DNA of 64,000 nucleotides. Source: Dipteris shenzhenensis (Eukaryota). Position numbers and translations under genes: made by a program. The notes beneath the pieces are model-generated. The model saw only the letters and a program-made list of their open reading frames with translations. It was not told the origin of the DNA and did not search any database. The stretch lies in NCBI GenBank assembly GCA_047967505.1, contig CM106538.1; one strand, written 5' to 3'. Positions within the stretch are counted from its first letter, which is position 1. Each line of letters starts with the position of its first letter. This document shows positions 1 to 64,000 of the stretch, piece by piece.

Positions 1-568
1 GGAAGTTGGGCATGGAGATCACAAGGATGCAAGTTGGTGGGTGGCCATGGACAAAGTGGAAGAATTGGAAGAAGTACTGTCAATAGTGATATGGTTAGCC
101 TCAGGACATCACGCAGCTGTAAACTTTGGGCAATACGCTTATGCAGGTTTCATGCCAAATGCCCCAACTATTAGCCATAAACTCATTCCAGAGATAGGAA
201 GCCAAGAGTATATGGAGATGTCCAAAGATCCGGAGAAATATTTTATGACCTGTTTGGCAACCAAAGGGGAGGCTATCTTAATAATGGCAGTAGGGGAGGT
301 ATTGTCTCAACACTTAGCGGGTGAGGAGTACATAGGGCAGAGAGAAGACCCCAAGTGGACTAGCAATGAGAAGGTGTTGGCTGCTTTTCAGGACTTTGGG
401 AGGAAGGTAGAAATGGCTGAGGCTAAGATGGTGGCAAGAAATGAGGTGCAGGACTCCCTCAAGCTTGCCCACCGTGTTGGTCCCGCTTTAGTACCCTATA
501 CCCTCCTTTGTCCCTCCTCTAGTCAGGGCCACACACTTAGAGGTGTCCCCAACAGTATCTCCATCTGA
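1..568 (+). CDS. LOX: Lipoxygenase, 3' part of last exon (copy 1; gene begins before the window)
   Basis: Encodes [15 protein letters not shown]...GVPNSISI* with the His/Asn and C-terminal Ile iron ligands. Nearly identical to 60859-61426. Confidence 0.97.
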   Translation, partial: EVGHGDHKDASWWVAMDKVEELEEVLSIVIWLASGHHAAVNFGQYAYAGFMPNAPTISHKLIPEIGSQEYMEMSKDPEKYFMTCLATKGEAILIMAVGEVLSQHLAGEEYIGQREDPKWTSNEKVLAAFQDFGRKVEMAEAKMVARNEVQDSLKLAHRVGPALVPYTLLCPSSSQGHTLRGVPNSISI

Positions 569-834
569 CACCATGGTTTGTGTTTTTTCATGCTTTTTTT
601 GAATATGGATATAGATGTGTTTGTTCTATGTGATCAAGGGAAACACTTTTAAATATGTAAATGTAACACACGAGTTTAACTACAAGAGGGCTTTTTCAAT
701 AGTAAACACTTACTACATTTTATAAAATATACTTTTGGAAGAGGTGCTCTTAATTGGGTAAGTCTATAAGCTTATATTTAAAAAGGGAATTTTTATAGCA
801 TTAACTTTTATAAAGTATGAGACTGATTTTGGGC

Positions 835-1262
835 ATATCTTATGCATATCACTTTGGTTTCAATTGGAGCCATGTTTGCTTATTTGTGGTTTGCATTGGG
901 TCGTAGTGGTTACTTTAGAGGTCATTTGGATGCATTGTGGTCCTTGTTGGATGTGTTGGTATGCCTAGATTGCCTTGTGAGATGCTCTATTTTGATGAAC
1001 ACTTTGCACATGGATGCTATTCTATATTGAGGGATAGCTTTGACACATTGTAGTTGATGTACTGATAATGCTATGGTATCTTGGATGAGATATTGTTGAT
1101 GCATATGGTCATGGATGGTCTTTATTCTTAAGGCATTTGGCACTTATTGACATTTGGATCTTTATTACAGTTGGCAATTTCTTTTGGGCTAGATTTACTC
1201 ATATGGATGCATATTATATGCACATGATTCAGTTGCATTTTAATGCTTTGAGCTTTGAGCTA
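835..1262 (+). repeat. Diverged fragment of a copia 5' leader
   Basis: Colinear similarity to 3230-3630 inside the copia leader (shared catttggatgcattg.ggtccttgttggatg, ctttgcacatggatgctatt, gctttgacacattg, atgctttgagctttgag). Also at about 61680-62105. Confidence 0.8.
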
Positions 1263-1269
1263 TTACTCT

Positions 1270-2126
1270 TGGGGTAGGGACATTGGTATTTTGCAATACC
1301 TCTAATTTGAAACCACCCAAGGTTAACATGTCAACCTCTCCTTGTGTTATGTTGGTCTGTGTATCAATGGGTCACATAACTAGAAGTGTGGGGATTAGAG
1401 AGATATTGATATCCACTCTCCAAGTGTGTGTTTGTGTAGTAAAACCACATCATCTATGTTTGTGTAGCAAAACCACATCATCTGGGCTATTGGGCCATGA
1501 TTAGGATGTTTTCTGAAGGAAAAGAAGTATGGTGAAACACATCCCTTTCTAGAATCACAAAGTGGTTGGTTGCACTTGCCATTACGTGGGGTCCACCCAA
1601 GACATTTCACATGGCTTCCCACATTTGTTCTTCTAATGGCCCAAATTGTTTGGTTCATAACTCTCTCCACCACACATTACCTATCTTGCATAATAGATGT
1701 ATTGTTGCGATTCTCATCATTGATAGTGGTGCTAGCATGAGGTGTACTCACATTGTTAGGTGTAGTCACATTGACTCCCCTTGGAGGCTTGCATAATTTT
1801 GATCCCTTGTTTTATAATTGTATTCAAAGAGATGGTTGCTTTCTTCATCAAAGTCAATGATAGTTCTCATCCTTATTCTTTGTCGGACAATCTCCCTATC
1901 ACCCTCCAAATTGGTTCTCTTATGATACATAGGGCTTCCAGCAACATGGTTCTTCACTATGCATATCACTTTAGATATAGCTTGTTTGATTTTGATGATG
2001 AGGATCTATCTACTAAATTTTGCAAACTAGGGCCATGAGCTATTTGCTTTCTCCTTTTAAAGGCATGCATCTTAGCACTTTGAAGTACACCATTTGCCAA
2101 GTCAGTAACAGTAGCAATGATATAGA
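1270..2126 (-). pseudogene. Probable C-terminal part of the Mutator-like transposase relic, separated from the rest by the copia insertion
   Basis: Directly contiguous with the 8003-9340 sequence in the uninterrupted duplicate (62115-64000). Broken minus-strand ORFs; no diagnostic motif of its own. Confidence 0.5.
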
Positions 2127-2131
2127 CTAAT

Positions 2132-2302
2132 TGTGGGGGTTAAAGGTCACTGTGCCTTAACCCCGGTTATGTACAATACTCAAACACATATATAAATGAA
2201 TGAAAAAGAAGATTAGGGTGGTTTTGCACCCACCAAAACTTGTGTGGCTCTCTGTCTCTCTCTCTCCTTCTTCCATTCTTGCTTCCGTTGAGAGCACTCT
2301 CA
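2132..2302 (+). repeat. 5' LTR (171 bp)
   Basis: tgtgggggttaaagg...gagagcactctca; differs from the 3' LTR by 3 substitutions and 1 indel on manual comparison. Confidence 0.97.
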
Positions 2303-2304
2303 AC

Positions 2305-2316
2305 TGGTATCAGAGC
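2305..2316 (+). promoter_or_regulatory. Primer-binding site (initiator tRNA-Met)
   Basis: TGGTATCAGAGC 2 bp after the 5' LTR. Confidence 0.95.
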
Positions 2317-3739
2317 TCGGGTGATCTAGCTGAGCGTGCGTGAATGCTTGGAAGCTCAGCAGCTCTGTGGGAGGAAGGAGAAGCTCTGTGGGAAGCTTTG
2401 TGGGTGACTTTACTTACATCTGAGTGTGCAGAGACCTTGGAGAAACCTTTGGAAAAGCCACTTTGGCTTTGCGAAGTAGTTTTGAGAGCCTGTCAAGTGG
2501 TTTCAAAGAAAGTCATTTTTTGAGCTTTTCCCTGTTCCGTTCGATGACAGAGACTTCGTATTGACTTGTAGAGGTAACTATTGCTTGCTTTTGGTGTCCA
2601 CATTACTTCAGGAGCTTGGAAACACCTTATTCTTGAATCCGTGATCATTTCAGTAGATTTCTGACTCACTGTGTCAGTTCTTGCATTTTTTGCCCGGGTA
2701 TTGGAACTCAAGTTTGGAGCAATCATTTGCAGATCTGTCAGTTCCGATGGACTCAGGAGGTCCTAAAACTTCTATGTTGATCATCATTCGCACTCCGGTG
2801 GAGTTTACAAACAGCTCTGTTTCAAAAAACGTTTTTCAGCCTGTGTGTTGAACCCAGTGATTGAGACCACGGTTTTCAAAACCGTCTGTCCCATTGTGTT
2901 CCGGATGCCCAAAAACCCCTACCTATCAGTTCTTGCACGATTTGGTGGAGGATTTTCAGAGTTATATATCTCTGTGTATTCGATTTCGTCTCTTGTTATG
3001 CATTTTTCATTCTAAGGTTTTGAAACCTTAGATTTATACCACATGGTAGTGGATAAGTGTTGACTCCCATTTCTCACTCATCGGTTGGGATTTTGGAGTT
3101 CTGGCAGAAGAGAGATATTTGCAGATTTTCTTGCTGATTCCGATTATGCAATGGCGCCCATGTTTTGAGGCATCTCAGGTTCTATTTTCAGTAGCGCTCA
3201 TTACCGTGGGACTATGATTTCTTGAGCATACCTTATGCAGATCACTCTGGTTGCAGTTTGAGCAGTGTGCGCTCATTCGTGGTGTGCATTGGGTTGCAGT
3301 GGATGATTTATAGGCCATTTGGATGCATTGCGGTCCTTGTTGGATGCGCTGATAGGCCCAAATTGCCTTGTGGGATGCTATTTTTATGGATGCTTTGCAC
3401 ATGGATGCTATTTTAAGCTGAGGGACAGCTTTGACACATTGCTGGTGATGCACTGATAGTGCTATGCTCTCTTGGATGAGATATTATTGATGCATATGCC
3501 AGTGGACGGTGTTTATGCTCGAGTCATTTGGCACTTATTGGCATTTTCTTTTGGGCCAGATTTGCTCATATGGATGCATAGTATATGCATATGAGTCAGA
3601 TGCATCTTTTTGATGCTTTGAGCTTTGAGTTTTTTATGATATTTCAGTCTATTGTGGCATACACATTTGGGTGCACCTGGTATTTGGTGTGATTCTCTCT
3701 TGCAGGTACTAGCATTTGGGATTTTGTTTCATTTGCATC

Positions 3740-6700
3740 ATGGCATCCTCTTCCATGTCTGAAAAGGAGTTTTTCAGCATTAAATAGTTTGATGGGACAA
3801 ACTTTTCTTTGTGGAAAGAACAAATAAGGGATGTGCTTATTCAAAAGAAGCAGATTAAACCCTTGGCAGGTATTGAAGCTAAACCTGCGGATATGTCTGA
3901 GGATGATTGGAATGAGTTGGATGCATTAGCAAAGTCTACTATTAGACTTCATCTTGCAGAGTCAGTTTATTTCACAGTAGTAACTACGGAAGATTTGTGG
4001 AAGAAACTGTGTGCCACTTATGAGAAGGAAACTGCCTCTAATAAAGTTTACCTCATGAAAAGGTTGTTTGAGCTGCACATGAAGGAAGGGGTCTCCATTG
4101 CTTCTCACTTGAATGAATTCAATATTATTTTCAGCCAGCTTCAGGCTCAGAAAATGAGGCAATATTTCTCTTATGTTCATTGCCATTTTCATGGGATACC
4201 TTCCGTACAGCTGTCAGTAACTCTGCACCTGGTGGAGTACTGAAATTTGATGATGTTGTGGGTAGCTTATTGGCCGAGGAGATTAGACGGAAGTCTATGG
4301 ATGGCAACAAGCAGGATGCAGCCTTAAATGTGCAAAGGGGTAGATCATAGTTCAGGGGAAAGTCCCAAGAAAGAGGGAAGTCTCGTAGCAAATCCAGGGC
4401 ACGGAACATTGAGTGTTACCACTGTGGCAAGAAGGGCCATATGAAAAAGGATTGCTACAAGCTGAAAAGAGAGCAAAAGGATAAGAAAAAGAATGCAAAT
4501 TGGGGTGCAAATCAAAAGGAAGAGAGTCCAAGGGAGGACAAAGGAAAAGTGAAGATCGAGGAGATCAATGCAGTCACACATGATAGTGACAATGATGTTC
4601 TTTTCATGTCTACTTTATCTGCAGAGTTGGTTACCACTTCAGATGATGCATATTCCCAGGATTGGATTTTGGATTCTGGTGCTTCATTCCATGTTACTCC
4701 CCATAGGGAATGGTTCTCCACTTATGATAGTGGAAAGACAGGTTGTGTGCATCTTGGAAATGACTATGCATGTGACATAGTGGGAGCAGGTGACAAAGTT
4801 TTCTTTTGCAAATGGGTCTGCATTTGTTTTAAAACATGTGAGACATGTGCCTAAGTTGACCAAGAGTCTTATTTCAGTGGGTCAGCTAGATGATGCTGGT
4901 TTTCACACCACTTTTGGCTTTCATAGTTGGAAAATTCAGAAGGGCTCTATGCTTTTGGCCAGGGGTGCCAAGTGTGGGACTTTGTATCCCTTACATGTAT
5001 CAGGGGTATTTGATCATGTTGTTGCAATAACCGAGCAGCCAAGCACTTCTTTGTGGCATTGCAGGTTGGGGCACATGAGCCAGAATGGAATGAAACTCTT
5101 ATGTCGTTTGGGTTATGTACCGCATTTGAGTTTCTCTGATTTTGAATTTTGTGAGCATTGTCTCTATGGGAAGCAGACTAAATCAGCCCATAAAAGAAGG
5201 GAAAAGAAAGAGTTTGAAATGCTTGATTTGGTGCATTCAGACGTATGTGGTCCCATGCCTACACGGTCATTAGGCGGGGCTGAATACTATGTGACATTCA
5301 TTGATGATGCAACTAGGAAAGTGTGGGCTTATGCTATAGCTCGGAAGAGTGATGTGTTCCAGGTATTTTAGAAATGGCTGGCCTTGGTTGAGAATCAGTC
5401 AGGTAGAACGCTTAAATGCCTACGGACTGACAATGGTGGAGAGTATCTCTCTCATGACTTTCAGCATTTCTGTGATACACGTGGGATTAAGAGGGAGCTC
5501 ACATCCCCTCATACTCCAGAGCAAAATCCAGTTGCAGAAAAGATGAACCGTACCATTCAAGAAAGGTTGCAATGCATGCTTTCCAATGCAAGTCTTTCTG
5601 GTGGTTTTTGGGCTGAGGCAATGAAGACTGCAGTGCATGTGATCAATAGATCACCTAGTAAGAGTTTGGATGGTGGTATTCCTGAAGAGGCATGGAGTGG
5701 AAAGAAGCCCTCTTACTCTCATTTGCGTATATTTGGGTGTGAGGCATATGCACATGTGCCAAAAGAGCTTCGAAAGAAGCTAGATCCTAAGTCTAGGAAA
5801 TGCATCTTTCTAGGTTATGGTGAAAGTGGAGAGATGGGCTATCGTCTCTGGGATCCAGAAGCAAAGAAGATCATACGCAGCCATGATGTGGTCTTCAATG
5901 AGAATAAGATGCATAAGGCACCCATGAGGGATGTGGAAATGAGGAGAATCACTTTCCAGGATGTGAATCCACCTGCCTATGTTGATAGACAGCAAGCTGT
6001 CCATGCACCAAATGTGCAAGAAATGGTACCACCAAGTACTCCCACATGTATACAATCAAGGGTAGATGATGGATCATCTATTGGTGGAAATGATGAGCCA
6101 AATGTGGCTGATATGCAAGTGGGACAGCAAGCTGAAATGTCCTTGAGAAGATCATCTAGAGTGTCTAGACCACCTGATAGGTTTGTTCCAGGGGTAGACT
6201 ATGTGATGCTTACTGATTGCGGGGAGCGTTCTTGCTACAAAGAGGCTATGATGCGTAAGGATCAACGCAAGTGGGAGTATGCTATGCAATCAGAGATGAG
6301 TTCACTTATGAAGAATAAGACTTGGGACTTGGTTTCTTTGCCACATGGAAAGAAAGCATTGCCATGTAAATGGGTCTACAAAATGAAGGTCATAGGTGAT
6401 GATGTGCCTAGGTACAAGGCCCGATTGGTTGCTAAAGGGTTCAAGCAAGAGAAGGGTGTGGACTTTGATGAGATATTCTCTCCGGTTGTGAAGATGACCA
6501 CACTTAGATGCATGCTTGGACTAGTGGCATCAGAGGATATGGAGCTTATGCAGATGGATGTCAAGACAGCTTTCTTGCATGGGGATTTGCATGAGGAAAT
6601 TTACATGGTGTAGCCGGAAGGCTTTGAAGAAAAGGGCAAAGAGCATTTAGTTTGCAAGCTGAAGAAGAGTCTCTATGGTCTTAAGCAAGCGCCTAGAGAA

Positions 6701-7774
6701 TGGTATAAGAAGTTTGATGCTTTCATTCGGTCCCAGGGTTTTAGAAGGAGTGAAATTGATCACTGCCTCTACACTAAAAGGGCTAAGGATAATAGCCTGA
6801 TAATCTTGGCACTATATGTGGATGATATGCTATTGCCTAGCAAGAATACTTATGAGCTAGATGCATTAAAGGCCAAGTTGCATGAGGCCTTTGATATGAA
6901 GGATTTGGGACTTGCAGGTCATATTCTTGGTATGCGCATTACACGTGATTGGAGTAGGAAACTCCTTTGGCTTTCACAAAAAGAGTATGTTACAAAAGTA
7001 TTGCAGCGTTTCATTATGGAGGGGGGGAAGGCAGTGAGTACTTTATTGCCTCTATATGTGAAATTGAGTCATACAGATAGTCCCAAATCAGATGAGGAAA
7101 GGGCCATGATGGCCAAGGTTCCTTATGCATCAGTAGTTAGGAGTCTTATGTATGCTATGATAGCTACTAGACCAGACATTGCATTTGCAATGGGAGTTGT
7201 TAGCCGGTATATGGCTAATCCAGGAAAGAGGCATTGGGAGGCAGTTAAGTGCATCATGAGGTACATGAAGGGTACCAAGGAGATGTGCATTGGCTTTGGT
7301 AAAGGAGACATGCGTGTACTTGGGTACATAGATTCAGACTATGCAGGGCATGTGGATAGTAGGAGATCCACTTCTGGTTATGTGTTCACCTTTGCAGGTG
7401 GTGCAGTGTCGTGGATGTCTCGCGCACAGAAGTGTGTTGCTTTGTCTACCACAGAGGCTGAGTATGTTGCAGCCACAGAGGGTTGCAAGGAGGCTATATG
7501 GCTTGATCGGCTAGTGGGAGATTTGGGGATTCATACAGGTGTACCAACATTGCATAGTGATTCCATGAGTGCTATTCAACTAGCACGGAATCCGGTCTTT
7601 CATGCAAAGACCAAACACATTGAGGTCAGGTACCATTTCATCAGGGAGGTACTTGAGGACAAGCGCATAGAGCTTGTCAAGGTTCATACAGATGATAACC
7701 CTGCAGATATGCTGACGAAGAGTCTACCTAGTCAGCGGTTTGAGTATTGTCGTGTATTGATGGGCATTGGATAG
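3740..7774 (+). pseudogene. copia gag-pol, disrupted by stops and frameshifts
   Basis: Zinc knuckle CYHCGKKGHMKKDC, protease WILDSGASFH, integrase LVHSDVCGP/LRTDNGGEY, RT YKARLVAKGF/QMDVKTAFLHG/YVDDML, RNase H KHIEVRYHFIRE. TAG stops near 4348, 5369 and 6611. Confidence 0.96.
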
Positions 7775-7816
7775 TACGCTCACTGGTTGTTCTCCCTTAA
7801 AGGCACATTGTCCTTT

Positions 7817-7826
7817 AAGTGGGAGG
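7817..7826 (+). promoter_or_regulatory. Polypurine tract
   Basis: aagtgggagg immediately before the 3' LTR. Confidence 0.85.
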
Positions 7827-7827
7827 T

Positions 7828-7997
7828 TGTGGGGGTTAAAGATCACTGTGCCTTAACCCCGGTTATGTACAATACTCAAACACATATATAAATGAATGAA
7901 AAAGAAGATTAGGGTGGTTCTGCACCCCCCAAACTTGTGTGGCTCTCTGTCTCTCTCTCTCCTTCTTCCATTCTTGCTTCCGTTGAGAGCACTCTCA
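7828..7997 (+). repeat. 3' LTR (170 bp)
   Basis: Direct repeat of 2132-2302, followed by the TSD CTAAT. Confidence 0.97.
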
Positions 7998-8002
7998 CTA
8001 AT

Positions 8003-9340
8003 CTTTCCCTTGAATCCTTTAGCTATAAGCCAACTTCCATTCTTGCTCTCTAAAAGATCTCCACGAGGAGTGTTGGCTAAATTCGTGCTATTTATAATCT
8101 ATGCAAAAAAAGAAAAGATAATGAGGATGAGAAGGTTTCTCAAAGGATTCAATGCATCAAGTTAAATCAATGTTCCAAATAGGAAAATTGGACATACTAC
8201 ACACATGTATTCACCCCAATGCATCATTCTTACAATCCACCAACTTAGCCAGCTATCCAAGTATGGAATTTTAGACTTCTTGACCTTCCCTGTCTTCCAC
8301 CATTATTGGATATCCATTTATATCTCTTGGGCCTCGTCTCTTGTCCTTGGAGTTCTCCAAGAATCACATAAGTCTTTGTACTCTCTGTGGTACTCTTTTT
8401 GTGCTATGCAATAGTGTGGTGGTGGAGGCTTTGCTGCCAATGAAACAAACATGATCTCTCATGTCCAACCATAATATTATCAAAACCTCTATTAAATACA
8501 TGGCAAACTTATCTTCAATTGGATTGAGCCTCATTTGCCATGAAACCAAAAAGACTTGCCTTCACATGCGTGGAGCACAAGATGAGGCTCATTCAACATC
8601 TCCCAAAAGATTATATGTGCATCTTTATCTTCCTCTTTCATCTCACATGTTGCTATTGTTAACAATTCCTGAAAGTTGGTCATGGAAAAGTTTCATGATT
8701 AAGAAGCACAAATTAATTGTTGAGCATATCCAAATAGTAAGTTAGGATTATATATACATGGCAAGCAAGTTCTAAACATTTCTAAATGCATAGTAGACCT
8801 AGGATCATATACATGGCATGCTAGTGTTGTCCATCCAAGTATCCACTTTGGATGGTCAAACATGACCCAAGAATTTTTAAGATCTTTGTTTCCATCACAA
8901 TTCATTTGCCTTACAAGGTTTACACCTAAAGTAGGTCCTTTTGTAGACATCTTGAATATGAAGCAACATTCTTCCTCAAATCCTTGCCTAGAAGAATGAC
9001 TGCAATGGAAGAATTCATACATGGAGTTTTTCTTTAGCTCCAAAATGCTATCAAGGACCACACCTCTAGTCAATGCCCTTTTCCTTTCACTTCCCAGCAT
9101 TCTTTGCAAGGTATTATACATTGAAAATTTAGCTCACATTGAAACTTCAAAGCATGTCACCTCCAAACTTCAAAATCAAAATCAAAAGATGAACATAATG
9201 AAAGTTCCACCTTTTTGTTTGCATCGGTGGACAAAGTTCCTCGAAGAAGCGTCCGAACTCCACCTCTCCAAGGATATATTTCTCCTTTCGACCATCTTTA
9301 ATCATCATCCGATCAATGAGGTCTTTTGCAATGGTCATCT
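8003..9340 (-). pseudogene. Mutator-like (MULE-type) transposase relic
   Basis: Minus strand gives WVMFDHPKWILGWTTLACHVYD, then FGFMANEAQSN*...GHERSCLFHWQQSL (about 8550-8425). The hydrophobic-D/N...CxxH signature fits the Mutator DDE core. Confidence 0.65.
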
Positions 9341-9457
9341 GAACCTTTCAAGAAGTGTCCGAACTCCATGTCTCTAAGGATATATTTCTCCTTTCGACCA
9401 TCTTTAATCATCATCTGATCAATGAGGTCTTTTGCAATGGTCATCTGAACCTTTCAT
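9250..9457. repeat. Local tandem duplication, period about 106 bp
   Basis: aggatatatttctcctttcgaccatctttaatcatcatc...gaacctttca at 9271 and 9377. Confidence 0.9.
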
Positions 9458-10394
9458 GGACTTTCATTTCTATATACCCTGATCACATCATTCTCCACTA
9501 GAGCTCTCACCTTTTCGATACTATTTCTTGATGTGCCAACTTGACCATCATGCAAGTGTGTTCCCACATGAATCATAATCCTTGACAATAACCAAGCCTT
9601 TGGCAATATTTAGTATACAACATACAAACATGCTCCAATGCACATAACATATTTCTTGCAAAAATGACATGTGAGCATACAACATTTTGCAATGGCCAAA
9701 TAGCCAAAATGCATAAATATGCGACAACTTTCCCTCTAAGAAACCCTTTCTACAATGCCCTTACCACCATTGATAAGGGGAACATGAAGGACATGTAAGT
9801 CTAGGATTTCATTTAACTCTTCTACAAACTTGATATGTGCTTGCATTGTGTGCCAAATGAGATGAAAGATTGCGAACAATATTGCGAGCAACTTTAAAAA
9901 ACAACAATATTGCGAGCAACTTTAAAATGTTTTTAATCTAATCAAGCCCTAATCTAAGCACTAATCAAAAGGGTTAAACCTAATGAAATGGCTCTCTACT
10001 CTAAGCGCTTAGCTTCCACACCTCTAAATCAAACGGCTCCTAATCAAACAGCTAATCAAATGGATTAAACCTAATGAAATGACTCTCTCCTTAGCTTCTA
10101 CACCTCAAGCCCACAGCTCCTCCATTGGCCTGCTTGACCTCCTCCATCCTCCTCCTCGACCTCCTCTATCCCTTGTCTTTCTTGACCTCCTCGCCTCCAT
10201 CTATTGTACTTGACCTCCTCCCTCCATATTCCTCGACCTCCTCATTCGTGACACCTTGCTCAACCTCTTTCTTCATGATGCCTTCGTCAAGCTCCTCCAC
10301 CATCGGTTGCATCGTGGTAGGTATGAATCCTGACGGCCCTCTCTCATAGATTCACCAATCGCGTGAAGGATAATGGACATTTTTTTTTGGGTAA

Positions 10395-10635
10395 GGGTCT
10401 TCGTCAGGCAAAGATCTGATTTTGGCTACCATGCCAAAAAAATTTGGAGTAGGGAAGCCAATTTTTTTTGTCAAAGGTAGCCAAAATCAGGGTATCAGGT
10501 AGCTCTTCACCTGGCGAAGATCTGATTTTGGCTGCCTTTGGGGAAAAAAAAAAGGGCTTGCCAGCTCCCTCTAGGTAAATTATTTTGCCAGTGCCCCAAA
10601 ATCAGATTTTGGCTAGGCAAAGATCTGATTTTGTC
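10395..10635. repeat. Cluster of direct and inverted short repeats (AAGATCTGATTTTGGCT / AGCCAAAATCAG)
   Basis: ctgattttggctacc at about 10416 pairs with ggtagccaaaatcag at about 10476; further copies near 10517, 10596 and 10620. Confidence 0.75.
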
Positions 10636-10989
10636 TGCACTGGCCTGTACTCAACTCTTATCATTTGGGGAAATGGCTCTTCTCCTTTGCTCTCTCTTAG
10701 TTTCTATCTCTTTTTCGTTTCTACTTCTTCTCCTTCGGGGAAACGGCTATCTCAAACCATCCCCATTCTTGAATGCAAAGACGACTAGATCACCGTGATG
10801 GCTAGAGTCCCCATAACCATCAGTCAAGCAGATTCAAGCCGACTACTACACAGTGCACTCCAGGGCCTTGTGCAATTGGTCGTTGGTGTATTGCACAGTC
10901 TAAAATCTTTTTCTGGTGAAAAGATTTTCTTAATAATCACATAACGTGTCCTTTCTCCATACACAAGGAGCTTTGAGACGTTCTCTGTA

Positions 10990-11760
10990 TAGGAAAAAAA
11001 GAGGATTCTCTATATCATTTACTAGTTAGAAATGAACATAACTAGTCAGAGTGCAAACTAGAGAAAATGGAACATTTCCTAGTTACCTTATCTAGGGAAT
11101 CAATCAAAAAATTCCCTATGCAAGTCAATGCAGGGAATCATTAGAGAATTTCACCATATAGGAAAATTTTCCTAGATAGTGAAATTCATTAGTAATTCCC
11201 TACATAGTCTAACTAGGAAATGTTCCATTTTCCCTAGTTTGCACTCTTCCTAGTTATAGTCTAGTAAATGATATAGAGAATCCTCTTTTTCTTTGTAAGA
11301 CAAACTAGGAAATGCCCCATTTTTCATAGTTTGCAAACTTCCTGGTTATGAACTAGTAAACTATATTGAGAATCTTCTATTTCCCTATATAGGGAGAATG
11401 CGAAATAAGTGATTTTGTTTAAGTTATATCATTTAAGAAATGAAGCACTCATGTTTCACATTTTCCTAGATAGTGAAATTCATTAGTAATTCCCTACATA
11501 GTCTAACTAGGAAATGTTCCATTTTCCCTAGTTTGCACTCTTCCTAGTTATAGTCTAGTAAATGATATAGAGAATCCTCTTTTTCTTTGTAAGACAAACT
11601 AGGAAATGCCCCATTTTTCATAGTTTGCAAACTTCCTGGTTATGAACTAGTAAACTATATTGAGAATCTTATATTTCCCTATATAGGGAGAACGCGAAAT
11701 AAGTGATTTTGTCTAAGTTATATCATTTAAGAAATGAAGCACTCATGTTTCACATTTTCA
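10990..11760. repeat. Left subterminal repeat region: inverted repeat plus 294-bp tandem duplication
   Basis: About 10995-11085 is the reverse complement of about 11210-11291; the unit ttttcctagatagtgaaattc... begins at 11167 and 11461. Confidence 0.9.
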
Positions 11761-13262
11761 TATGTAGCAATTTGAACTTTTAAAGTACCTAGAGCAATAA
11801 GCAATTGTTACTATAATTACATTAACCCACATTATCTACACTAAGATTCAACAAAACCATCAAAAAGATTATGGAGTTCTCTTTAATATTTCTACAAATA
11901 ATAAGAAGGTAAAAAGTCCATTCGTTATTACAATATTCAAAAGAAAAAGCAAAAAACTTCTACTATAAGAAATATAAGACAACCAAAGAGAGCTAAAAGA
12001 GCTCTACATAACATCTTTGAAGACTTATTTGAATCAAGCTAAATGTCATATCAAAATCTCTATATCTTCTAAACTAAGCACATCAGATTTTTCCATGAAT
12101 CTAACTTTTTGACTTTCAATAAGCCAATGCACAATGTCCCTTATCATAATGTTACTGGTTGGTTTCTTGATGTCTGTAGAGTACTGTTTGAAGCTACTCT
12201 CCATCTTTTTAAGCTTCACATATGTACTTTTTAAGGAAAAGTACATATCATGAATTGTGTGGACTCCCATGTATTTCAAAAGTATTGTCTCCATATTTTC
12301 CTCTGAAATGTCATCCACCTGAGGGCATAGTAACAAAACAAGTGACAATATATTAACAAATTCGAAGCAAATGATTTAAATAATCAAGCTTAATGTAAAA
12401 GGCTGTCACATACTCTTTTATACTTGCTTGAAATCATAGTCACCTCCATGTCTGTACCTTGAATATCTTTTAAGTTCTAATTCAAATAAAAAATTGAGAT
12501 TAAAATCAAGGTATAAAGACTTCAAATCATAGAAAATAAATTCTAAATATAAGAATACCTTGCATCTCTTTCCTTGGGATTTATCACTTCTTTGCACGGT
12601 CTTCTGTTCTAAGTGATCTTTCATTTTTTCACTCACCTATGGATGATAAACAACAAGTAGTGTTAATGCCATTGGAAAAAATTATGTAAAGAATATAAGC
12701 ATACAAAGTACTTGCTTTACTTTTAAAGGGTATTGCATAAATGAAAACTTTTACCTTTCTCTTTCGTTCACTTTTTCTAGACATTTCATTCGTAGAATCA
12801 GTCACATTTGATATTGGATCCTAAAAATATGACAAAATTAAATTAAAACTTGTCTAAAAAGAAGATGCTGATCACAATTGAATGCCAGAGAATAGCTTCA
12901 ATCATAAGCATATCTAAAAGATAAAGGCAATTCATACCTTATCTTCATTTGTAGTGATGTCACCATGAAGCATCTTAGAAAATGTCATCTCATTCATATC
13001 AGCATTCGCTTCACCATAAGAATCCTGACATAAAATATTCAAGAAGATGAATTGTGAATAACTGAATGGTTAATAATACCTTTCAAAATAGAAGACAACT
13101 CATGATTAAAACTTACACACCTGATCAGAGTGATAATACTCAAACCCTTCAAATCTCTTCGCCATGAACTTATCTATCTACACAAAAGAACATATGATTT
13201 TATTAAAGAAAACATTTTATATTCTTTATAAAATTAAAAACATATCTTTTATTGGAAATGCT

Positions 13263-14260
13263 TCAACAACCTCAGATGTTGGACATCCTTGTCCATAAAA
13301 TTCTCCTCCAATAGAAATCGAATTTCCAATAGACTGCCAATGAATTAAATAATCCAAGTAAGATGTCACATAAATTACACGAAAAAGTATAATTTTTTAC
13401 TAAAAGTAGAGAACCATTCAAGGTATTAATATAAACATACCTTCTCTGAAATTGGATTACATGGAGACTCGTCAATACAAGGAGTAGTTGCTTGAGGCTC
13501 CATATATCTCTAAAAAGTTTCAAATAGACATATAAAATTTTATTAAACTCTTATAGATCATTTTGAAATCCAAGGAATGAGAACTTAGTTCAATTGGTAT
13601 ACGACATTCTTAATTTTTCTTGAAAAAACATATCTTTCAAATGCGTCAACAACCTGAGATGTTGAATATCCTTGTTCATAAAATTCTCCTCCAATAGAAA
13701 TAGAATCTCCAATAGTCTGCCAATGAATTAAATAATCCAAGTAAGATGTCACATAAATTACACGAAAAAGTATAATTTTTTACTAAAAGTAGAGAGCCAT
13801 TCAAGGTATTAATATAAACATACCTTCTCTGAAATTGGATTACGTGGAGACTCGTCAATACAAGGAGTAGTTGCTTGAGGCTCCATATATCTCTAAAAAG
13901 TTTCAAATAGACATACAAAATTTTATTAAGCTCTTATAGATCATTTTGAAATCCAAAGGAATGAGAACTTAGTTCAATTGGTATACGACATTCTTAATTT
14001 TTCTTGAAAAAACATATCTTTCAAATGCGTCAACAACCTGAGATGTTGAATATCCTTGTTCATGAAATTCCTCTCTAATAGAAATAGAATCTCCAATAGA
14101 CTGCTAAAGAGTTAAATAATCCAAGTAAGAAGTGGCACAAATTATGCAAAAAGATACAAATTTTTACTTCACGCTAGAGAAACATTAAATGTATTGAGCA
14201 TACCTTCTTTGAAATTGAATTATGTGGAGACTTCTCAATACTTGAGGACTAGTTGCTTCA
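13263..14260. repeat. Tandem repeat, about 384-bp unit, roughly 2.5 copies
   Basis: tcaacaacct.agatgttg at 13263, 13646 and 14030; duplicated ORFs 13272-13523 and 13676-13918. Confidence 0.9.
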
Positions 14261-14849
14261 AGCTCTAAATTTCTTTGAACTTTGCTCGTTTCGTCCTTTG
14301 AAACACAATAGAATACATTGACTAGATCATATCTATATTGCAAATATACAGTTTTATAAAATATCACATAATTGAAAGGCCAACTCACATTATTTACAAG
14401 GGTCCTCTTCTTTGAGTATTTCCTGCTAGACTGCTTTGAGGAGATCCACCACCTATATAAATCTTCCTCTCTCCAGCTATATTCAACTCCACTAAACTTT
14501 AGAGGCACTATCTCATGATGATGCTCATGGATGATGCCTTTAATATGCTGCTGTTCTTTCTTTTTATGCCGTAGATCTATAACAGTCTCTATTCCCTCGA
14601 ACCACCTTCGTACACGATGATAGTTTTCTAACAATAGAGAATGCTGGTCTTTAAAGCACTTTTCTAGGAGCTCTTTCCCATATAGCTTGTTCTTATCCCT
14701 ACAGATCATTTTGGGTGGTTTAAACACCTCATCATATGTAGGTGTAAAACTTGCCCCTAAGATCGGAGGAATAGAAACTTGAGATTTATCTTGCAAAGAG
14801 AGACGGTCCTTGTTCTCTTTGAAGGACACATCCTTTGATTCATCTCCCA

Positions 14850-15730
14850 TAGGCATTTTCCCTATATAAAAAACATACATGCCATATATTCAGCCCCCTC
14901 TCTCATATCTAAATGCAAAAACATACATGCCATAAATTCAGCCCCCCCTCTTACATTTAAATGCAAAAACATAAATGCCAGAAATTCAGCCACCTTCTTT
15001 CTCTAAGTGCATAACATACATGCCATAAAGTCAGCCACATGCATTCTCCAAATGGATCTACACGCATGCCATAAATTAGACCCCCTTCTCCCATAAATTC
15101 AGCACCTTCTCTTACATCCAAAGGCAAAAACATACATGATAAATTCAGCCACCTTGATTTATCTCCCATAGGCATTTTCCCTATATAAAAAACATACATG
15201 CCAGAAATTCAGCCACCTTCTTTCTCTAAGTGGATAACATACGTGCCATAAAGTCAGCCACATGCATTCTCCAAATGGATCTACACACATGCCATAAATT
15301 AAACCCCTTTCTCCCATAAATTCAACACCCTCCCTTACATCCAAATGCATAAAGATACATGCCATAAATTCAGCGTCTTGCTCCCATAAATTCAGCCCCC
15401 TCCCTTTCATCCAAGGCAAAAACATACATGATATAAATTTAGCCACCTAGATTCTCCAAGTGCATAACATACATGCTTACAAATCAGCCCTTTCTTTCTG
15501 TAAATGCAATGAATACAACCCATAAATTCATAAAACAATTCTCTTCACCCAAAAATTCAGTTTTCTCCCTTAAATCCAAATGCGTAAATTCAGCCTTCTC
15601 CCTTAAATCCAAATGCATAAATTCAGCCTTCTCCCTTAAATCCAAATGCGTAAATTCAGCCTTCTCCCTTAAATCCAAATGCATAAATTCAGCCCCCTCC
15701 CTTGCATCCCAAAGTTCAACCCCTTCTTTC
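14850..15730. repeat. Complex minisatellite (CCATAAATTCAGCC core, ending in 33-bp units)
   Basis: Many ccataaattcagcc copies; three to four 33-bp aaattcagccttctcccttaaatccaaatgc units at 15553-15700. Confidence 0.88.
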
Positions 15731-16038
15731 TCCAAATGCATAACATAAATCCAACAAAAAAATGACATACCTTTAATTGAACTAACCATGGAATCCAAGA
15801 GTCCAAGGAAACTTGCATCTTCACTCATCATTTTCTTTAGTAGCGCCGCCATGTCCATGTTATTGCTAGCCATCTTGATCATGCACAACATAAGCATAAA
15901 AGACTTTAGTTATTGTTAGTATGAAATAAAAACACACAAAATAGAAATAGATGTAAAAGGAAATCAAATACAAATACGTACCAAATCCGTTTTCTAATTC
16001 CTTGAATAATGTTAACTTCATGTATCCTAGCTACATGC

Positions 16039-19000
16039 CTAAGATTGCCACATGATAGGAACTATCTTGGCTTTGCCCTGAACTAGCATGTTCTTTGTCT
16101 TGATAACTTTCCACGTCTCGTTGACAGACACACAAAACCACCAATCCTTCCATTCGTTGTCTTCCATCGAGACCTTCCATATCTTTTCCTCTGCGTGAAC
16201 CAGCTTTAGCCATGCTACTTTAACTTGATTTAGCGTGTGATCCACATCTCTAACAACGGCATACTTGAGATCATTTGGTGAACAAACTGTATCTGTAAGA
16301 CAAGACTTCAATAAAACAATATCATTCTCCTCTAGCCAAGGAGGAATACATCCAATGCAACCAGGCTGGATTAAATGTGTTCTCAATCCTAAATCTTTTG
16401 TCTCATATGCAATGATACCACCTCCATGCTGTAGAGGAATAAACTTATGCAATAAAGAACTGATTGGCCTTATACAATTCCAGGTGTATGGCAAATATGC
16501 ATTTTGTAGGACACTCATGCCAGTGGTGCCATCAATATCTAATCTTTCATATCCTCTTTCAACAACAATGCGTTGCCTATAGTAGTGTGCTCCAAAGAAT
16601 AGTTGCATGTTACCATTATGCTGAAAGGAAAAAAATGACGCTATACACGCTTTCCAGTGTCCCACACTAGAGACTAATGTTGCATCCTCTTCAGACTTTA
16701 CGATAACCTTATCTTCAATCTTATAAACCTCACCCTTAAACATAATTTTCTTATATTCGGTTACTCTCTCAATACCAAATTGAAGATTTTGCTCTACATA
16801 CCTTCTTTCCTCACTTGTTGTGTATCTAACTTTTGGCTTCTTTCTTGCTATTACAATACCCTTTTGGCTAATGACTCTTTGGCAAGGATAGTCTTTCGCA
16901 TGCAATGTAGCTAAACTCCATAAATGTTTCGCTTTTTCAATGGATGATACATGTATCAATCCTAATGAATGCCATTGAGGACAGTCATAACATCCATGTT
17001 TGTCCACTAAGTATCCATCTGGGACTGAAAGAACTCCATGAAACTCTTTCAACATCCTTTGATGAGGAAACAGCTTATCAGCATCTTCTTGAATATGTAG
17101 AAAGACCCATGTGAAAAATCTCCTTCGATGATAGTTTGCATATGAGATCTCATTATCCTTATTGTTTGTTTTGATGCTAGCATATGTTGAGACCATACGC
17201 TCATATGTGTAGCACCAAAACCCATCGTGGCTGCCATGTCGCAAAATATCATCAAGAAATTCTCCGAAACCTGCAACATGCTCCAATGGAGCTGAGTTTC
17301 TTCCAATCCACTCTTCTGATCTTACTCTCCAAGAAGCAAGCAATACCCTCACAATGTTTATGTCTTCTTGAGACTAGCCATTACTTCTAGTATAATTATA
17401 AAAGGCATGAGCAATATCTATGATCAAGAGACACAAATCATAGAATTTCTTAGGAATACCTTGGACTTCACTCAAGACATAACGAAGACACCATTGTACA
17501 AACTTTTGTGTTTCCTCTGCCTTGTAACTCTCAAAATACTTGCTAGAAAACCTTGGCCACCGACCATATCGGATGGAATAAGGTGTGGCCAATGTCATTC
17601 TATGAGTTGCTTCGTCGATTTCTTTCTTCACTCTATTATCGATATCTCTCATTAAAGAGCTCATGTACTTTGAGAACATATTCAATGCTAGTATGTGCAT
17701 ACAATCGTACACAAGATCAAGAGATAAGTCGAACCCATAAAGATCATATAATCTCCATAGACATGATCTACCTGAAAGACCAGCCTCTTTAAGAATGTCT
17801 TCACATTGCATTTGAGTGCTTGCTCGCTCTACAAGAAGCAAGTCTCTCAACATATCTTTTGTGGACCTCTTGGCTGGAGCATATCTGAATTGGAATCTAT
17901 TTTGGTCATAAAGGTATCGACTCGATCCTTCACATTCTAAAGTAGCTATAGGTTTGTCTATACGACAAAAAGCTTGGCCACCATCTTTAAAAGCTCCAAT
18001 CTTACATTGAGCTGGATGGTCACCAGTCACCATCATAAGCATAGCACGTGCTTTGAAGGTTTGGGAAAAAGAGCTATCATGCCCAAAAATTAAAGGCATT
18101 GGATAATTGAAATCTATATCAATTCCATCTATGAACAAACTTTCTAATTCATCTATCAAAGGTTTCATAAAAACATGAAAGAGTTTGCTTGAGCTTCCTA
18201 TAATTTTTTTGCAACTAAATGGAATGAACAAGACTGGTATTGCTCCAATTATGGACTTCTTTCCACAATTGAGAACCTTTATCTCGACGATGCCACAATT
18301 CTTCTGGGTTGTTCTTGATGTCTGGAACCCATCCCAGTGCAATAAGAGAGCAAAATTGCATGGATCTCCATGTATATGTAAAGAAAGACACATTTAGAGT
18401 ACAACATTACATGGAATTCTCAAACATAAATTAATTAGAGACCACACATAGTATATATGTAAAAAATTTACCTTACAGAGTCTTTGTGGACCTTGTATCA
18501 AAGCTCGACAAGCCTTGCAAACAAATTTGTAAATTTTCTCACATTCTTTCCAACCCTCCAAAAGTGCTTCCGATTTAAGTGAAGATGGCCATGCTGTATA
18601 AGCTTGTTTGCAATGCCCCTTCTCACATAGCAATGGCAACTCAAACTCTGATTCTAGATCCCAAAACTCTTTAACACTTGTACATTTACTGCCATACCAG
18701 AACTCATCAATTCTAATAGTTTCATTAGAATTGTTCGATACCAACCATTTGTCTTTATTTCGCCACATTTCCAATAATTCGTGGCATAAAGATCTACTTT
18801 TAGTAAGTAGTTTCAATTGTTCACCGATCGAGATGTAGTCAAAACATAGCATTTCCTTTCTAGGCACTGCACATTTCTCACACTTCTCACAACATGTTAA
18901 ACAATCGTGCTTTAATTTTCTCTTTCCAATGACATTTCTATTGCATTGGCATTCAACAGTGTTACCACTATAAACATCCTCTTTGCTTGGTAGATAGAGT

Positions 19001-19833
19001 ATTGGAGCATGTATGGAATCCTCTTTTTCTTGACATTTTCTATATCTCTTTGATTCAACCATTCCAAGCCTTGTCAACATAGTAGTTAATTGCTCCCAAC
19101 ATGTGGGAACAGTTATTCCATTTAGACTTCCATCCCATGTTTCTGGAAGTTGGACCAATAGTTTACTCAAACTTGATCTTTTTGCGCCTTCATGTGTTCT
19201 AGACCTAGGACCACCCATATCTCCAAATAGAATTTTAAGCATACTATCTTGAAACTCCACTAAAGCTTGATGTCCATCCCAAAGAGCTTGCAACTCAATC
19301 AATCTTTGTATGATTTTATCAGCGAGAGATAAATGGCTATCCTCTCCTAAAGCATCCATGTTATCCTCTTCATCATCCAACCTAGCGCCTTCATGCATAT
19401 CAGTAAATTCATCGTTCCCTTCCATCTGATGCATGGGCTCATTGTTCTCCTCTTCTTCAGGTCCACAAGAGCTGGAGTATGGAGCATGCAAACCAAGATT
19501 CTCTGCAATAGTTTCAAATCGCTCATCAACTTGCATATGCCTTGCATAAGTTGATGGAGCGACCAAGCGGCCACCATGGCAATAAGATTCACATCTACAC
19601 CATACCCGCCTCCGTCGATTAGATGATTCAATGAGTTCTTCATTCACTACAATATCATTGCCAATAGAGTTCTCCTCATTCACATTTCTCAAAATTGATG
19701 CGTGTAAGTTTCCAATGGAGTCTTGTTGCAAATGCACATAATACGTCCTCCGGCTCACATCTTGATAGCCAAGAGGCGAATGCCTGCACCTATAATTGCA
19801 TCTACATCTCCGTAGGCTATCATCTATTGCCAT
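16039..19833 (-). pseudogene. CACTA/EnSpm (Tnp2-like) transposase, nearly intact
   Basis: LLLHWDGFQ, FMKPLIDELESL, VTGDHPAQCKIG, YDCMHILALN, YKAEE, FWCYTYERMV. One in-frame TAG at 17376-17374. Intron donor at 18471; the expected acceptor before GDP reads CAT rather than CAG. Confidence 0.85.
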
Positions 19834-20615
19834 CTGGAATAAGGCACATGAAATCATAAATAAAACACCCTAGAGAACAAACACTTACATAAGCTCAACA
19901 AAGTCCATCACAAACATAGAGACATAGCATTTATAAACATGTATAAACACATTTAAAATAAACACACATAGTAGGGTCCTAAGTATGGGCAACTAGTGCC
20001 AGTCGTATAGACGGCCTCCCAACAAATATCATCAAAGTAGCCTCACCCATGGTAAAACCGTAGGTAAGCTGTTGTAGGCCATGCAAATGCACACCCTAGC
20101 AATGACTCCATGGATAAAGAAGGACTATACCTGTGAGATTTTGTCACTTCTGGTACTTAGCTCCCACACGTAGGACCATAGATACGTGTCTATCATTACA
20201 TAAAAATGAAACTTCCATATCATAAGCAAATAAAAGAAATATTGCCATACCATATAGACAAGGCATAAACCCACTGAACTAAAGAAGCACAAACAATGGC
20301 ATTCACATAGGCACAAACAATAACATAGACATATAGAAACACCAATACAAACATAGGCATAGACTATATAAACACCAATAGAAACGTATGCATAGACTAT
20401 AGCATAAAGCATAAAATTGCACTTAGAATTAGGCATATAGGCATTCACATAAGCATATAGACATATAGAAGCATAGACTAAAGAAGCATAGGCAAATAAG
20501 CATTCACATAAAGCATAGAAATAGGCATTCACATAGAAATGTAGCATAAATATCCAATTGCATAACATAAAGAGAAGGTGTGTGTCTACTACATTGTCTA
20601 ACATATTAAATCATA

Positions 20616-20640
20616 TGTGTGTGTGTGTGTGTGTGTGCGT

Positions 20641-20698
<58 letters not shown>

Positions 20699-20775
20699 CT
20701 TATTTTTTCTTTTTAATGTGTGTGTATGTATATGTGTGTGTGTCTTTGTGTGAGAGAGAGAGGGAGAGAGAGAGT
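20616..20775. repeat. Compound microsatellite (TG)n(CG)n(AG)n
   Basis: Directly visible. Confidence 0.95.
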
Positions 20776-20841
20776 CCAATTGCAAATGGCCATGCTACCT
20801 ACACTACAAAGAAGAGTTATTTTAGCTCTCAAAGTTTGTTC

Positions 20842-20981
20842 GGGGGGGGGGGGGGGGGGGCATGGAGTGTGGGTGGGGGGGGGGGGGGGGGGGCATGGGG
20901 TTTGGGGGGGGGGGGGTTTGCATGGAGTGTGGGGGGGGGGGGGGGGGGGGGGGGGGCATGGGGCGTGCCAGAGGGGGGGGC
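20842..20981 (+). repeat. Poly-G runs separated by CATGGAGTGT/CATGGGG linkers
   Basis: Several G runs of about 10-25 nt; followed by 20984-21200, which duplicates 20192-20410. Confidence 0.9.
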
Positions 20982-23900
20982 ATATCATTACATAAAAATG
21001 AAACTGCCATACTATAAGCAAATAAAAGAAATATTCCCATACCATATAGACAAGGCATAAACCCACTGAACTAAAGAAGCACAAACAATGGCATTCACAT
21101 AGGCACAAACACTAACATAGACATATAGAAACACCAATACAAACATAGGCATAGACTATAGAAACACCAATAGAAACATAGGCATAGACTATAGCATAAA
21201 TAGCATAGAAGCATGTAGAAACATAGGCTTGCATAAACATAGGCATTCATTAATGGCAAAGAAGGCATCCATAAACATTTAAAGAGTAGATCCATAAAGC
21301 ATAAAGCATAAAATTGCTCTCAAAATTTCCACAAAGAAAAAAAGACATCATGCTTATATTTCACTCTAGAAATTTCTATCTAATGCATAAAAGTTAGAGA
21401 CACTCCTTTTAAAAGCTCCAAATGAAATAGAAACTAAAATATGGAACTTTTAATATACTGTATTCAAAGGTATTACAACCTTTGAATCTTAAACCTTTGA
21501 ATTTCTTTTGATTTATTTTTATATGTTAATATTTAATTCTTCAATCCACACAATGGTTGTGTTGAAGCAAGTGCGAAGGACGACGAGGAACTTAAGGCTG
21601 GGGTCGAGGCGGTGAGAATAGAACTGCCAAGCATAAGAGGCACTGGCGCTGTGGAGAATGGGGAGGCTACTGTTAGTAGAGAAGGTCCATGCACAGTGGA
21701 GAGGGAAGAGAGCTGCAGAGGCGGCAAGGGGGAAGATGAAGAAGGAGAAGGGGAAGGAATTAATGCAAGTATATACATACCTCAAAAATCCTTGCAACTG
21801 TGACGCACGTGGAGGAATGATCTGTTGCTGATGAAAAATCTGGCTCAACAGGACGTTATAGCGATGCAAGTGCTCCTCTGCTACTGGCAATAAATCAGGC
21901 ACAACAATATCTTAATCTGGGTGCAGCATATTAATCCGCTGCTGGAGGCTGCTCGAGAATCTTGGAGCTGGTGTGCGACGACTGAGTCGACGTTCTTGGC
22001 GTGTAATGCGTACGTTGCAGAGTGGTGCTTGTAGGCTATAGCTTCTCTTTCAAGCCCAATATATCGATTTAGCCGGTACTGCTGTATCGCCATATACCGG
22101 ATGAAAAATGACTAAGTAGGGATGGACATACGCCGAATGCTACAAGTCTAGACAATATATACCAGCTAGCGTACCTTTGAATCCTCCAATTAATCGAGTG
22201 TGTATATCTCAAGTAGTCGACAGTAGCAAATATATGTGCAAGAGGTGCACAGATTCAAGGAGAGAGTACAGCAGCGTAATAGGCTGAGCGTATGCAGGAG
22301 CTGGGCCTGTGTGCATAGATTCGAGGAGAGAATGTTGAAGGAGCCGGATATTGCAGGCGCAGTACAGATCTTTGATATATCGATTAGATCACTCCGGTCC
22401 GAGACGGTAGATTCAGTACTCCTTTGATCGAGGACCTTAGGAAGAGATAAGGCGGCTTAGGAAGGGGAAGGTACATAGAATGAAGAGGTAAGGGATAGGG
22501 ACGGGAGCCTCGACTCGTGAGCAGGTAGGGGATAGAATGAACATGAGTGGATATCATGTATCACAAGACTGCCATTGCAGAATGAACCGTTTGGGAGTCA
22601 GAGACACATTTGGGGGAAATATTTTTTCCCCTATTTTCCCGCTTCCCACTTGCCTCTTCCCTCTCAAATTTTTGGGCGTTGCACCTTCCATGCTCCATGC
22701 TTGCACCTTCCATGCTTCTATCTTTGCACCTTCCATGCTCCATTGCAACGATTCCATTTTTATCCAAACCATAGTCATAGTTTCCTACAGTCCCTGATGC
22801 TTGTAGATGGGCATTCTCCAAGCTGACCATGTCAAGTCTTGAATGTTGGAAGAGCCCATGTGGATTAGCAACTAAGTTCAAATTTAGAATGTAGCCGTAT
22901 AGTTCATGTTTTTAGTTTACATATATCAAAAGACTAAATTACATAAATGGTATTCGTAATACCATATGTATGGTTTATTGTCAAATTATTCAATAAGATT
23001 TATAATTATTCTTCATTATATAGGAACTTTCTAGGGATATGTAAACCACTCAATTTAAGACCCTGGCAAAATTTTTTACCAATCTGATGATTGGGGAATG
23101 ATTGGAGCTATCATTGTTTATGATTGTTACATATTTTTTTTCACATAACAGGATGCACATGCAAATTTGGGATATTGTGTCTTCCTAGCCATGCATTCAA
23201 TGTCTAATGCACATGGAAACCATTTCACTTAAGACCATGCAAAGTTTGATCATACCACTTGGAAAGTTGTGCATATTGGTGTTGGTGACCTTTATGCATT
23301 TATCCTTTACATGTTTGCAGGATGCACATGCAAACATCATATTTTTGATGCACATGGAACTTTGCAAGGACATGAAAATCACTCAATCGTATACCATTGG
23401 AAATTTGGGTACCAATCTGATGGTTGTACATATCCATATTCATGAATGTTCCATATACATGAATGTAGGATGCACATGCAAATTTGAGACATTCCATCTT
23501 CATGGCCACACATCCTGTGTCCTTCACATAGGCATGATGCACATGTGAATTTAGGACATTTCACCTTCGCTACCACACATCTAGTGTTCGATGTACATCT
23601 TAAAATTTGCATAGTATTTCTACAGTCATATATGTGCATGGTGTTGAAAATGTAACAAACTTACATTCTGAGTGTTCTAAGTTGTGAGATATATGCTTGA
23701 TGTTGAAAATTTCACAAACTTACATTATGAATGTTCAAAATTGAACATTAAAAAGGTTGAAGATATTACTTGGTTTTTATTTAACATATGAACTATTTAA
23801 GCCTTTAAATTCACTTTTTGATTGATATGGATTTTTTAGCTATGACAAAGAAGAGAAAAAAGTCCAAAACTAATGACGTCCATGAGGGGTGAATATTTTA

Positions 23901-24550
23901 TTCCTCTCATCCACCATAAGTTAATGCCCAATATAAGTTTTTTAGCATTTAATTCTCCTTGCCATGTTTTTAAGTCTATAATTTGTTATATTGTACGACT
24001 TAAATGTATTGCCTCACATACCTAACGCTCAACTGCGTAGTCCTAGATACCATGTGGTACGTGGTCTCTTCTTGATGTTTCCATGCATATAGAATTAGAC
24101 TAGTGAAGAGGCTACTCAAGAATTTTCGATGGAGTTGAGGGATGGCTTCGTGGATACTAGAGCTAGAGTATATTGGGACATTGTCACTCTTACTTCATGA
24201 TATATATATGGTGGACTGTGGAATCTTGATCCATAGCTTCAAAGAAAGGCACTCCTAGTTAAGCTTCTTGTTAGAGGCTTGACCCCAAGGGTCCAACCAT
24301 GGAAAAGACTCTTGTTTATGGTATCTCTTGTGCACACCACGAGCAGCTAGGCAGTGATTGGGGAGTGTCAGCTAGATTTTCTTGGTTGACCATCATCACC
24401 ATCCCAATTCTTTGATGAAGAAGAGACTTATCTACATTTGGGAGAAATTTCATGTGGATCTTATATGAGTAGTCTTATCCACCAAAGAGGAGTTAATTAG
24501 GCATCCCCTTTTTCTTAACCATAGGATTGTTGGACCAAAGTCCACATCCC

Positions 24551-24778
24551 TTAAGGAGGTTTGTCAAAAGAACAGTTAGCGTTGAAGAATGCCTCAAAGG
24601 CTTCTGAAGGAAGACTATGAAATCCTAAAGATGCACGCAGTTGCCTTATTCTCTGAGGAACGTGCCAATCCAATACCTTTTGAATCCTCTCATGATCAAT
24701 GTTGATGCCTTCACTAGAAATCTTATGCCCAAGGTACAAGAGCTCTTTAGGAAAGAATTCATTCTTAGACTCCTTCAC
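24551..24778 (-). pseudogene. Ty3/gypsy RT/RNase H fragment nested in the CACTA element
   Basis: KESKNEFF...YLGHKISSEGI..D..RIQKVLDW..P...QLRASLG, homologous to the gypsy RT C-terminus at 50080-50260. Confidence 0.8.
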
Positions 24779-27660
24779 GTCTATAACTTCTCACACCTTA
24801 ATGCCGCTAATGCAATGTGGTGGGTGTTGTTAGCGCAGAATGCACCACATGGCACCCGAGAGTAAGTCAGGTACGGGATTCCTAATATCGCTAATGTAAT
24901 GTGGCTAGTGTTGTTAGCATAGAATGCATGACATGGCACTCAGGATGTGAGCCAGATATGAGATCCCTAGCACCCGTCCCATAGCTGCCCCACCAAAGCT
25001 CCACAGTCTCCCAAAAAGTCTGGAGAGGGGGAGATGACTATGGGGGGGTGAAGAGGCTAATACATACAGGGTCTCCCCAAGAGTAGATATGCTTATGGGA
25101 TGGACATCCCCACTTAAACACATGTCAATAGCATGTGGCCTCCTCCAAATCCTTGTATTGGACATGCATTGGATCATAATGGCCGATCTTCATGGATTGA
25201 TATTGTAAGCTGTACTAAGCCTTCTTTCATGTTACAACACTTAAAAAATATCCAATTGTATAGTTGATAAATGCTACTTATGAATAAGTAAAATTGCCAT
25301 GTATTGGGTGGTAATGGTGAGTCTTCATGAACACTATTGTCTATTGCATCCTCACTTGCTACCATTTTTAAGAACTCCTAATATGTGCCAGTATATTCAA
25401 GTATCCATCTTTTCTATTCCATCACCTAATAAACTACAAACAACCTTGGTAATATTGATGAGCTATTTAGCTAAAGAGGGATCTCTATTAAACCCCTCCA
25501 TGATCTTTTTCAGATGGTATTCAACGTCTTGAGAATGTCCTAATTTCTTTCTTATAGACAACATCCATTGCATGATGAGTCGCACGATGCATAGCATCTA
25601 ATAGCATTTAAAAAAAAACATATAGAGTACTTTGAAGCCAAATAAACCTTATCACATTGCTTTTAGTTCCATCTATTTGCCTTAAACCTTGGAGAAAGAT
25701 CTCCTAGCGGCACCATTAGAACATTACTTTGAAAGATTCTACTCCAAACTAGGGAGCCCTTTCCCTATACATGTAGTTCATAGACAAATGTGCAATGTCC
25801 TTTGGAGAGTCACGGCACCTTTGACATATTTGAGACCTAGGATCTTCTAACTTATCCTCCACCTCTATCCAAAATCAAGCATATTAGAAGATGATAAGAG
25901 AAAAAAAGGAACATTCAGTTTAATCCTCCCATCTATGATTTTCATCTCCCATAGTCTTGGAGAGTTATAGCCTATCTAGTTGATCCTTTCTATGTTTGTC
26001 TCCTACTTGAGTTTTGCACCAAGTAAAGGAGGAATCGTTTGACAAGTCTACTAGCACTACTGGTTTTTTGAGTCTTAGCTAGGTGTTCCGCCATTACCAC
26101 TCACCACCTTTCTGTTGTTGGTCCATTTGTCCAAGTGGAATTCTACCATAACACTATATTAGTAACTTTGGGAAAATCCCAATTCCCATTTTTAAAAAAA
26201 TGTCAAAAATCAAAGGCCAATTGAACTTAAATTAGAAGGACATTAATAGAAAAAATCTTATGTTCAAAGATGTATTTGCGTTTTCAAGTTGAACACCATT
26301 AAGCTTGAATACAAAATCAATTGGTATTAGGAGATCTTGATCCCAGGAGCCATTCACCCTAGGATCAAATTGAAGAATTAATTTATTGTTCACTTCTTCC
26401 GACAAGTCATCAAACCCTGTGCATAAAAGAAAAAGGATGATGAGTTATTGATTAGTTAGACAAAAATGAGAAGTAAAGGAAATTACAAGAATGATGCATC
26501 AAACAAAATGAGTAATTACCATTCTCAAAGATTTATTGCATGTTTAATCCAAGTGAATCTTGTAGTCTGAAGTTCCAATGATATATGGTTAAACGTAACC
26601 TTATTTTAGGGCATACAAACAAGCTTGCATATCACTCAAAGGATTTTACTGCTTTATCTTCTCCAAGAGACCGTCTAGCTCAAAAGAATTCAAAGTAGTT
26701 GGGCCTGTTTTGAGCTCGTGCTTTTGGACTTTTGCTGATTGTTCCTTATTTAGCTCACAAGCATCTCCCCTTCAATTACTATGTTGGGCGATCTCAAAAT
26801 GACTTGAACTGCTCAATTTTTCCTAATTGGTATAATTAGGCACGATTTTTCCTAGCGTTACTAGGACTCTACTTTTGGTTTCATGACTTTTACTATTAAT
26901 AAAACATCATTTGTTGGTAGTGTTAAAGGTAGTAATAGTAATTATACCAACGATGATAAAATTACCCCACCACAATAATTTAAGGATGCCTCTGATATCT
27001 CTTTACTAATTTTGATTTGAGAGGTAATTTCCCTCTCCTATCAAGAAGGCTTGGCCTTGGGAGCTATGGTCATAAGGAATGAGAGCTAGATGGGACCATG
27101 CTTGGAGTATGGACTGTCTCAAAGGGGGAGGTGGCCTTTGTCAGTTTTTTATTTGTAGATAGCATGTTGTGTCTTTTGTTGCAATGTAATATGATACATA
27201 TTGCATGCATGCTTTCTTTTTTTATGCATGTAAAATGTATTATATTGCATGCTTTCATTGCAATCAATATGCATGATACATAATGCATCATATTGAATTA
27301 CATGCATACAATATGTATATGTTGTGTGCTGGCATGTAATCAGTATATGTAATCAGTATGCAAGATGCATTGTGTGTCGTGCTATGTGCACATGCATTCA
27401 ACATAATTTACATGCATTGCATGTTACATATGTAAGTGTTAAAATTTGTTTGTACACCACACGTTGCACTAACATGTTTAATTCCATATATGTAGATATT
27501 ATAGTTTGTTCACATAGTTTTTTCACTTCCACACAACTTTTTCTACAAGTAGCAAGATGGAAAATTTTGTTGGTGTACTCATTGCAAGCATGGGTTAACA
27601 TTGAAGTAGAACAAGGTTGTTAACCAAAGCATTTGAGAACAAGATTTCGACTAGATAAAT

Positions 27661-27899
27661 CTTGGGGGGGTCACCTCAAAGACCATTGGCACTCAAAAGG
27701 AGGGTATTTTAAAATTCCACTATTGGGAAAAATTTAACAGGATTACAAGAACACGAGGGGATTTTAATTCAACTTTAGAAGAACAATATGTTAGTTCATA
27801 AGTAAAGAGGGGTTGTTTTAGTGGGGAGAAAATTCAAGTTGATAAACACCCCTTCAATGCACGTGATACGTAGGGTTTCTTAGTAGTGCACCTCTTTAT
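27661..27899 (+). mobile_element. MITE, CT(C/T/A)GGGGG-end family, 8-bp TSD
   Basis: Reverse-complement homolog of 41990-42246; flanks AGATAAAT / ATATAAAT. Confidence 0.7.
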
Positions 27900-28339
27900 A
27901 TATAAATAGCTTGTAGGTGAGAGAGATGCACATCATAATAGAAAGCATGGATAGGCTATAGAATTTCAAGATAAAGATATATTACATGATGCAAAGACAA
28001 AGATTGAACAAAATGCTCTAAACCATGGGTTGGGTAGTATGGCAGAGTAGGAGTCACCAAGCACATTTCTTTGGATAGATTCCATAATCAACAATGTCAT
28101 GGTATAGTTTAATGAGATAAAGAACCATCACTTGCCATAGATCTTAGTGAAACAAAGATGCTAGCATGGGATAGAATCATGACTGAGTAGAAAAAACTAG
28201 TCATTTGATTAGATAAGAGGTACATGAAACTAGTCATTTGATTAGAGAAGAGGTACAACAGAGCTTGATCTCTTAGAATCCAATTCACATTTGCTTTTTT
28301 ATGTGCCATGTCGTCTAATTAATCTCTTATACATAAATA

Positions 28340-28822
28340 AAGAACTTTTCCTTATAATATATATATAGGAATAATGTAACACACTCTTCTAATTTCCTAG
28401 GTGACCACCCCTTTTCCTAGATAGAGGTATATATCTTAACTATTTCCTATATAGGAATGCAACATACACGTCTTATTTCCTAGGTGAAAACATATTTTTC
28501 CTAGATAGAGGTATCGATTTCCTATATAGAAATGTAGCACACTCATCTAATTTCCTAGATGACAACCTCTTTTCCTAGATAGAGGCGTGCATTTTATCTT
28601 TTTCCTAGATAGGGGTATCGATTTCCTATATAGAAATGTAGCACACTCATCCAATTTCCTAGATGACAACCTCTTTTCCTAGATAGGGGTATGCACTTTA
28701 TCTAGGGAAGGAGTTTTCCTAGATATACATACCAAAATGCCTAGTTATATCTAGGAAATTTCATCCTTTTCCCTAGTTTGTGAGGTTTTCCCTATATAGT
28801 GAATAGCTAGAAGTTCCTTGTG
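28340..28822. repeat. Right subterminal repeat region of the CACTA element
   Basis: Many ttttcctagatagagg / tttcctatatag units ending in the TIR. Confidence 0.88.
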
Positions 28823-30579
28823 ATATACTTGTAGGCTCTCCTTTCAAGTTTGCACCACCACGAGAGAAGACAAAGAAAACAACGTTAGCTTTACTATTTT
28901 CAAGAGCGGAGCGGATCTATAGAATTGCGCCCACTGCTTGCAACAACAAATTGGTTTTGTGACAAAGAGGAATGAAGATAGGAGTAGCAAGGCTAGAAGA
29001 GTACTGAATCTTATAGGTAGCAGATGGAAAAGGAAAATCAGGCAGTTATTATGTAGAGGAAGTAAATGGCGAGTGGATGTTTGACGGTGATGTGTAGCAG
29101 TTTGATGTTTGCGAGCATGATCATCTTTGTTTTATGAAGTACATAGAAAGTTGGTAGTGTATATAACCATGTGATCATGTAAAAGCATGATCATTTGGGT
29201 ACAAATTTCATAATACTTATAACTACATGTTCGTGTAACTACATGTTCATGTGGGGGGAAGTTGGCACACTTTCTCTCCAAAAATATAAGACCAAGGAAT
29301 GTGCCGTTCCTTGGGATCTTGTAAATTGCATAATATATTATATAATGTGGAATTTGTCGTTGCATATGATCATGTATCCTGTATTTTGTAAGTCACATAA
29401 TGTATTCTGCGTATTGGATAATGTATCTTTTTTCAAAGATTATTGTTTTTTTAATTTTAATAAAGAATATCACAAGAAATAGTAACGGTACTTGTTTAAT
29501 GAACGTCGTTGTATGGAACAATGATTCCCAGTTACTTGCAATACATGCAATGTAAATACATACAACTGTTATGGAATTCAAAATTGCTAAGAAATATATG
29601 AAGATTATTACTTGAAAGAAATAGAAGTGTCCCTCTAGATGTCTATTACATAGAATTGTGTTTGTTTTGAAGAGTCATGTCTCATGGGAAATTTTCAATC
29701 AAAGGGCGCACACCCTTTTACATCCATCAAATTGACATCCTAGGATAGCTGCTAATGTTCACATGCAAAGAAGGGAGGAGGAGGCCAAACACTCCAAAGT
29801 CTCTGGACTATCACTCTTGAACTGAAAGCAAGTTTACACCTAGTGCATCGGATTATATCACATTATCCAATGAAATTTCAAATAATGAACCGCATTCCAT
29901 CATTTTACATATGTTCATAGCTCCACCCTACTTTTTTTATTGAAGCAATATTTGTTGCATATAGAATCAAGCTCTTTGTTGGCTGCATGTGAGGAGCGAG
30001 ATGCTATTGGTAACTTTCAAGTGGTGGTGTTAATACTCTAAAGTCTCAGGAAAGCTCAAAACTTAATAGTACAAGGAGGAGGTTGGGAGTGATCCGTGTG
30101 AGGAGGTGACCATGACTTGAATTAGAGTGGAGGCACTTGAATTAGAGTGGAGGTGGCCACTCGTTGAAGTAGGGTGACATGCTTGAATTAGGATGAAACC
30201 ACGGCTTGGATTTTGAATTGATCTCGCTATGCTTCCTGCCTAATGATAATATTGAAGACATGTGATCCCTTGGAGGTCCTCCTAATCTTTTTGATTCTAT
30301 AAGATGTGGGGTTTTATTCCATCATCGCTATGGCTTTTGTGTAGATCATGCATACCTATCATCGAGTCATGAAAGAAAATTTCTTGAAATTGGCTACTCT
30401 GATGGAGAAGGGCGAAGGTCACAGGTAAATCTACCCTACTTTACATAGAGTGATGAAAGATGGCAAAACGGGTCATCTTGAGTGGCTAACTATATTAGCT
30501 ACACTTGATGTACGGTTCTCAAAAAAATTTCAAATTTCTTGAAACACAATAGCATAGCGGATCGTGCACTACGAGGGTA

Positions 30580-31740
30580 GTAAAGTAATATAGTGGCCAT
30601 CGTGATGTGGGAAGACTATCCCACATGACTTCGTATTGCAAAATATGGGAGAAGGCAAGAAACACCCTCGGGGGGGTCACTAATCATATGTAACCCTATC
30701 ACGTGAGTTCAACAAAAGGATATTTTTTATTCCTAAAATTTACAGAAATAAATATACATAAGGGACAATTTTAAATAGTTTTGGGAAAAATTTACAGATT
30801 TGTATAGAAAAGGGGTACATTTTATTAATGAAAAAATTTACAGATAAGGGATTTTAAATATAGGCCTTGAACACACATGATATAGAGGGTTTATACATAG
30901 TGAAACCCCCGAGGAAACATCCTCATGGAATGTTCTCTCTGTAGAGCTATGCATGACAACTTGTAGAGTTGCTAATAAATTTGTTGCAAATGAGGGTTGG
31001 CTTTTTACCACCTTACATGTTGTACTAGCAGTATCCACATCGCATGGTTTTAAGTTGTTATGCACAACAATGGTGTACATGGAAGTTGGATACTTTAGAA
31101 AAGATCCCTATGAAGAGGTATGTGTATAGTCAAAATTTGAGTTTGATAATTATTATGCAAATGAAACATGTGTGCAGTATAACTTTATTTTTAGTAATTT
31201 TAATGAAAATGAGGTTCATCATGGATGTATCTTACATAGTTTAGTCCCTTTTTAATTTTGCAAGTGAATTGGTTGCTATTGTGTGCATTCAATCGAAAAG
31301 TATTCCAACCCATGGTGTACAATAAAAGTGAAGCAGACGAGGCGATGACTTGTGTCCACCAAACAAAAACTGGTTTAGAGAGTACCTATATGGGAAGGTA
31401 GTGCACTCAAAACTAGAGAGGAAAATTATTCGTGTGGTGTAGAGCATCAAGTGGCCTTAAGAAGGTTGGTTGGTAAAGATTAGTGTAGACATGCCTTGGA
31501 AATGTATGTATATTGCACTTCGTCTATGTATATTACACCTTACAAGTGTCAATTGTTTTGCAGATTCTTACTCCATACATATACGAGAGCAGGGGACATG
31601 ATAATAGATTCTTTTGTTGGGACCAAAAAACATGGCTAAGGGATACAAGGAGAGGGATATGCATTGCAAGGAGAGGGCTATGCATTGCATCTCAATGGAA
31701 ATGGATGACACTCTACTTGACATGTTTCTTAGGCCGTGTG
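30580..31740 (+). pseudogene. Beta-class amino-(N4C/N6A) DNA methyltransferase-like gene relic
   Basis: AIVMWEDYPT*L...(MITE removed)...SWNVLSVELCMTTCRVANKFVANEGWLF (motif IV-VI-like), then FLLHTYTRAGDMIIDSFVGT (motif X-I, 31565-31624) and, after a frameshift, NMAK...ERAMHCISMEMD (motif II). Confidence 0.62.
30667..30913 (+). mobile_element. MITE, CTCGGGGG-end family, 8-bp TSD
   Basis: TIR CTCGGGGGGGTCACTA / TAGTGAAACCCCCGAG; flanks GAAACACC / GAAACATC. Removing it restores a reading frame. Confidence 0.85.
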
Positions 31741-32759
31741 CTCAAGGCAGAGATGCAGAAAGAGAGGAGGATTGAATATATATGGTGGTTTTTCTGGTTT
31801 ATAAATAGTAAAAATAGAGGCAATAGATGGCTGAATGTATGGACATAAAGTCTCTTTCTTTTGCTTGGATGAGTTTTGAGATATAGTTCTATTTTATGGA
31901 AAAAGTTTGGAGCATTTTTATCTCCTCATATTCATAGATAGGACCATGATATCTTGGGAGGAACATTGTGTGATGTGTTATGGCTTGCTAGTTTATGAGC
32001 AATATCTATAGGCATTAGATAGTTGAATGTATGGGCATAAAGTGTCTTTCTATTGGATGGTTTTTTGTAAATGACACTTCTATTTTATGGAAGTTGCATA
32101 AGGTTGTAGAAGTGTCTTGAATTTGCATGAAATGCCAATCTAAAAAGTGGCAAATTTATGCTACTAGTGCAGTTCAAAATGTTGGTATAGGTCTAAATAA
32201 AACATTTGAATCTTTTGATACTTAAAAACTTATATTAGAATCCCCTTCAGTTTTCACACATAATCGACCAATTGTGGATGTTAATCTAAAAGTGGCAAAT
32301 ATACGAATTTTGGTACAAGGCTAAATAAAGCTTTTGAATTTTATGATACTCAAAAATATATTTGCCATTACTACTACCAAGCATGCTCTTCTGACTTGAC
32401 ACATAATCCAATTGATGGAGAGCATACAATTGCTCAACTTAGTCTATATGTGTGAAGTAGATGAATTACTATTGTCATGAGATAAATGGATATTGTAAAT
32501 AACTTTTGTGTGTGGTAATAGCTAGTAGTTGTAACTAGATGTAATGTTTTATGATGGAAAAACATTTGAACGCTTTCAATTTGTATTATAAATTGCTTCT
32601 GTGTGTAGTAATATTTTATAACAACCCCAGAATTGTACATAGATGTATATAACATTAACCAAATTGCCATAGAAAAAAACCTCAGCCGAATGGTGAAAAG
32701 CTTGCCTCAAAAAGCTCGCCAAATAGGCAGTCCCACCGATGCCCATACAAACAAAACAA

Positions 32760-33100
32760 GGGTTCTAGGGTTTAGGTTTTAGGGTTTTTGGGGGGGCTTG
32801 GGAGATTTTGGAGGGTTTGTGGGTGTTTGAAGGGATTTAGGGTGGATTTAGGCCCCAAGGTGTTCAGGGTTTAGGTAGGGTTTAGGAAATTTGGACGGGT
32901 TTAAGGGGTTTAGGGGTGGGGTAAGGGGGTTTGAGGGAATTTAGCGGGAGCTTAAGGGGGGTTGGGGACTGTCAAGTGATTTATGAGGGATTGAAGGGGG
33001 GTTTAGGGGGTTTTTGGGATTTAAGGGAAGTTTGGGGTTTAAGGGGGGTTTAGGGTTTAGGGAATTTGGACGGGGTTTAGGGTTTATGGGAGATTCGGGT
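32760..33100 (+). repeat. Degenerate TTTAGGG-like G-rich tract
   Basis: gggtttagg, tttagggtttaggg and variants over about 340 bp. Confidence 0.75.
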
Positions 33101-33439
33101 GTTTGACTTGATTGGGGGGTGATGGTTTGGGATGTGTTCAAGTGGAGAGGATGAGTAGTGAAATCTCATCGGATGGGGGCTTGGAGTGGCTTCGTGATAG
33201 ATTGCCTTGTCCTTCCACACATTGCAGGCAAGAGGTTCATCGTTAGCTTTGTATTGTCATGCACCATTTGTAGATGTATATAGAGGTGCCACCAAAAGAG
33301 AATATTGGTCTTCATGTTAGCATATATTGTGTGCATGTTGCACACAACATTGTGTCATTATACAGGATGAAAAGAGCAACAAGGGAGCATGTGCAGTAGC
33401 ACGACCACAATTGGAGCAAGATATACATCATTTGGAACA

Positions 33440-33800
33440 GCCACTTTGGCTTGCCATACCAAGATTCCAGCTCATCAAAAGCAACATCCTGACTCACCAT
33501 AGTCTTCTTGGTCGATGGGTTGTAGCATTTGTAACCCTTCCGGTTCTGTGCATAGCCAATAAACACACATCTTTCATCTTTGGGATCCAACTTCCGTCTC
33601 TTTTCATCTAGTATATGCTTATATGCCAAGCTACCAAACACTTTTAAATGACTAACATCAAGCTTCTATCGATCGATACAATTTCTCATATGGTGTGAGC
33701 ATATGAATGCCAACAATAGGAGTGTGATTCAGCACATACACTGCAGTTGCAAGTGCTTCTCCCCAATAATAATCAGGTATGTTCTTTTCATTCAACATTG
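33440..33800 (-). pseudogene. Ty1/copia integrase fragment
   Basis: SMLNEKNIPDYYWGEALATAVYVLN; FGSLAYKHILDEKRRKLDPKDERCVFIGY...GYKCYNP. Related to 53860-54220. Confidence 0.9.
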
Positions 33801-34879
33801 ATCTTGAGGATGATCCTCTAGAAAAGGATGAGGGTATGGCAAACATGATGGATTCTAGTTTTGGAGGCATGACACTACAAGACACGGGCCTCTTTTCGAT
33901 GATGCCTTCCGATGCTTCGCTGAGCCCGAGCACAAAGATCATCGGTATGGTTGGCGGGCGGGAAAGGTGTCGATGTTGATGTCAAAATAGCTGTGGATAT
34001 GATCATCTCAGTATATGTGTCAGTATAGGTCTCGGTATATACTAACCCCTATAGTGACATTTATACTGACTACCATATCGACTAACACCAACCCTTGCAC
34101 TGATGCTTTCACCGATGCATGAGTACATTTTTCCATATTGACGTTTTTACAGAACGTCATTTCGAAGGGTCTCAAAATAATTTTGGACCACAAGTTTGGT
34201 CATTTTAAAGATAAAAAATATAAGAGTATGAACACCAAATTTGAGATCGTATATTGATAGTGAGCTTAATTAACATACAAATTATTGTACAAAATGTCAC
34301 TATAAAAATGTGAGGGCCAAATTATACATAAGAAGTCTCGGTGATGTGAGAACTATGTGTTAGTGGCATTTACATCGAAGGCTTCATCTTGAACCAAGTC
34401 TTGCATGCCAAATATGCCTATCTGAAGTTTGACATACAATTTATCACGTACATCATCATCCCTTATTGTATGTCTACCTAAGACTTGATCCTCTAGTTCA
34501 TTGGCCTCTAGTTCTCCCTCTTCTTCCCCAAAGTCATTATCTCCACCTTCCTCCATTACAGTGTCATTATTGTCACCTTCTTTGTGCCCCATATCGTCAT
34601 CTTCATTCGCTTCCCTAGATCCATCGGCATCATTATTTGGATTTTTTGCCGGCATCTCCTTATTCACATCCCTATCTTCAAAAACATGTTTTCTTCGAGA
34701 AGCAACTTGGACCACGTATCACCAGCTTGGATCCAAAAAATCTGGATGAAATACCACCTACGTTGAAGATCCAAATTAGGTTCTAGTAATTATATTCATT
34801 TATGCTCAAGTATAGAAATATATGTATATGAATATCTACCAACATTTGTTTGAAAACGAAGATATTAGCTTTTAATTAA

Positions 34880-36899
34880 TTCGTTAGTGTGTACCTGTTC
34901 ACAATGCTTTGGAAGAACAAAGGTATCACTCTCATTGGTTTAGGCTCTAGTGGAGTCAATGCCAAAGAAACCACATTTGTCTCTCCTAACTATAGCATTG
35001 GGACCATTGTACATAGTTCTAAGCCATTTACATCAAGAATGAAAATACTAAAATTTTTAAAATCAACTTTGTAGATGTCACCTATGGTCCCACAATAATC
35101 TAGCTCTGTGAGGAGATAATATTGGTATCAGAAGCACTTGCTCGGCTATCTTGTACAAAGTTATCACAATTAATCACATGTTATTCTCCTTGAATCGATG
35201 TGTTCCACATGAAAATGCCATCCATGTGACCACAGTGCACTGTACTTTTTGTACTCCAAAAGAACATGACTAAAACAATGAGGATGCATTTTGTAATGAT
35301 TGTGATCATAAATAACTAAATTAAGTAGAAAGGTTAAAAACTTACATATGGCATACATCCAACTGCAAGCTCTTGATCGGTTATGTCCTCTCCATCATGT
35401 TCAGCTTCATGAAGTGCTTCTTGTATCTAATCATGGGACATGTGTTTGGGGAGAAGAGCAAGGTCCGATGGATATGGCACCTCCGCTTATGCATGACTCT
35501 AAATCTCACCCTCCCATTTATTCTTTTCACTTTGGTCTCTTCATATCTCTCCACCCATCATTGCATCTCAGGACTATTGAGGACACAAAACTTATTGAAT
35601 TTCTCTCTTTGCTCTTCGCTCATCTTTCTTTCAACCCCTTTACCTTGGGGAACCTCTGCAATGACACAATCATCATCCTTGATGTTCCAAGCATGAGGGA
35701 CATCAGGATCCATGGATGCAAGAAACTTTGTGATGCATACTTTGACTCTTGCACAAGCCATCCCTCCGCCATGCTTGATTTGGGTCTAGCTCTTTGCCTT
35801 ACAAATCCCTTTAAGGTTTTCATAAATCGTTCAACGAAATACATCCAACGACTATGAACGGTTCCTACAATGGCGACCTCATCAACTACATGTACTAGCA
35901 TGTGCACCTGAGTTGTCATAATGCTTGAGGGAAAGTGCTTCTCAAGGAGGCACATAGCTTCAATGGAGTCCACCTTAGCCCTCTTGATGCTCGATACATA
36001 AATCTCTTTTTGTGAGATCCACCTATTCCAATGCACTCGTAAGATTCAATATTTTATATCCTTCATTTAAAATTACATGATATATAACGAAGGTGATATG
36101 ATAGTAAGCATACCTGACAATGCTACTGATCATGTAGATAGCAGTCCTAACATCTTTTGATAAGCATCCTCTCACTATAATTGGGAGGATAAACTACCCA
36201 AGCAACAAAGGAGGGCCAACAATGTGTCACAATCATATAAGCTAATTACATGAAAGCATCAAAATCTTAGTTTTATATACTCTTCTTTCAAGCTAACATG
36301 TAGAATACCTGTAAGACCTTGTGCCAATCATGGGAATTGAGGCCACTAAGCTTATTGTCCCTTTTAAATGCTCCCCTCATGCAACGCACGTGTCTCATCT
36401 ATGTCTAAAAGGATGCAATATTTGCCTTGACCCTTGCCTCCTCTACTTTGGAAAGGATCCATGGTGCCTTTGGGAAAACAATTCGTGGAGGAAGCACGGG
36501 TTCTTGAACCACCCTCCTGAGTTGTATAACCATGCTCTTGAGTTCTACCCACATGCTCTTGGGGCCACAAGTGAGGCATCCTACCCAACTCGTGCAATTC
36601 TTCTCACACTCCCCTTGTGTCTTTGTCACCAACCAAGTGTGCCCAAATAGAAGCCCGCATATTCTTGAAGATATGCAAGGCATGGAAGAGGTATTGATTT
36701 GTAGCTCGCCCCAATATGGAAGCTCATTAAAGATTGACTTGCCAGAGTCCATAGTTGGAGGAGGCTCCTCACTATTATCTCTCCAATACCGAATCCGGTC
36801 ACTTGCCTTCCTACGGACCAATGGTGGATCAAGTTGACCTTCACATGTAGGATGATCAAGTGGAAGATATTGAGCATAAATTTCATAAACCATCTTCCT
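34880..36899 (-). pseudogene. Canonical plant CACTA Tnp2 transposase relic, 5'-truncated
   Basis: RKMVY...YLPLDHP, KSIFNELPYWGEL, MTTQVHMLVHVVDEV..VGTVHSRWMYFVERFMKTLKGFVRQRARP, YCGTIGDIYKVDF. Confidence 0.9.
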
Positions 36900-37229
36900 C
36901 ACGAGTTTTCCTTATCAACTTGATGAGTCTACAAAAAGATGGGTCCCAATTGATTATTTGAAGTACTTTTTCAATCAAGAACCTAGGTTCGTGAAGAGTT
37001 TAGATCGCTTTCGAGCCTAGCTCACACCCCTAGGGTCTAGGGAGGTGGACACTGATGACTTCCTACCATGTGGAATCATCAAAAACATAGGAAATAGGTT
37101 CCTATCCTAGGAAATGACCTTTATTTTCCTTCTCTAGGAGAGAAAAATGGAAGAGGAGGCCTCAACCTCAAGCCTTGGCTGTGCCCCTACCCTTTCCGAT
37201 CCTCTTATTTCTGTAGATGACATTTGGGG

Positions 37230-39875
37230 CTATCTTAGGACCCAATGCCTCCCCTGTCTAACTCTACGTTGCAACCAAAGCGCAATCCCTTGGCTCCCTG
37301 TTAAGCACTTCCAAACAGCACATCTCCTTGTCTTCTTGACATGTTGAATCGCTTTTCCGAGACTTGAGACCTCTACCTTATCGCGCTTGAGAGTCCTGGC
37401 CTCTAGACATCTATAAAACCAATCGAACATTTCGTGTAGTGCATTGCTTTGTGCAATACCACCCCCATGCCTTATATTCTTGAAGCATGCTGCCTTTGCT
37501 CTGTAGTGTGATTTCTCCATTTGTTGAGTATTCCAAATGGACAGAGGGCCCCATTGGTCCATAAACAATGGTGCATGTGCATAAAGAATATGCTGTAAAG
37601 AAAAACATTGTATTCAACACATAAATTGACTCAAGTTTAAAGCACAGAATTTCAACCTAAGGAGGATTACCATGTAATGTGTAATATGTGAATCCCCCCA
37701 TGCTTCTACCATCAATGATATGACTTCTCCCAATGCTGTCCTGAATCTCTCATAATAAAGCTCATCTGTTTGACCTTGTCTAAGAAACTTTATAAATGCA
37801 TCAAGCTTTGTCCACAGTTTTGCTCTCAAAGTAGCAATTCGTGGATGTGAAGCTTGATTTGTGGTGCACTCACACAAATCTTTCCAGTACTCCCAACCTA
37901 GGGTACTTTGAGCCATTGTATGTTTTTCTTTATCAGCATTGTGGTTGGACAAGAACCTCCTTGCCTTTCCTCCACCCATGGACACTTTAGCAGGAAGATT
38001 TTGTGTCTTTCTCGATTGTTTCTTTTGTTGTGGCCTCAAATTCCAAGGATAATTTAGATGGAGATAGAGTAACTTATCAAGTATACACAATTCAGCATGC
38101 AAAGTACACACGTGTACCCGCTCTAATGGAATTGGTAGAATGGGGTCCCACTTAGGATCCTTTTTGTGACAATCAGGGGCTGCACTTTGGTTGCAAGAAA
38201 GGATGCCATCTTCCCACTATAGGCTTCCCTTTTGCATCTTCTGAGAGTGGGTGAAATACAAGCATGTCCATTTTGCATCTGCACCTATATCACAACAATA
38301 CAAGCACTTGAGGGTCTTCAAATCACTAGCTAGATGCCATTCAACTTGAAACATTCCATGCCCATCCACAATTAATGTTTGCCCTACCTCTTGTCTTCAA
38401 ATAATCCACGAGATGCCAGTTCTCTCCAAAACCCACTTTAATGTCTCCTGGCACTCCTTTGGGGTCTCAAAGGTTGTAAGCCACCATATGTCCTTCTCAG
38501 ATTGGACTGAGAAACCCTGCTCAACTTCCTCATCCCCTTGAGCAAAACATAAGGCGTCATTCATGATACAAATGCTTACCCTCTCTAGCTTGTGCTCTTT
38601 TACCAACTGAGCTTCATCCATTTTTATAACAAATACTAGCTTGCCATCTGTACAATGAAAGAGAAATTCAGTAAGGACATAGAAATCAAAAGAAATAAAG
38701 TTGAATCTGAAGAGGGAATTTCTCTTACCTTCTTCTCTCATCCCATAGAATTAGACCATGGCTATCTACAAATTCTCTACATCCACGTAAACATTATTGA
38801 AAGCATTCATCTCAAACGTTTGGATGCCAGATTTCTTTTTACTCTTCCAAGTCATTGTGCCACTTACACAATGGTATCCTCCAAGATTTTTAAAAACAGA
38901 GTTGTAAGCTTCACGAATTACACCAACAGTATTACAAGCTCTAAGCACCTCCTTTGCTTCTAGCAACTTGTTTACGTAGCCCTTTTTGTCTAGGTTCCTT
39001 CAACACTTCCATGACATCACTTGGCTTTATTAAACTTTTTAGAACATATGAAGAATCACTATCATCCATTTCCATTGTTCCCATCACATCCTCCATGAAA
39101 TTCCTAAAGTAGAGTACAAATGAGTCTTAGTGGAAAGAATGCAACACCACAAATATTTTGGGGTAAGAAATTTCATTGAAAATTTGGGGAACTAACCTTG
39201 CAGCCTGTATTCTCGTCTTTCGGGCACCACTAATGGTTGACAATGCATCCATAGATTGCAATTGTCTTTTCCTCTCCTTTAGTCCCAAAGGTGTTCCCTT
39301 CAACTTTTGTACTTGTTCTATCGACTTCTCTTGTTCCTTCTCCATAGCACGTTGTACTTGGCCATAGATAGACCTTTCCAAATCTTGTTTTCAGCAAGCT
39401 TCTGGATTGATTCTTCCAATTTATGTCGCTCCAAGTCTAGCGCATGTGCTTTGTCACTGAGTTCTTTGTTTTGAAATTGGAGATCTTGCATACTATTATG
39501 CATTGCCACAATAGTTATATTACCCAAATGTGCAAGTTCTTTTGCTTGGGCTCTCTGCACCTCGCTTGCTTGCATAGCCAATATCTGAGAATGGTTCAAT
39601 TGATTGCAATAACCGAGCAATCCAGCATGTCCCTTACCAACAAACCGAACAACATCATGCACTGTCTGAAAAGGAGGACTCTTTTGGGTAGCAGGGTCTA
39701 AAGGATACAAGATTCCATCCACCCAAACATCAAGATGCTTCTTGCCTTGCAATCGAAGACTATAGAGCACACTTTGAGGAGTTCTACTATATCCCAAAGA
39801 GCGTGTGCTAGCATATTCTAACTCTAGTTGTAGGTTCACATGGTACTTGTTGGATATATCCTCAAATGGTGCCAT
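37230..39875 (-). pseudogene. Transib/Chapaev/RAG1-core-like DDE transposase relic (spliced)
   Basis: VFVIKMDE (D at 38618), WHLASDLKTLKCLY..AKWTCLYF (D at 38324), PILPIPLERVHVCTLHAELCILDKLL, KVSMGGGKARRFL, and across a GT-AG intron HITHYM/HILYAHAPLFMDQWGPLSIWNTQQMEKSH (E at 37517). Confidence 0.7.
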
Positions 39876-39949
39876 GAGTACTCAAAGAGAGGTATCAGTG
39901 ATGCTGGTTAAAATGTAGGGGAGAGCTGGAAAAGATGGAGCCGTGAGAG

Positions 39950-40375
39950 GGAGAAAGTAGCAAGGAAGAGGGAGGAGGAGAAGAAGCAAGAGAAAGAGGA
40001 GGAGAAGAGTAGGGCGACATGTGTAGAAGGGAGGGAAGAAGCTACTATAGAAGGGAGGAGAAGGGGAGAGATGCTACAGGAGGGAGGAGGAGGGGAGAGA
40101 TTCTGTAGGAGGGAGAAGTAGAGGAGAGGGATCCTGGGCAGCTAGAGAAGGAGGGGAGAGGGAGGGAGGAGGAGCCAAAAGGAGAAGGAGGAGCCAGAAG
40201 GAGGAGGAGGAGGGGAGAGGGAGGAGGGAGGAGGAGGAGCAAGATGGAGGAGGGGAGAGGAGGAGGGAGGGGGAGGGAGGGAGAGGGAGAGGGAGGAGAA
40301 GGAGGGAGGGAGGGAGGGAGGGAGGGAGAGAAAGGGAGGGAGGGAGAGTGAGAGAGAGGGAGGAGGGAGGGAGAT
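39950..40375 (+). repeat. Long polypurine (GGA/GGGA) low-complexity tract
   Basis: Almost pure A/G on the plus strand, between two divergent gene relics. Confidence 0.9.
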
Positions 40376-41107
40376 TCGAAATTTGAAATTCAAATTTCGA
40401 AAAGTGGCCCCCTCCCCTCATTGATGAGGGGAGAGGTGGGCTCAAATGTGGGCTTAACCCACCTAGGTTGGGCTGGTTGGCCCTCTTTGGGACCCTTCAA
40501 GCCCCTTGCATTAGCCCACTAAGCATTCCCTAATTCATTCCTTATGAGGCCCTTTTGAGACCCCAATTTTCCCCTAATGTATTTTTATTTGTTCGTGTAT
40601 GTGTTATATGCAGGTCCACATGATGCATGTAATGGTGTATGTTTGCCAAGGTAAGGAGCATAGGGCCACCCCCTTGGATGACTTCGTGGAGGATGGGGTC
40701 GGCACCATAGAATGGGTGTGCGATGCAAATGATATCCCCGTGCGAGTTATTGCTTAGCAATTGTGTATTAGCTTTGGCAAAGTTTGAAATACAAGCTGGG
40801 CTTGCATTGATTTTTAGTGTTATGGTAGGTGGCATGCAACACAAACAATTGTTTTGGATGAGGTTACTGTAGGACTACTCAGAAGATGGAGACACACTCC
40901 TTGATTGCAATGTAGGGTGCAGAGACTTAGTCGAACCTGCAGTGCAGAGACTTAGCCCACAAAGGGAGGGGAACCATGGTTTCTAAGAGGCAGAGTATGG
41001 ATTTGAGTTTGACATCTCCATGAATGTTTGTTGAAATTCAACTACATACAATTTGGTTTTTCCTTTATACAATATTGCACTTTTGTAATCTCATCGAGCT
41101 TGAACAG

Positions 41108-41520
41108 TTGCCTCCACCTTCGAGAGTTGGTGATTTTTTATTTGAATGGGGGCTTACTTCATAGGAGGCTAAAGACTCAGGGTACCTTGTCGGCCAAGGC
41201 ATTAGAGCTAGAGAACCACTTGGCCTTGTTAAGAGCTAGTGGCCGAGTTCCTCCATGAGGTTTGATGTGGCTATTTGGAGCTCAGTACAACATGACAATC
41301 TACAGAGATTATTGGTCCTGCTAAAGGGAGAATGTCACCAAGCGACTGGCTATCACATCCTTCTTTGTGTTTGAGTATAGCTAGGATAGATGTATGACAC
41401 AGGCCACATATGTAGGAAGAGGACAGGGGCATGCGAATCCTAAGTTTGGGAAGCACTTGGCCGACATCAATTGGCAACACTTTGACCCTTCGGCAATGTT
41501 GCTTGTGGATGATAAGGATG
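41108..41520 (+). pseudogene. FCP1/NIF-type (HAD family) phosphatase-like relic
   Basis: LVIFYLNGGLLHR (cf. LxLDLNGxLxxR), RFDVAIWSS...NL, FFVFEYS*DRC, HFDPSAMLLVDD in the canonical order, with frameshifts. Confidence 0.65.
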
Positions 41521-41989
41521 TTTTTATCAAAGCTATGCTTATATATATATTAATATAAAATCTTGGCAAAAGTTCTCAAGCTCATTTTTCAAGTTTCACA
41601 ATATTGGTAGAATGTAGTACTCTTTTATATATTTTCTTTTGAATTTTGAATGAAAAAGTGTAAATCCTGGCGAAACTTTAAAATTTCTTGCATAAAAGTT
41701 TCAAATCTTGGCGAATATTTCAAACATTTATTTTTATTAAGGCATACAAACTTTTGATGCCAATATAAAAGTTTAGCCTCTCAATGAAACTAACTTGAAA
41801 AAATCATCTATGGTGGATGACAATGTGAAAAAATAAGCATTATGAGAGGAGGAGCAATGCTTCTAGACATCTATTTTGCCTATGCCTCTTTGCATGACAT
41901 CTCCTCTAGCAATGATTTTTATCACCAATTGTTGTGTTTGCAGTTCTATGTCTTATTTCTAGTCGGGGATAGGCCAAGTGGGGCATATT

Positions 41990-42246
41990 CTAGGGGGATG
42001 CACTACTAATAAACCCTACATATCACGTGCATTCAAGGGGTATTTTTAAAATTCCTCAACTAAAATTTCCCCCCTAATAAAACCACCCCTCTTTATTTAT
42101 GGACTATGGAATTTTTAAAAATTTTGGATTAAAAAATCTCTCCTATAATTGTAATCTTGTTAAATTTTTCCTAATTGTCGAGTTAGAATACCCCTCCTCT
42201 TGAATGCACGTGGTACACTAAATTATTTTGAGGTAAACCCCTCGAG
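41990..42246 (-). mobile_element. MITE, CTAGGGGG/CTCGAGGG ends, perfect 8-bp TSD
   Basis: GGCATATT at 41982-41989 and 42247-42254; homologous to 27661-27899. Confidence 0.85.
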
Positions 42247-42509
42247 GGCATATTATGGAGAAGGATAAGACTTCACAAGAGGATAATTCTGAAGTGAAAA
42301 CTATGGACAACTCTACAAATTCATTCAAACTAAAGGTGGAAAGAACTCTCCAAAAGCAATAATCTCTCAACTACATTGCTAGATTGATCATAAATTTGTC
42401 TCTTTCTCCTATCGTTCATAAATATGGTTTGGTGGATAAGTTATGTTCTTATATGGTTTGGCATATAAGTCAGTCCTAAACCAAGGAAAATGTATTTCCT
42501 TCACTCTAA

Positions 42510-43210
42510 AATTAACCTAAAATTTGAACTAGACTAATTTAACTACTTTAAAACACATGAATTTCAACTACTGGGCTGGTCATTAATTATTTTTGTTCTG
42601 AAATATATTTTTGTTTTTAATTTCTATAAGTAGATGCTAACAAAAGTCAGACTAGGACAATCACAATAACATCAATTAAATTATATTTGCTACTATTAAA
42701 ACCACCTGGCAAGTTTTGAATTATCACAATGCAAGTCATCCCATGTATGACCCAAAACAACCTAGAAACTAAACTATTAAACTAATTTAAGTACTTGGAA
42801 ACACAAAAATTTCAACTATTGGGTTGGTTATCAATTATTTCGATTGCCACATGCTAGAATTTAACAGGTGGTACATGCAGACTTGTAATAATCATGGAGC
42901 TGAGAGCTCAAAATTTAAACTAATCCAATTTGACTACTCGTAAACTAAACTAGTTTAACTACTTGGAAACACAACACCACTAGGTGGTCATCAATTACCA
43001 CCATGTTAGCATTCAATAGGCACAAAACATGGAGACTTATAATATTGATGGAGTAGAGAGCTTAAAAATAAACTAAACTAATTTAACTACTCTTAAACTA
43101 AACCAATTAAACTACTTGGAAAAACAACACCATTGGATTGGTCATCAATTGCCAGCATGCTAGCATTCAATAGGCTAAACATAAGGACTTATATTAATGA
43201 TGGAGTGGAG
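42510..43210. repeat. Degenerate tandem repeats (AACTAAACTAATTTAACTACTTGGAAACAC...GGTCATCAATT)
   Basis: About four related blocks near 42525, 42765, 42940 and 43070. Confidence 0.7.
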
Positions 43211-43951
43211 AGAAAAATGTTGGTGTGGTAAGGATTAAGTGGCAGACAGAGACCTTGTGAAAATGAAGTGCCACGTTGGAAAATTTTCTTATGATGCCCC
43301 TTATGAAGTAACCAGGCAGCTAATTGGCTATTAATTTGATCAAAATACCTTAACTAGAAGGATGGCAAACTCATCGAGGTGGATTAGTGGGTATTAATTA
43401 TTGAAGTGCCATGTAGGCTCATCGACTTCACATTTCTCTACCCTTGTCTCCCACCCTCATCTCCACTACCTTTGTCGACTTCATACTAATCTACCCTCAT
43501 CAAATTCACATAACTCCACCCTTGTCTCTTGCTCCATTGTCTCCAACCTTCATCTCCACCTATGTTTTATTAATTTGAGTGTTTTTTTTAATTTGAAAAA
43601 ATTGCTAAAATACGCATTTTTTACGATTTAAAACGTTTCAATCTTTTTTTGCTATTTTATTCGTACACATAGGTTATTCATACAAATAACTCAGTTTATT
43701 CATACGAATAAACATAGTATAAACTTGCAACCACCATTGCTATTTTTGGCATTCAAATAAATAGATCCACCTGCCTTCCTTGTCACCTCAGCCACTTGCT
43801 TGCCAGCCCTGCTCCCTCTTACTTGCCTACCTACTACCTCCAGCTTGCTTCCATACCTACCACCTCTCTTCATAGGTATCTTACTGCACCCTTGCTTGTG
43901 TTGCAGTCTTTCATTAGTATTAATGTTTCTTTTGCTTTGTTTTGTTTAGGA

Positions 43952-44641
43952 CTAGCACTCATCTCTCTTAGGAGAGTTGTGTCTTGCAATCTTTTTAAAT
44001 TATTCAATATTTATTTTATATTGTATTTAAGTGTGTAGACAAGCTGGCACTTGTCTCTCTTGCGAGAGTTGTGTGTTGCATTCTGTTTTTGTTATGTGTT
44101 GCAATTTCAATTATAATATAAATAATTATTTTTTACTTGAGGCTGGCACTCATCTCTCTTAAGAGAGTTGTGTGTTGTAGTCTCAGTTTGTATAAAAATG
44201 TTTGTTTGTAGGGACTCTTGGGTTGGCACTCATCTCTCTTAAGAGAGTTGTGTGTTGCAGTCCAAGCTTAGTGATGTTTTCATAGATGCTTATTCTAGCA
44301 CTCATCTCTCCCTTGAGAGTTGTATGTTACAGTCTAAGTTTAGAGATGTTTTTAAGCACTTAGTCTGGCACTCAATTGTCCCTTGATAGTTGTGTGTTAC
44401 AGTCTAAGTTAGATATCATGCGACGTGCTCTTAGACACTTAGTCTGGCACTCAACTATCCTTTGATAGTTGTGTGTTGCAGTCTAAGTTAGATATCCTAC
44501 GATGTGCTCTTAGACACTTAGTCTAGCACTCAACTATCCCTTGATAGTTGTGTGTTGCAATCTAAGTTAAATATCATGTGATCTGCACTTAGACACTTAG
44601 TCTGGCACTCAACTATCCCTTGATAGTTGTGTGTTGTAGTT
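43952..44641 (+). repeat. Array of nine ~40-bp hairpin repeats with 30-59-bp spacers
   Basis: Units CT(G/A)GCACTCA-stem-loop-TTGTGTGTTGCAGTC start at 43952, 44044, 44143, 44223, 44295, 44365, 44444, 44523 and 44602. Confidence 0.92.
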
Positions 44642-44869
44642 GAAGCCTAGTGTTAGATGGTAAAGTCCACGATTAGGCTATACCTAGGTCATTTTTTGTG
44701 CAGGTTACACGCTTATTTTTTGTGTTTTGATTTTTTGTAGTCTGTTGAGAGGTTATATCTAGGTAATTTCTTAGAATGCTTGCATTGTTAATTGTTATGT
44801 CTTAATGAGTTTCTTATTGCACCTAGCACTGAATTCTTTTTTGAATTCTTTGTTGCAACTTACTGCATA

Positions 44870-45940
44870 TGAGATGGCTTGCGCAGGTGAGAAGAGGAAG
44901 TGTCAGCAACTTGATCTCACTAAGATTTAGAGGAAGGTGCTGAAAATTGAGAATGTAAACTTCTTAATGAATGTCAATCATGATGCGACAATTTTTTTTA
45001 AAAGATTGTTTCTATAGGTTTAGTATTGTTTAATTGTTTAATATTGTTTGTGGTTACAAATTAATTCTATCTTGTTGTCATTTTTTAGGTTAAGTATGAG
45101 CATGGAGGGAGAGAACTTAGAGAACATTCTCCCACACGATCCTTCCCCAACTAGAGCAACTTCCACTTCAAGAGGGCCCACAATGTGCTTTTCTACCTCA
45201 AGAAGCTAATTAAGCAGACCAGCTAAGTCACGCTGAGGCTCAAGCTATCTTATAGGCACAAAGAGAGATGTTGGGAAAACTTGAGGGGCTAGGTATTTTT
45301 GTTACTGGTTTAGTGGATGATGATACCATGCAAGGCGACCCGCTCTCTCTTCGACAAGTACAGAGACTATGTCCATCAAAGTTCGTAAGAAACACCTTGT
45401 TTCTTCGTTCAAGAAATGCTAGGAATAAATATGCATAGCCCAAGTTGTCAGACTTGCAGCACAAAAACCTAGCCCACATCCTTCTCCAGCGATTCATATA
45501 GGTGGAAGAGAGCATCCCTAACAAGCAGCAAATACCCATGTATTTCATTCAACAGGTGTATGTCTACAATGTCTTGCATCGACGTGTGGATTGCAATGAC
45601 AAGCATCACTTGTCAAGAATAGGAAAGGGATGTCCTGCAGAGTGCAAGTGAGCAAGGATAGAGAACAGAGAGCCCGTGTCTTAGAGACCTCATGTGCTAA
45701 CTCCCCAGGCACACAGTGATCTTGTTGACTTGGCCACATCTGCCATACCTCTCTGTCAACAAGGTGTTACTCTGCTGAGGAGTTACAAGAGCGCGTTGCA
45801 TCACAAGCCAAAGGGATCGAGGACTTGCAAGCATGTGTATAGACGTTCAAGACTAATCTTGCACGCTACAGACATACCTTTGGAGATTTGGATGCAACTG
45901 AGGGTACCGACATTTTTTATTTGGAGGACCTCACTAATAT
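44870..45940 (+). pseudogene. Degraded ORF of unknown function, convergent with the hAT transposase
   Basis: Acceptor ttttttag near 45089, then a long frame with scattered stops (AQREMLGKLEGLGIFVTGLVDD...IPMYFIQQVYVYNVLHRRVD). No domain recognised. Confidence 0.4.
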
Positions 45941-46126
45941 AGATTTGTAGGGTACAAGACCAAGCACTCAGGGAACAGTAGATGTGGATCCTATTGCATA
46001 ATTATGTACATTGTAAACTTCATATATAGCTTTGTAATACTCTTCTTCAAATATAATGATCTGGGTTAAGTGCATTTGTTTCATTGTACAATTTTATCAT
46101 CCTCCAACTTTTTATGCAATGATGGT

Positions 46127-46300
46127 TCGAGTGATATAAGTGATTTAAGTGGTTCAAGTGGACTAAGTGATATAAGCGATTTAAGTGATTTAAGCAACTT
46201 AAGTGACTTAAGTGGACTACGTGATTTAAGTGGACTAAGTGATTTAAGTGATTTAAGTGAACTAAGTGGCATAAGTGATTTAAGTGGACTCAGTGGATTA
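46127..46300. repeat. 9-bp minisatellite (AAGTGATTT / AAGTGGACT)
   Basis: About 19 degenerate units directly visible. Confidence 0.93.
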
Positions 46301-46725
46301 GGTCGACTTGTAAAGTTAATGCAGAAATATTGAAATATATCGATGTGAATTAGTGCACATGATAGCTAGATCAACCCTTGAGACTTGAAAATATAAACTT
46401 AGATTTTGCATAATTGATTATTCTTTCCAACTTTCCGATGTTGCCTTGAAAGTATTTGCAAATCACAAGGTTGGCTCTAGCTATTATGTATACCAAAATC
46501 ATCCACAATCTCGATAACTACAACACAACATTGCTTGTAGCCCACAAGGTTCTAGCTTTCAAGTACAAAAGGAGACGAGATGGATACATCGCTTGACATA
46601 TTCTCCCATCCATCTCCTCGCATACAACATTATACCCGATATAATTTAAGCTTCATCCACTGCTTCTATCACCTATCATATTCTTCTATCACTCTATATT
46701 GTATTCAACATAAGTACAATATCGT

Positions 46726-48540
46726 CTACCCTTTGACTTCACTATTGTCACTGAGTAGCTCAAGCTCATCTTCGTCTTCACTGAATGCACCCTCAGCCAC
46801 TAATTCTATAGTCAATCGTTGTCCAGCAATTCTCATTACAGCGGCTTCACTTGCTGCTTTAGCCATCGCAACATTGAATCCTTTCAACAATCGTAGATTT
46901 CCAAAGCAAAATACCAAATCTGCAGCTCTTCATGGCTTTAAGCGATTGCATCTCTTAGAATGAATAAAATCATATGCACTCCAATTTCGCTCACATGCAC
47001 CCAATGATGCAGCAACAGAGAGCACATGAGTTGCAACATGTTGCAACTCCAATGTCTCTCCACCATATTCCTTCCACCAAGTAGGTGACATCTTCTAATA
47101 CACTTTACCCATAACAAAGGCATCAGTGTTGACCATCCTTAACATTGTTACAAATGGCTCTACACCTTCTTTTATTCTTTCGACATTTTTTCAAAATAGA
47201 GATGATTGTACAAGATGCACACATTTAGAGCCTGGTATTGCATACTGCATCTTTTTCTCAAGCCAATTCACCCATCATCTATCAGCAATAGTCTCGACTA
47301 AAGCTTGATGCACTTCCAACAATCTAGCAAGAACTAGAAAAGAAGTGCCAAATCTAGTTTGACAAAATTGCATGAGTTGCTTCACAAAGTGCTCTCTAAA
47401 TACTACATGCAAGTATTGATGACTCTTTATAAAACTCACTACGACATTAGCATCTTGTAGTATTGATTGCACAAATGGGAATTGTCCAATACCCTTCAAC
47501 AATAAATTGAGAGTATGAGCACCACATGGCACCCATGTCAAAGTGGGATACTTTGCCATGACATCTCACCTGTGGTCTTGTAATTCGATGCATTATTTGT
47601 TACTAATGCAGTAACATTTTCACTGCCACTAACTTTATGAATTGTTCTTTCATATATTTTTACAATATATGTTGAAGTTTTTTCCTTTAGAGACATATCA
47701 ATACTCTCCAAAAACATAGTTCCCTTGGGAGTAATGCACATTACATTTATCAAGGGCCTAGCCTTCTTGCTAGTCCATCCATCAAAAGCAAGAGTGCATC
47801 CATATGTAGGAATAAAATCCAATATCTTTTTTTTCAAGAAATTTGCCACAGTTTGTTTGACTCTATCAAGATGATCTGTACGCATTTTATTATAATCCAG
47901 CAAATAAATCCTGGTTTAGCACATGATTTCAAGGCATTATGAAATGTCTCATCTCTCATGACATTGAATGGTATATCATTTTTGACAAATGCTTCATGAT
48001 TTCAAGGCATTACGAAATGTCTCCTCTCTCATGACATTGAATGGTATACCATTTTTAACAAATGCTTCGGTCCATCTTAAGTGCTCTTCATGCACTTGTT
48101 TGCTGAAGAAATCCATCCTCCATAGAAGATTATTCTCCCTTTTTTCTCTTCTTTACCTAACAGGCATTAGTCACATCAAAACTTACATGCAACCCGCTTG
48201 CTGGCAAATCTACATCACCTTCATGTACGGATACACTCCTTGCATTTATTGATGCTTCTCCTTCGACTGTCTCATCAACCTCAGCACTCACATCTTGTTG
48301 ATTTGGACAATTTCTTATCAAGGTCGGATTAACCACTTACTTCACTTTCTCTAAATACAATTTGCATAACAGAAGAACATCAGACGGCAGGCATGTGTAA
48401 GCTCCAACATCACTACCTATTGCTTGATGTGAGTAGAACTGCCTATGAACTTGTGCCCACAATATCTACACTCTAAGAAAGAGATCGATGCATGTACTTT
48501 TTGTATCTCCATCACATATGACCAAATCTTGCCATCCACC
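46726..48540 (-). pseudogene. hAT transposase (DUF659-type with dimerisation domain), frameshifted
   Basis: GCTLAFDGWTSKKARPLINVM, VTNNASNY, WVPCGAHTLNLLLKGI, TRFGTSFLVLARLL, CERNWSAYDFIHSKR...LVFCFGNLRLL. Confidence 0.92.
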
Positions 48541-48689
48541 ATGCTTTTAAAGTTGCCAAAAAAGAAAATGCAAAAAAATTAATTTGAGTATACAATAGAA
48601 ACATACTGCGATACACATTTTTTAAAAAAACAACACATATCCTTTAAAAAACACGTTCAAGCATGCAATATATTAATTGTCATTCATTC

Positions 48690-49100
48690 ATGCTCTATTA
48701 AAAGAATATGAAGTATTCATTCAAAAGAAACTGTAAGAATAAGTAATAAAAATTAAGACATTGATTCATTTCTATTGAAAGAATATACTCAAATTGAAAA
48801 TCATTCATTTACATTCTATTAAAAGAATATTATATATTCATTCAAAAGAAAGTGAAAGAATTGAGTAATGAAAAGAGATATGGTTTCATTTTTATTTGAA
48901 GAATACACTCAAATTGAAAATCATTCATTCACATTCTATTGAAAGAATATCAAATATTCATTCAAAAGAAAGTGTAAGAATTAGACAACTCTTCTAATAA
49001 CTTTTAAAACTTTCAATTCGCACACTTTAAAACTTTTTATTCTTTCACATTCTATTGAAAGAATATTAAATATTCATTCAAAGAAAGTGTGAGAATACAA
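48690..49100. repeat. AT-rich tandem repeats (CATTCTATTGAAAGAATAT...ATTCATTCAAAAGAAAGTG)
   Basis: About four copies at roughly 120-bp spacing. Confidence 0.8.
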
Positions 49101-49120
49101 ACACAAAATAAAATCATATT

Positions 49121-49745
49121 TCTCACAAGAGATCTAGGGAAATCAACGAGGAGATCCTAGAACTCCCACATACAAAATTCTCACAAGAGATCTAAGGAAC
49201 TCAACAAGGAGATCCTAGAACTCCCACAAACAAATTTCATAATTTTATAGACACAAAAACAAGCCCATTCCTCACAAGAGATCTAAGGAACTCAACAAGG
49301 AGATCCTAGAACTCCCACGTACAAAAATCTTATCAAAAGAGATCTAAGGAACTCACCAAGGAGATCCTAGAACTCCCACGTACAAAAATCTATCCAGATG
49401 AGATCTGAGAAACTCAACAAGGAGATCCTAGAACTCCCACAAATAGATTTCATAGAGACAAAAACAAGCACATTTCTCATAAGAGGTCTAAGGAACTAAA
49501 CAAGGAGATCCTCAAACTCCCACAAATAAATTTATCTCACAAGATATCTAAGGAACTCAACAAGGAGATCCTAGAACTCCCACAAACAAGTTTTAGACAC
49601 AAAAATATCTAAGACATTTTTCTCATAAGAGATTGAAGGAACTCAATAAAGAGAACCTAGAACTCCCACAAACAAAAGAACAAAGACCAAAACCAAAAAC
49701 CTCACAAGAGATCTTAGGAACTCAAAATGAGATCCTAAAGCTCCC
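49121..49745. repeat. Array of nine ~48-bp repeats with variable A-rich spacers, upstream of the hAT gene
   Basis: CTCACAAGAGATCTAAGGAACTCAACAAGGAGATCCTAGAACTCCCAC units separated by about 8-42 bp. Confidence 0.92.
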
Positions 49746-50079
49746 TAACAAAAAATCCATCTTATTTCAGACCTTCTAGATTTCTTTCACAACATTGAGG
49801 ACCTTTCTTCTCCTTTTCCTTGTTTGATCTCTTATGCTCGGCTGGGGAACCAAGTGTGAGATAAGAGACATTGGCAAACACTGAGCTTATATTGAGAAAC
49901 ACATCAACATATTCATTCTAATATAGGTTTATTTGTACGAATAAGTATTCGTACAAATAAAATTTATCCGTACGAATATGTAGGGATGACATGTCAATCG
50001 TACGAATATGTAGGGATGACATGTCGATTTCCTTCCCCTTAAGCTGGTCTATCATTGGAACAACAATCCTAGCATAATC

Positions 50080-51860
50080 CTAGATAAATCTCCTATAAAA
50101 TCCCGAGAAACCTAAGAATATATGTAATTCTTCTAGATTTGTAGGATGTGGCCATTCCAATATGGCCCTTACTTTGTCATGGTCCATATAAATCCCTTCT
50201 TGGGATATTATATGTCCCAAGTATTTCACTTGTTTTGCAAAGAATTCACATTTGGATTCTTTAGCAAAGAGTGAATTATCTCTAAGTAGCTGGAACACTT
50301 TTCGCAAATGTTCTAAATGCTTTTTTCTTATTTTACTATAAATAAGTATATTGTCTAAAAATACTATAGTAAATTTTCCTAGATATGGCCTTAAGACACT
50401 ATTCATAAGTGTCATGAAAGTTGTTGGAGCATTTGTTAATCCAAATGGCATTACTTTAAATTGATAATGCCCATACCTAGTACAAAATGATGTCTTAGGG
50501 ACATCCTCTTGCCTAATTTGTACTTGGTGATATCCTGATCTTAAATCAATTTTAGTAAAGTATTTCCCCCCTTGCAATTGATCAAAGAGCTCATCAATGC
50601 AAGGCATAGGATACTTATTTTTTGTGGTGATTTTGTTTAGTGCTTGTTAATCTATGCATAAATGCATAGTACCATCCTTTTTCTATAGTAGTAAAACTGG
50701 TGCATACCAAGGTGAGCTACTTGGTTGCATTTGGCCCTTCCTAAGGTATTCTATTAGTTGGATTTTGACCTCACATTCCTCCATTTGACTAAACCTACGG
50801 ACAAGGGTTGATCCAGGAATTAAATCTATTTTATGATCTACTTCTCTCTCAACAGGTAAACCATCACGTAAATCAAATGAAAAAACATCTTTAAATTCAA
50901 ACATTAAATCATTGAAAGAAGATTTATACTTTTTAGCATTATCAAAGACAACCTTACTTCTTTCCAATGTAGAAGACATAAAATCACCAATGAAAATAAG
51001 TGCAAAGAGATATACCTTGCATTCTTCTTGGTGTAGTAGTCATTCCAATTCCATTAAACAAATAAGAGGAGAGTTAGGCACATCATGTTCTCCTTGAATC
51101 TGGAAGACTCTACCCTCTTTCTCAACATAATGGAGTTATTAAGATAACTCCTCTATATGCTATGCCCAATAATATACAGCCATTTTCGACCACGCACTAC
51201 ATCTGTTCAATCAAGATGCATGATTTGGAAATCCAAGGCATCCTAATAACCTTGAATATCCACCTCTACACCATCTATCATGGTATCCTAAACTTTTTTA
51301 TCACTTCCCTTTGCCAAAAAGACCACATATTTATGGTCACTAGGGCTCTCGAGCAATTTTAATTTCTTAACTAATGAGTAGTTCAAGAAATTATGTGTTG
51401 CACTATCATTAACCATCACTCTTAGTCTTTGCTTCTTGATTTTTCCATGCGTCCTCATTAAATCATGAGGACCAAAGGTGGGCTGCCACATTGCTAATGA
51501 TAGACAACACATGTGGGTACTATCCTCATGATAGACCTCTACCTTAATGTACTTTCCAGTATCATTAAGCAGGCAACACTTGCACCGCATGTACTTGTTT
51601 TTGTGGTCTATTTGGGTCTTTAGCTCCTGCTGGTTTATTTTTAGGACAATTCCAAGCAGCATGGTCTTTACCCAAACATTTAAAGCAAAGATTTTCTTGC
51701 GTGGCCCTTTCATAATCCTCTTTCTTCAAGAGAGGATAATTTTGTGTTTGAGGTTTCTTAGGTGGTGCCTGAGGAACCTCCTTCTTAAAGTGCCCCCTCC
51801 TTTTCAAATTGGAAAATTTATTGAACTTTCGAAAAACCTCTTTGCTTTGAAGTTCCAACT
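50080..51860 (-). pseudogene. Ty3/gypsy gag-protease-RT fragment
   Basis: CFKCLGKDHAAWNC, VMVNDSATHNFL, KIDLRSGYHQ, VMPFGLTNAP, VFLDNILIY. Confidence 0.95.
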
Positions 51861-51890
51861 ATGAATTTCCCCATTGTATCATCGTATATT

Positions 51891-54825
51891 TATTGAGATA
51901 TCGAGCTCCACTCGTGATATGCCAGGGTGACCGTTGTGCATTTATGTCACCGACTTGTTAGCTGCAGATGCGGTTGGTACACTGCCCATGAATAATAGCT
52001 AGATGATAGCTATCTTTATGTACTCTAATTAGTGACTCAGTTAGTATGCCACCTCGGTTAGCTGAGTTTGGTTTGAGACCCACATATAGGGTTCACCTAT
52101 TCCTTTTGTACTAAGAGAGATTTTTTTGGCTTTTACAACTAAGAAGAGGAAATTTGTTTTCAGCCTCCACCTTTGTGTGTATGTGAGAAAGCTGTAAGTG
52201 ACACTCGTTCCTTCTCTTCCACTCACTTCACATGGTATCAGAGCTCGGTTCATGGTAAGGAGCTCAAGAAAGCAAACCAAGTTCACAGTGTCTTGGTAAG
52301 AGGATCAGTGTTGCGTTCCTTTTTTGAGTTTGGGAGCAAATCTCTACAGGTAGCACAGTCGAAAAGTGCAAGAGTGCACTGTCTTAGATTGGGATGCCCT
52401 TCACGGTGTGGCGAGAGGGTACTATATGCTGCAGCCATTTCAGGGCCTGTTTCGGTGGTGGAAGTTTTCCACAGGCACTCAAAAAAGTGCCCTGTTTTTT
52501 GCTGTGCGACCACTGTTATGCAGGTCGGTGAAAAGTTGCCGCATAAATTACATCGTATGTCTGTGTGCAGAGATATTGGGAGTGACAGAATCATTTTTAT
52601 TGCCTGTTGATGCAAAATCGTCACTAGGAAGTGACTATGTGGTCAAATACCACTAAATTCATCAGTTTTGTAGATTTGCCCTTGTGAGGCAGAAGTTGTG
52701 TTTTTTGCAGTGACAGAATATTTCTGTAATGGCATCTGATGCTCTTTCTTAGATAGTCTTTCTTAGATAGTCACTGAAAAGCTTGACAAGAACAACTTCC
52801 AAGCATGGAAGTTTACAATGACGAATTTCCTAAAGGGAAAAGGCTATTGGGAGTTCATTATTGGAGCTAAACAAGAACCAGTTATTTCAGAAATGAGCAT
52901 TTATTTATGGTGCAGCACATGACCAATTATGTGACAAGTGTAGAAGAAAGCAATGATGTGTGGTATGTTGACTCAAGTGCATCAAACCACATGACAGGTC
53001 ATGCAGAATGGATGCAAGATGCAAGGAAAATGGAAAGACTAGGATTTGTGGAGACTGTGATGATACTGCACATCCTATTGTGCAGATTGGTAAAATTCCT
53101 TTGTCTATGAAGAATGGGAAAAAGAAATACCTGTCTGATGTATTTCATGTCCCGAATATCACCAAGAACCTAGTTTCTATTGGTCAAATGGTTGAGCAGG
53201 GCTTGTAGGTCAAATTTAATCCTCATGGATGCTTTGTTGAGGATATGAAAAGTAAAGGTCGCTTGATAGAAAAAGGGAAGAAGAAGGGCAGGATGTTTAC
53301 ATTGGATGTAGACATGCCTAAATTGAGTGCAGCAATGTTTGCACATGGGACCGATGTAGTTGCAGATATTGATATTTGGCATAAATGCATTGGTCATGTT
53401 AATGTACGGTGACTTAAATTAATGCAGGCCCAAAATATTGTTACAGGATGGCCTAAGTTCAAAGTTGCAGGAATGCATAAGGTATGTGAAGCTTGTCAAT
53501 TTGGAAAACAAGGAAACCATTTCCTAGACATGTTCAAGAGAGTAAGAGGCCATTGGAATTAATCCACTCTGATGTGTGGACTACTAAAGCTGCATCTATT
53601 GGAGGCTATCATTATTTTGTCACTTTTATTGATGACTACAGTAGAAAAGTTTGGGTGTATTTAATGAAAAAGAAAAGTGAAGTGTTTAGGCATTTCAAAG
53701 CTTTTAAAGCTATGGTTGAAAAATAAACAGGCTTGCAAATAAAATGCCTAAGGTCAGATGGAGGGGGAGAGTACCTCTCAAATGAGTTTGCAAGGTTACG
53801 CAGCAATATTCATGCAATCATACCCCACAGCAAAATGGACTTGCAGAAAGGAAAAACATGCATGTTGGAGAGGTATCTCGTGCCATGCTCAACGAAAAAG
53901 ACCTGCCAGATTATTATTGGACTAAAGGAGTTGCTACAGCAGTCTACATAATGAACAGGACTCCCACTGTAGCAATACATGGCATGATGCCAGAGGAGAG
54001 GTATACTGGTAGGAAACCATATATTTCTCATTTGAAATTTTTTGGTTGCATTGCTTATGTTCATGTGCTAGATGAGTTGAGATCCAAGTTGGATCCAAAC
54101 GCTGAGAAGTGAATCTTTATTGGTTATTCTCTGCAGCAGAAAGGGTATAGATGCTATAACCCTTCTACTCATAAGTTTACAGTGAGCAGAGATGTTGTTT
54201 TTGATGAGATGAGTAGTTGGTATAAGCCAGTAAATGTGATTGATGATGTAGATGCACAAAATGGTAATGCTACACAAAATTCGTAATCACAAAATATTAA
54301 TGGATGTGTAGTGTCCTCTAGCAGTGGTTCACATACTTCACCATGGATAGTCCGATTGAGATCACGAGAATCTCCTCAAAGCAATGCAAATAGTGGTATG
54401 CAAGTATCACAAAAGGGAAAAGAGAAAGTAGATCAGCCCATGGTTGATGTGAATGCAGGTCACTCTTATGTGTATGGTGAATCTAGTGGCTCATCCAGAA
54501 TAGAGCCTTGATGATGAGTTGGGTATTCCTTCTGTTGTTACATCTAGAGTAAGGAAGACAAGGGATGTTTTGAGAGCACCTGGTAGTGAGCCTATTTCGC
54601 ACAGGTCTACCAGAGTTAAGTATCCTGTGGATAGGCTGAAATATGATGGATTTATAGCCATTCACTATGCCTATATGGTCAAAGTGATACACAAACCAAA
54701 ACCCACTTCTTTTGAGAAAACCATGGATGAAGAAATGGATGCCTCGGAAGCAAATGCTACATGGGAATCGGTGCCTTTGCCTAAAGACAAGAATGTAATT
54801 GGCTGTAAGTGGGTTTATGTAGGCT
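51891..54825 (+). mobile_element. Truncated, internally deleted Ty1/copia element
   Basis: PBS TGGTATCAGAGC at 52233-52244 after a probable LTR (start approximate). gag EKLDKNNFQAWKF joined directly to protease WYVDSSASNHMTG; integrase LIHSDVW/LRSDGGGEY; ends at IGCKWVY. Confidence 0.88.
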
Positions 54826-54829
54826 AGCA

Positions 54830-55063
54830 AGTGCGATCAACAGAAGAGGTTTTATAATTTCAGGGATTTACAAAAAGTATACATGCATAAGGGGTTTTTT
54901 AAATAAAAAGGAAAAAAAATGCATACATAAAGGATACTTTAATCATCTCAAAATTTATAGAAGGGGTATATATAGGTTATAAAAATCCATATGTAAGGGG
55001 TATTTTTAATACAGGCCATGATCGCAGGTGCTATATGGGGTTTTTACAAAGTGCCCCCCTTGG
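54830..55063 (+). mobile_element. 5'-truncated MITE related to 30667-30913
   Basis: Shared 3' part taaggggtatttttaatacaggcc.tga...gggttt.taca.agtg.ccccc. Confidence 0.6.
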
Positions 55064-57216
55064 GAAACTTTCAACTGGCATGATGTCTGCCCTCCAGTAA
55101 TACATGTTAGTAAATTTGGATATACCATTGCCCTCAAGCAAGTGGAATATGGCACGAATTGCTTGAAAATACAAATAGACCAAAGGACACACTATCGGGT
55201 TCGATGATGTATATTATGCAATGAAATGACATATGATATGCTTATAAGCCATATAGCAAGAAATTGCATGGAAAAAGAACGAATACAAAATTGTAAATAA
55301 TGTTGGATTTATTAAAAGATATTTGCACATGCAATAATTACACATTTTCAAATTTTCTATTCTAAGATGAATCTAGATACCAATATTAACAACTATTAAT
55401 GTTTTAAGTCCACCATGCACTAGTCCCATTAGTTTGGCTTTCAATTTTTCAATTGGTTTTGGTTATGGAGCATGCCCTCGAATGGTAGTGCATAATTTTA
55501 GCACAACATTGAAGGTCCCTTAAAACAAATCTAAGGTTTTTATTTAGGTGTGTCCTGTGATTTTAGAGAAGCTCACGTACTGTACATTTGAATGATTGCT
55601 TCATTGCATGTATGTGTAGAACAAAGTTTTAATGTTTTTGAATTAATTGTTATATCCGATACTTTTGAGGATGCAAGCTTCATGTGTGTAAAATTAGCAC
55701 TTGTAATGCTTCAATGTCTCATTCCAAATCTTTATTCCATATGGTTCTGGTCTCATATTTAAAATTGGAATGTGTGTTACATTTTCAAGATAAATTTTAT
55801 CAAATTTTGTTGAGCAATGCATAAGTTTTGGGTTAAGCATGATACCTATATGAAAAAAATGCCCTGAACCTCACTAAAAATGGCTACACCCAAGAAAACA
55901 TTGACCCTCCAAGGTCAATGTATCCAATCAAAGGCCAATGTGCTCCCGTATTGTTTAGCTTCTTAGTCTAGACTAAGGTGTTGCATACTCCTAACCCAAG
56001 TGGCCCTTTTGAGTCTAAAACTCCCCTAATGGATGATTTAATTTGGCATTTATTTAGTGCAGGTGTTCACAATCATATTTACTCCCCAACGGTGGGCAAG
56101 AGATGTGTGGCTAGATAGAACCAATTCCATGATATGATTTGCATTTTATCTTATTTTTTCATTAGGTCACCCCCTACTACATGACCTAGATAGCGACCAA
56201 ATAACAAAAGGGGTTAAACACTTTGGAATTTTGGCCGGTTTAAAGGCAATGTGCACAAGGTACAAGACAAAATTGACAAGTAGGTAGCTTAGTTTGAGAG
56301 AACACTTGCATAGTCAAATACTAATTGGGCATGACATGATGGGTTGGCATTTCACACTAATGTCATTGCATAGGTTTAGAACCTGAATGATGGATAAAAT
56401 GATCAAATGAAGAAAAAGATGATGTTTGGAGAGTGCCACCAATGGCAAAATATCATTTGCATTTTGTTTTATGTTTTCATTATGTCTTTCTTCTATTCCT
56501 AGTCTGCACCAGACAAGAATTTCATCTAGAGTAACACACACATGGTATTATATGCCATGCACACATCCTAGTACCACAAGGAGATACTACCCTTCCAAAT
56601 TTGGCCACTTTATAGGCAGTGTGGACAAAGCCACAAGAAAGATGAACCCAACAAGCTAGTAGCCTAGTTGAATGGAGAGAACAACTCCATAAGGATACCA
56701 ACTCTCCAAACTTCAGCCACCATGACAAAATGTGGATAGGCCAGCTTGGCCCTAATAGAGAGAACACCTTGCGAAGCTATTACTAACTAGGCATCACTTG
56801 AGGAATTGGTATTGTGCATTGTGCTTGTTGCAACATTTAGAAGAAGAGGGTGGATGAGAGTTACGTGGATTGATTAAGTAAAGTCACTAAGGACTTTTTT
56901 GCTCATTAGACCATTGCGAAAATATGATTTGCATTATTTTCAATTTTTTTCATTGGGTCTTTATTCAATTCATAGTGGCCACATGCGAATTCCGCCCAAG
57001 GAGATAAACACCCTATTGTATGCCACCTAAGCATGGCCACAGGGAGGTACTACGCTTTCAAATTCTGACCATGTGTGGAAACGCCATGAAATGAACCTTA
57101 ATGAACCCAACAAGCTAATACCTAGTTGTAGTTCACATTAATGATCTTGTCGAAGGCCTATTAAGAAGACACTGGATGAGAGGTTAAAGTGCCAAAATAT
57201 CATTTGCATTATGCAC

Positions 57217-57362
57217 AAGTGTTAATTATTAGGCATCTTGCAAGGGATTGTCATTAGCCAGTGACATGGCAAGTAGGATCGAGAAGAAGAAGTGTTAATT
57301 ATTAGGCATCTTGCAAGGGATTGTCATTAGCCAGCGACATGGCAAGTAGGATCGAGAAGAAG
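57217..57362. repeat. 73-bp tandem duplication about 500 bp upstream of LOX
   Basis: aagtgttaattattaggcatcttgcaagggattgtcattagccag...gagaagaag at 57217 and 57290. Confidence 0.92.
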
Positions 57363-57848
57363 ATGGATACGACATTGGTAGGTAGCCCTCCTACTTCATC
57401 TTTCTTGGTCATGAAATCATGAATGGAACGACCATATAACCCTCCATTTGTTGTGAGACCCAAGTTTGATTCCCTTTTCTCCAAAAGAGTAATCTGGATA
57501 GTCAACCTATGACCTCATTCCTGTAGTATTCACGCATGTTCGGACAAAGGGAGAGTCAATGGGGATTGAACATGAAATTCATGTTCGTCGGCTACCCACG
57601 CTGTGGACAACCCAAAAAAATGAAAGCATGAGGGCCTAGAAGCTGGTTGTGAATAATGTAGAATACGGCCCGTGCGAGGGACGTCACTGAGTCCTGACGC
57701 TGGTCCTTAGGCCAAGCTGTATATTCGTATTCTATACAGTCCTGGTGAGTCGTCTGCAAAGCTGCCAGAAGTTGTAAGCTCCTCACCGACCTCATCTTGG
57801 CCTCTCACCCCGTTTGCAGCTGGCCAGCCCGCTCAGTTCATCGCAGAT

Positions 57849-60800
57849 ATGACCATGCTGACTGTGAATGCCACCGTTGTGATCCTCAAGGAGAGTTTGG
57901 TAGACCTTGGTATTCATGTGCTTTACAATTTCATGGGCAGTAAGATTAAGCTGCATCTCGTCAGTCTCGACATCGATCCAGGCAAGTTTGTGCATGGCGT
58001 CTCGGATGTTGTAAATTAAAATATAGAGATACTCTTTATCTGGAAAGCATAGGTTACTGCTCACCTTATCAATTGTTTGAAGACGTGGAACGAATTGTGT
58101 GCAGAGACACAAGAGGGCAAGCGCAGCGCAGAAACGGATTTGAAGATCTGGGGCTCGGATGGAAAGTCCCATCCTCATCCAAGCGATGACTTATACTCTT
58201 TTCTCGCCGTCACGTTCTCTATACCTACAGATTTCGGCAGACCCGGAGCCATCCTCGTGCTAAGCGAAGACTCCAACGAGTTTTTTCTTAAATCGATCAC
58301 CCTGGATCTGCCTGACGGCCAGGAAATATATTTTGCCTGCAATTCCTGGATAAACATCGCCAAGGCATACGAGGGGCCTCGCATATTCTTTGTCAACGAG
58401 GTTCACATCCCCAATGGTTTTGTTAAACGTTCCTTGTAGCTGAGGCCCAAGCTGATGCGTAAATTTCTCCGGGGTTGCAGCTTTTGTTTACTTTGGAGGT
58501 TACTTGCAGGCTTATCTTCCAAATCAGACACCGCTGGCGCTAGTAAAACTGCGACGCGATGAGCTTGTGAACTTGCGGGGAGATGGTAAGGGTGAAAGGC
58601 ATAGTAGCGAGCGAATCTACGATTACGATGTTTACAACGACCTGGGAAATCCAGACAACGGAGAGGAGGCTGCGAGACCTGTGCTCGGCGGGTCTAAGGA
58701 GCTTCCATATCCTAGAAGATGTCGGAGTGGACGCAAACCCACAAACTCAGGTATGCACATTGAACGAATATTTAATGGCAGAAGCCCATGTAACTGTTGA
58801 CGAAACTGTGTGCGCTTGTGCAGATCCTAACTCAGAGCGGCAGGGTTCCTTATATGTACCCCGAGACGAGCAATTCAGCCCTATGAAGTACCAGCAATTC
58901 ATAGCTGCTGGCATTAGATGCTTCAGACATGAGATTTCTACCATGATCCGGAATCTGTTGAGCCAGGCGAGTCATTTCAGCTTATTGGATGAGATTCATG
59001 ACCTCTATGTGGGATCCTTAAAGGAAGTGCGTCGAGAATTAGCAAACGCATGTGGGAACCCTGAAGATGGAACACTCATGGACTATCCACCACCCGCAGT
59101 AGTTCAAGGTAACAGCATGGTATCCGTTGTTCAGTGCATTCAAAAGCATCCTTGAGTCCCGATCCGGGGAAGACTGCTCAAATTGATCTATAAACTGTTG
59201 TGCTTGCAGCTGATAGAGAAGCCTGGAGGACCGACGAAGAGTTTGCACGTCAAAGGCTTGCTGGAATGAATCCGCTTGTGATTTCGAGACTGACGGTAAT
59301 GTTGGAATATAATCCTTGTAGTTTAATACATTAAACAATACAAACAGTTGACAGACCGACCCGAATTTTGACGACCGGCTCTCCATATGCTTCGGTCAGG
59401 TGTTCCCGCCTGTGAGCAAACTGGATCCTGAGGTCTATGGGCCATCTACATCGTCTCTTACAAAAGAGCATCTGGAAAACAACCTAGATGGCCTGACGGT
59501 AGAGGAGGTATCGTGGTCGCATACTTGGATTGATGAAAATTCAAAGCTACTGTTCACTTCGACCATCTACTCACTTTTGAAGATGTGAACACACAGGCAC
59601 TGCAGGAGAAGAGGCTTTATCTTCTCGATTACCATGATACTTATCTGCCATTCGTCGAGAAGATCAACGCTTTGAAGGCGAAAACGTACGCTTCTCGCAC
59701 AATATTCTTTCTAAGCAAAGTCGGTATTCTGAAACCCGTTGCCATAGAGCTCAGTCTACCTCCCAAGTGCAAAGGTGAAAAGTGTGAGACCAGAATTTTC
59801 AGGGCACCTCCTCCTGGCGTAATAGACTGGCTCTGGCGGTTGGCCAAAACCCATGTGGTCGTTGAAGACGTGGGATATCACGAGCTCTGTAGTCATTGGT
59901 AGTATCCTTCGTCTTTATCAAAGCTACTCGCGGCAGAAGTAGTGGCTCATATGTTTCTCATGAAGCTGGATTTTGATTGATGAAGTTTGTTTGTTTGTTG
60001 TATTACTACATGGAGTGGCTCATATGTTTCTCATGAAGGTGGATTTTGACTAATGAAGTTTGTTTGTTTGTTGTATTACTACATGGAGTAGGTTGCGAGC
60101 CCATGCTGCCATCGAGCCCTTCATCATAGCAACACACAGACAGCTGAGCGTCCTGCATCCTGTGCACGTATTACTGTCTCCTCACTTCAAGGATACAATG
60201 CACATCAACGCTTTGGCGAGGGCGAGTTTGATCGCTGCTGGAGGCTACATCGAAAAAACTTTCACTCCACGCAGATATTGCATGGAAATGTCATCAGTGC
60301 TGTACAAGAATTGGCGCTTCGATGAAGAATCTCTCCCTCGAGACTTGATCAAGAGGTCGTATCCTTGTGGCATACCTTCTCTAATGTTCCGAGACAGAGG
60401 GTCTAGTGATTTTAGTGTGGTGAGATCTGGCGGCTTCTGTGGTGATATTTTGATATCTTGATACAAGACTGAGGGAGATCTAGAGATTTTAGTGTGATCA
60501 CTTCTCTAATCATCAACAGTTTTAGTTAAAGAATTTGTTCTAGTGACTTTCATCAGATTATCCATTGAGTACTTGTGATTTTCATGAGATACGCGTTTGA
60601 TCAACAATATTTGGCATCTTAAGTTTTAAGAGATCGACACTGACGCAGTCGCGATGATTGTAGGGGAATGGCCGAGAGAGATGAGAAGGAACCGCACGGT
60701 TTGAAGCTGAACATCTCGGACTATCCATATGCAGTGGACGGGCTAGATCTATGGTGGGCAATAGAGTCCTGGGTGAAAGACTATGTGGGCATCTACTACA

Positions 60801-61426
60801 ACGATGACACGGCTATAAAATCAGATGAGGAGCTCCAAAATTGGTGGAAAGAGATCAAGGAAGTTGGGCATGGAGATCACAAGGATGCAAGTTGGTGGGT
60901 GGCCATGGACAAAGTGGAAGAATTGGAAGAAGTACTATCAACAGTGATATGGTTAGCCTCAGGACATCACGCAGCTGTAAACTTTGGGCAATACGCTTAT
61001 GCAGGTTTCATGCCAAATGCTCCAACTATTAGCCATAAACTCATTCCAGAGATAGGAAGCCAAGAGTATATGGAGATGTCCAAAGATCCAGAGAAATATT
61101 TTATGACCTGTTTGGCAACCAAAGGGGAGGCTATCTTAATAATGGCAGTAGGGGAGGTATTGTCTCAACACTTGGCGGGTGAGGAGTACATAGGGCAGAG
61201 AGAAGACCCCAAGTGGACTAGCAATGAGAAGGTGTTGGCTGCTTTTCAGGACTTTGGGAGGAAGGTAGAAATGGCTGAGGCTAAGATGGTGGCAAGAAAT
61301 GAGGTGCAGGACTCCCTCAAGCTTGCCCACCGTGTTGGTCCCGCTTTAGTACCCTATACCCTCCTCTGTCCCTCCTCTAGTCAGGGCCACACACTTAGAG
61401 GTGTCCCCAACAGTATCTCCATCTGA
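57849..61426 (+). CDS. LOX: Lipoxygenase, complete 9-exon gene (predicted 13S-LOX)
   Basis: Exons 57849-57981, 58105-58400, 58510-58750, 58824-59108, 59210-59295, 59400-59507, 59597-59898, 60092-60355, 60664-61426. PLAT domain, [52 protein letters not shown]. Start codon is the best guess. Confidence 0.95.
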
Positions 61427-64000
61427 CACCATGGTTTGTGTTTTTTCATGCTTTTTTTGAATATGGATATAGATATGTTTGTCCTATGTGATCAAGGGAA
61501 ACACTTTTAAATATGTAAATGTAACACACGGGTTTTTCAATAGTAAACACTTACTAAATTTTATAAAATATACTTTTGGAAGAGGGGCTCTTAATTGGGT
61601 AAGTCTATAAGCTTATATTTAAAAAGGGAATTTTTATAGCATTAACTTTTATAAAGCTATGAGACTATGATTTTGGGCATATCTTATGCATATCACTTTG
61701 GTTGCAATTGGAGCCATGTTTGCTTATTTGTGGTTTGCATTGGGTCGTAGTGGTTACTTTAGAGGTCATTTGGATGCATTGTGGTCCTTGTTGGATGTGT
61801 TGGTATGCCTAGATTGCCCTATGAGATGCTCTATTTTAATGAACACTTTGCACATGGATGCTATTCTATATTGAGGGATAGCTTTGACACATTGTAGTTG
61901 ATGTACTGATAATGCTATGGTATCTTGGATGAGATATTATTGATGCATATGGTCATGGATGGTCTTTATCCTTAAGGCATTTGGCACTTATTGACATTTG
62001 GATTTTCATTACAGTTGGCAATTTCTTTTGGGCTAGATTTGCTCATATGGATGCATATTATATGCACATGATTCGGTTGCATTTTAATGCTTTGAGCTTT
62101 GAGCTATTACTCTTGGGATAGGGACATTGGTATTTTGCAATACCTCTAATTTGAAACCACCCAAGGTTAACATGTCAACCTCTCCTTGTGTTATGTTGGT
62201 CCGTGTATCAATGGGCCACATAACTAGAAGTGTGGGGATTAGAGAGATATTGATATCCACTCTCCAAGTGTGTGTTTATGTAGCAAAACCACATCATCTA
62301 TGTTTGTGTAGCAAAACCACATCATCTGGGCTATTGGGCCATGATTAGGATGTTTTCTCAAGGAAAAGAAGTATGGTGAAACAATCCCTTCCTAGAATCA
62401 CAAAGTGGTTGGTTGCACTTGCCATTACGTGAGGTCCGCCCAAGACATTTCACACAGCTTCCCACATTTGTTCTTCTAATGGCCCAAATTGTTTGGTTCG
62501 CAACTCTCTCCACCACACATTACCTATCTTGCACAATAGATGTATTATTGCGATTCTCATCATTGATAGTGGTGCTAGCATGAGGTGTACTCACATTGTT
62601 AGGTGTAGTCACATTGACTCCCCTTGGAGGCTTGCATAATTTTGATCCATTGTTTTATAATTGTATTCAAAGAGATGGTTGCTTTCTTCATCAAAGTCAA
62701 TGATAGTCTCATCCTTATTCTTTGTCGGACAATCTCCCTATCACCCTCCAAATTGGTTCTCTTATGATACATAGGGCTTCCAGCAACATGGTTCTTCACT
62801 ATGCATATCACTTTAGATATAGCTTGTTTGATTTTGATGATGAGGATCTGTTTACTAAATTTTGCAAACTAGGGCCATGAGCTATTTGCTTTCCCCTTTT
62901 AAAGGCATGCATCTTAGCACTTTGAAGTACACCATTTGCCAAGTCAGTAATAGTAGCAATGATATAGGCTAATCTTTCCCTTGAATCCTTTAGCTACAAG
63001 CCAACTTCCATTCTTGCTCTCTAAAAGATCTCCACGAGGAGTGTTGGCTAAATTTTTGCTATTTATAATCTATGCAAAAAAAGAAAAGGTAATGAGGATG
63101 AGAAGGTTTCTCAAACGATTCAATGCATCAAGTTAAATCAATGTTCCAAATAGGAAAATTGGACATTCTACACACATGTATTCACCCCAATGCGTCATTC
63201 TTACAATCCACCAACTTAGCTAGCTATCCAAGTATGGAATTTTAGACTTCTTGACCTTCCTTGTCTTCCACCATTATTGGATATCCATTTATATCTCTTG
63301 GGCCTCGTCTCTTGTCCTTGGAGTTCTCCAAGAATCACATAAGTCTTTGTACTCTCTGTGGTACTCTTTTTGTGCTATGCAATAGTGTGGTGGTGGAGGC
63401 TTTGCTGCCAATGAACCAAACATGATCTCTCATGTCCAACCATAATATTATCAAAACCTCTATTAAATACATGGCAAACTTATCTTCAATTGGATTGAGC
63501 CTCATTTGCCATGAAACCAAAAAGACTTGCCTTCACATGCGTGGAGCACAAGATGAGGCTCATTCAACATCTCCCAAAAGATTATATGTGCATCTTTATC
63601 TTCCTCTTTCGTCTCACATGTTGCTATTGTTAGCAATTCCTGCAAGTTGGTCATGGAAAAGTTTCATGATTAGGAAGCACAAATTAATTGTTGAGCATAT
63701 CCAAATAGTAAGTTAGGATTATATATACATGGCAAGCAAGTTCTGAACATTTCTAAATGCATAGTAGACCTAGGATCATATACATGGCATGCTAGTGTTG
63801 TCCATCCAAGTATCCACTTTGGATGGTCAAACATGACCCAAGAATTTTTAAGATCTTTGTTTCCATCACAATTCATTTGCCTTACAAGGTTTACACCTAA
63901 AGTAGGTCCTTTTGTAGACATCTTGAATATGAAGCAACATTCTTCCTCAAATCCTTGCCTAGAAAAATGACTGCAATGGAAGAATTCATACATGGAGTTT
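60859..64000 (+). repeat. Segmental duplicate of 1-2131 plus 8003-9030
   Basis: Near-identical sequence; the copia is absent, with a single CTAAT at 62969-62973. Confidence 0.98.
62115..64000 (-). pseudogene. Mutator-like transposase relic, second copy (uninterrupted, runs off the window)
   Basis: Same WVMFDH...WTTLACHVYD and FMANEAQSN...FHWQQSL segments as copy 1. Confidence 0.65.

Follow-up and report, generated by a model that had tools for sequence, protein, structure and literature searches.

A dead RAG1/Transib-like transposase gene, probably a transposon relic, in a fern-like plant genome

The ancestry of RAG1 has been a question for a long time, and most of the diversity sampled among its relatives is of animal origin. 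A further superfamily, Lanisha (GenBank MT647524), was reportedly proposed by Maumus et al. in Repbase Reports in 2020.

DUF1280 has been equated with Chapaev, which was described from animals, and has been grouped with RAG1 (Majorek 2014). Kojima (2025) places EnSpm, Mirage, Chapaev, Transib, and RAG1 together in the CMCT clade, which has 5'-CA..TG-3' termini and target-site duplications of 2 to 5 bp. The same paper reports that ESTA, another non-Transib lineage, matches RAG1 in HHpred. For plants, Tao et al. (2022) describe 39 Transib-like proteins that were found by homology search, and Carey (2021) presents Lanisha, from the moss Ceratodon purpureus, as a superfamily that had not been described before. 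Lanisha is described as "showing similarity to EnSpm" by Kojima (2025).

Here, we analyze a 64,000-nucleotide stretch of DNA, called the window, from a fern-like plant genome. We consider it probable that positions 39874 to 37230 on the minus strand hold a dead transposase gene copy of a cut-and-paste DNA transposon, which belongs to a family with RAG1/Transib architecture. An earlier note on the window had assigned the relic to a clade "described mainly from animals," a description that is dated in view of the plant proteins of Tao et al. (2022) and the moss Lanisha lineage. Transib-like plant genes and a plant lineage of the clade are already published, and the window gene is a further member. 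Literature searches turned up no description of RAG1/Transib-like families from ferns.

A broken gene on the minus strand

The gene and the neighboring transposon relic, which lies outside the element, have the following features, all on the minus strand.

35620..36911, minus strand: CACTA/Tnp2 transposase relic (DUF4218), 5'-truncated and frameshifted, a neighbor outside the element (Pfam DUF4218, 2.5e-23)
37230..39874, minus strand: whole dead gene, probably of a RAG1/Transib-like transposase, running from its start codon to the terminal stop and split into five or more exons (tblastn of intact homologues, 39848-37194)
39318..39874, minus strand: exon 1, with a conserved N-terminal domain (LRLQGKKHLDVWVDGILYP...FVGKGHAGLLGY) and then a coiled-coil stretch (open reading frame and homologue alignment)
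39104..39196, minus strand: intron 1, 93 nt, GT-AG (read from the sequence; the exons on either side align to homologues)
38729..39103, minus strand: exon with the region preceding the catalytic core (open reading frames and tblastn)
38648..38728, minus strand: intron 2, 81 nt, GT-AG (read from the sequence; the spliced product is MREE-D-GKLVF, as in homologues)
37671..38647, minus strand: core exon, with VIKMDE (Asp 1), ASDLK (Asp 2), CLYF, VHVCTLH, GGGKARRFL, and HITHYM (open reading frames and homologue alignment)
37593..37670, minus strand: intron 3, 78 nt, GT-AG, which splits the HxxxxH zinc motif (read from the sequence; HITHYM is joined to HILYAH)
37230..37592, minus strand: last exon, with HILYAH, the catalytic Glu 20 residues on (QQMEKSH), RHGGG, the C-terminal tail, and the terminal stop (open reading frame and alignment)

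The peptide strings quoted in the earlier note are encoded on the minus strand, and every one of them was located in open reading frames of the window that make up one multi-exon gene. VFVIKMDEAQ lies in frame 38397..38750 and LASDLKTLKCLYCCDIGADAKWTCLYF in frame 38217..38396, while frame 37614..38216 holds VCTLHAELCILDKLL, SMGGGKARRFL, and HITHYM, and frame 37230..37613 holds HILYAHAPLFMDQWGPLSIWNTQQMEKSH. The note's GT-AG introns could be read as well, at the three lengths given above. At the point of intron 3, an insertion is also present in P0186, L006, L027, and other relatives, and none is present in L002 or L007.

Homologues cover the gene from end to end. In tblastn, the open reading frame of L006, an intact metagenome homologue, matches the window at 38975-37383 (E 2e-108) and at 39848-39393 (E 2e-23). 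Also, the N-terminal exon aligns with the N-termini of L006, L004, L005, and L014, and the C-terminal tail aligns with L027, L007, and P0054. Judged on sequence, the match between the window and its homologues is far beyond chance.

The window gene is dead. It has four premature stops on the minus strand (38766-38768, 38751-38753, 38397-38399, and 38217-38219), two frame changes (near 39390-39340, in exon 1, and near 38985-38965), and, compared with its homologues, two internal deletions: about 31 residues are missing after FKNL in the exon that precedes the core, and about 25 after RPQQ in the core exon. Moreover, a zinc ligand has been lost, as the CxxC site has decayed to CLYF. Because of this damage, the copy in the window is incapable of the steps of transposition, and it carries no functional weight.

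The family and its predicted fold

A HMMER search of 1.84 billion representative sequences returned 300 matches at E<=1e-3, of which 134 reached E<=1e-10, and 30 metagenome loci encode relatives. The window gene itself matches P0001 (9.7e-35) and P0186 (2.1e-27). EukProt members from Prorocentrum and Pyramimonas, which are algal or dinoflagellate transcripts, fall into one family cluster. The family is without a Pfam model, and its hosts are land plants, green algae, and dinoflagellates, together with the sources of many metagenome contigs.

Likeness of the family to RAG1 is marginal and rare at the level of sequence. A Pfam scan of the window exons gave nothing above cut-off, and the Pfam RAG1 model (PF12940, gathering score 25 bits) was not reached by any of about 31 family sequences, the best being a match of 15.8 bits (E 0.0038) in one of them. 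This sub-cut-off match covers the same stretch of P0054 that phmmer aligned to RAG1. Among five sequence searches of the PDB with family queries, only that with P0054 reached RAG1; those with P0001, profile A1, the L007 open reading frame, and profile A4 gave no RAG1 match. In the P0054 search, all 15 of 15 matches were RAG1 (E 0.0024-0.014). The aligned stretch corresponds to residues 931-985 of RAG1, and the HxxxxH motif and Glu of P0054 fall on H937, H942, and E962, as the earlier note had proposed for the two His and the Glu.

Structural modeling provides evidence over about 450 residues. An AlphaFold2 model was obtained from an alignment of 106 sequences (pLDDT 80.1, pTM 0.77) for the family member P0130, not for the broken window copy, and AlphaFold has seen RAG1 structures. 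P0130 comes from a subgroup without the four zinc ligands, and it shares 22-37% identity with the window's exon pieces where aligned, with 18-19% for two of the four pieces. In Foldseek, every match listed down to rank 49 (E<=1e-3) was RAG1, BbRAGL, or HzTransib, followed by Hermes at 1.7e-3. VIA-align placed model residues 45-558 on residues 460-1008 of RAG1 (4wwx_B) with Z 20.6 over 447 residues (rmsd 4.3), and it gave Z 20.0 over 424 residues for HzTransib. Scores for other families were 10.5 for the P element, 9.8 for ISCth4, and 8.3 for Hermes. An exhaustive comparison with 48,161 chains gave the same ranking, with eight chains at Z>=8 and RAG1, RAGL, and Transib as the top six.

The P0130 model spans the RAG1/HzTransib modules at full length (424-449 residues), namely, DDBD, pre-RNase H, RNase H, ZnC2, ZnH2, and CTD. 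The best structural matches of this model are thus RAG1, BbRAGL, and HzTransib and not hAT, P, or MULE, and the earlier proposal of a RAG1/Transib/Chapaev-like relic holds at the level of fold and motif. No outcome that the earlier note had named as refuting was observed. When the window's CACTA-type family was modeled as a control, RAG1 again came out as the nearest solved transposase, at Z 7.3 over 259 residues (rmsd 10) and in 12 of the 50 matches listed. However, the contrast of Z 20 with Z 7 is only suggestive because the control model is poor (pLDDT 53).

The putative catalytic residues sit where a DDE enzyme of this type would place them. In the P0130 model, D160 lies in strand 152-163, D250 just past strand 241-249, and E507 in helix 504-521, so that, in the modeled RNase H fold, the first Asp belongs to strand 1 and the second directly follows strand 4. 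Among the sequences of alignment A2 that cover each position, Asp 1 is conserved in 37 of 41, Asp 2 in 52 of 70, and Glu in 7 of 9, and the two cysteines of CxxC are kept in 55 of 65 and 54 of 67. From secondary structure, spacing, and conservation, we infer that Asp 1, Asp 2, and CxxC of the family are equivalent to D600, D708, C727, and C730 of RAG1.

The family enzyme would have an RNase H-fold DDE center interrupted by a zinc module. This module would be formed by a CxxC that follows the second Asp by about 20 residues and an HxxxxH that precedes the catalytic Glu by 20. If RAG1 and HzTransib are a guide, an active member would bind its own terminal inverted repeats as a dimer, nick the DNA, turn the flanking ends into hairpins, and produce a short target-site duplication on insertion.

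Ends, copies, and rival explanations

The earlier note had taken the sequence at 36900 to break the neighboring Tnp2-type frame and to be a plausible transposon terminus. This sequence, CACGAGTTTTCC at 36900-36911 (plus strand), encodes GKLV, the first residues of that frame (36405..36911, minus strand). The frame does begin there, but it simply follows a TAA stop. As a terminus, CACGAG is unsupported because the window holds no inverted partner, target-site duplication, or second copy; near-matches number 31, versus 40 expected by chance.

A search for inverted repeats in 30000-46000 and in the six longest metagenome loci found only chance-level or low-complexity pairs, and when 34000-43000 was compared with the window by self-blastn, no second copy turned up. 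Terminal inverted repeats and a target-site duplication were found neither in the window nor in the short metagenome contigs. An all-against-all blastn of the metagenome loci gave no pair with shared flanks, and so the ends of the element are not definable from them. Because terminal inverted repeats, a target-site duplication, and a second copy were not found, we infer mobility for the family rather than observe it. A RAG2-like (Kelch propeller) gene is likewise absent from the window, and the earlier negative on a second end, a target-site duplication, and a RAG2-like gene there still holds.

One could read the locus as a pseudogene of a domesticated host gene that was derived from such a transposase, and not as a transposon copy. 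Conserved GT-AG introns, one of them at the same codon in many relatives, would fit this idea, as would the failure to find terminal repeats around the gene and in the six longest loci and the subgroup of P0130, P0155, and P0126, in which all four zinc ligands are gone, yet long open frames are kept. We find it very improbable nonetheless, since one assembly alone has 17 diverged family loci, some with stops, and the 18 members of a 90%-identity cluster, that of P0009, are spread over different large contigs. Also, most members retain the DDE residues, some lack intron 3, and other transposon relics surround the window copy.

That the gene is a passenger or second open reading frame of the adjacent CACTA element would fit its location, since it shares a strand with the Tnp2/DUF4218 relic and lies 320 bp upstream of it. 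The N-terminal half missing from this relic does not resume upstream (40400-47300), however, and in nine metagenome loci, L026, L011, and L027 among them, the family gene is accompanied by another partner, which is convergent. Moreover, Pfam families are absent from the 12 metagenome open reading frames scanned (5 family proteins and 7 neighbor open reading frames), and hhalign found no relation between family profile A4 and profile A5 (probability 0.13%), although A5 represents the window's other Tnp2-type family, at 16042-19869, and not the adjacent DUF4218 relic. A passenger gene is therefore extremely unlikely, and a dead transposon copy remains the reading that we prefer.

Other alternatives concern the lineage to which the transposon copy belongs. 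The family may be Lanisha, already named, with the window holding an ordinary decayed copy, and this would change its name and not its mechanism. We lean against this assignment while holding it to be a real possibility. Lanisha, a cut-and-paste transposon, was an undescribed superfamily of the CMCT clade until it was found in a moss, and the family, too, occurs in contexts like those of non-seed plants, given that relatives of the neighboring transposon are fern proteins (tblastn with fern Tnp2-like proteins did not reach the 34-37 kb relic). However, Kojima (2025) calls Lanisha EnSpm-like, and the family shows neither profile similarity to the window's Tnp2-type family nor a match to Transposase_21; the family sequences scanned with Pfam gave no match to DUF4216 or DUF4218 either.

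Assignment to Chapaev (DUF1280) and not to the Transib/RAG1 type draws on language-model neighbors. In the ESM-Atlas, the cluster nearest to L006 has DUF1280 in 51% of its members (0.89; the two have 190 of 256 features in common), a DUF1280 cluster from Mucoromycota reaches 0.86, and RAG1 scores 0.85, although scores below 0.9 are leads only. For P0109, a DUF1280/Chapaev cluster reaches 0.94, but the nearest named clusters, at 0.94-0.95, are RAG1. DUF1280 being both equated with Chapaev and grouped with RAG1 (Majorek 2014) accords with a Chapaev assignment, whereas none of the roughly 31 family sequences is matched by the DUF1280 model (PF06918) at E<=0.1 to 1, and we consider the assignment distinctly unlikely.

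A final reading, which we hold to be rather doubtful, takes the family for an ancient lineage of its own among transposons with the RAG1/Transib fold, separate from Transib, Chapaev, and Lanisha alike. It would occur in land plants, green algae, and dinoflagellates and have introns, and one of its sub-lineages would be a two-gene unit with a conserved convergent partner. Such a partner lies next to the transposase in the nine metagenome loci mentioned above; it has no Pfam match (six of its open reading frames were scanned), no PDB sequence match, and no homologue in the window. If this reading is true, RAG-type two-component transposition has a plant and algal parallel.

Comparison with described systems

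Present both in algae and in the genome of a fern-like plant, and missed by current Pfam, a complete RAG1/Transib architecture provides a wider sample for the evolution of the zinc-containing DDE core. Intact family members could serve in biochemical comparisons of, for example, how hairpins form and how ends are recognized. In genome annotation, the family names a plant repeat class that standard protein-domain scans leave "hypothetical."

The comparison with the RAG1 core and RAGL (mouse and zebrafish RAG1 and BbRAGL; 4wwx, 6dbo, and 6b40) extends from the dimerization and DNA-binding domain to the C-terminal domain, over which the family matches in its modeled architecture. Its DDE residues are predicted on strand 1, after strand 4, and in a C-terminal helix, with CxxC about 20 residues past Asp 2, and the spacing of 20 residues from HxxxxH to Glu equals that from H942 to E962. 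In contrast, structure-based identity is only 13-14%, the N-terminal domain of the family differs, and its genes have introns, plant or algal hosts, and no RAG2-like neighbor that we found.

Transib is a single-protein cut-and-paste system of the same clade, and for the DNA-bound form of HzTransib (6pqn and 6pqx) the fold match is as strong as that to RAG1. HzTransib had no sequence-level match in any search. Neither Transib-type ends, which are RSS-like repeats with a CAC... heptamer, nor the 5-bp target-site duplication typical of RAG and Transib came to light in the window or the metagenome loci. Chapaev is the nearest or near-nearest language-model neighbor of the family. Lanisha shares with it a plant host, the CMCT clade, and C(2)C and H(3-4)H motifs; it is reportedly EnSpm-like, and the comparison is by published description only. 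The zinc motifs of the CMCT clade are present in the family as CxxC and as HxxxxH before the Glu, and the window copy reads CLYF and HYM|HILYAH at these sites.

CACTA/EnSpm (Transposase_21 and DUF4218) belongs to the same broad CMCT clade, but the family has no Pfam or profile-profile similarity to it, and the model of the window's Tnp2-type family, which is of low confidence, matches RAG1 weakly. Within CMCT, the family probably lies on the RAG1/Transib/Chapaev side and not on the CACTA side, and it may be Transib, Chapaev, Lanisha, or a new lineage. In its convergent layout, the putative sub-lineage with a partner gene recalls RAG-like transposons, in which RAG1L and RAG2L are likewise convergent.

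Structure and decay of the window gene and its relatives

The minus-strand gene at 37230..39874 had been read in an earlier note as a RAG1/Transib/Chapaev-like relic. All of the peptide strings quoted there are present on the minus strand at the places given for them, and all derive from a single gene. Metagenome contigs supply intact homologues, which align over window positions 39848 down to 37194; for instance, the 843-residue open reading frame (ORF) of metagenome locus L006 matches 38975-37383 at E 2e-108 and 39848-39393 at E 2e-23. The window copy is dead because it carries premature stops and frame changes, has lost about 31 residues after FKNL and about 25 after RPQQ compared with every intact relative, and reads CLYF at its CxxC motif, where the second cysteine has been substituted. 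The introns were read directly from the sequence, and the length of each is divisible by three.

Features of the dead gene
39196-39104, minus strand: GT-AG intron, 93 nt
38728-38648, minus strand: GT-AG intron, 81 nt
37670-37593, minus strand: GT-AG intron, 78 nt, separating HITHYM from HILYAH
38766-38768, 38751-38753, 38397-38399, and 38217-38219, minus strand: premature stops
near 39390-39340 and near 38985-38965, minus strand: frame changes

The intron at 37593-37670, which splits the HxxxxH motif, interrupts the same codon in the window gene, family protein P0186, metagenome loci L006 and L027, and others; the motif is uninterrupted in L002 and L007, and presence of this intron thus varies within the family. 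Also, the start codon of the dead gene is immediately preceded by a 500-bp CT/GA-rich low-complexity tract (39900-40400).

No exon of the window gene matches any Pfam model at its cut-off. Word-indexed searches linked the gene to the family proteins P0001 (38% identity, 9.7e-35) and P0186 (44%, 2.1e-27), the latter of which likewise continues past HYM through that intron. With P0001 as the query, HMMER searched 1.84 billion representatives exhaustively and returned 300 proteins at E<=1e-3, of which 134 reach E<=1e-10 and 26 reach E<=1e-30; most are fragments, and those that bear a name in their sources are all "hypothetical protein". Among the entries of one cluster at 90% identity are transcripts of the dinoflagellate Prorocentrum and the prasinophyte Pyramimonas, and the 18 members of another come from separate contigs as long as 657 kb. 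When JGI and ENA metagenome contigs were scanned, 30 family loci emerged, 17 of which come from one assembly; in some the frame is open for 700-845 residues, and others are broken. Alignments reveal a common plan, in which a conserved N-terminal domain, found in the first exon of the window gene too, is followed by a coiled coil and then by LDE, QSE, VEWHLAGDLKTLKC, CxxC, IPLxRVHxCTLHA, GGxKARxFL, and WG..xITHYMHILxxHxP, with about 15 residues, W, xQxMEKSH, and RHGGG thereafter.

Nine of the 30 metagenome loci, all of them in a single assembly, carry a second, conserved gene immediately downstream of the RAG1-like gene, and the two genes converge. The second gene encodes approximately 400-630 residues, with copies 23-81% identical among themselves; its features are a C-x-x-H-x-x-x-C motif and, toward the C terminus, a conserved block. 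Searches found no Pfam match for six of its ORFs, no PDB sequence match, and no homologue within the window.

Loci with the partner gene
L004, L006, L011, L012, L023, L025, L026, L027, and L028 (e.g., L026:3467-5347, minus strand)

Predicted fold and probable kinship with RAG1

The fold evidence comes from P0130, a family member modeled by AlphaFold2 with a 106-sequence family alignment (pLDDT 80.1, pTM 0.77). In a Foldseek search of the PDB, all listed rows to rank 49 (E<=1e-3) were RAG1, amphioxus RAGL, or HzTransib (best, 2.7e-12; HzTransib, 5.7e-8), and the first other family was Hermes, at 1.7e-3. VIA-align placed model residues 45-558 on residues 460-1008 of the RAG1 core 4wwx_B (Z 20.6, 447 residues, rmsd 4.3), with HzTransib 6pqx_A at Z 20.0 (424 residues) and BbRAGL at 18.4. 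The earlier note had held that a best structural match to hAT or P transposases would tell against its reading; here P element (10.5), ISCth4 (9.8), and Hermes (8.3) come after RAG1, RAGL, and HzTransib. An exhaustive comparison with 48,161 representative chains, made without the Foldseek prefilter, returned the same order, with Z>=8 in only eight chains and RAG1, RAGL, or Transib in the top six.

In the predicted structure of P0130, the conserved aspartates of the family are D160, on strand 1 (152-163), and D250, just after strand 4 (241-249), and the glutamate is E507, in the C-terminal helix (504-521), a modeled placement that is canonical for the RNase H fold. In the family alignment, counted per column over covering sequences only, the first Asp is conserved in 37/41, the second in 52/70, the Glu in 7/9, and the two Cys in 55/65 and 54/67. 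The four zinc ligands of the family come or go as one set: the subgroup of P0130, P0155, and P0126 has lost the two Cys and the two His jointly, with the three acidic residues of the catalytic center and long open frames retained.

At the sequence level, a phmmer search of all PDB sequences with P0054, a 321-residue member whose C-terminal half is uninterrupted, gave 15 hits, all RAG1 (E 0.0024-0.014). In the alignment, EVTHYIHILYAHCPWFVDKWGSLGIWNTQGMEKSH places its two His on H937 and H942 and its Glu on E962 (numbering of the full-length chain 9jpu_A), and the Pfam RAG1 model touches the same stretch at E 0.0038, with 15.8 bits where the cut-off is 25. The sequence link is nevertheless thin because four other PDB searches with family queries returned no RAG1 and, of about 31 family sequences, a single one touches the Pfam RAG1 model. 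An ESM-Atlas feature search provides an independent lead: the named clusters nearest to family protein P0109 were RAG1 (0.94-0.95) and a DUF1280 cluster (0.94), with a family or clan common to 8 of the 10 best, and those nearest to the L006 protein were DUF1280 (0.89) and then RAG1 (0.85). The earlier observation of a relic is confirmed, and its reading is supported for clade, fold, and motifs.

Probable mobility, the proposed end, and surrounding elements

We infer that the family is a mobile element because many diverged, partly broken copies occur in one assembly, a 90%-identity cluster spans many contigs, and the window copy sits in a transposon-rich setting. As in the earlier note, which had reported neither a second end nor a target-site duplication, terminal inverted repeats and target-site duplications were not found around the gene or in the metagenome loci. 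The window holds no second copy of the gene, and no common ends were seen among the metagenome loci, whose contigs lack the length and the similarity needed to show any.

An end had been proposed at 36900, where the adjacent Tnp2-type frame breaks. That frame does start at 36900-36911, but its start simply follows a plain stop codon, and CACGAGTTTTCC (36900-36911) codes for its first residues. As a transposon terminus, CACGAGTTTTCC is unsupported, with 31 matches at up to three mismatches versus 40 expected by chance and no inverted partner upstream of the gene. The neighbor is a 5'-truncated, frameshifted CACTA relic (DUF4218, 2.5e-23) whose missing half was not found in the 7 kb upstream. 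Insertion and then deletion is the simplest account of this arrangement, offered as a guess.

Other elements populate the window. A Tnp2/CACTA-type frame at 16042-19869 (minus strand) has 1,276 codons and only two in-frame stops, with further pieces at 14362-14754 and 12115-12318; the named relatives closest to it (42-66% identity) are annotated as hypothetical proteins and come from the fern Adiantum nelumboides, and the usual MHxEKN motif is MHILSLN in the consensus of its lineage. A hAT transposase relic lies at 46933-47915 (minus strand; DUF659, 4e-24; hAT dimerization domain, 2.4e-7). A tandem array at 43940-44650, with units of about 79 bp that each contain the short palindrome CACTCATCTCTCTTAAGAGAGTTGTGTG, is similar to the subterminal repeat arrays of CACTA-type elements. 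Moreover, ORFs at 8455-9133 and 63426-63999, some 55 kb apart, have translations that start identically, and each is downstream of lipoxygenase-like coding pieces (1-565 and 58456-61423), which looks like a tandemly duplicated lipoxygenase locus. The pieces-to-ORF distance is 7.9 kb in the first copy, versus 2 kb, with retrotransposon-like ORFs (3788-7771) between.

Placement among known superfamilies

According to Majorek et al. (2014), DUF1280 is Chapaev and is grouped with RAG1, and Transposase_21 (CACTA) is grouped with DUF1258 (Mirage). ESTA, a non-Transib lineage, also matches RAG1 in HHpred, as noted by Kojima (2025), and therefore a best match to RAG1 is insufficient on its own to call a Transib. 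For this reason, two controls used the CACTA-type family of the window's nearly open frame at 16042-19869 (Pfam Transposase_21, 1.2e-5; relatives, fern proteins). RAG1 was the nearest solved transposase for the control AlphaFold model too (Z 7.3, 259 residues, rmsd 10; 12 of 50 rows among the matches listed), which fits the idea of a CACTA(EnSpm)-Mirage-Chapaev-Transib (CMCT) clade. The match is much weaker than that of the family, and the poor control model (pLDDT 53.4) limits what may be drawn from it. Profile-profile comparison of the family with this Tnp2-type family revealed no relation (probability 0.13%), and Pfam searches of family members gave no Transposase_21, DUF4218, or DUF1280 match. 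On these grounds, the family sits on the RAG1/Transib/Chapaev side of the CMCT clade, where Transib proper, Chapaev, Lanisha, or a new superfamily are all candidates. The source cited for the Lanisha proposal is reportedly a 2020 work by Maumus and colleagues. According to Carey (2021), the moss from which Lanisha was described is Ceratodon purpureus.

By analogy with solved RAG1 and HzTransib complexes, an active family member would be a dimeric cut-and-paste enzyme that would nick at its own ends, make hairpins on flanking DNA, and integrate with a short duplication. A bolder possibility is that the family is a RAG1-fold lineage of plants and algae that has no name yet, with a conserved convergent partner gene in nine loci of one assembly. 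Tao et al. (2022) describe 39 plant Transib-like proteins, including those of Juglans, Capsicum, Hordeum, and Silene, and the family may or may not be among them. Both Transib-like genes in plants and a CMCT lineage from a plant have been published before.

Follow-up and report, generated by a model that had tools for sequence, protein, structure and literature searches.

The nine-unit repeat array at 43952-44642 belongs to a decayed transposon of the hAT superfamily, in which it forms the left of two internal repeat arrays. The element is about 6.5 kb long and occupies roughly 43.6-50.0 kb of the window, by which we mean the whole 64-kb stretch of DNA analyzed. Each unit is a hairpin of about 21 pairs over about 52 nt, larger than the original prediction had seen, and its outer helix sits in sequence that had been called spacer. 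Across the array, the core sequence is conserved, while the outer helix and one of the inner pairs vary only by complementary changes. From the sequence, and with slightly less than even confidence, we take the units to be modules of the transposon that fold as nucleic acid, probably as RNA within an intron.

The host element

From left to right, the element consists of a subterminal motif block, a putative CT-rich leader exon, a putative leader intron with the array, a broken accessory ORF of ~250 aa, a transposase relic in convergent orientation, another hairpin-repeat array, and a subterminal block matching the first. It formerly had two convergent gene units, encoding the ~250-aa accessory protein on the plus strand and the transposase on the minus strand. 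L001, in the lines below, is an intact relative of the element.

43654-43689: left subterminal block with TATTCGTAC-type motif; 36-nt inverted match to 49929-49963
43770-43875, plus strand: putative CT-rich leader exon, from sequence signals; TATAAAC upstream at 43718-43724, CATAG/GTATCT donor at 43876
43876-45088, plus strand: putative leader intron with the whole array inside; TTTTTTAG acceptor ending at 45088, ATGs at 45096 and 45102
45214-45950, plus strand: broken accessory ORF with four in-frame stops and a frameshift near 45700; match to protein P0001
46130-46286: 9-bp microsatellite AGTGATTTA; a related 8-bp ATTAAGTG array is present in L001
46726-48542, minus strand: hAT transposase relic with stops and frameshifts; Pfam DUF659 at 47275-47915, 61% identity to L001
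49093-49756, minus strand: right-hand array of nine ~60-bp units, presumed leader of the transposase gene; alternating GAGTTC/GATCTC words fold into hairpins
49929-50006: right subterminal block with copies of the GTACGAA motif; inverted match to the left block

Membership in the hAT class is indicated by the DUF659 catalytic region of the transposase relic, matched by Pfam at 47541-47915 (E 4e-24) and 47278-47565, together with a dimerisation-like C-terminus (WWKEYGG...ERNWSAYD); the latter was read from the sequence, as was a zinc-finger-like stretch at the N-terminus. Identity between the relic and the intact L001 transposase is 61% over 112 aa. Short repeated motifs are also present in both subterminal regions, the two blocks holding five of the six window copies of TTCGTAC/GTACGAA (43660; 49935-50000). 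No convincing pair of terminal inverted repeats (TIRs) with an 8-bp target-site duplication was found in the window, where the one weak match lies in an implausible place and the copy is degraded, and the L001 terminus and 16-bp palindrome are absent near the element. Two copies of the Ac-like TAGGGATGACA, at 49981 and 50011, are oriented the wrong way for a right end and fall within a 30-bp duplication. A Pfam search over the six read-through frames of 40500-46400 gave no credible domain. Tandem arrays are common among this window's transposons.

Splice signals, in the window and in L001, were read by eye, and they would place the array in the leader intron of the accessory-ORF gene. The original prediction had set the array upstream of a plus-strand ORF relic, in its apparent leader or intron, and had linked it to a neighboring hAT element. 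The ORF is real, with 42% identity to an intact 247-aa protein; the sequence signals agree with the leader-intron placement; and array, ORF relic and transposase all belong to one element. The right-hand array has minus-strand minimum free energies (MFE) of -15.0 to -19.1 kcal/mol (z -0.6 to -3.1), its core is unlike that of the left array, and it shows no match to covariance model R1.

Units, core and spacers of the array

All nine units lie on the plus strand, with a period of 70-99 bp and cores starting at 43952, 44044, 44143, 44223, 44295, 44365, 44444, 44523 and 44602. The conserved core is 41 nt, in line with the ~40 bp first proposed. Its 18-nt 3' half, scanned with up to three mismatches, has nine matches in the 64-kb window, all inside the array, where 0.08 are expected; a 39-nt degenerate core pattern matches seven of the nine units (U1 and U2 are missed) with 0 expected, and the 64-kb window holds no further copy of the core on either strand. 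Tandem Repeats Finder calls just the last 3.6 copies, with a 79-bp period and 90% matches. The core pattern had 0 matches in metagenome contigs and 0 in viral contigs, and a literature search on short sequence words of the cores returned nothing related. The individual units, with MFE in kcal/mol and z relative to shuffles, are as follows.

43895-43909, plus strand: incomplete unit with just the 3' half of its core (CTTGTGTTGCAGTCT), which differs from the 15-nt 3' core word at two positions; missed by the covariance model
43945-43996, plus strand: U1, loop TTAG, weak hairpin; MFE -11.5, z -0.41; covariance model 64.4 bits
44037-44088, plus strand: U2, loop TTGC; CA-to-TG change in the 5' arm gives two wobble pairs; MFE -14.3, z -0.11
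44136-44187, plus strand: U3, loop TTAA; outer helix G-C where other units have U-A; MFE -23.7, z -4.39
44216-44267, plus strand: U4, loop TTAA; outer helix G-C where other units have A-U; MFE -21.9, z -1.75
44288-44339, plus strand: U5, loop CCTT; a G-to-A change breaks one pair; MFE -16.1, z -1.40
44358-44409, plus strand: U6, loop CCTT; two pairs of the inner stem CAATTGTC/GATAGTTG are wobbles; MFE -22.1, z -4.52
44437-44488, plus strand: U7, loop CTTT; perfect 8-bp inner stem CAACTATC/GATAGTTG; MFE -24.4, z -4.77; top covariance-model match, 87.1 bits
44516-44567, plus strand: U8, loop CCTT; MFE -21.2, z -4.77
44595-44646, plus strand: U9, loop CCTT; 3' outer flank replaced at the array end; MFE -20.8, z -2.45
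44823-44858, plus strand: possible degenerate tenth unit, with core-like ends and GAATTC...GAATTC replacing the inner stem; weak match to model R1, 15.4 bits, E 0.23

The loop variants named in the original prediction (TTAG, TTGC, TTAA, CCTT and CTTT) are all found, and the paired C:G to A:T change that it described in the central stem is confirmed, the stem being CTCTC/GAGAG in U1-U5 and CTATC/GATAG in U7-U9, with TTGTC/GATAG in U6 as a G.T intermediate. With a 41-nt core, the spacers measure 51, 58, 39, 31, 29, 38, 38 and 38 nt, the first three agreeing with the 52, 59 and 40 bp given earlier for a 40-nt core.

Core identity is 0.73-0.93 across all 36 unit pairs. Spacer identity among U1-U3 is 0.47-0.59, the level of shuffled sequence (0.51 +/- 0.07), and among U6-U8 it is 0.84-0.92, so the later spacers are indeed related to each other. 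That the first spacers are unrelated holds for their identity, but their edges form a covarying 6-bp outer helix; the same finding removes the picture of a CRISPR-like repeat/spacer array, which we rejected since the spacer edges are part of the hairpin. In the young units U6-U8, core identity is 0.88-0.93 versus 0.84-0.92 for the spacers, so that cores diverge there no more slowly than spacers, the pattern that the original prediction had named as counting against it; the old units keep the core next to spacers at shuffle level.

Hairpin fold and paired changes

The outermost part of each module is a 6-bp outer helix whose sequence is free. Toward the loop there follow a T.T mismatch, the CTG/CAG pairs, a bulge of 2 nt, GCAC/GTGT, another T.T, the 8-bp inner stem and finally the 4-nt loop. 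The T.T between the GCAC/GTGT helix and the inner stem is invariant in all nine units. The bases 3' of the hairpins (CTTT, CTGT, CTCA, CCAA, CTAA) are part of the outer helix, which RNAalifold recovers unprompted.

Over 21 pairs and nine units, 88.4% of the 189 cells are paired, and five of the 21 pairs have changed on both sides; none of 500 shuffles reaches the observed percentage paired, number of cells changed on both sides, number of pair types or covariation score, although the units compared are paralogs within one locus, where template switching can mimic paired change. Register-slid controls are only 30-51% paired. The outer helix alone has 83.3% of its 54 cells paired, and one of its positions takes UA, AU, CG and GC. 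Folding energies are well below those of shuffles in U3, U6, U7 and U8 (z -4.4 to -4.8), followed by U9 (-2.45) and U4 (-1.75); U1, U2 and U5 (z -0.41, -0.11 and -1.40) fold no better than shuffles.

The interpretation in the original prediction, that selection acts on a palindrome, is partly supported. Pairing is held by paired changes, with five of 21 pairs changed on both sides and the observed pairing reached by none of 500 shuffles, and this part stands; against selection as the sole reading, template switching can give the same changes and the cores of U6-U8 are not slower to diverge.

An intact relative with analogous modules

L001 has the same layout as the window element, with its three main ORFs open and a transposase that carries Pfam DUF659 (1.8e-39) and Dimer_Tnp_hAT (2.1e-08). 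A 13-nt common terminus, TCTAAGTTGCATT, stands at both ends, with no matching 8-bp duplication, and both elements carry separate short ACG-type motif clusters at their very ends. On the left of L001, a TATA-like CTATAATAT is followed by a CT-rich stretch and then by TTTAG/GTAATT, the same feature order as in the window, and the ORFs in L001 and L002 also begin directly after an acceptor.

The hairpin units of L001 number 15 and have one conserved core, whose sequence differs from that of the window array: seven follow the left leader, at 436-1195 bp from the left terminus, and eight, in inverted orientation, stand close to the right end, at 365-980 bp from its terminus. In both gene units, a putative donor and acceptor of the first intron bracket all of these hairpins. 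The unit stem has 15-18 pairs. At the two variable inner-stem positions, 27 of 30 cells pair over the 15 units (0 of 20000 shuffles); counting distinct stem types only, 13 of 16 pair, which 99 of 20000 shuffles reach. The 12-nt flanks are different in every unit and complementary within each, matched flanks giving -5.76 kcal/mol against -2.34 for mismatched ones (0 of 20000 permutations), with the unit's own partner flank ranked first in 10 of 15. The distance from arm to arm varies from 7 to 14 nt.

Covariance model R1 found nothing below E 2 in L001, L002 or the right-hand array, and the L001-type hairpin motif has no match in the window. The modules of the two elements are analogous and not alignable, because R1 finds nothing in L001, and the family comparison consists of these two elements. 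In an Rfam search of L001, only the 16-bp palindromic repeats were matched, all below the gathering score. Because the intact relative has similar modules at both ends, we conclude that the pairing was kept either by selection or by a templated mutation process.

The accessory protein family

The broken accessory ORF matches P0001 with E 8e-27 and 42% identity over 153 aligned columns, and the accessory proteins of the two diverged elements are 42-62% identical. The family comprises 15 proteins at E <= 0.001 and has no Pfam domain; a pattern search of viral contigs gave 90 matches, none of them confirmed, and a cluster look-up gave neither names nor accessions. Features of the protein include a basic stretch, PPRKRP, and a long C-terminal helix (H186-214). 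Its AlphaFold2 model has a mean pLDDT of 64; Foldseek against the PDB gave no match at E <= 0.001 and no recognizable nucleic-acid-binding fold, and the top ESM Atlas score, 0.77, is uninformative. Literature searches on accessory genes of DUF659/hAT elements found nothing.

Possible roles of the modules

The compensatory covariation that marks structured RNAs is present in the window and in L001. The 189 cells of the window array comprise 146 Watson-Crick, 21 G.U and 8 A.C cells; without one invariant G.U column, the comparison is 12 G.U versus 8 A.C. Raw energy favors the sense strand in 13 of 15 L001 units, eight of nine left units and nine of nine right units, but this advantage vanishes in composition-corrected z-scores, and flank complementarity is equally significant on antisense and sense strands. 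We rejected strand bias as a test for RNA, because neither the z-scores nor the antisense controls show a difference.

In the reading we prefer, the modules would act as folded single strands, most likely as hairpins of RNA within the leader introns of the two pre-mRNAs. Some factor, encoded by the element or by the host, would recognize the conserved core in its bulged-stem form, so that expression or splicing of the two genes would depend on a single signal. In the window, the copy would be a fossil of this system, its array probably no longer functional because the ORFs of the element are broken. Against this reading stand the mainly Watson-Crick and strand-symmetric pairing, the confinement of the core to one array in the window, the different core of the right-hand array, modules that cannot be aligned between the two elements, the U6-U8 cores that diverge no more slowly than their spacers, the three units that fold no better than shuffles, and an accessory protein with no recognizable nucleic-acid-binding fold. 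In a bolder version, which we regard as rather improbable, the arrays of bulged RNA hairpins in both first introns would form the transposon's own RNA-protein control system in a plant-type hAT lineage, read by the ~250-aa coiled-coil accessory protein and setting splicing, export or silencing escape of both transcripts; if true, a cut-and-paste DNA transposon would possess a family of structured cis-RNA modules.

The units could instead be duplex-DNA cis elements for transposition, which we consider doubtful. They would be imperfect inverted half-sites, to which either the coiled-coil accessory protein or the transposase, through a BED-type domain, would bind; the arrays would aid synapsis or enhance transposition, and the complementary flanks would be a by-product of template switching. 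The L001 core, present at both ends and inverted, has the classic arrangement of transposase-binding repeats, and core sequence is conserved, not pairing alone (22 invariant columns in alignment A3). The T.T that is invariant in nine of nine units is as readily taken for a fixed half-site asymmetry, pairing is dominated by Watson-Crick pairs and strand-symmetric, and the PPRKRP stretch and long C-terminal helix of the accessory protein would fit a nuclear dimer. The 5' core word TGGCAC also resembles CGGCAC, reported as the subterminal repeat of the maize hAT element TCUP (PMC3355664). However, one protein cannot read outer helices that are unlike in every unit yet complementary. The L001 arm-to-arm distance varies by 7 nt and therefore argues against a rigid duplex-DNA dimer site. 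Transposase-binding repeats are usually 5-12 bp (PMC3355664, citing Kunze and Weil 2002), whereas the core here is 41 nt and the units are ~52 nt, lying beyond the roughly 250 bp usually needed in cis. Both elements already have short ACG-type clusters at their tips, where sites are expected. The same motif stands at both ends in L001, for its own motif, but not in the window, whose two arrays have no common core.

We think it unlikely, more so than binding of duplex DNA, that the array is a neutral minisatellite with a quasi-palindromic unit, in which template switching re-copies arm onto arm and extends the arms into the flanks without selection. Such switching can produce perfect stems in one event, multibase compensatory changes and the fixing of existing stems, as reported in PMC8794818, and PMC3820800 reports arm-identity-extending quasi-palindrome mutations in highly transcribed yeast DNA. 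The inner stem of U7-U9 fits one event of this type: after a G-to-T change in the 3' arm, GATAGTTG copied onto the 5' arm turns CATCTCTC into CAACTATC, which makes both 5'-arm changes (T to A and C to A) at once and removes a T.T mismatch. The window copy is dead, core and spacer divergence are equal in its young units and tandem arrays are common in the transposons around it, as a neutral origin would have it. What this origin leaves unexplained is the core conservation in old units with shuffle-level spacers, and the 15 units of L001, which have one core at both ends and flanks that all differ. Moreover, arm copying should erase T.T mismatches and the bulge, yet the stem-adjoining T.T is invariant in nine of nine units, and two diverged elements keep such arrays in the same place.

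Transposon-borne miRNAs exist, for example miR820 in rice CACTA elements, and plant DCL1 processing uses a 21-nt duplex plus lower stem. A polycistronic cluster of small-RNA precursors (miRNA-like or siRNA), cut from the intron by a Dicer-like enzyme for self-regulation or against host silencing genes, is nonetheless very unlikely here: the conserved duplex core, variable paired lower stem and variable loop form the pattern of paralogous miRNA hairpins, the location is same-strand and by our reading intronic, and neighboring units can pair mutually over 28 nt at 86% complementarity, but ~21 pairs in the window and 15-18 in L001 are too short for the 21-nt duplex and lower stem, no known family is matched, and no sequence complementary to the units lies within the window as a target. 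Rfam gave 0 matches over the window at the gathering score, and at E <= 10 over 43600-45200 only sub-threshold miRNA-model matches on unit pairs, the top one being MIR828 with 23.4 bits against 69.

An array of repeats inside a DNA transposon is usually classed as a set of transposase sites or as a junk minisatellite; here, two diverged members of one hAT lineage have retained hairpin-module arrays at the same position. If selection maintains the pairing, a cut-and-paste transposon would show conservation of structure in its non-coding part, which is rare, and an uncharacterized accessory-protein family would gain a directly testable candidate ligand. If it does not, the locus would illustrate clearly, in nature, how template switching makes and maintains tandem-repeat hairpins, and would caution against taking compensatory change among paralogous palindromes as proof of function.

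Comparison with known systems

Several known systems were considered and rejected. Helitron end arrays do not fit, with no consistent CTRR after the hairpins and no Rep/helicase domain in 40.5-46.4 kb. For CACTA subterminal repeats, no CACTA-type terminus lies in 42001-47437 except a MITE end, and the CACTA-type domains at 17.4-18.4 kb and 35.6-36.0 kb are outside the bounded element. A snoRNA cluster was rejected as well, with no C/D or H/ACA boxes seen by eye and no Rfam match. Plant miRNA clusters and Rfam families also consist of hairpins repeated in tandem on one strand, in which the duplex is conserved, the loops vary and the closing stems covary, but the stems here are too short and Rfam has no match at the gathering score.

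In En/Spm, a CACTA element, 12-bp TnpA motifs form partly inverted dimers and are bound by the accessory protein TnpA. The likeness lies in an accessory protein besides the transposase and in repeated inverted motifs around promoter and leader at both ends. That element belongs to another superfamily, however, and its TnpA sites are not known to have covarying helices, whereas the motif here is much longer and the arm spacing in L001 is variable.

Galileo and Foldback have long TIRs with internal tandem repeats and multiple transposase sites (PMC3688188, PMC4168063). As in our element, tandem repeats occupy both end regions of a DNA transposon as mirror images; those elements, however, belong to the P superfamily, with repeats in the long TIRs and a THAP domain that binds duplex DNA, whereas here there are no long TIRs, the two arrays of the window differ and so do the leaders of L001. 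Hairpins made by template switching (Monttinen and Loytynoja 2022, PMC8794818; Loytynoja and Goldman 2017, PMC5453318) share multibase compensatory changes and perfect stems made in one step, which the U7-U9 inner stem fits. Those hairpins are the outcome of a mutation process, whereas here a conserved core, fixed mismatches and a bulge are shared across units and both ends.

Our literature search found no description of hairpin-module arrays of this kind in hAT elements, although work on the end regions of Tam3 may overlap. Yamashita et al. 1999 (Genetics 153:1899) reportedly described the end regions of Tam3, a plant hAT element, as rich in inverted repeats able to form stem-loops, a likeness to the present element. 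To our knowledge, that study has no family of modules with a conserved core, no covariation analysis and no intron placement, though the overlap may be larger.

Also comparable are the subterminal repeats of hAT elements, which in Ac are AAACGG hexamers. Those of Hermes are bound by BED domains (PMC10368747). Like them, the modules described here are repeated motifs near both ends, in opposite orientation in L001, with plausible protein contacts. The known repeats are 5-12 bp long, sit no more than a few hundred bp from the termini and are recognized in duplex DNA, whereas ours are ~52-nt hairpins with a period of 62-99 bp, lie 0.35-1.2 kb from the ends and conserve complementarity. The modules are also downstream of a putative promoter and leader exon, and ordinary ACG-type motifs stand in addition at the tips.

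A conserved core in a nine-unit array

The nine-unit array described in the original prediction is real: at 43952-44642 nine units (U1-U9) follow one another on the plus strand, with start-to-start distances of 92, 99, 80, 72, 70, 79, 79, and 79 bp from U1 to U9, and their core words lie far above chance expectation. Searching for the 3' half of the core (18 nt) with up to three mismatches gives nine matches in the 64-kb window, all nine within the array (0.08 expected), and a 39-nt degenerate core matches seven of the nine units (0 expected), U1 and U2 escaping that search with more than three mismatches each. Tandem Repeats Finder is limited to the youngest units, reporting 3.6 copies at a 79-bp period with 90% matches, and a search of the window with R1, a covariance model of the units, found no further copy except a weak tenth unit. 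The loop variants and the central-stem change from C:G to A:T hold as predicted, with U6 carrying an intermediate inner stem (TTGTC opposite GATAG).

Core identity is 73-93% over all 36 unit pairs, whereas spacer identity among U1-U3 (0.47-0.59) is at the level of shuffled spacers (0.51 +/- 0.07); thus, in the old units, cores are preserved far better than spacers, as had been claimed. The claim does not extend to the young units, in which core and spacer divergence do not differ (0.88-0.93 for cores and 0.84-0.92 for spacers among U6-U8). Spacer identity between U4 and U5 is 0.77.

The host element

The window is plant-like and contains many transposons. Alongside two lipoxygenase genes it holds a copia element, CACTA-type domains, a gypsy reverse transcriptase, and a hAT DUF659 domain. 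The element that hosts the array has hAT transposase domains and subterminal motifs, five of the six window copies of TTCGTAC/GTACGAA falling within the left (43654-43689) and right subterminal blocks. Its features run from a subterminal block through a TATA-like word, a CT-rich stretch, putative donor, array, putative acceptor, ORF relic, microsatellite, and transposase relic to tandem arrays, in the same order as in L001, an intact hAT relative on a metagenome contig. This matching order, together with the paired subterminal blocks, indicates that the element spans roughly 43.6-50.0 kb; searches for its precise ends and for a duplication of 8 bp found neither. We infer that its exon/intron boundaries, read by eye, follow those of L001 and of L002, a second related locus. 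The array here survives as a fossil within a dead element copy.

Features of the host element in the window and hairpin units of L001
43654-43689, left subterminal block, inverted match to 49929-49963
43876, putative donor (CATAG/GTATCT), after a TATA-like word and CT-rich stretch
43895-43909, 3' half-unit
44823-44858, weak tenth unit (R1 15.4 bits, E 0.23)
45088, end of putative acceptor TTTTTTAG, two ATGs directly after
48542 down to 46726, minus, transposase relic, 61% identity to the L001 transposase over 112 aa
48635-48982 and 49093-49756, tandem arrays beyond the transposase relic
L001 572-1348, plus, 7 left units between leader donor (447/448) and acceptor before the kinase ATG (about 1586)
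L001 6743-7360, inverted, 8 right units, with the transposase ATG region on one side and a donor-like site (near 7447) on the other

Two further repeats border the element. Just beyond its left end lies a 154-bp tandem repeat (42873-43212; 2.2 copies, 82% matches, 25-bp sub-repeats), and beside the right subterminal block a 30-bp direct duplication (49969-50026) carries the Ac-like word TAGGGATGACA twice. Since the TAGGGATGACA words point outward, they are not the right terminus of the element, and the duplication could be the end of a different hAT fragment.

Four stops interrupt the 229 codons of the ORF relic's frame (45256-45942); with X in their place, its translation aligns with an intact protein of 247 aa at 42% identity over 153 columns (E 8e-27). 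The accessory family to which that protein belongs numbers 15 proteins at a cutoff of E <= 0.001, with lengths of about 250-290 aa. It is well conserved (mean column identity 53%): PNNNQ.AIYF.QQC is an invariant motif in it, PPRKRP forms a basic stretch, and a long helix lies at the C-terminal end. No Pfam domain, name from any source, or structural match was found for it (window 45214-45950; proteins P0001-P0039), and its product appears to be a transposon-borne protein. In the relatives, a kinase-domain ORF (Pfam Pkinase, E 1.2e-13; L001:1471-2991, L002:1-950) lies between leader intron and accessory ORF; the window copy, with an array-to-ORF gap of only about 350 bp, has no room for it. A nearly identical microsatellite word occurs in both elements (AGTGATTTA at window 46130-46286, ATTAAGTG at L001:3122-3322), on opposite sides of the accessory ORF.

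Pairing and covariation

The 5-bp stem originally described is present, but its extent was drawn too small: it caps an imperfect palindrome of 12 bp, and RNAalifold on the nine units forms an extra helix from the edges assigned to the spacers. A 21-pair model was tested on a 65-column alignment of the units (A3); from outside in, it consists of a 6-bp outer helix, a T.T mismatch, CTG/CAG, a 2-nt bulge, and GCAC/GTGT, followed by another T.T mismatch, an inner 8 bp, and a 4-nt loop. Over the whole model 88.4% of 189 cells are paired and both sides have changed in five pairs (10 cells); none of 500 shuffles came up to the real alignment in percentage paired, double-change cells, pair types, or covariation score, whereas 73 of 500 did so in the count of doubly changed pairs. 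This control overstates independence because the nine sequences are paralogues of one locus. Slid registers are merely 30-51% paired. The outer helix alone is paired in 83.3% of 54 cells (0/500 shuffles as high), one of its positions being UA in six units and AU, CG, and GC in one unit each.

Folded individually, U3, U6, U7, and U8 reach z-scores of -4.4 to -4.8, U9 -2.45, and U4 -1.75; U1, U2, and U5 fold no better than shuffles. In a flank test, matched flanks scored -3.79 vs -2.35 for mismatched ones (81/20000 permutations as good), ranks being tied because U6-U8 have flanks in common.

Analogous arrays in an intact relative

Scanning metagenome contigs with the accessory family alignment gave two loci. 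L001 is a complete-looking hAT element of 7862 bp, with a 13-nt sequence common to both ends, ACG-rich subterminal motifs, and 16-bp palindromic repeats at each end. It also contains a CT-rich leader with a GT donor behind it, one ORF for a protein kinase and one for the accessory protein, and a convergent 716-aa transposase (DUF659 and Dimer_Tnp_hAT). The perfect 16-bp palindromes, of TTTTCGATCGAAAA type and numbering 4-5 per end (249-333, 7530-7589), sit between ACG-rich tip and TATA-like word and have no counterpart in the window element.

L001 carries 15 hairpin units that follow the pattern TTGTGT(T)AGAG-loop-CTCACACTT, a count of motif-search matches (11 by one regular expression, 4 by another) that units lacking the motif would escape. 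Because MAFFT misplaced loop gaps in their alignment (A5), inner-stem pairs were counted from the invariant GA...TC anchors. The two variable positions are paired in 27 of 30 cells (0/20000 shuffles as many), the stem types being GACC/GGTC, GACT/AGTC, GAGG/CCTC, GAGA/TCTC, and GAGT/ACTC, with one mismatch in three units; when each distinct type is counted a single time, pairing holds in 13 of 16, a value reached by 99/20000 shuffles. The conserved arms stand 7 to 14 nt apart. The 12-nt outer flanks are unit-specific in every unit and complementary inside each, with a duplex energy of -5.76 kcal/mol when matched vs -2.34 (sd 2.04) when mismatched (0/20000 permutations) and the own partner ranked first in 10/15 units.

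The window and L001 arrays are positional and architectural analogues. Their cores are not alignable, the CA-rich arm comes first in the window and the GT-rich arm in L001, and there was no match to R1 in L001 or to the L001 motif in the window. The right window array (49093-49756) has again another unit, nine of ~60 bp with alternating GAGTTC and GATCTC words, folding on the minus strand at -15 to -19 kcal/mol (z -0.6 to -3.1). This array and that at 48635-48982 both lie inside the presumed transposase-gene leader, the latter consisting of three ~120-bp units with AATTTGAGT words, present too at 43567-43598.

Candidate objects of selection

The core sequence is conserved, its inner and surrounding helices vary yet remain complementary, and mismatch and bulge positions are fixed; all of this is true of two diverged elements and, within L001, of both ends. 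Concerted evolution would make whole units uniform and leaves this pattern unexplained, a single duplex-DNA-binding protein cannot read unit-specific helices, and a rigid dimer site is hard to reconcile with the arm spacing, which varies in L001. Since neither homogenisation nor a single duplex-reading protein fits, a folded single strand seems most likely to be the selected object. All units lie between putative first-intron signals of two inward-facing gene units, which makes RNA hairpins within leader introns our first choice, albeit a tentative one that falls short of even chances; a factor would then recognise the conserved bulged core. The pairing itself does not favour RNA over DNA: of the 189 window cells, 146 are WC, 21 G.U, and 8 A.C, or 12 G.U vs 8 A.C with the invariant G.U column set aside, and the flanks are complementary with equal significance on either strand. 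By raw energy the sense strand folds better in 13/15 L001, 8/9 left, and 9/9 right units, an advantage that disappears in composition-corrected z-scores and is thus explained by T/G-richness.

It is also possible, if rather doubtful, that the modules are duplex-DNA cis elements for transposition, their outer helices being a by-product of palindrome extension. Arrays mirrored in L001 and a core conserved at sequence level agree with such a role, as might an accessory protein that looks nuclear and has a predicted long helix, but the modules are of unsuitable size and distance from the ends, ordinary ACG-type motifs already occupy the tips, and helices are unit-specific with variable spacing.

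The selection on a palindrome originally proposed is borne out by the paired changes of the 21-pair model (0/500 shuffles) only in part, because template switching, described in PMC8794818 as making stems and multibase compensatory changes, can also yield them. The U7-U9 inner stem exactly fits one arm-copying event after a single G to T (CATCTCTC to CAACTATC, T.T mismatch lost), and the window copy is dead, its young units without core constraint. Even so, a neutral quasi-palindromic minisatellite with pairing maintained in this way is improbable, since it does not account for the conservation of cores and of mismatches or for the survival of such arrays in an intact relative. A small-RNA precursor cluster is very improbable, given too short stems and absent Rfam support.

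Relation to known systems

The nine-unit feature belongs with the internal repeat arrays of DNA transposons. En/Spm elements reportedly carry arrays of TnpA motifs and Tam3 is said to have end regions rich in hairpins; both, along with template-switch hairpins, are the closest ideas. Searches of a collection of open-access papers turned up no account of conserved-core hairpin modules in hAT leader introns, and the unusual aspect of the array is conservation at the level of structure. Unlike classical subterminal repeats, usually 5-12 bp according to PMC3355664, the window units are of different size and are not present at both ends. The nine units also fail each test for a miRNA precursor, a Helitron end, or a CACTA identity.

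Other features of the window

The two lipoxygenase genes, ~61 kb apart, are a tandem duplication with flanks 97-99% identical (1-2131 vs 60859-62973; 2-565 and 58053-61423), and all window transposons lie between them. CACTA-type transposase pieces on the minus strand (16042-19869, 35623-36045) include Transposase_21 at 17377-18393 and DUF4218 at 35623-36045, with long ORFs of 339-491 aa beside the first. Beginning with CACTACTAATAAACCCTAC, a MITE-like element of about 240 bp (42001-42240) contains internal inverted arms (42021-42040, 42196-42215), and a terminus matching it lies at 27881-27903 in the opposite orientation.
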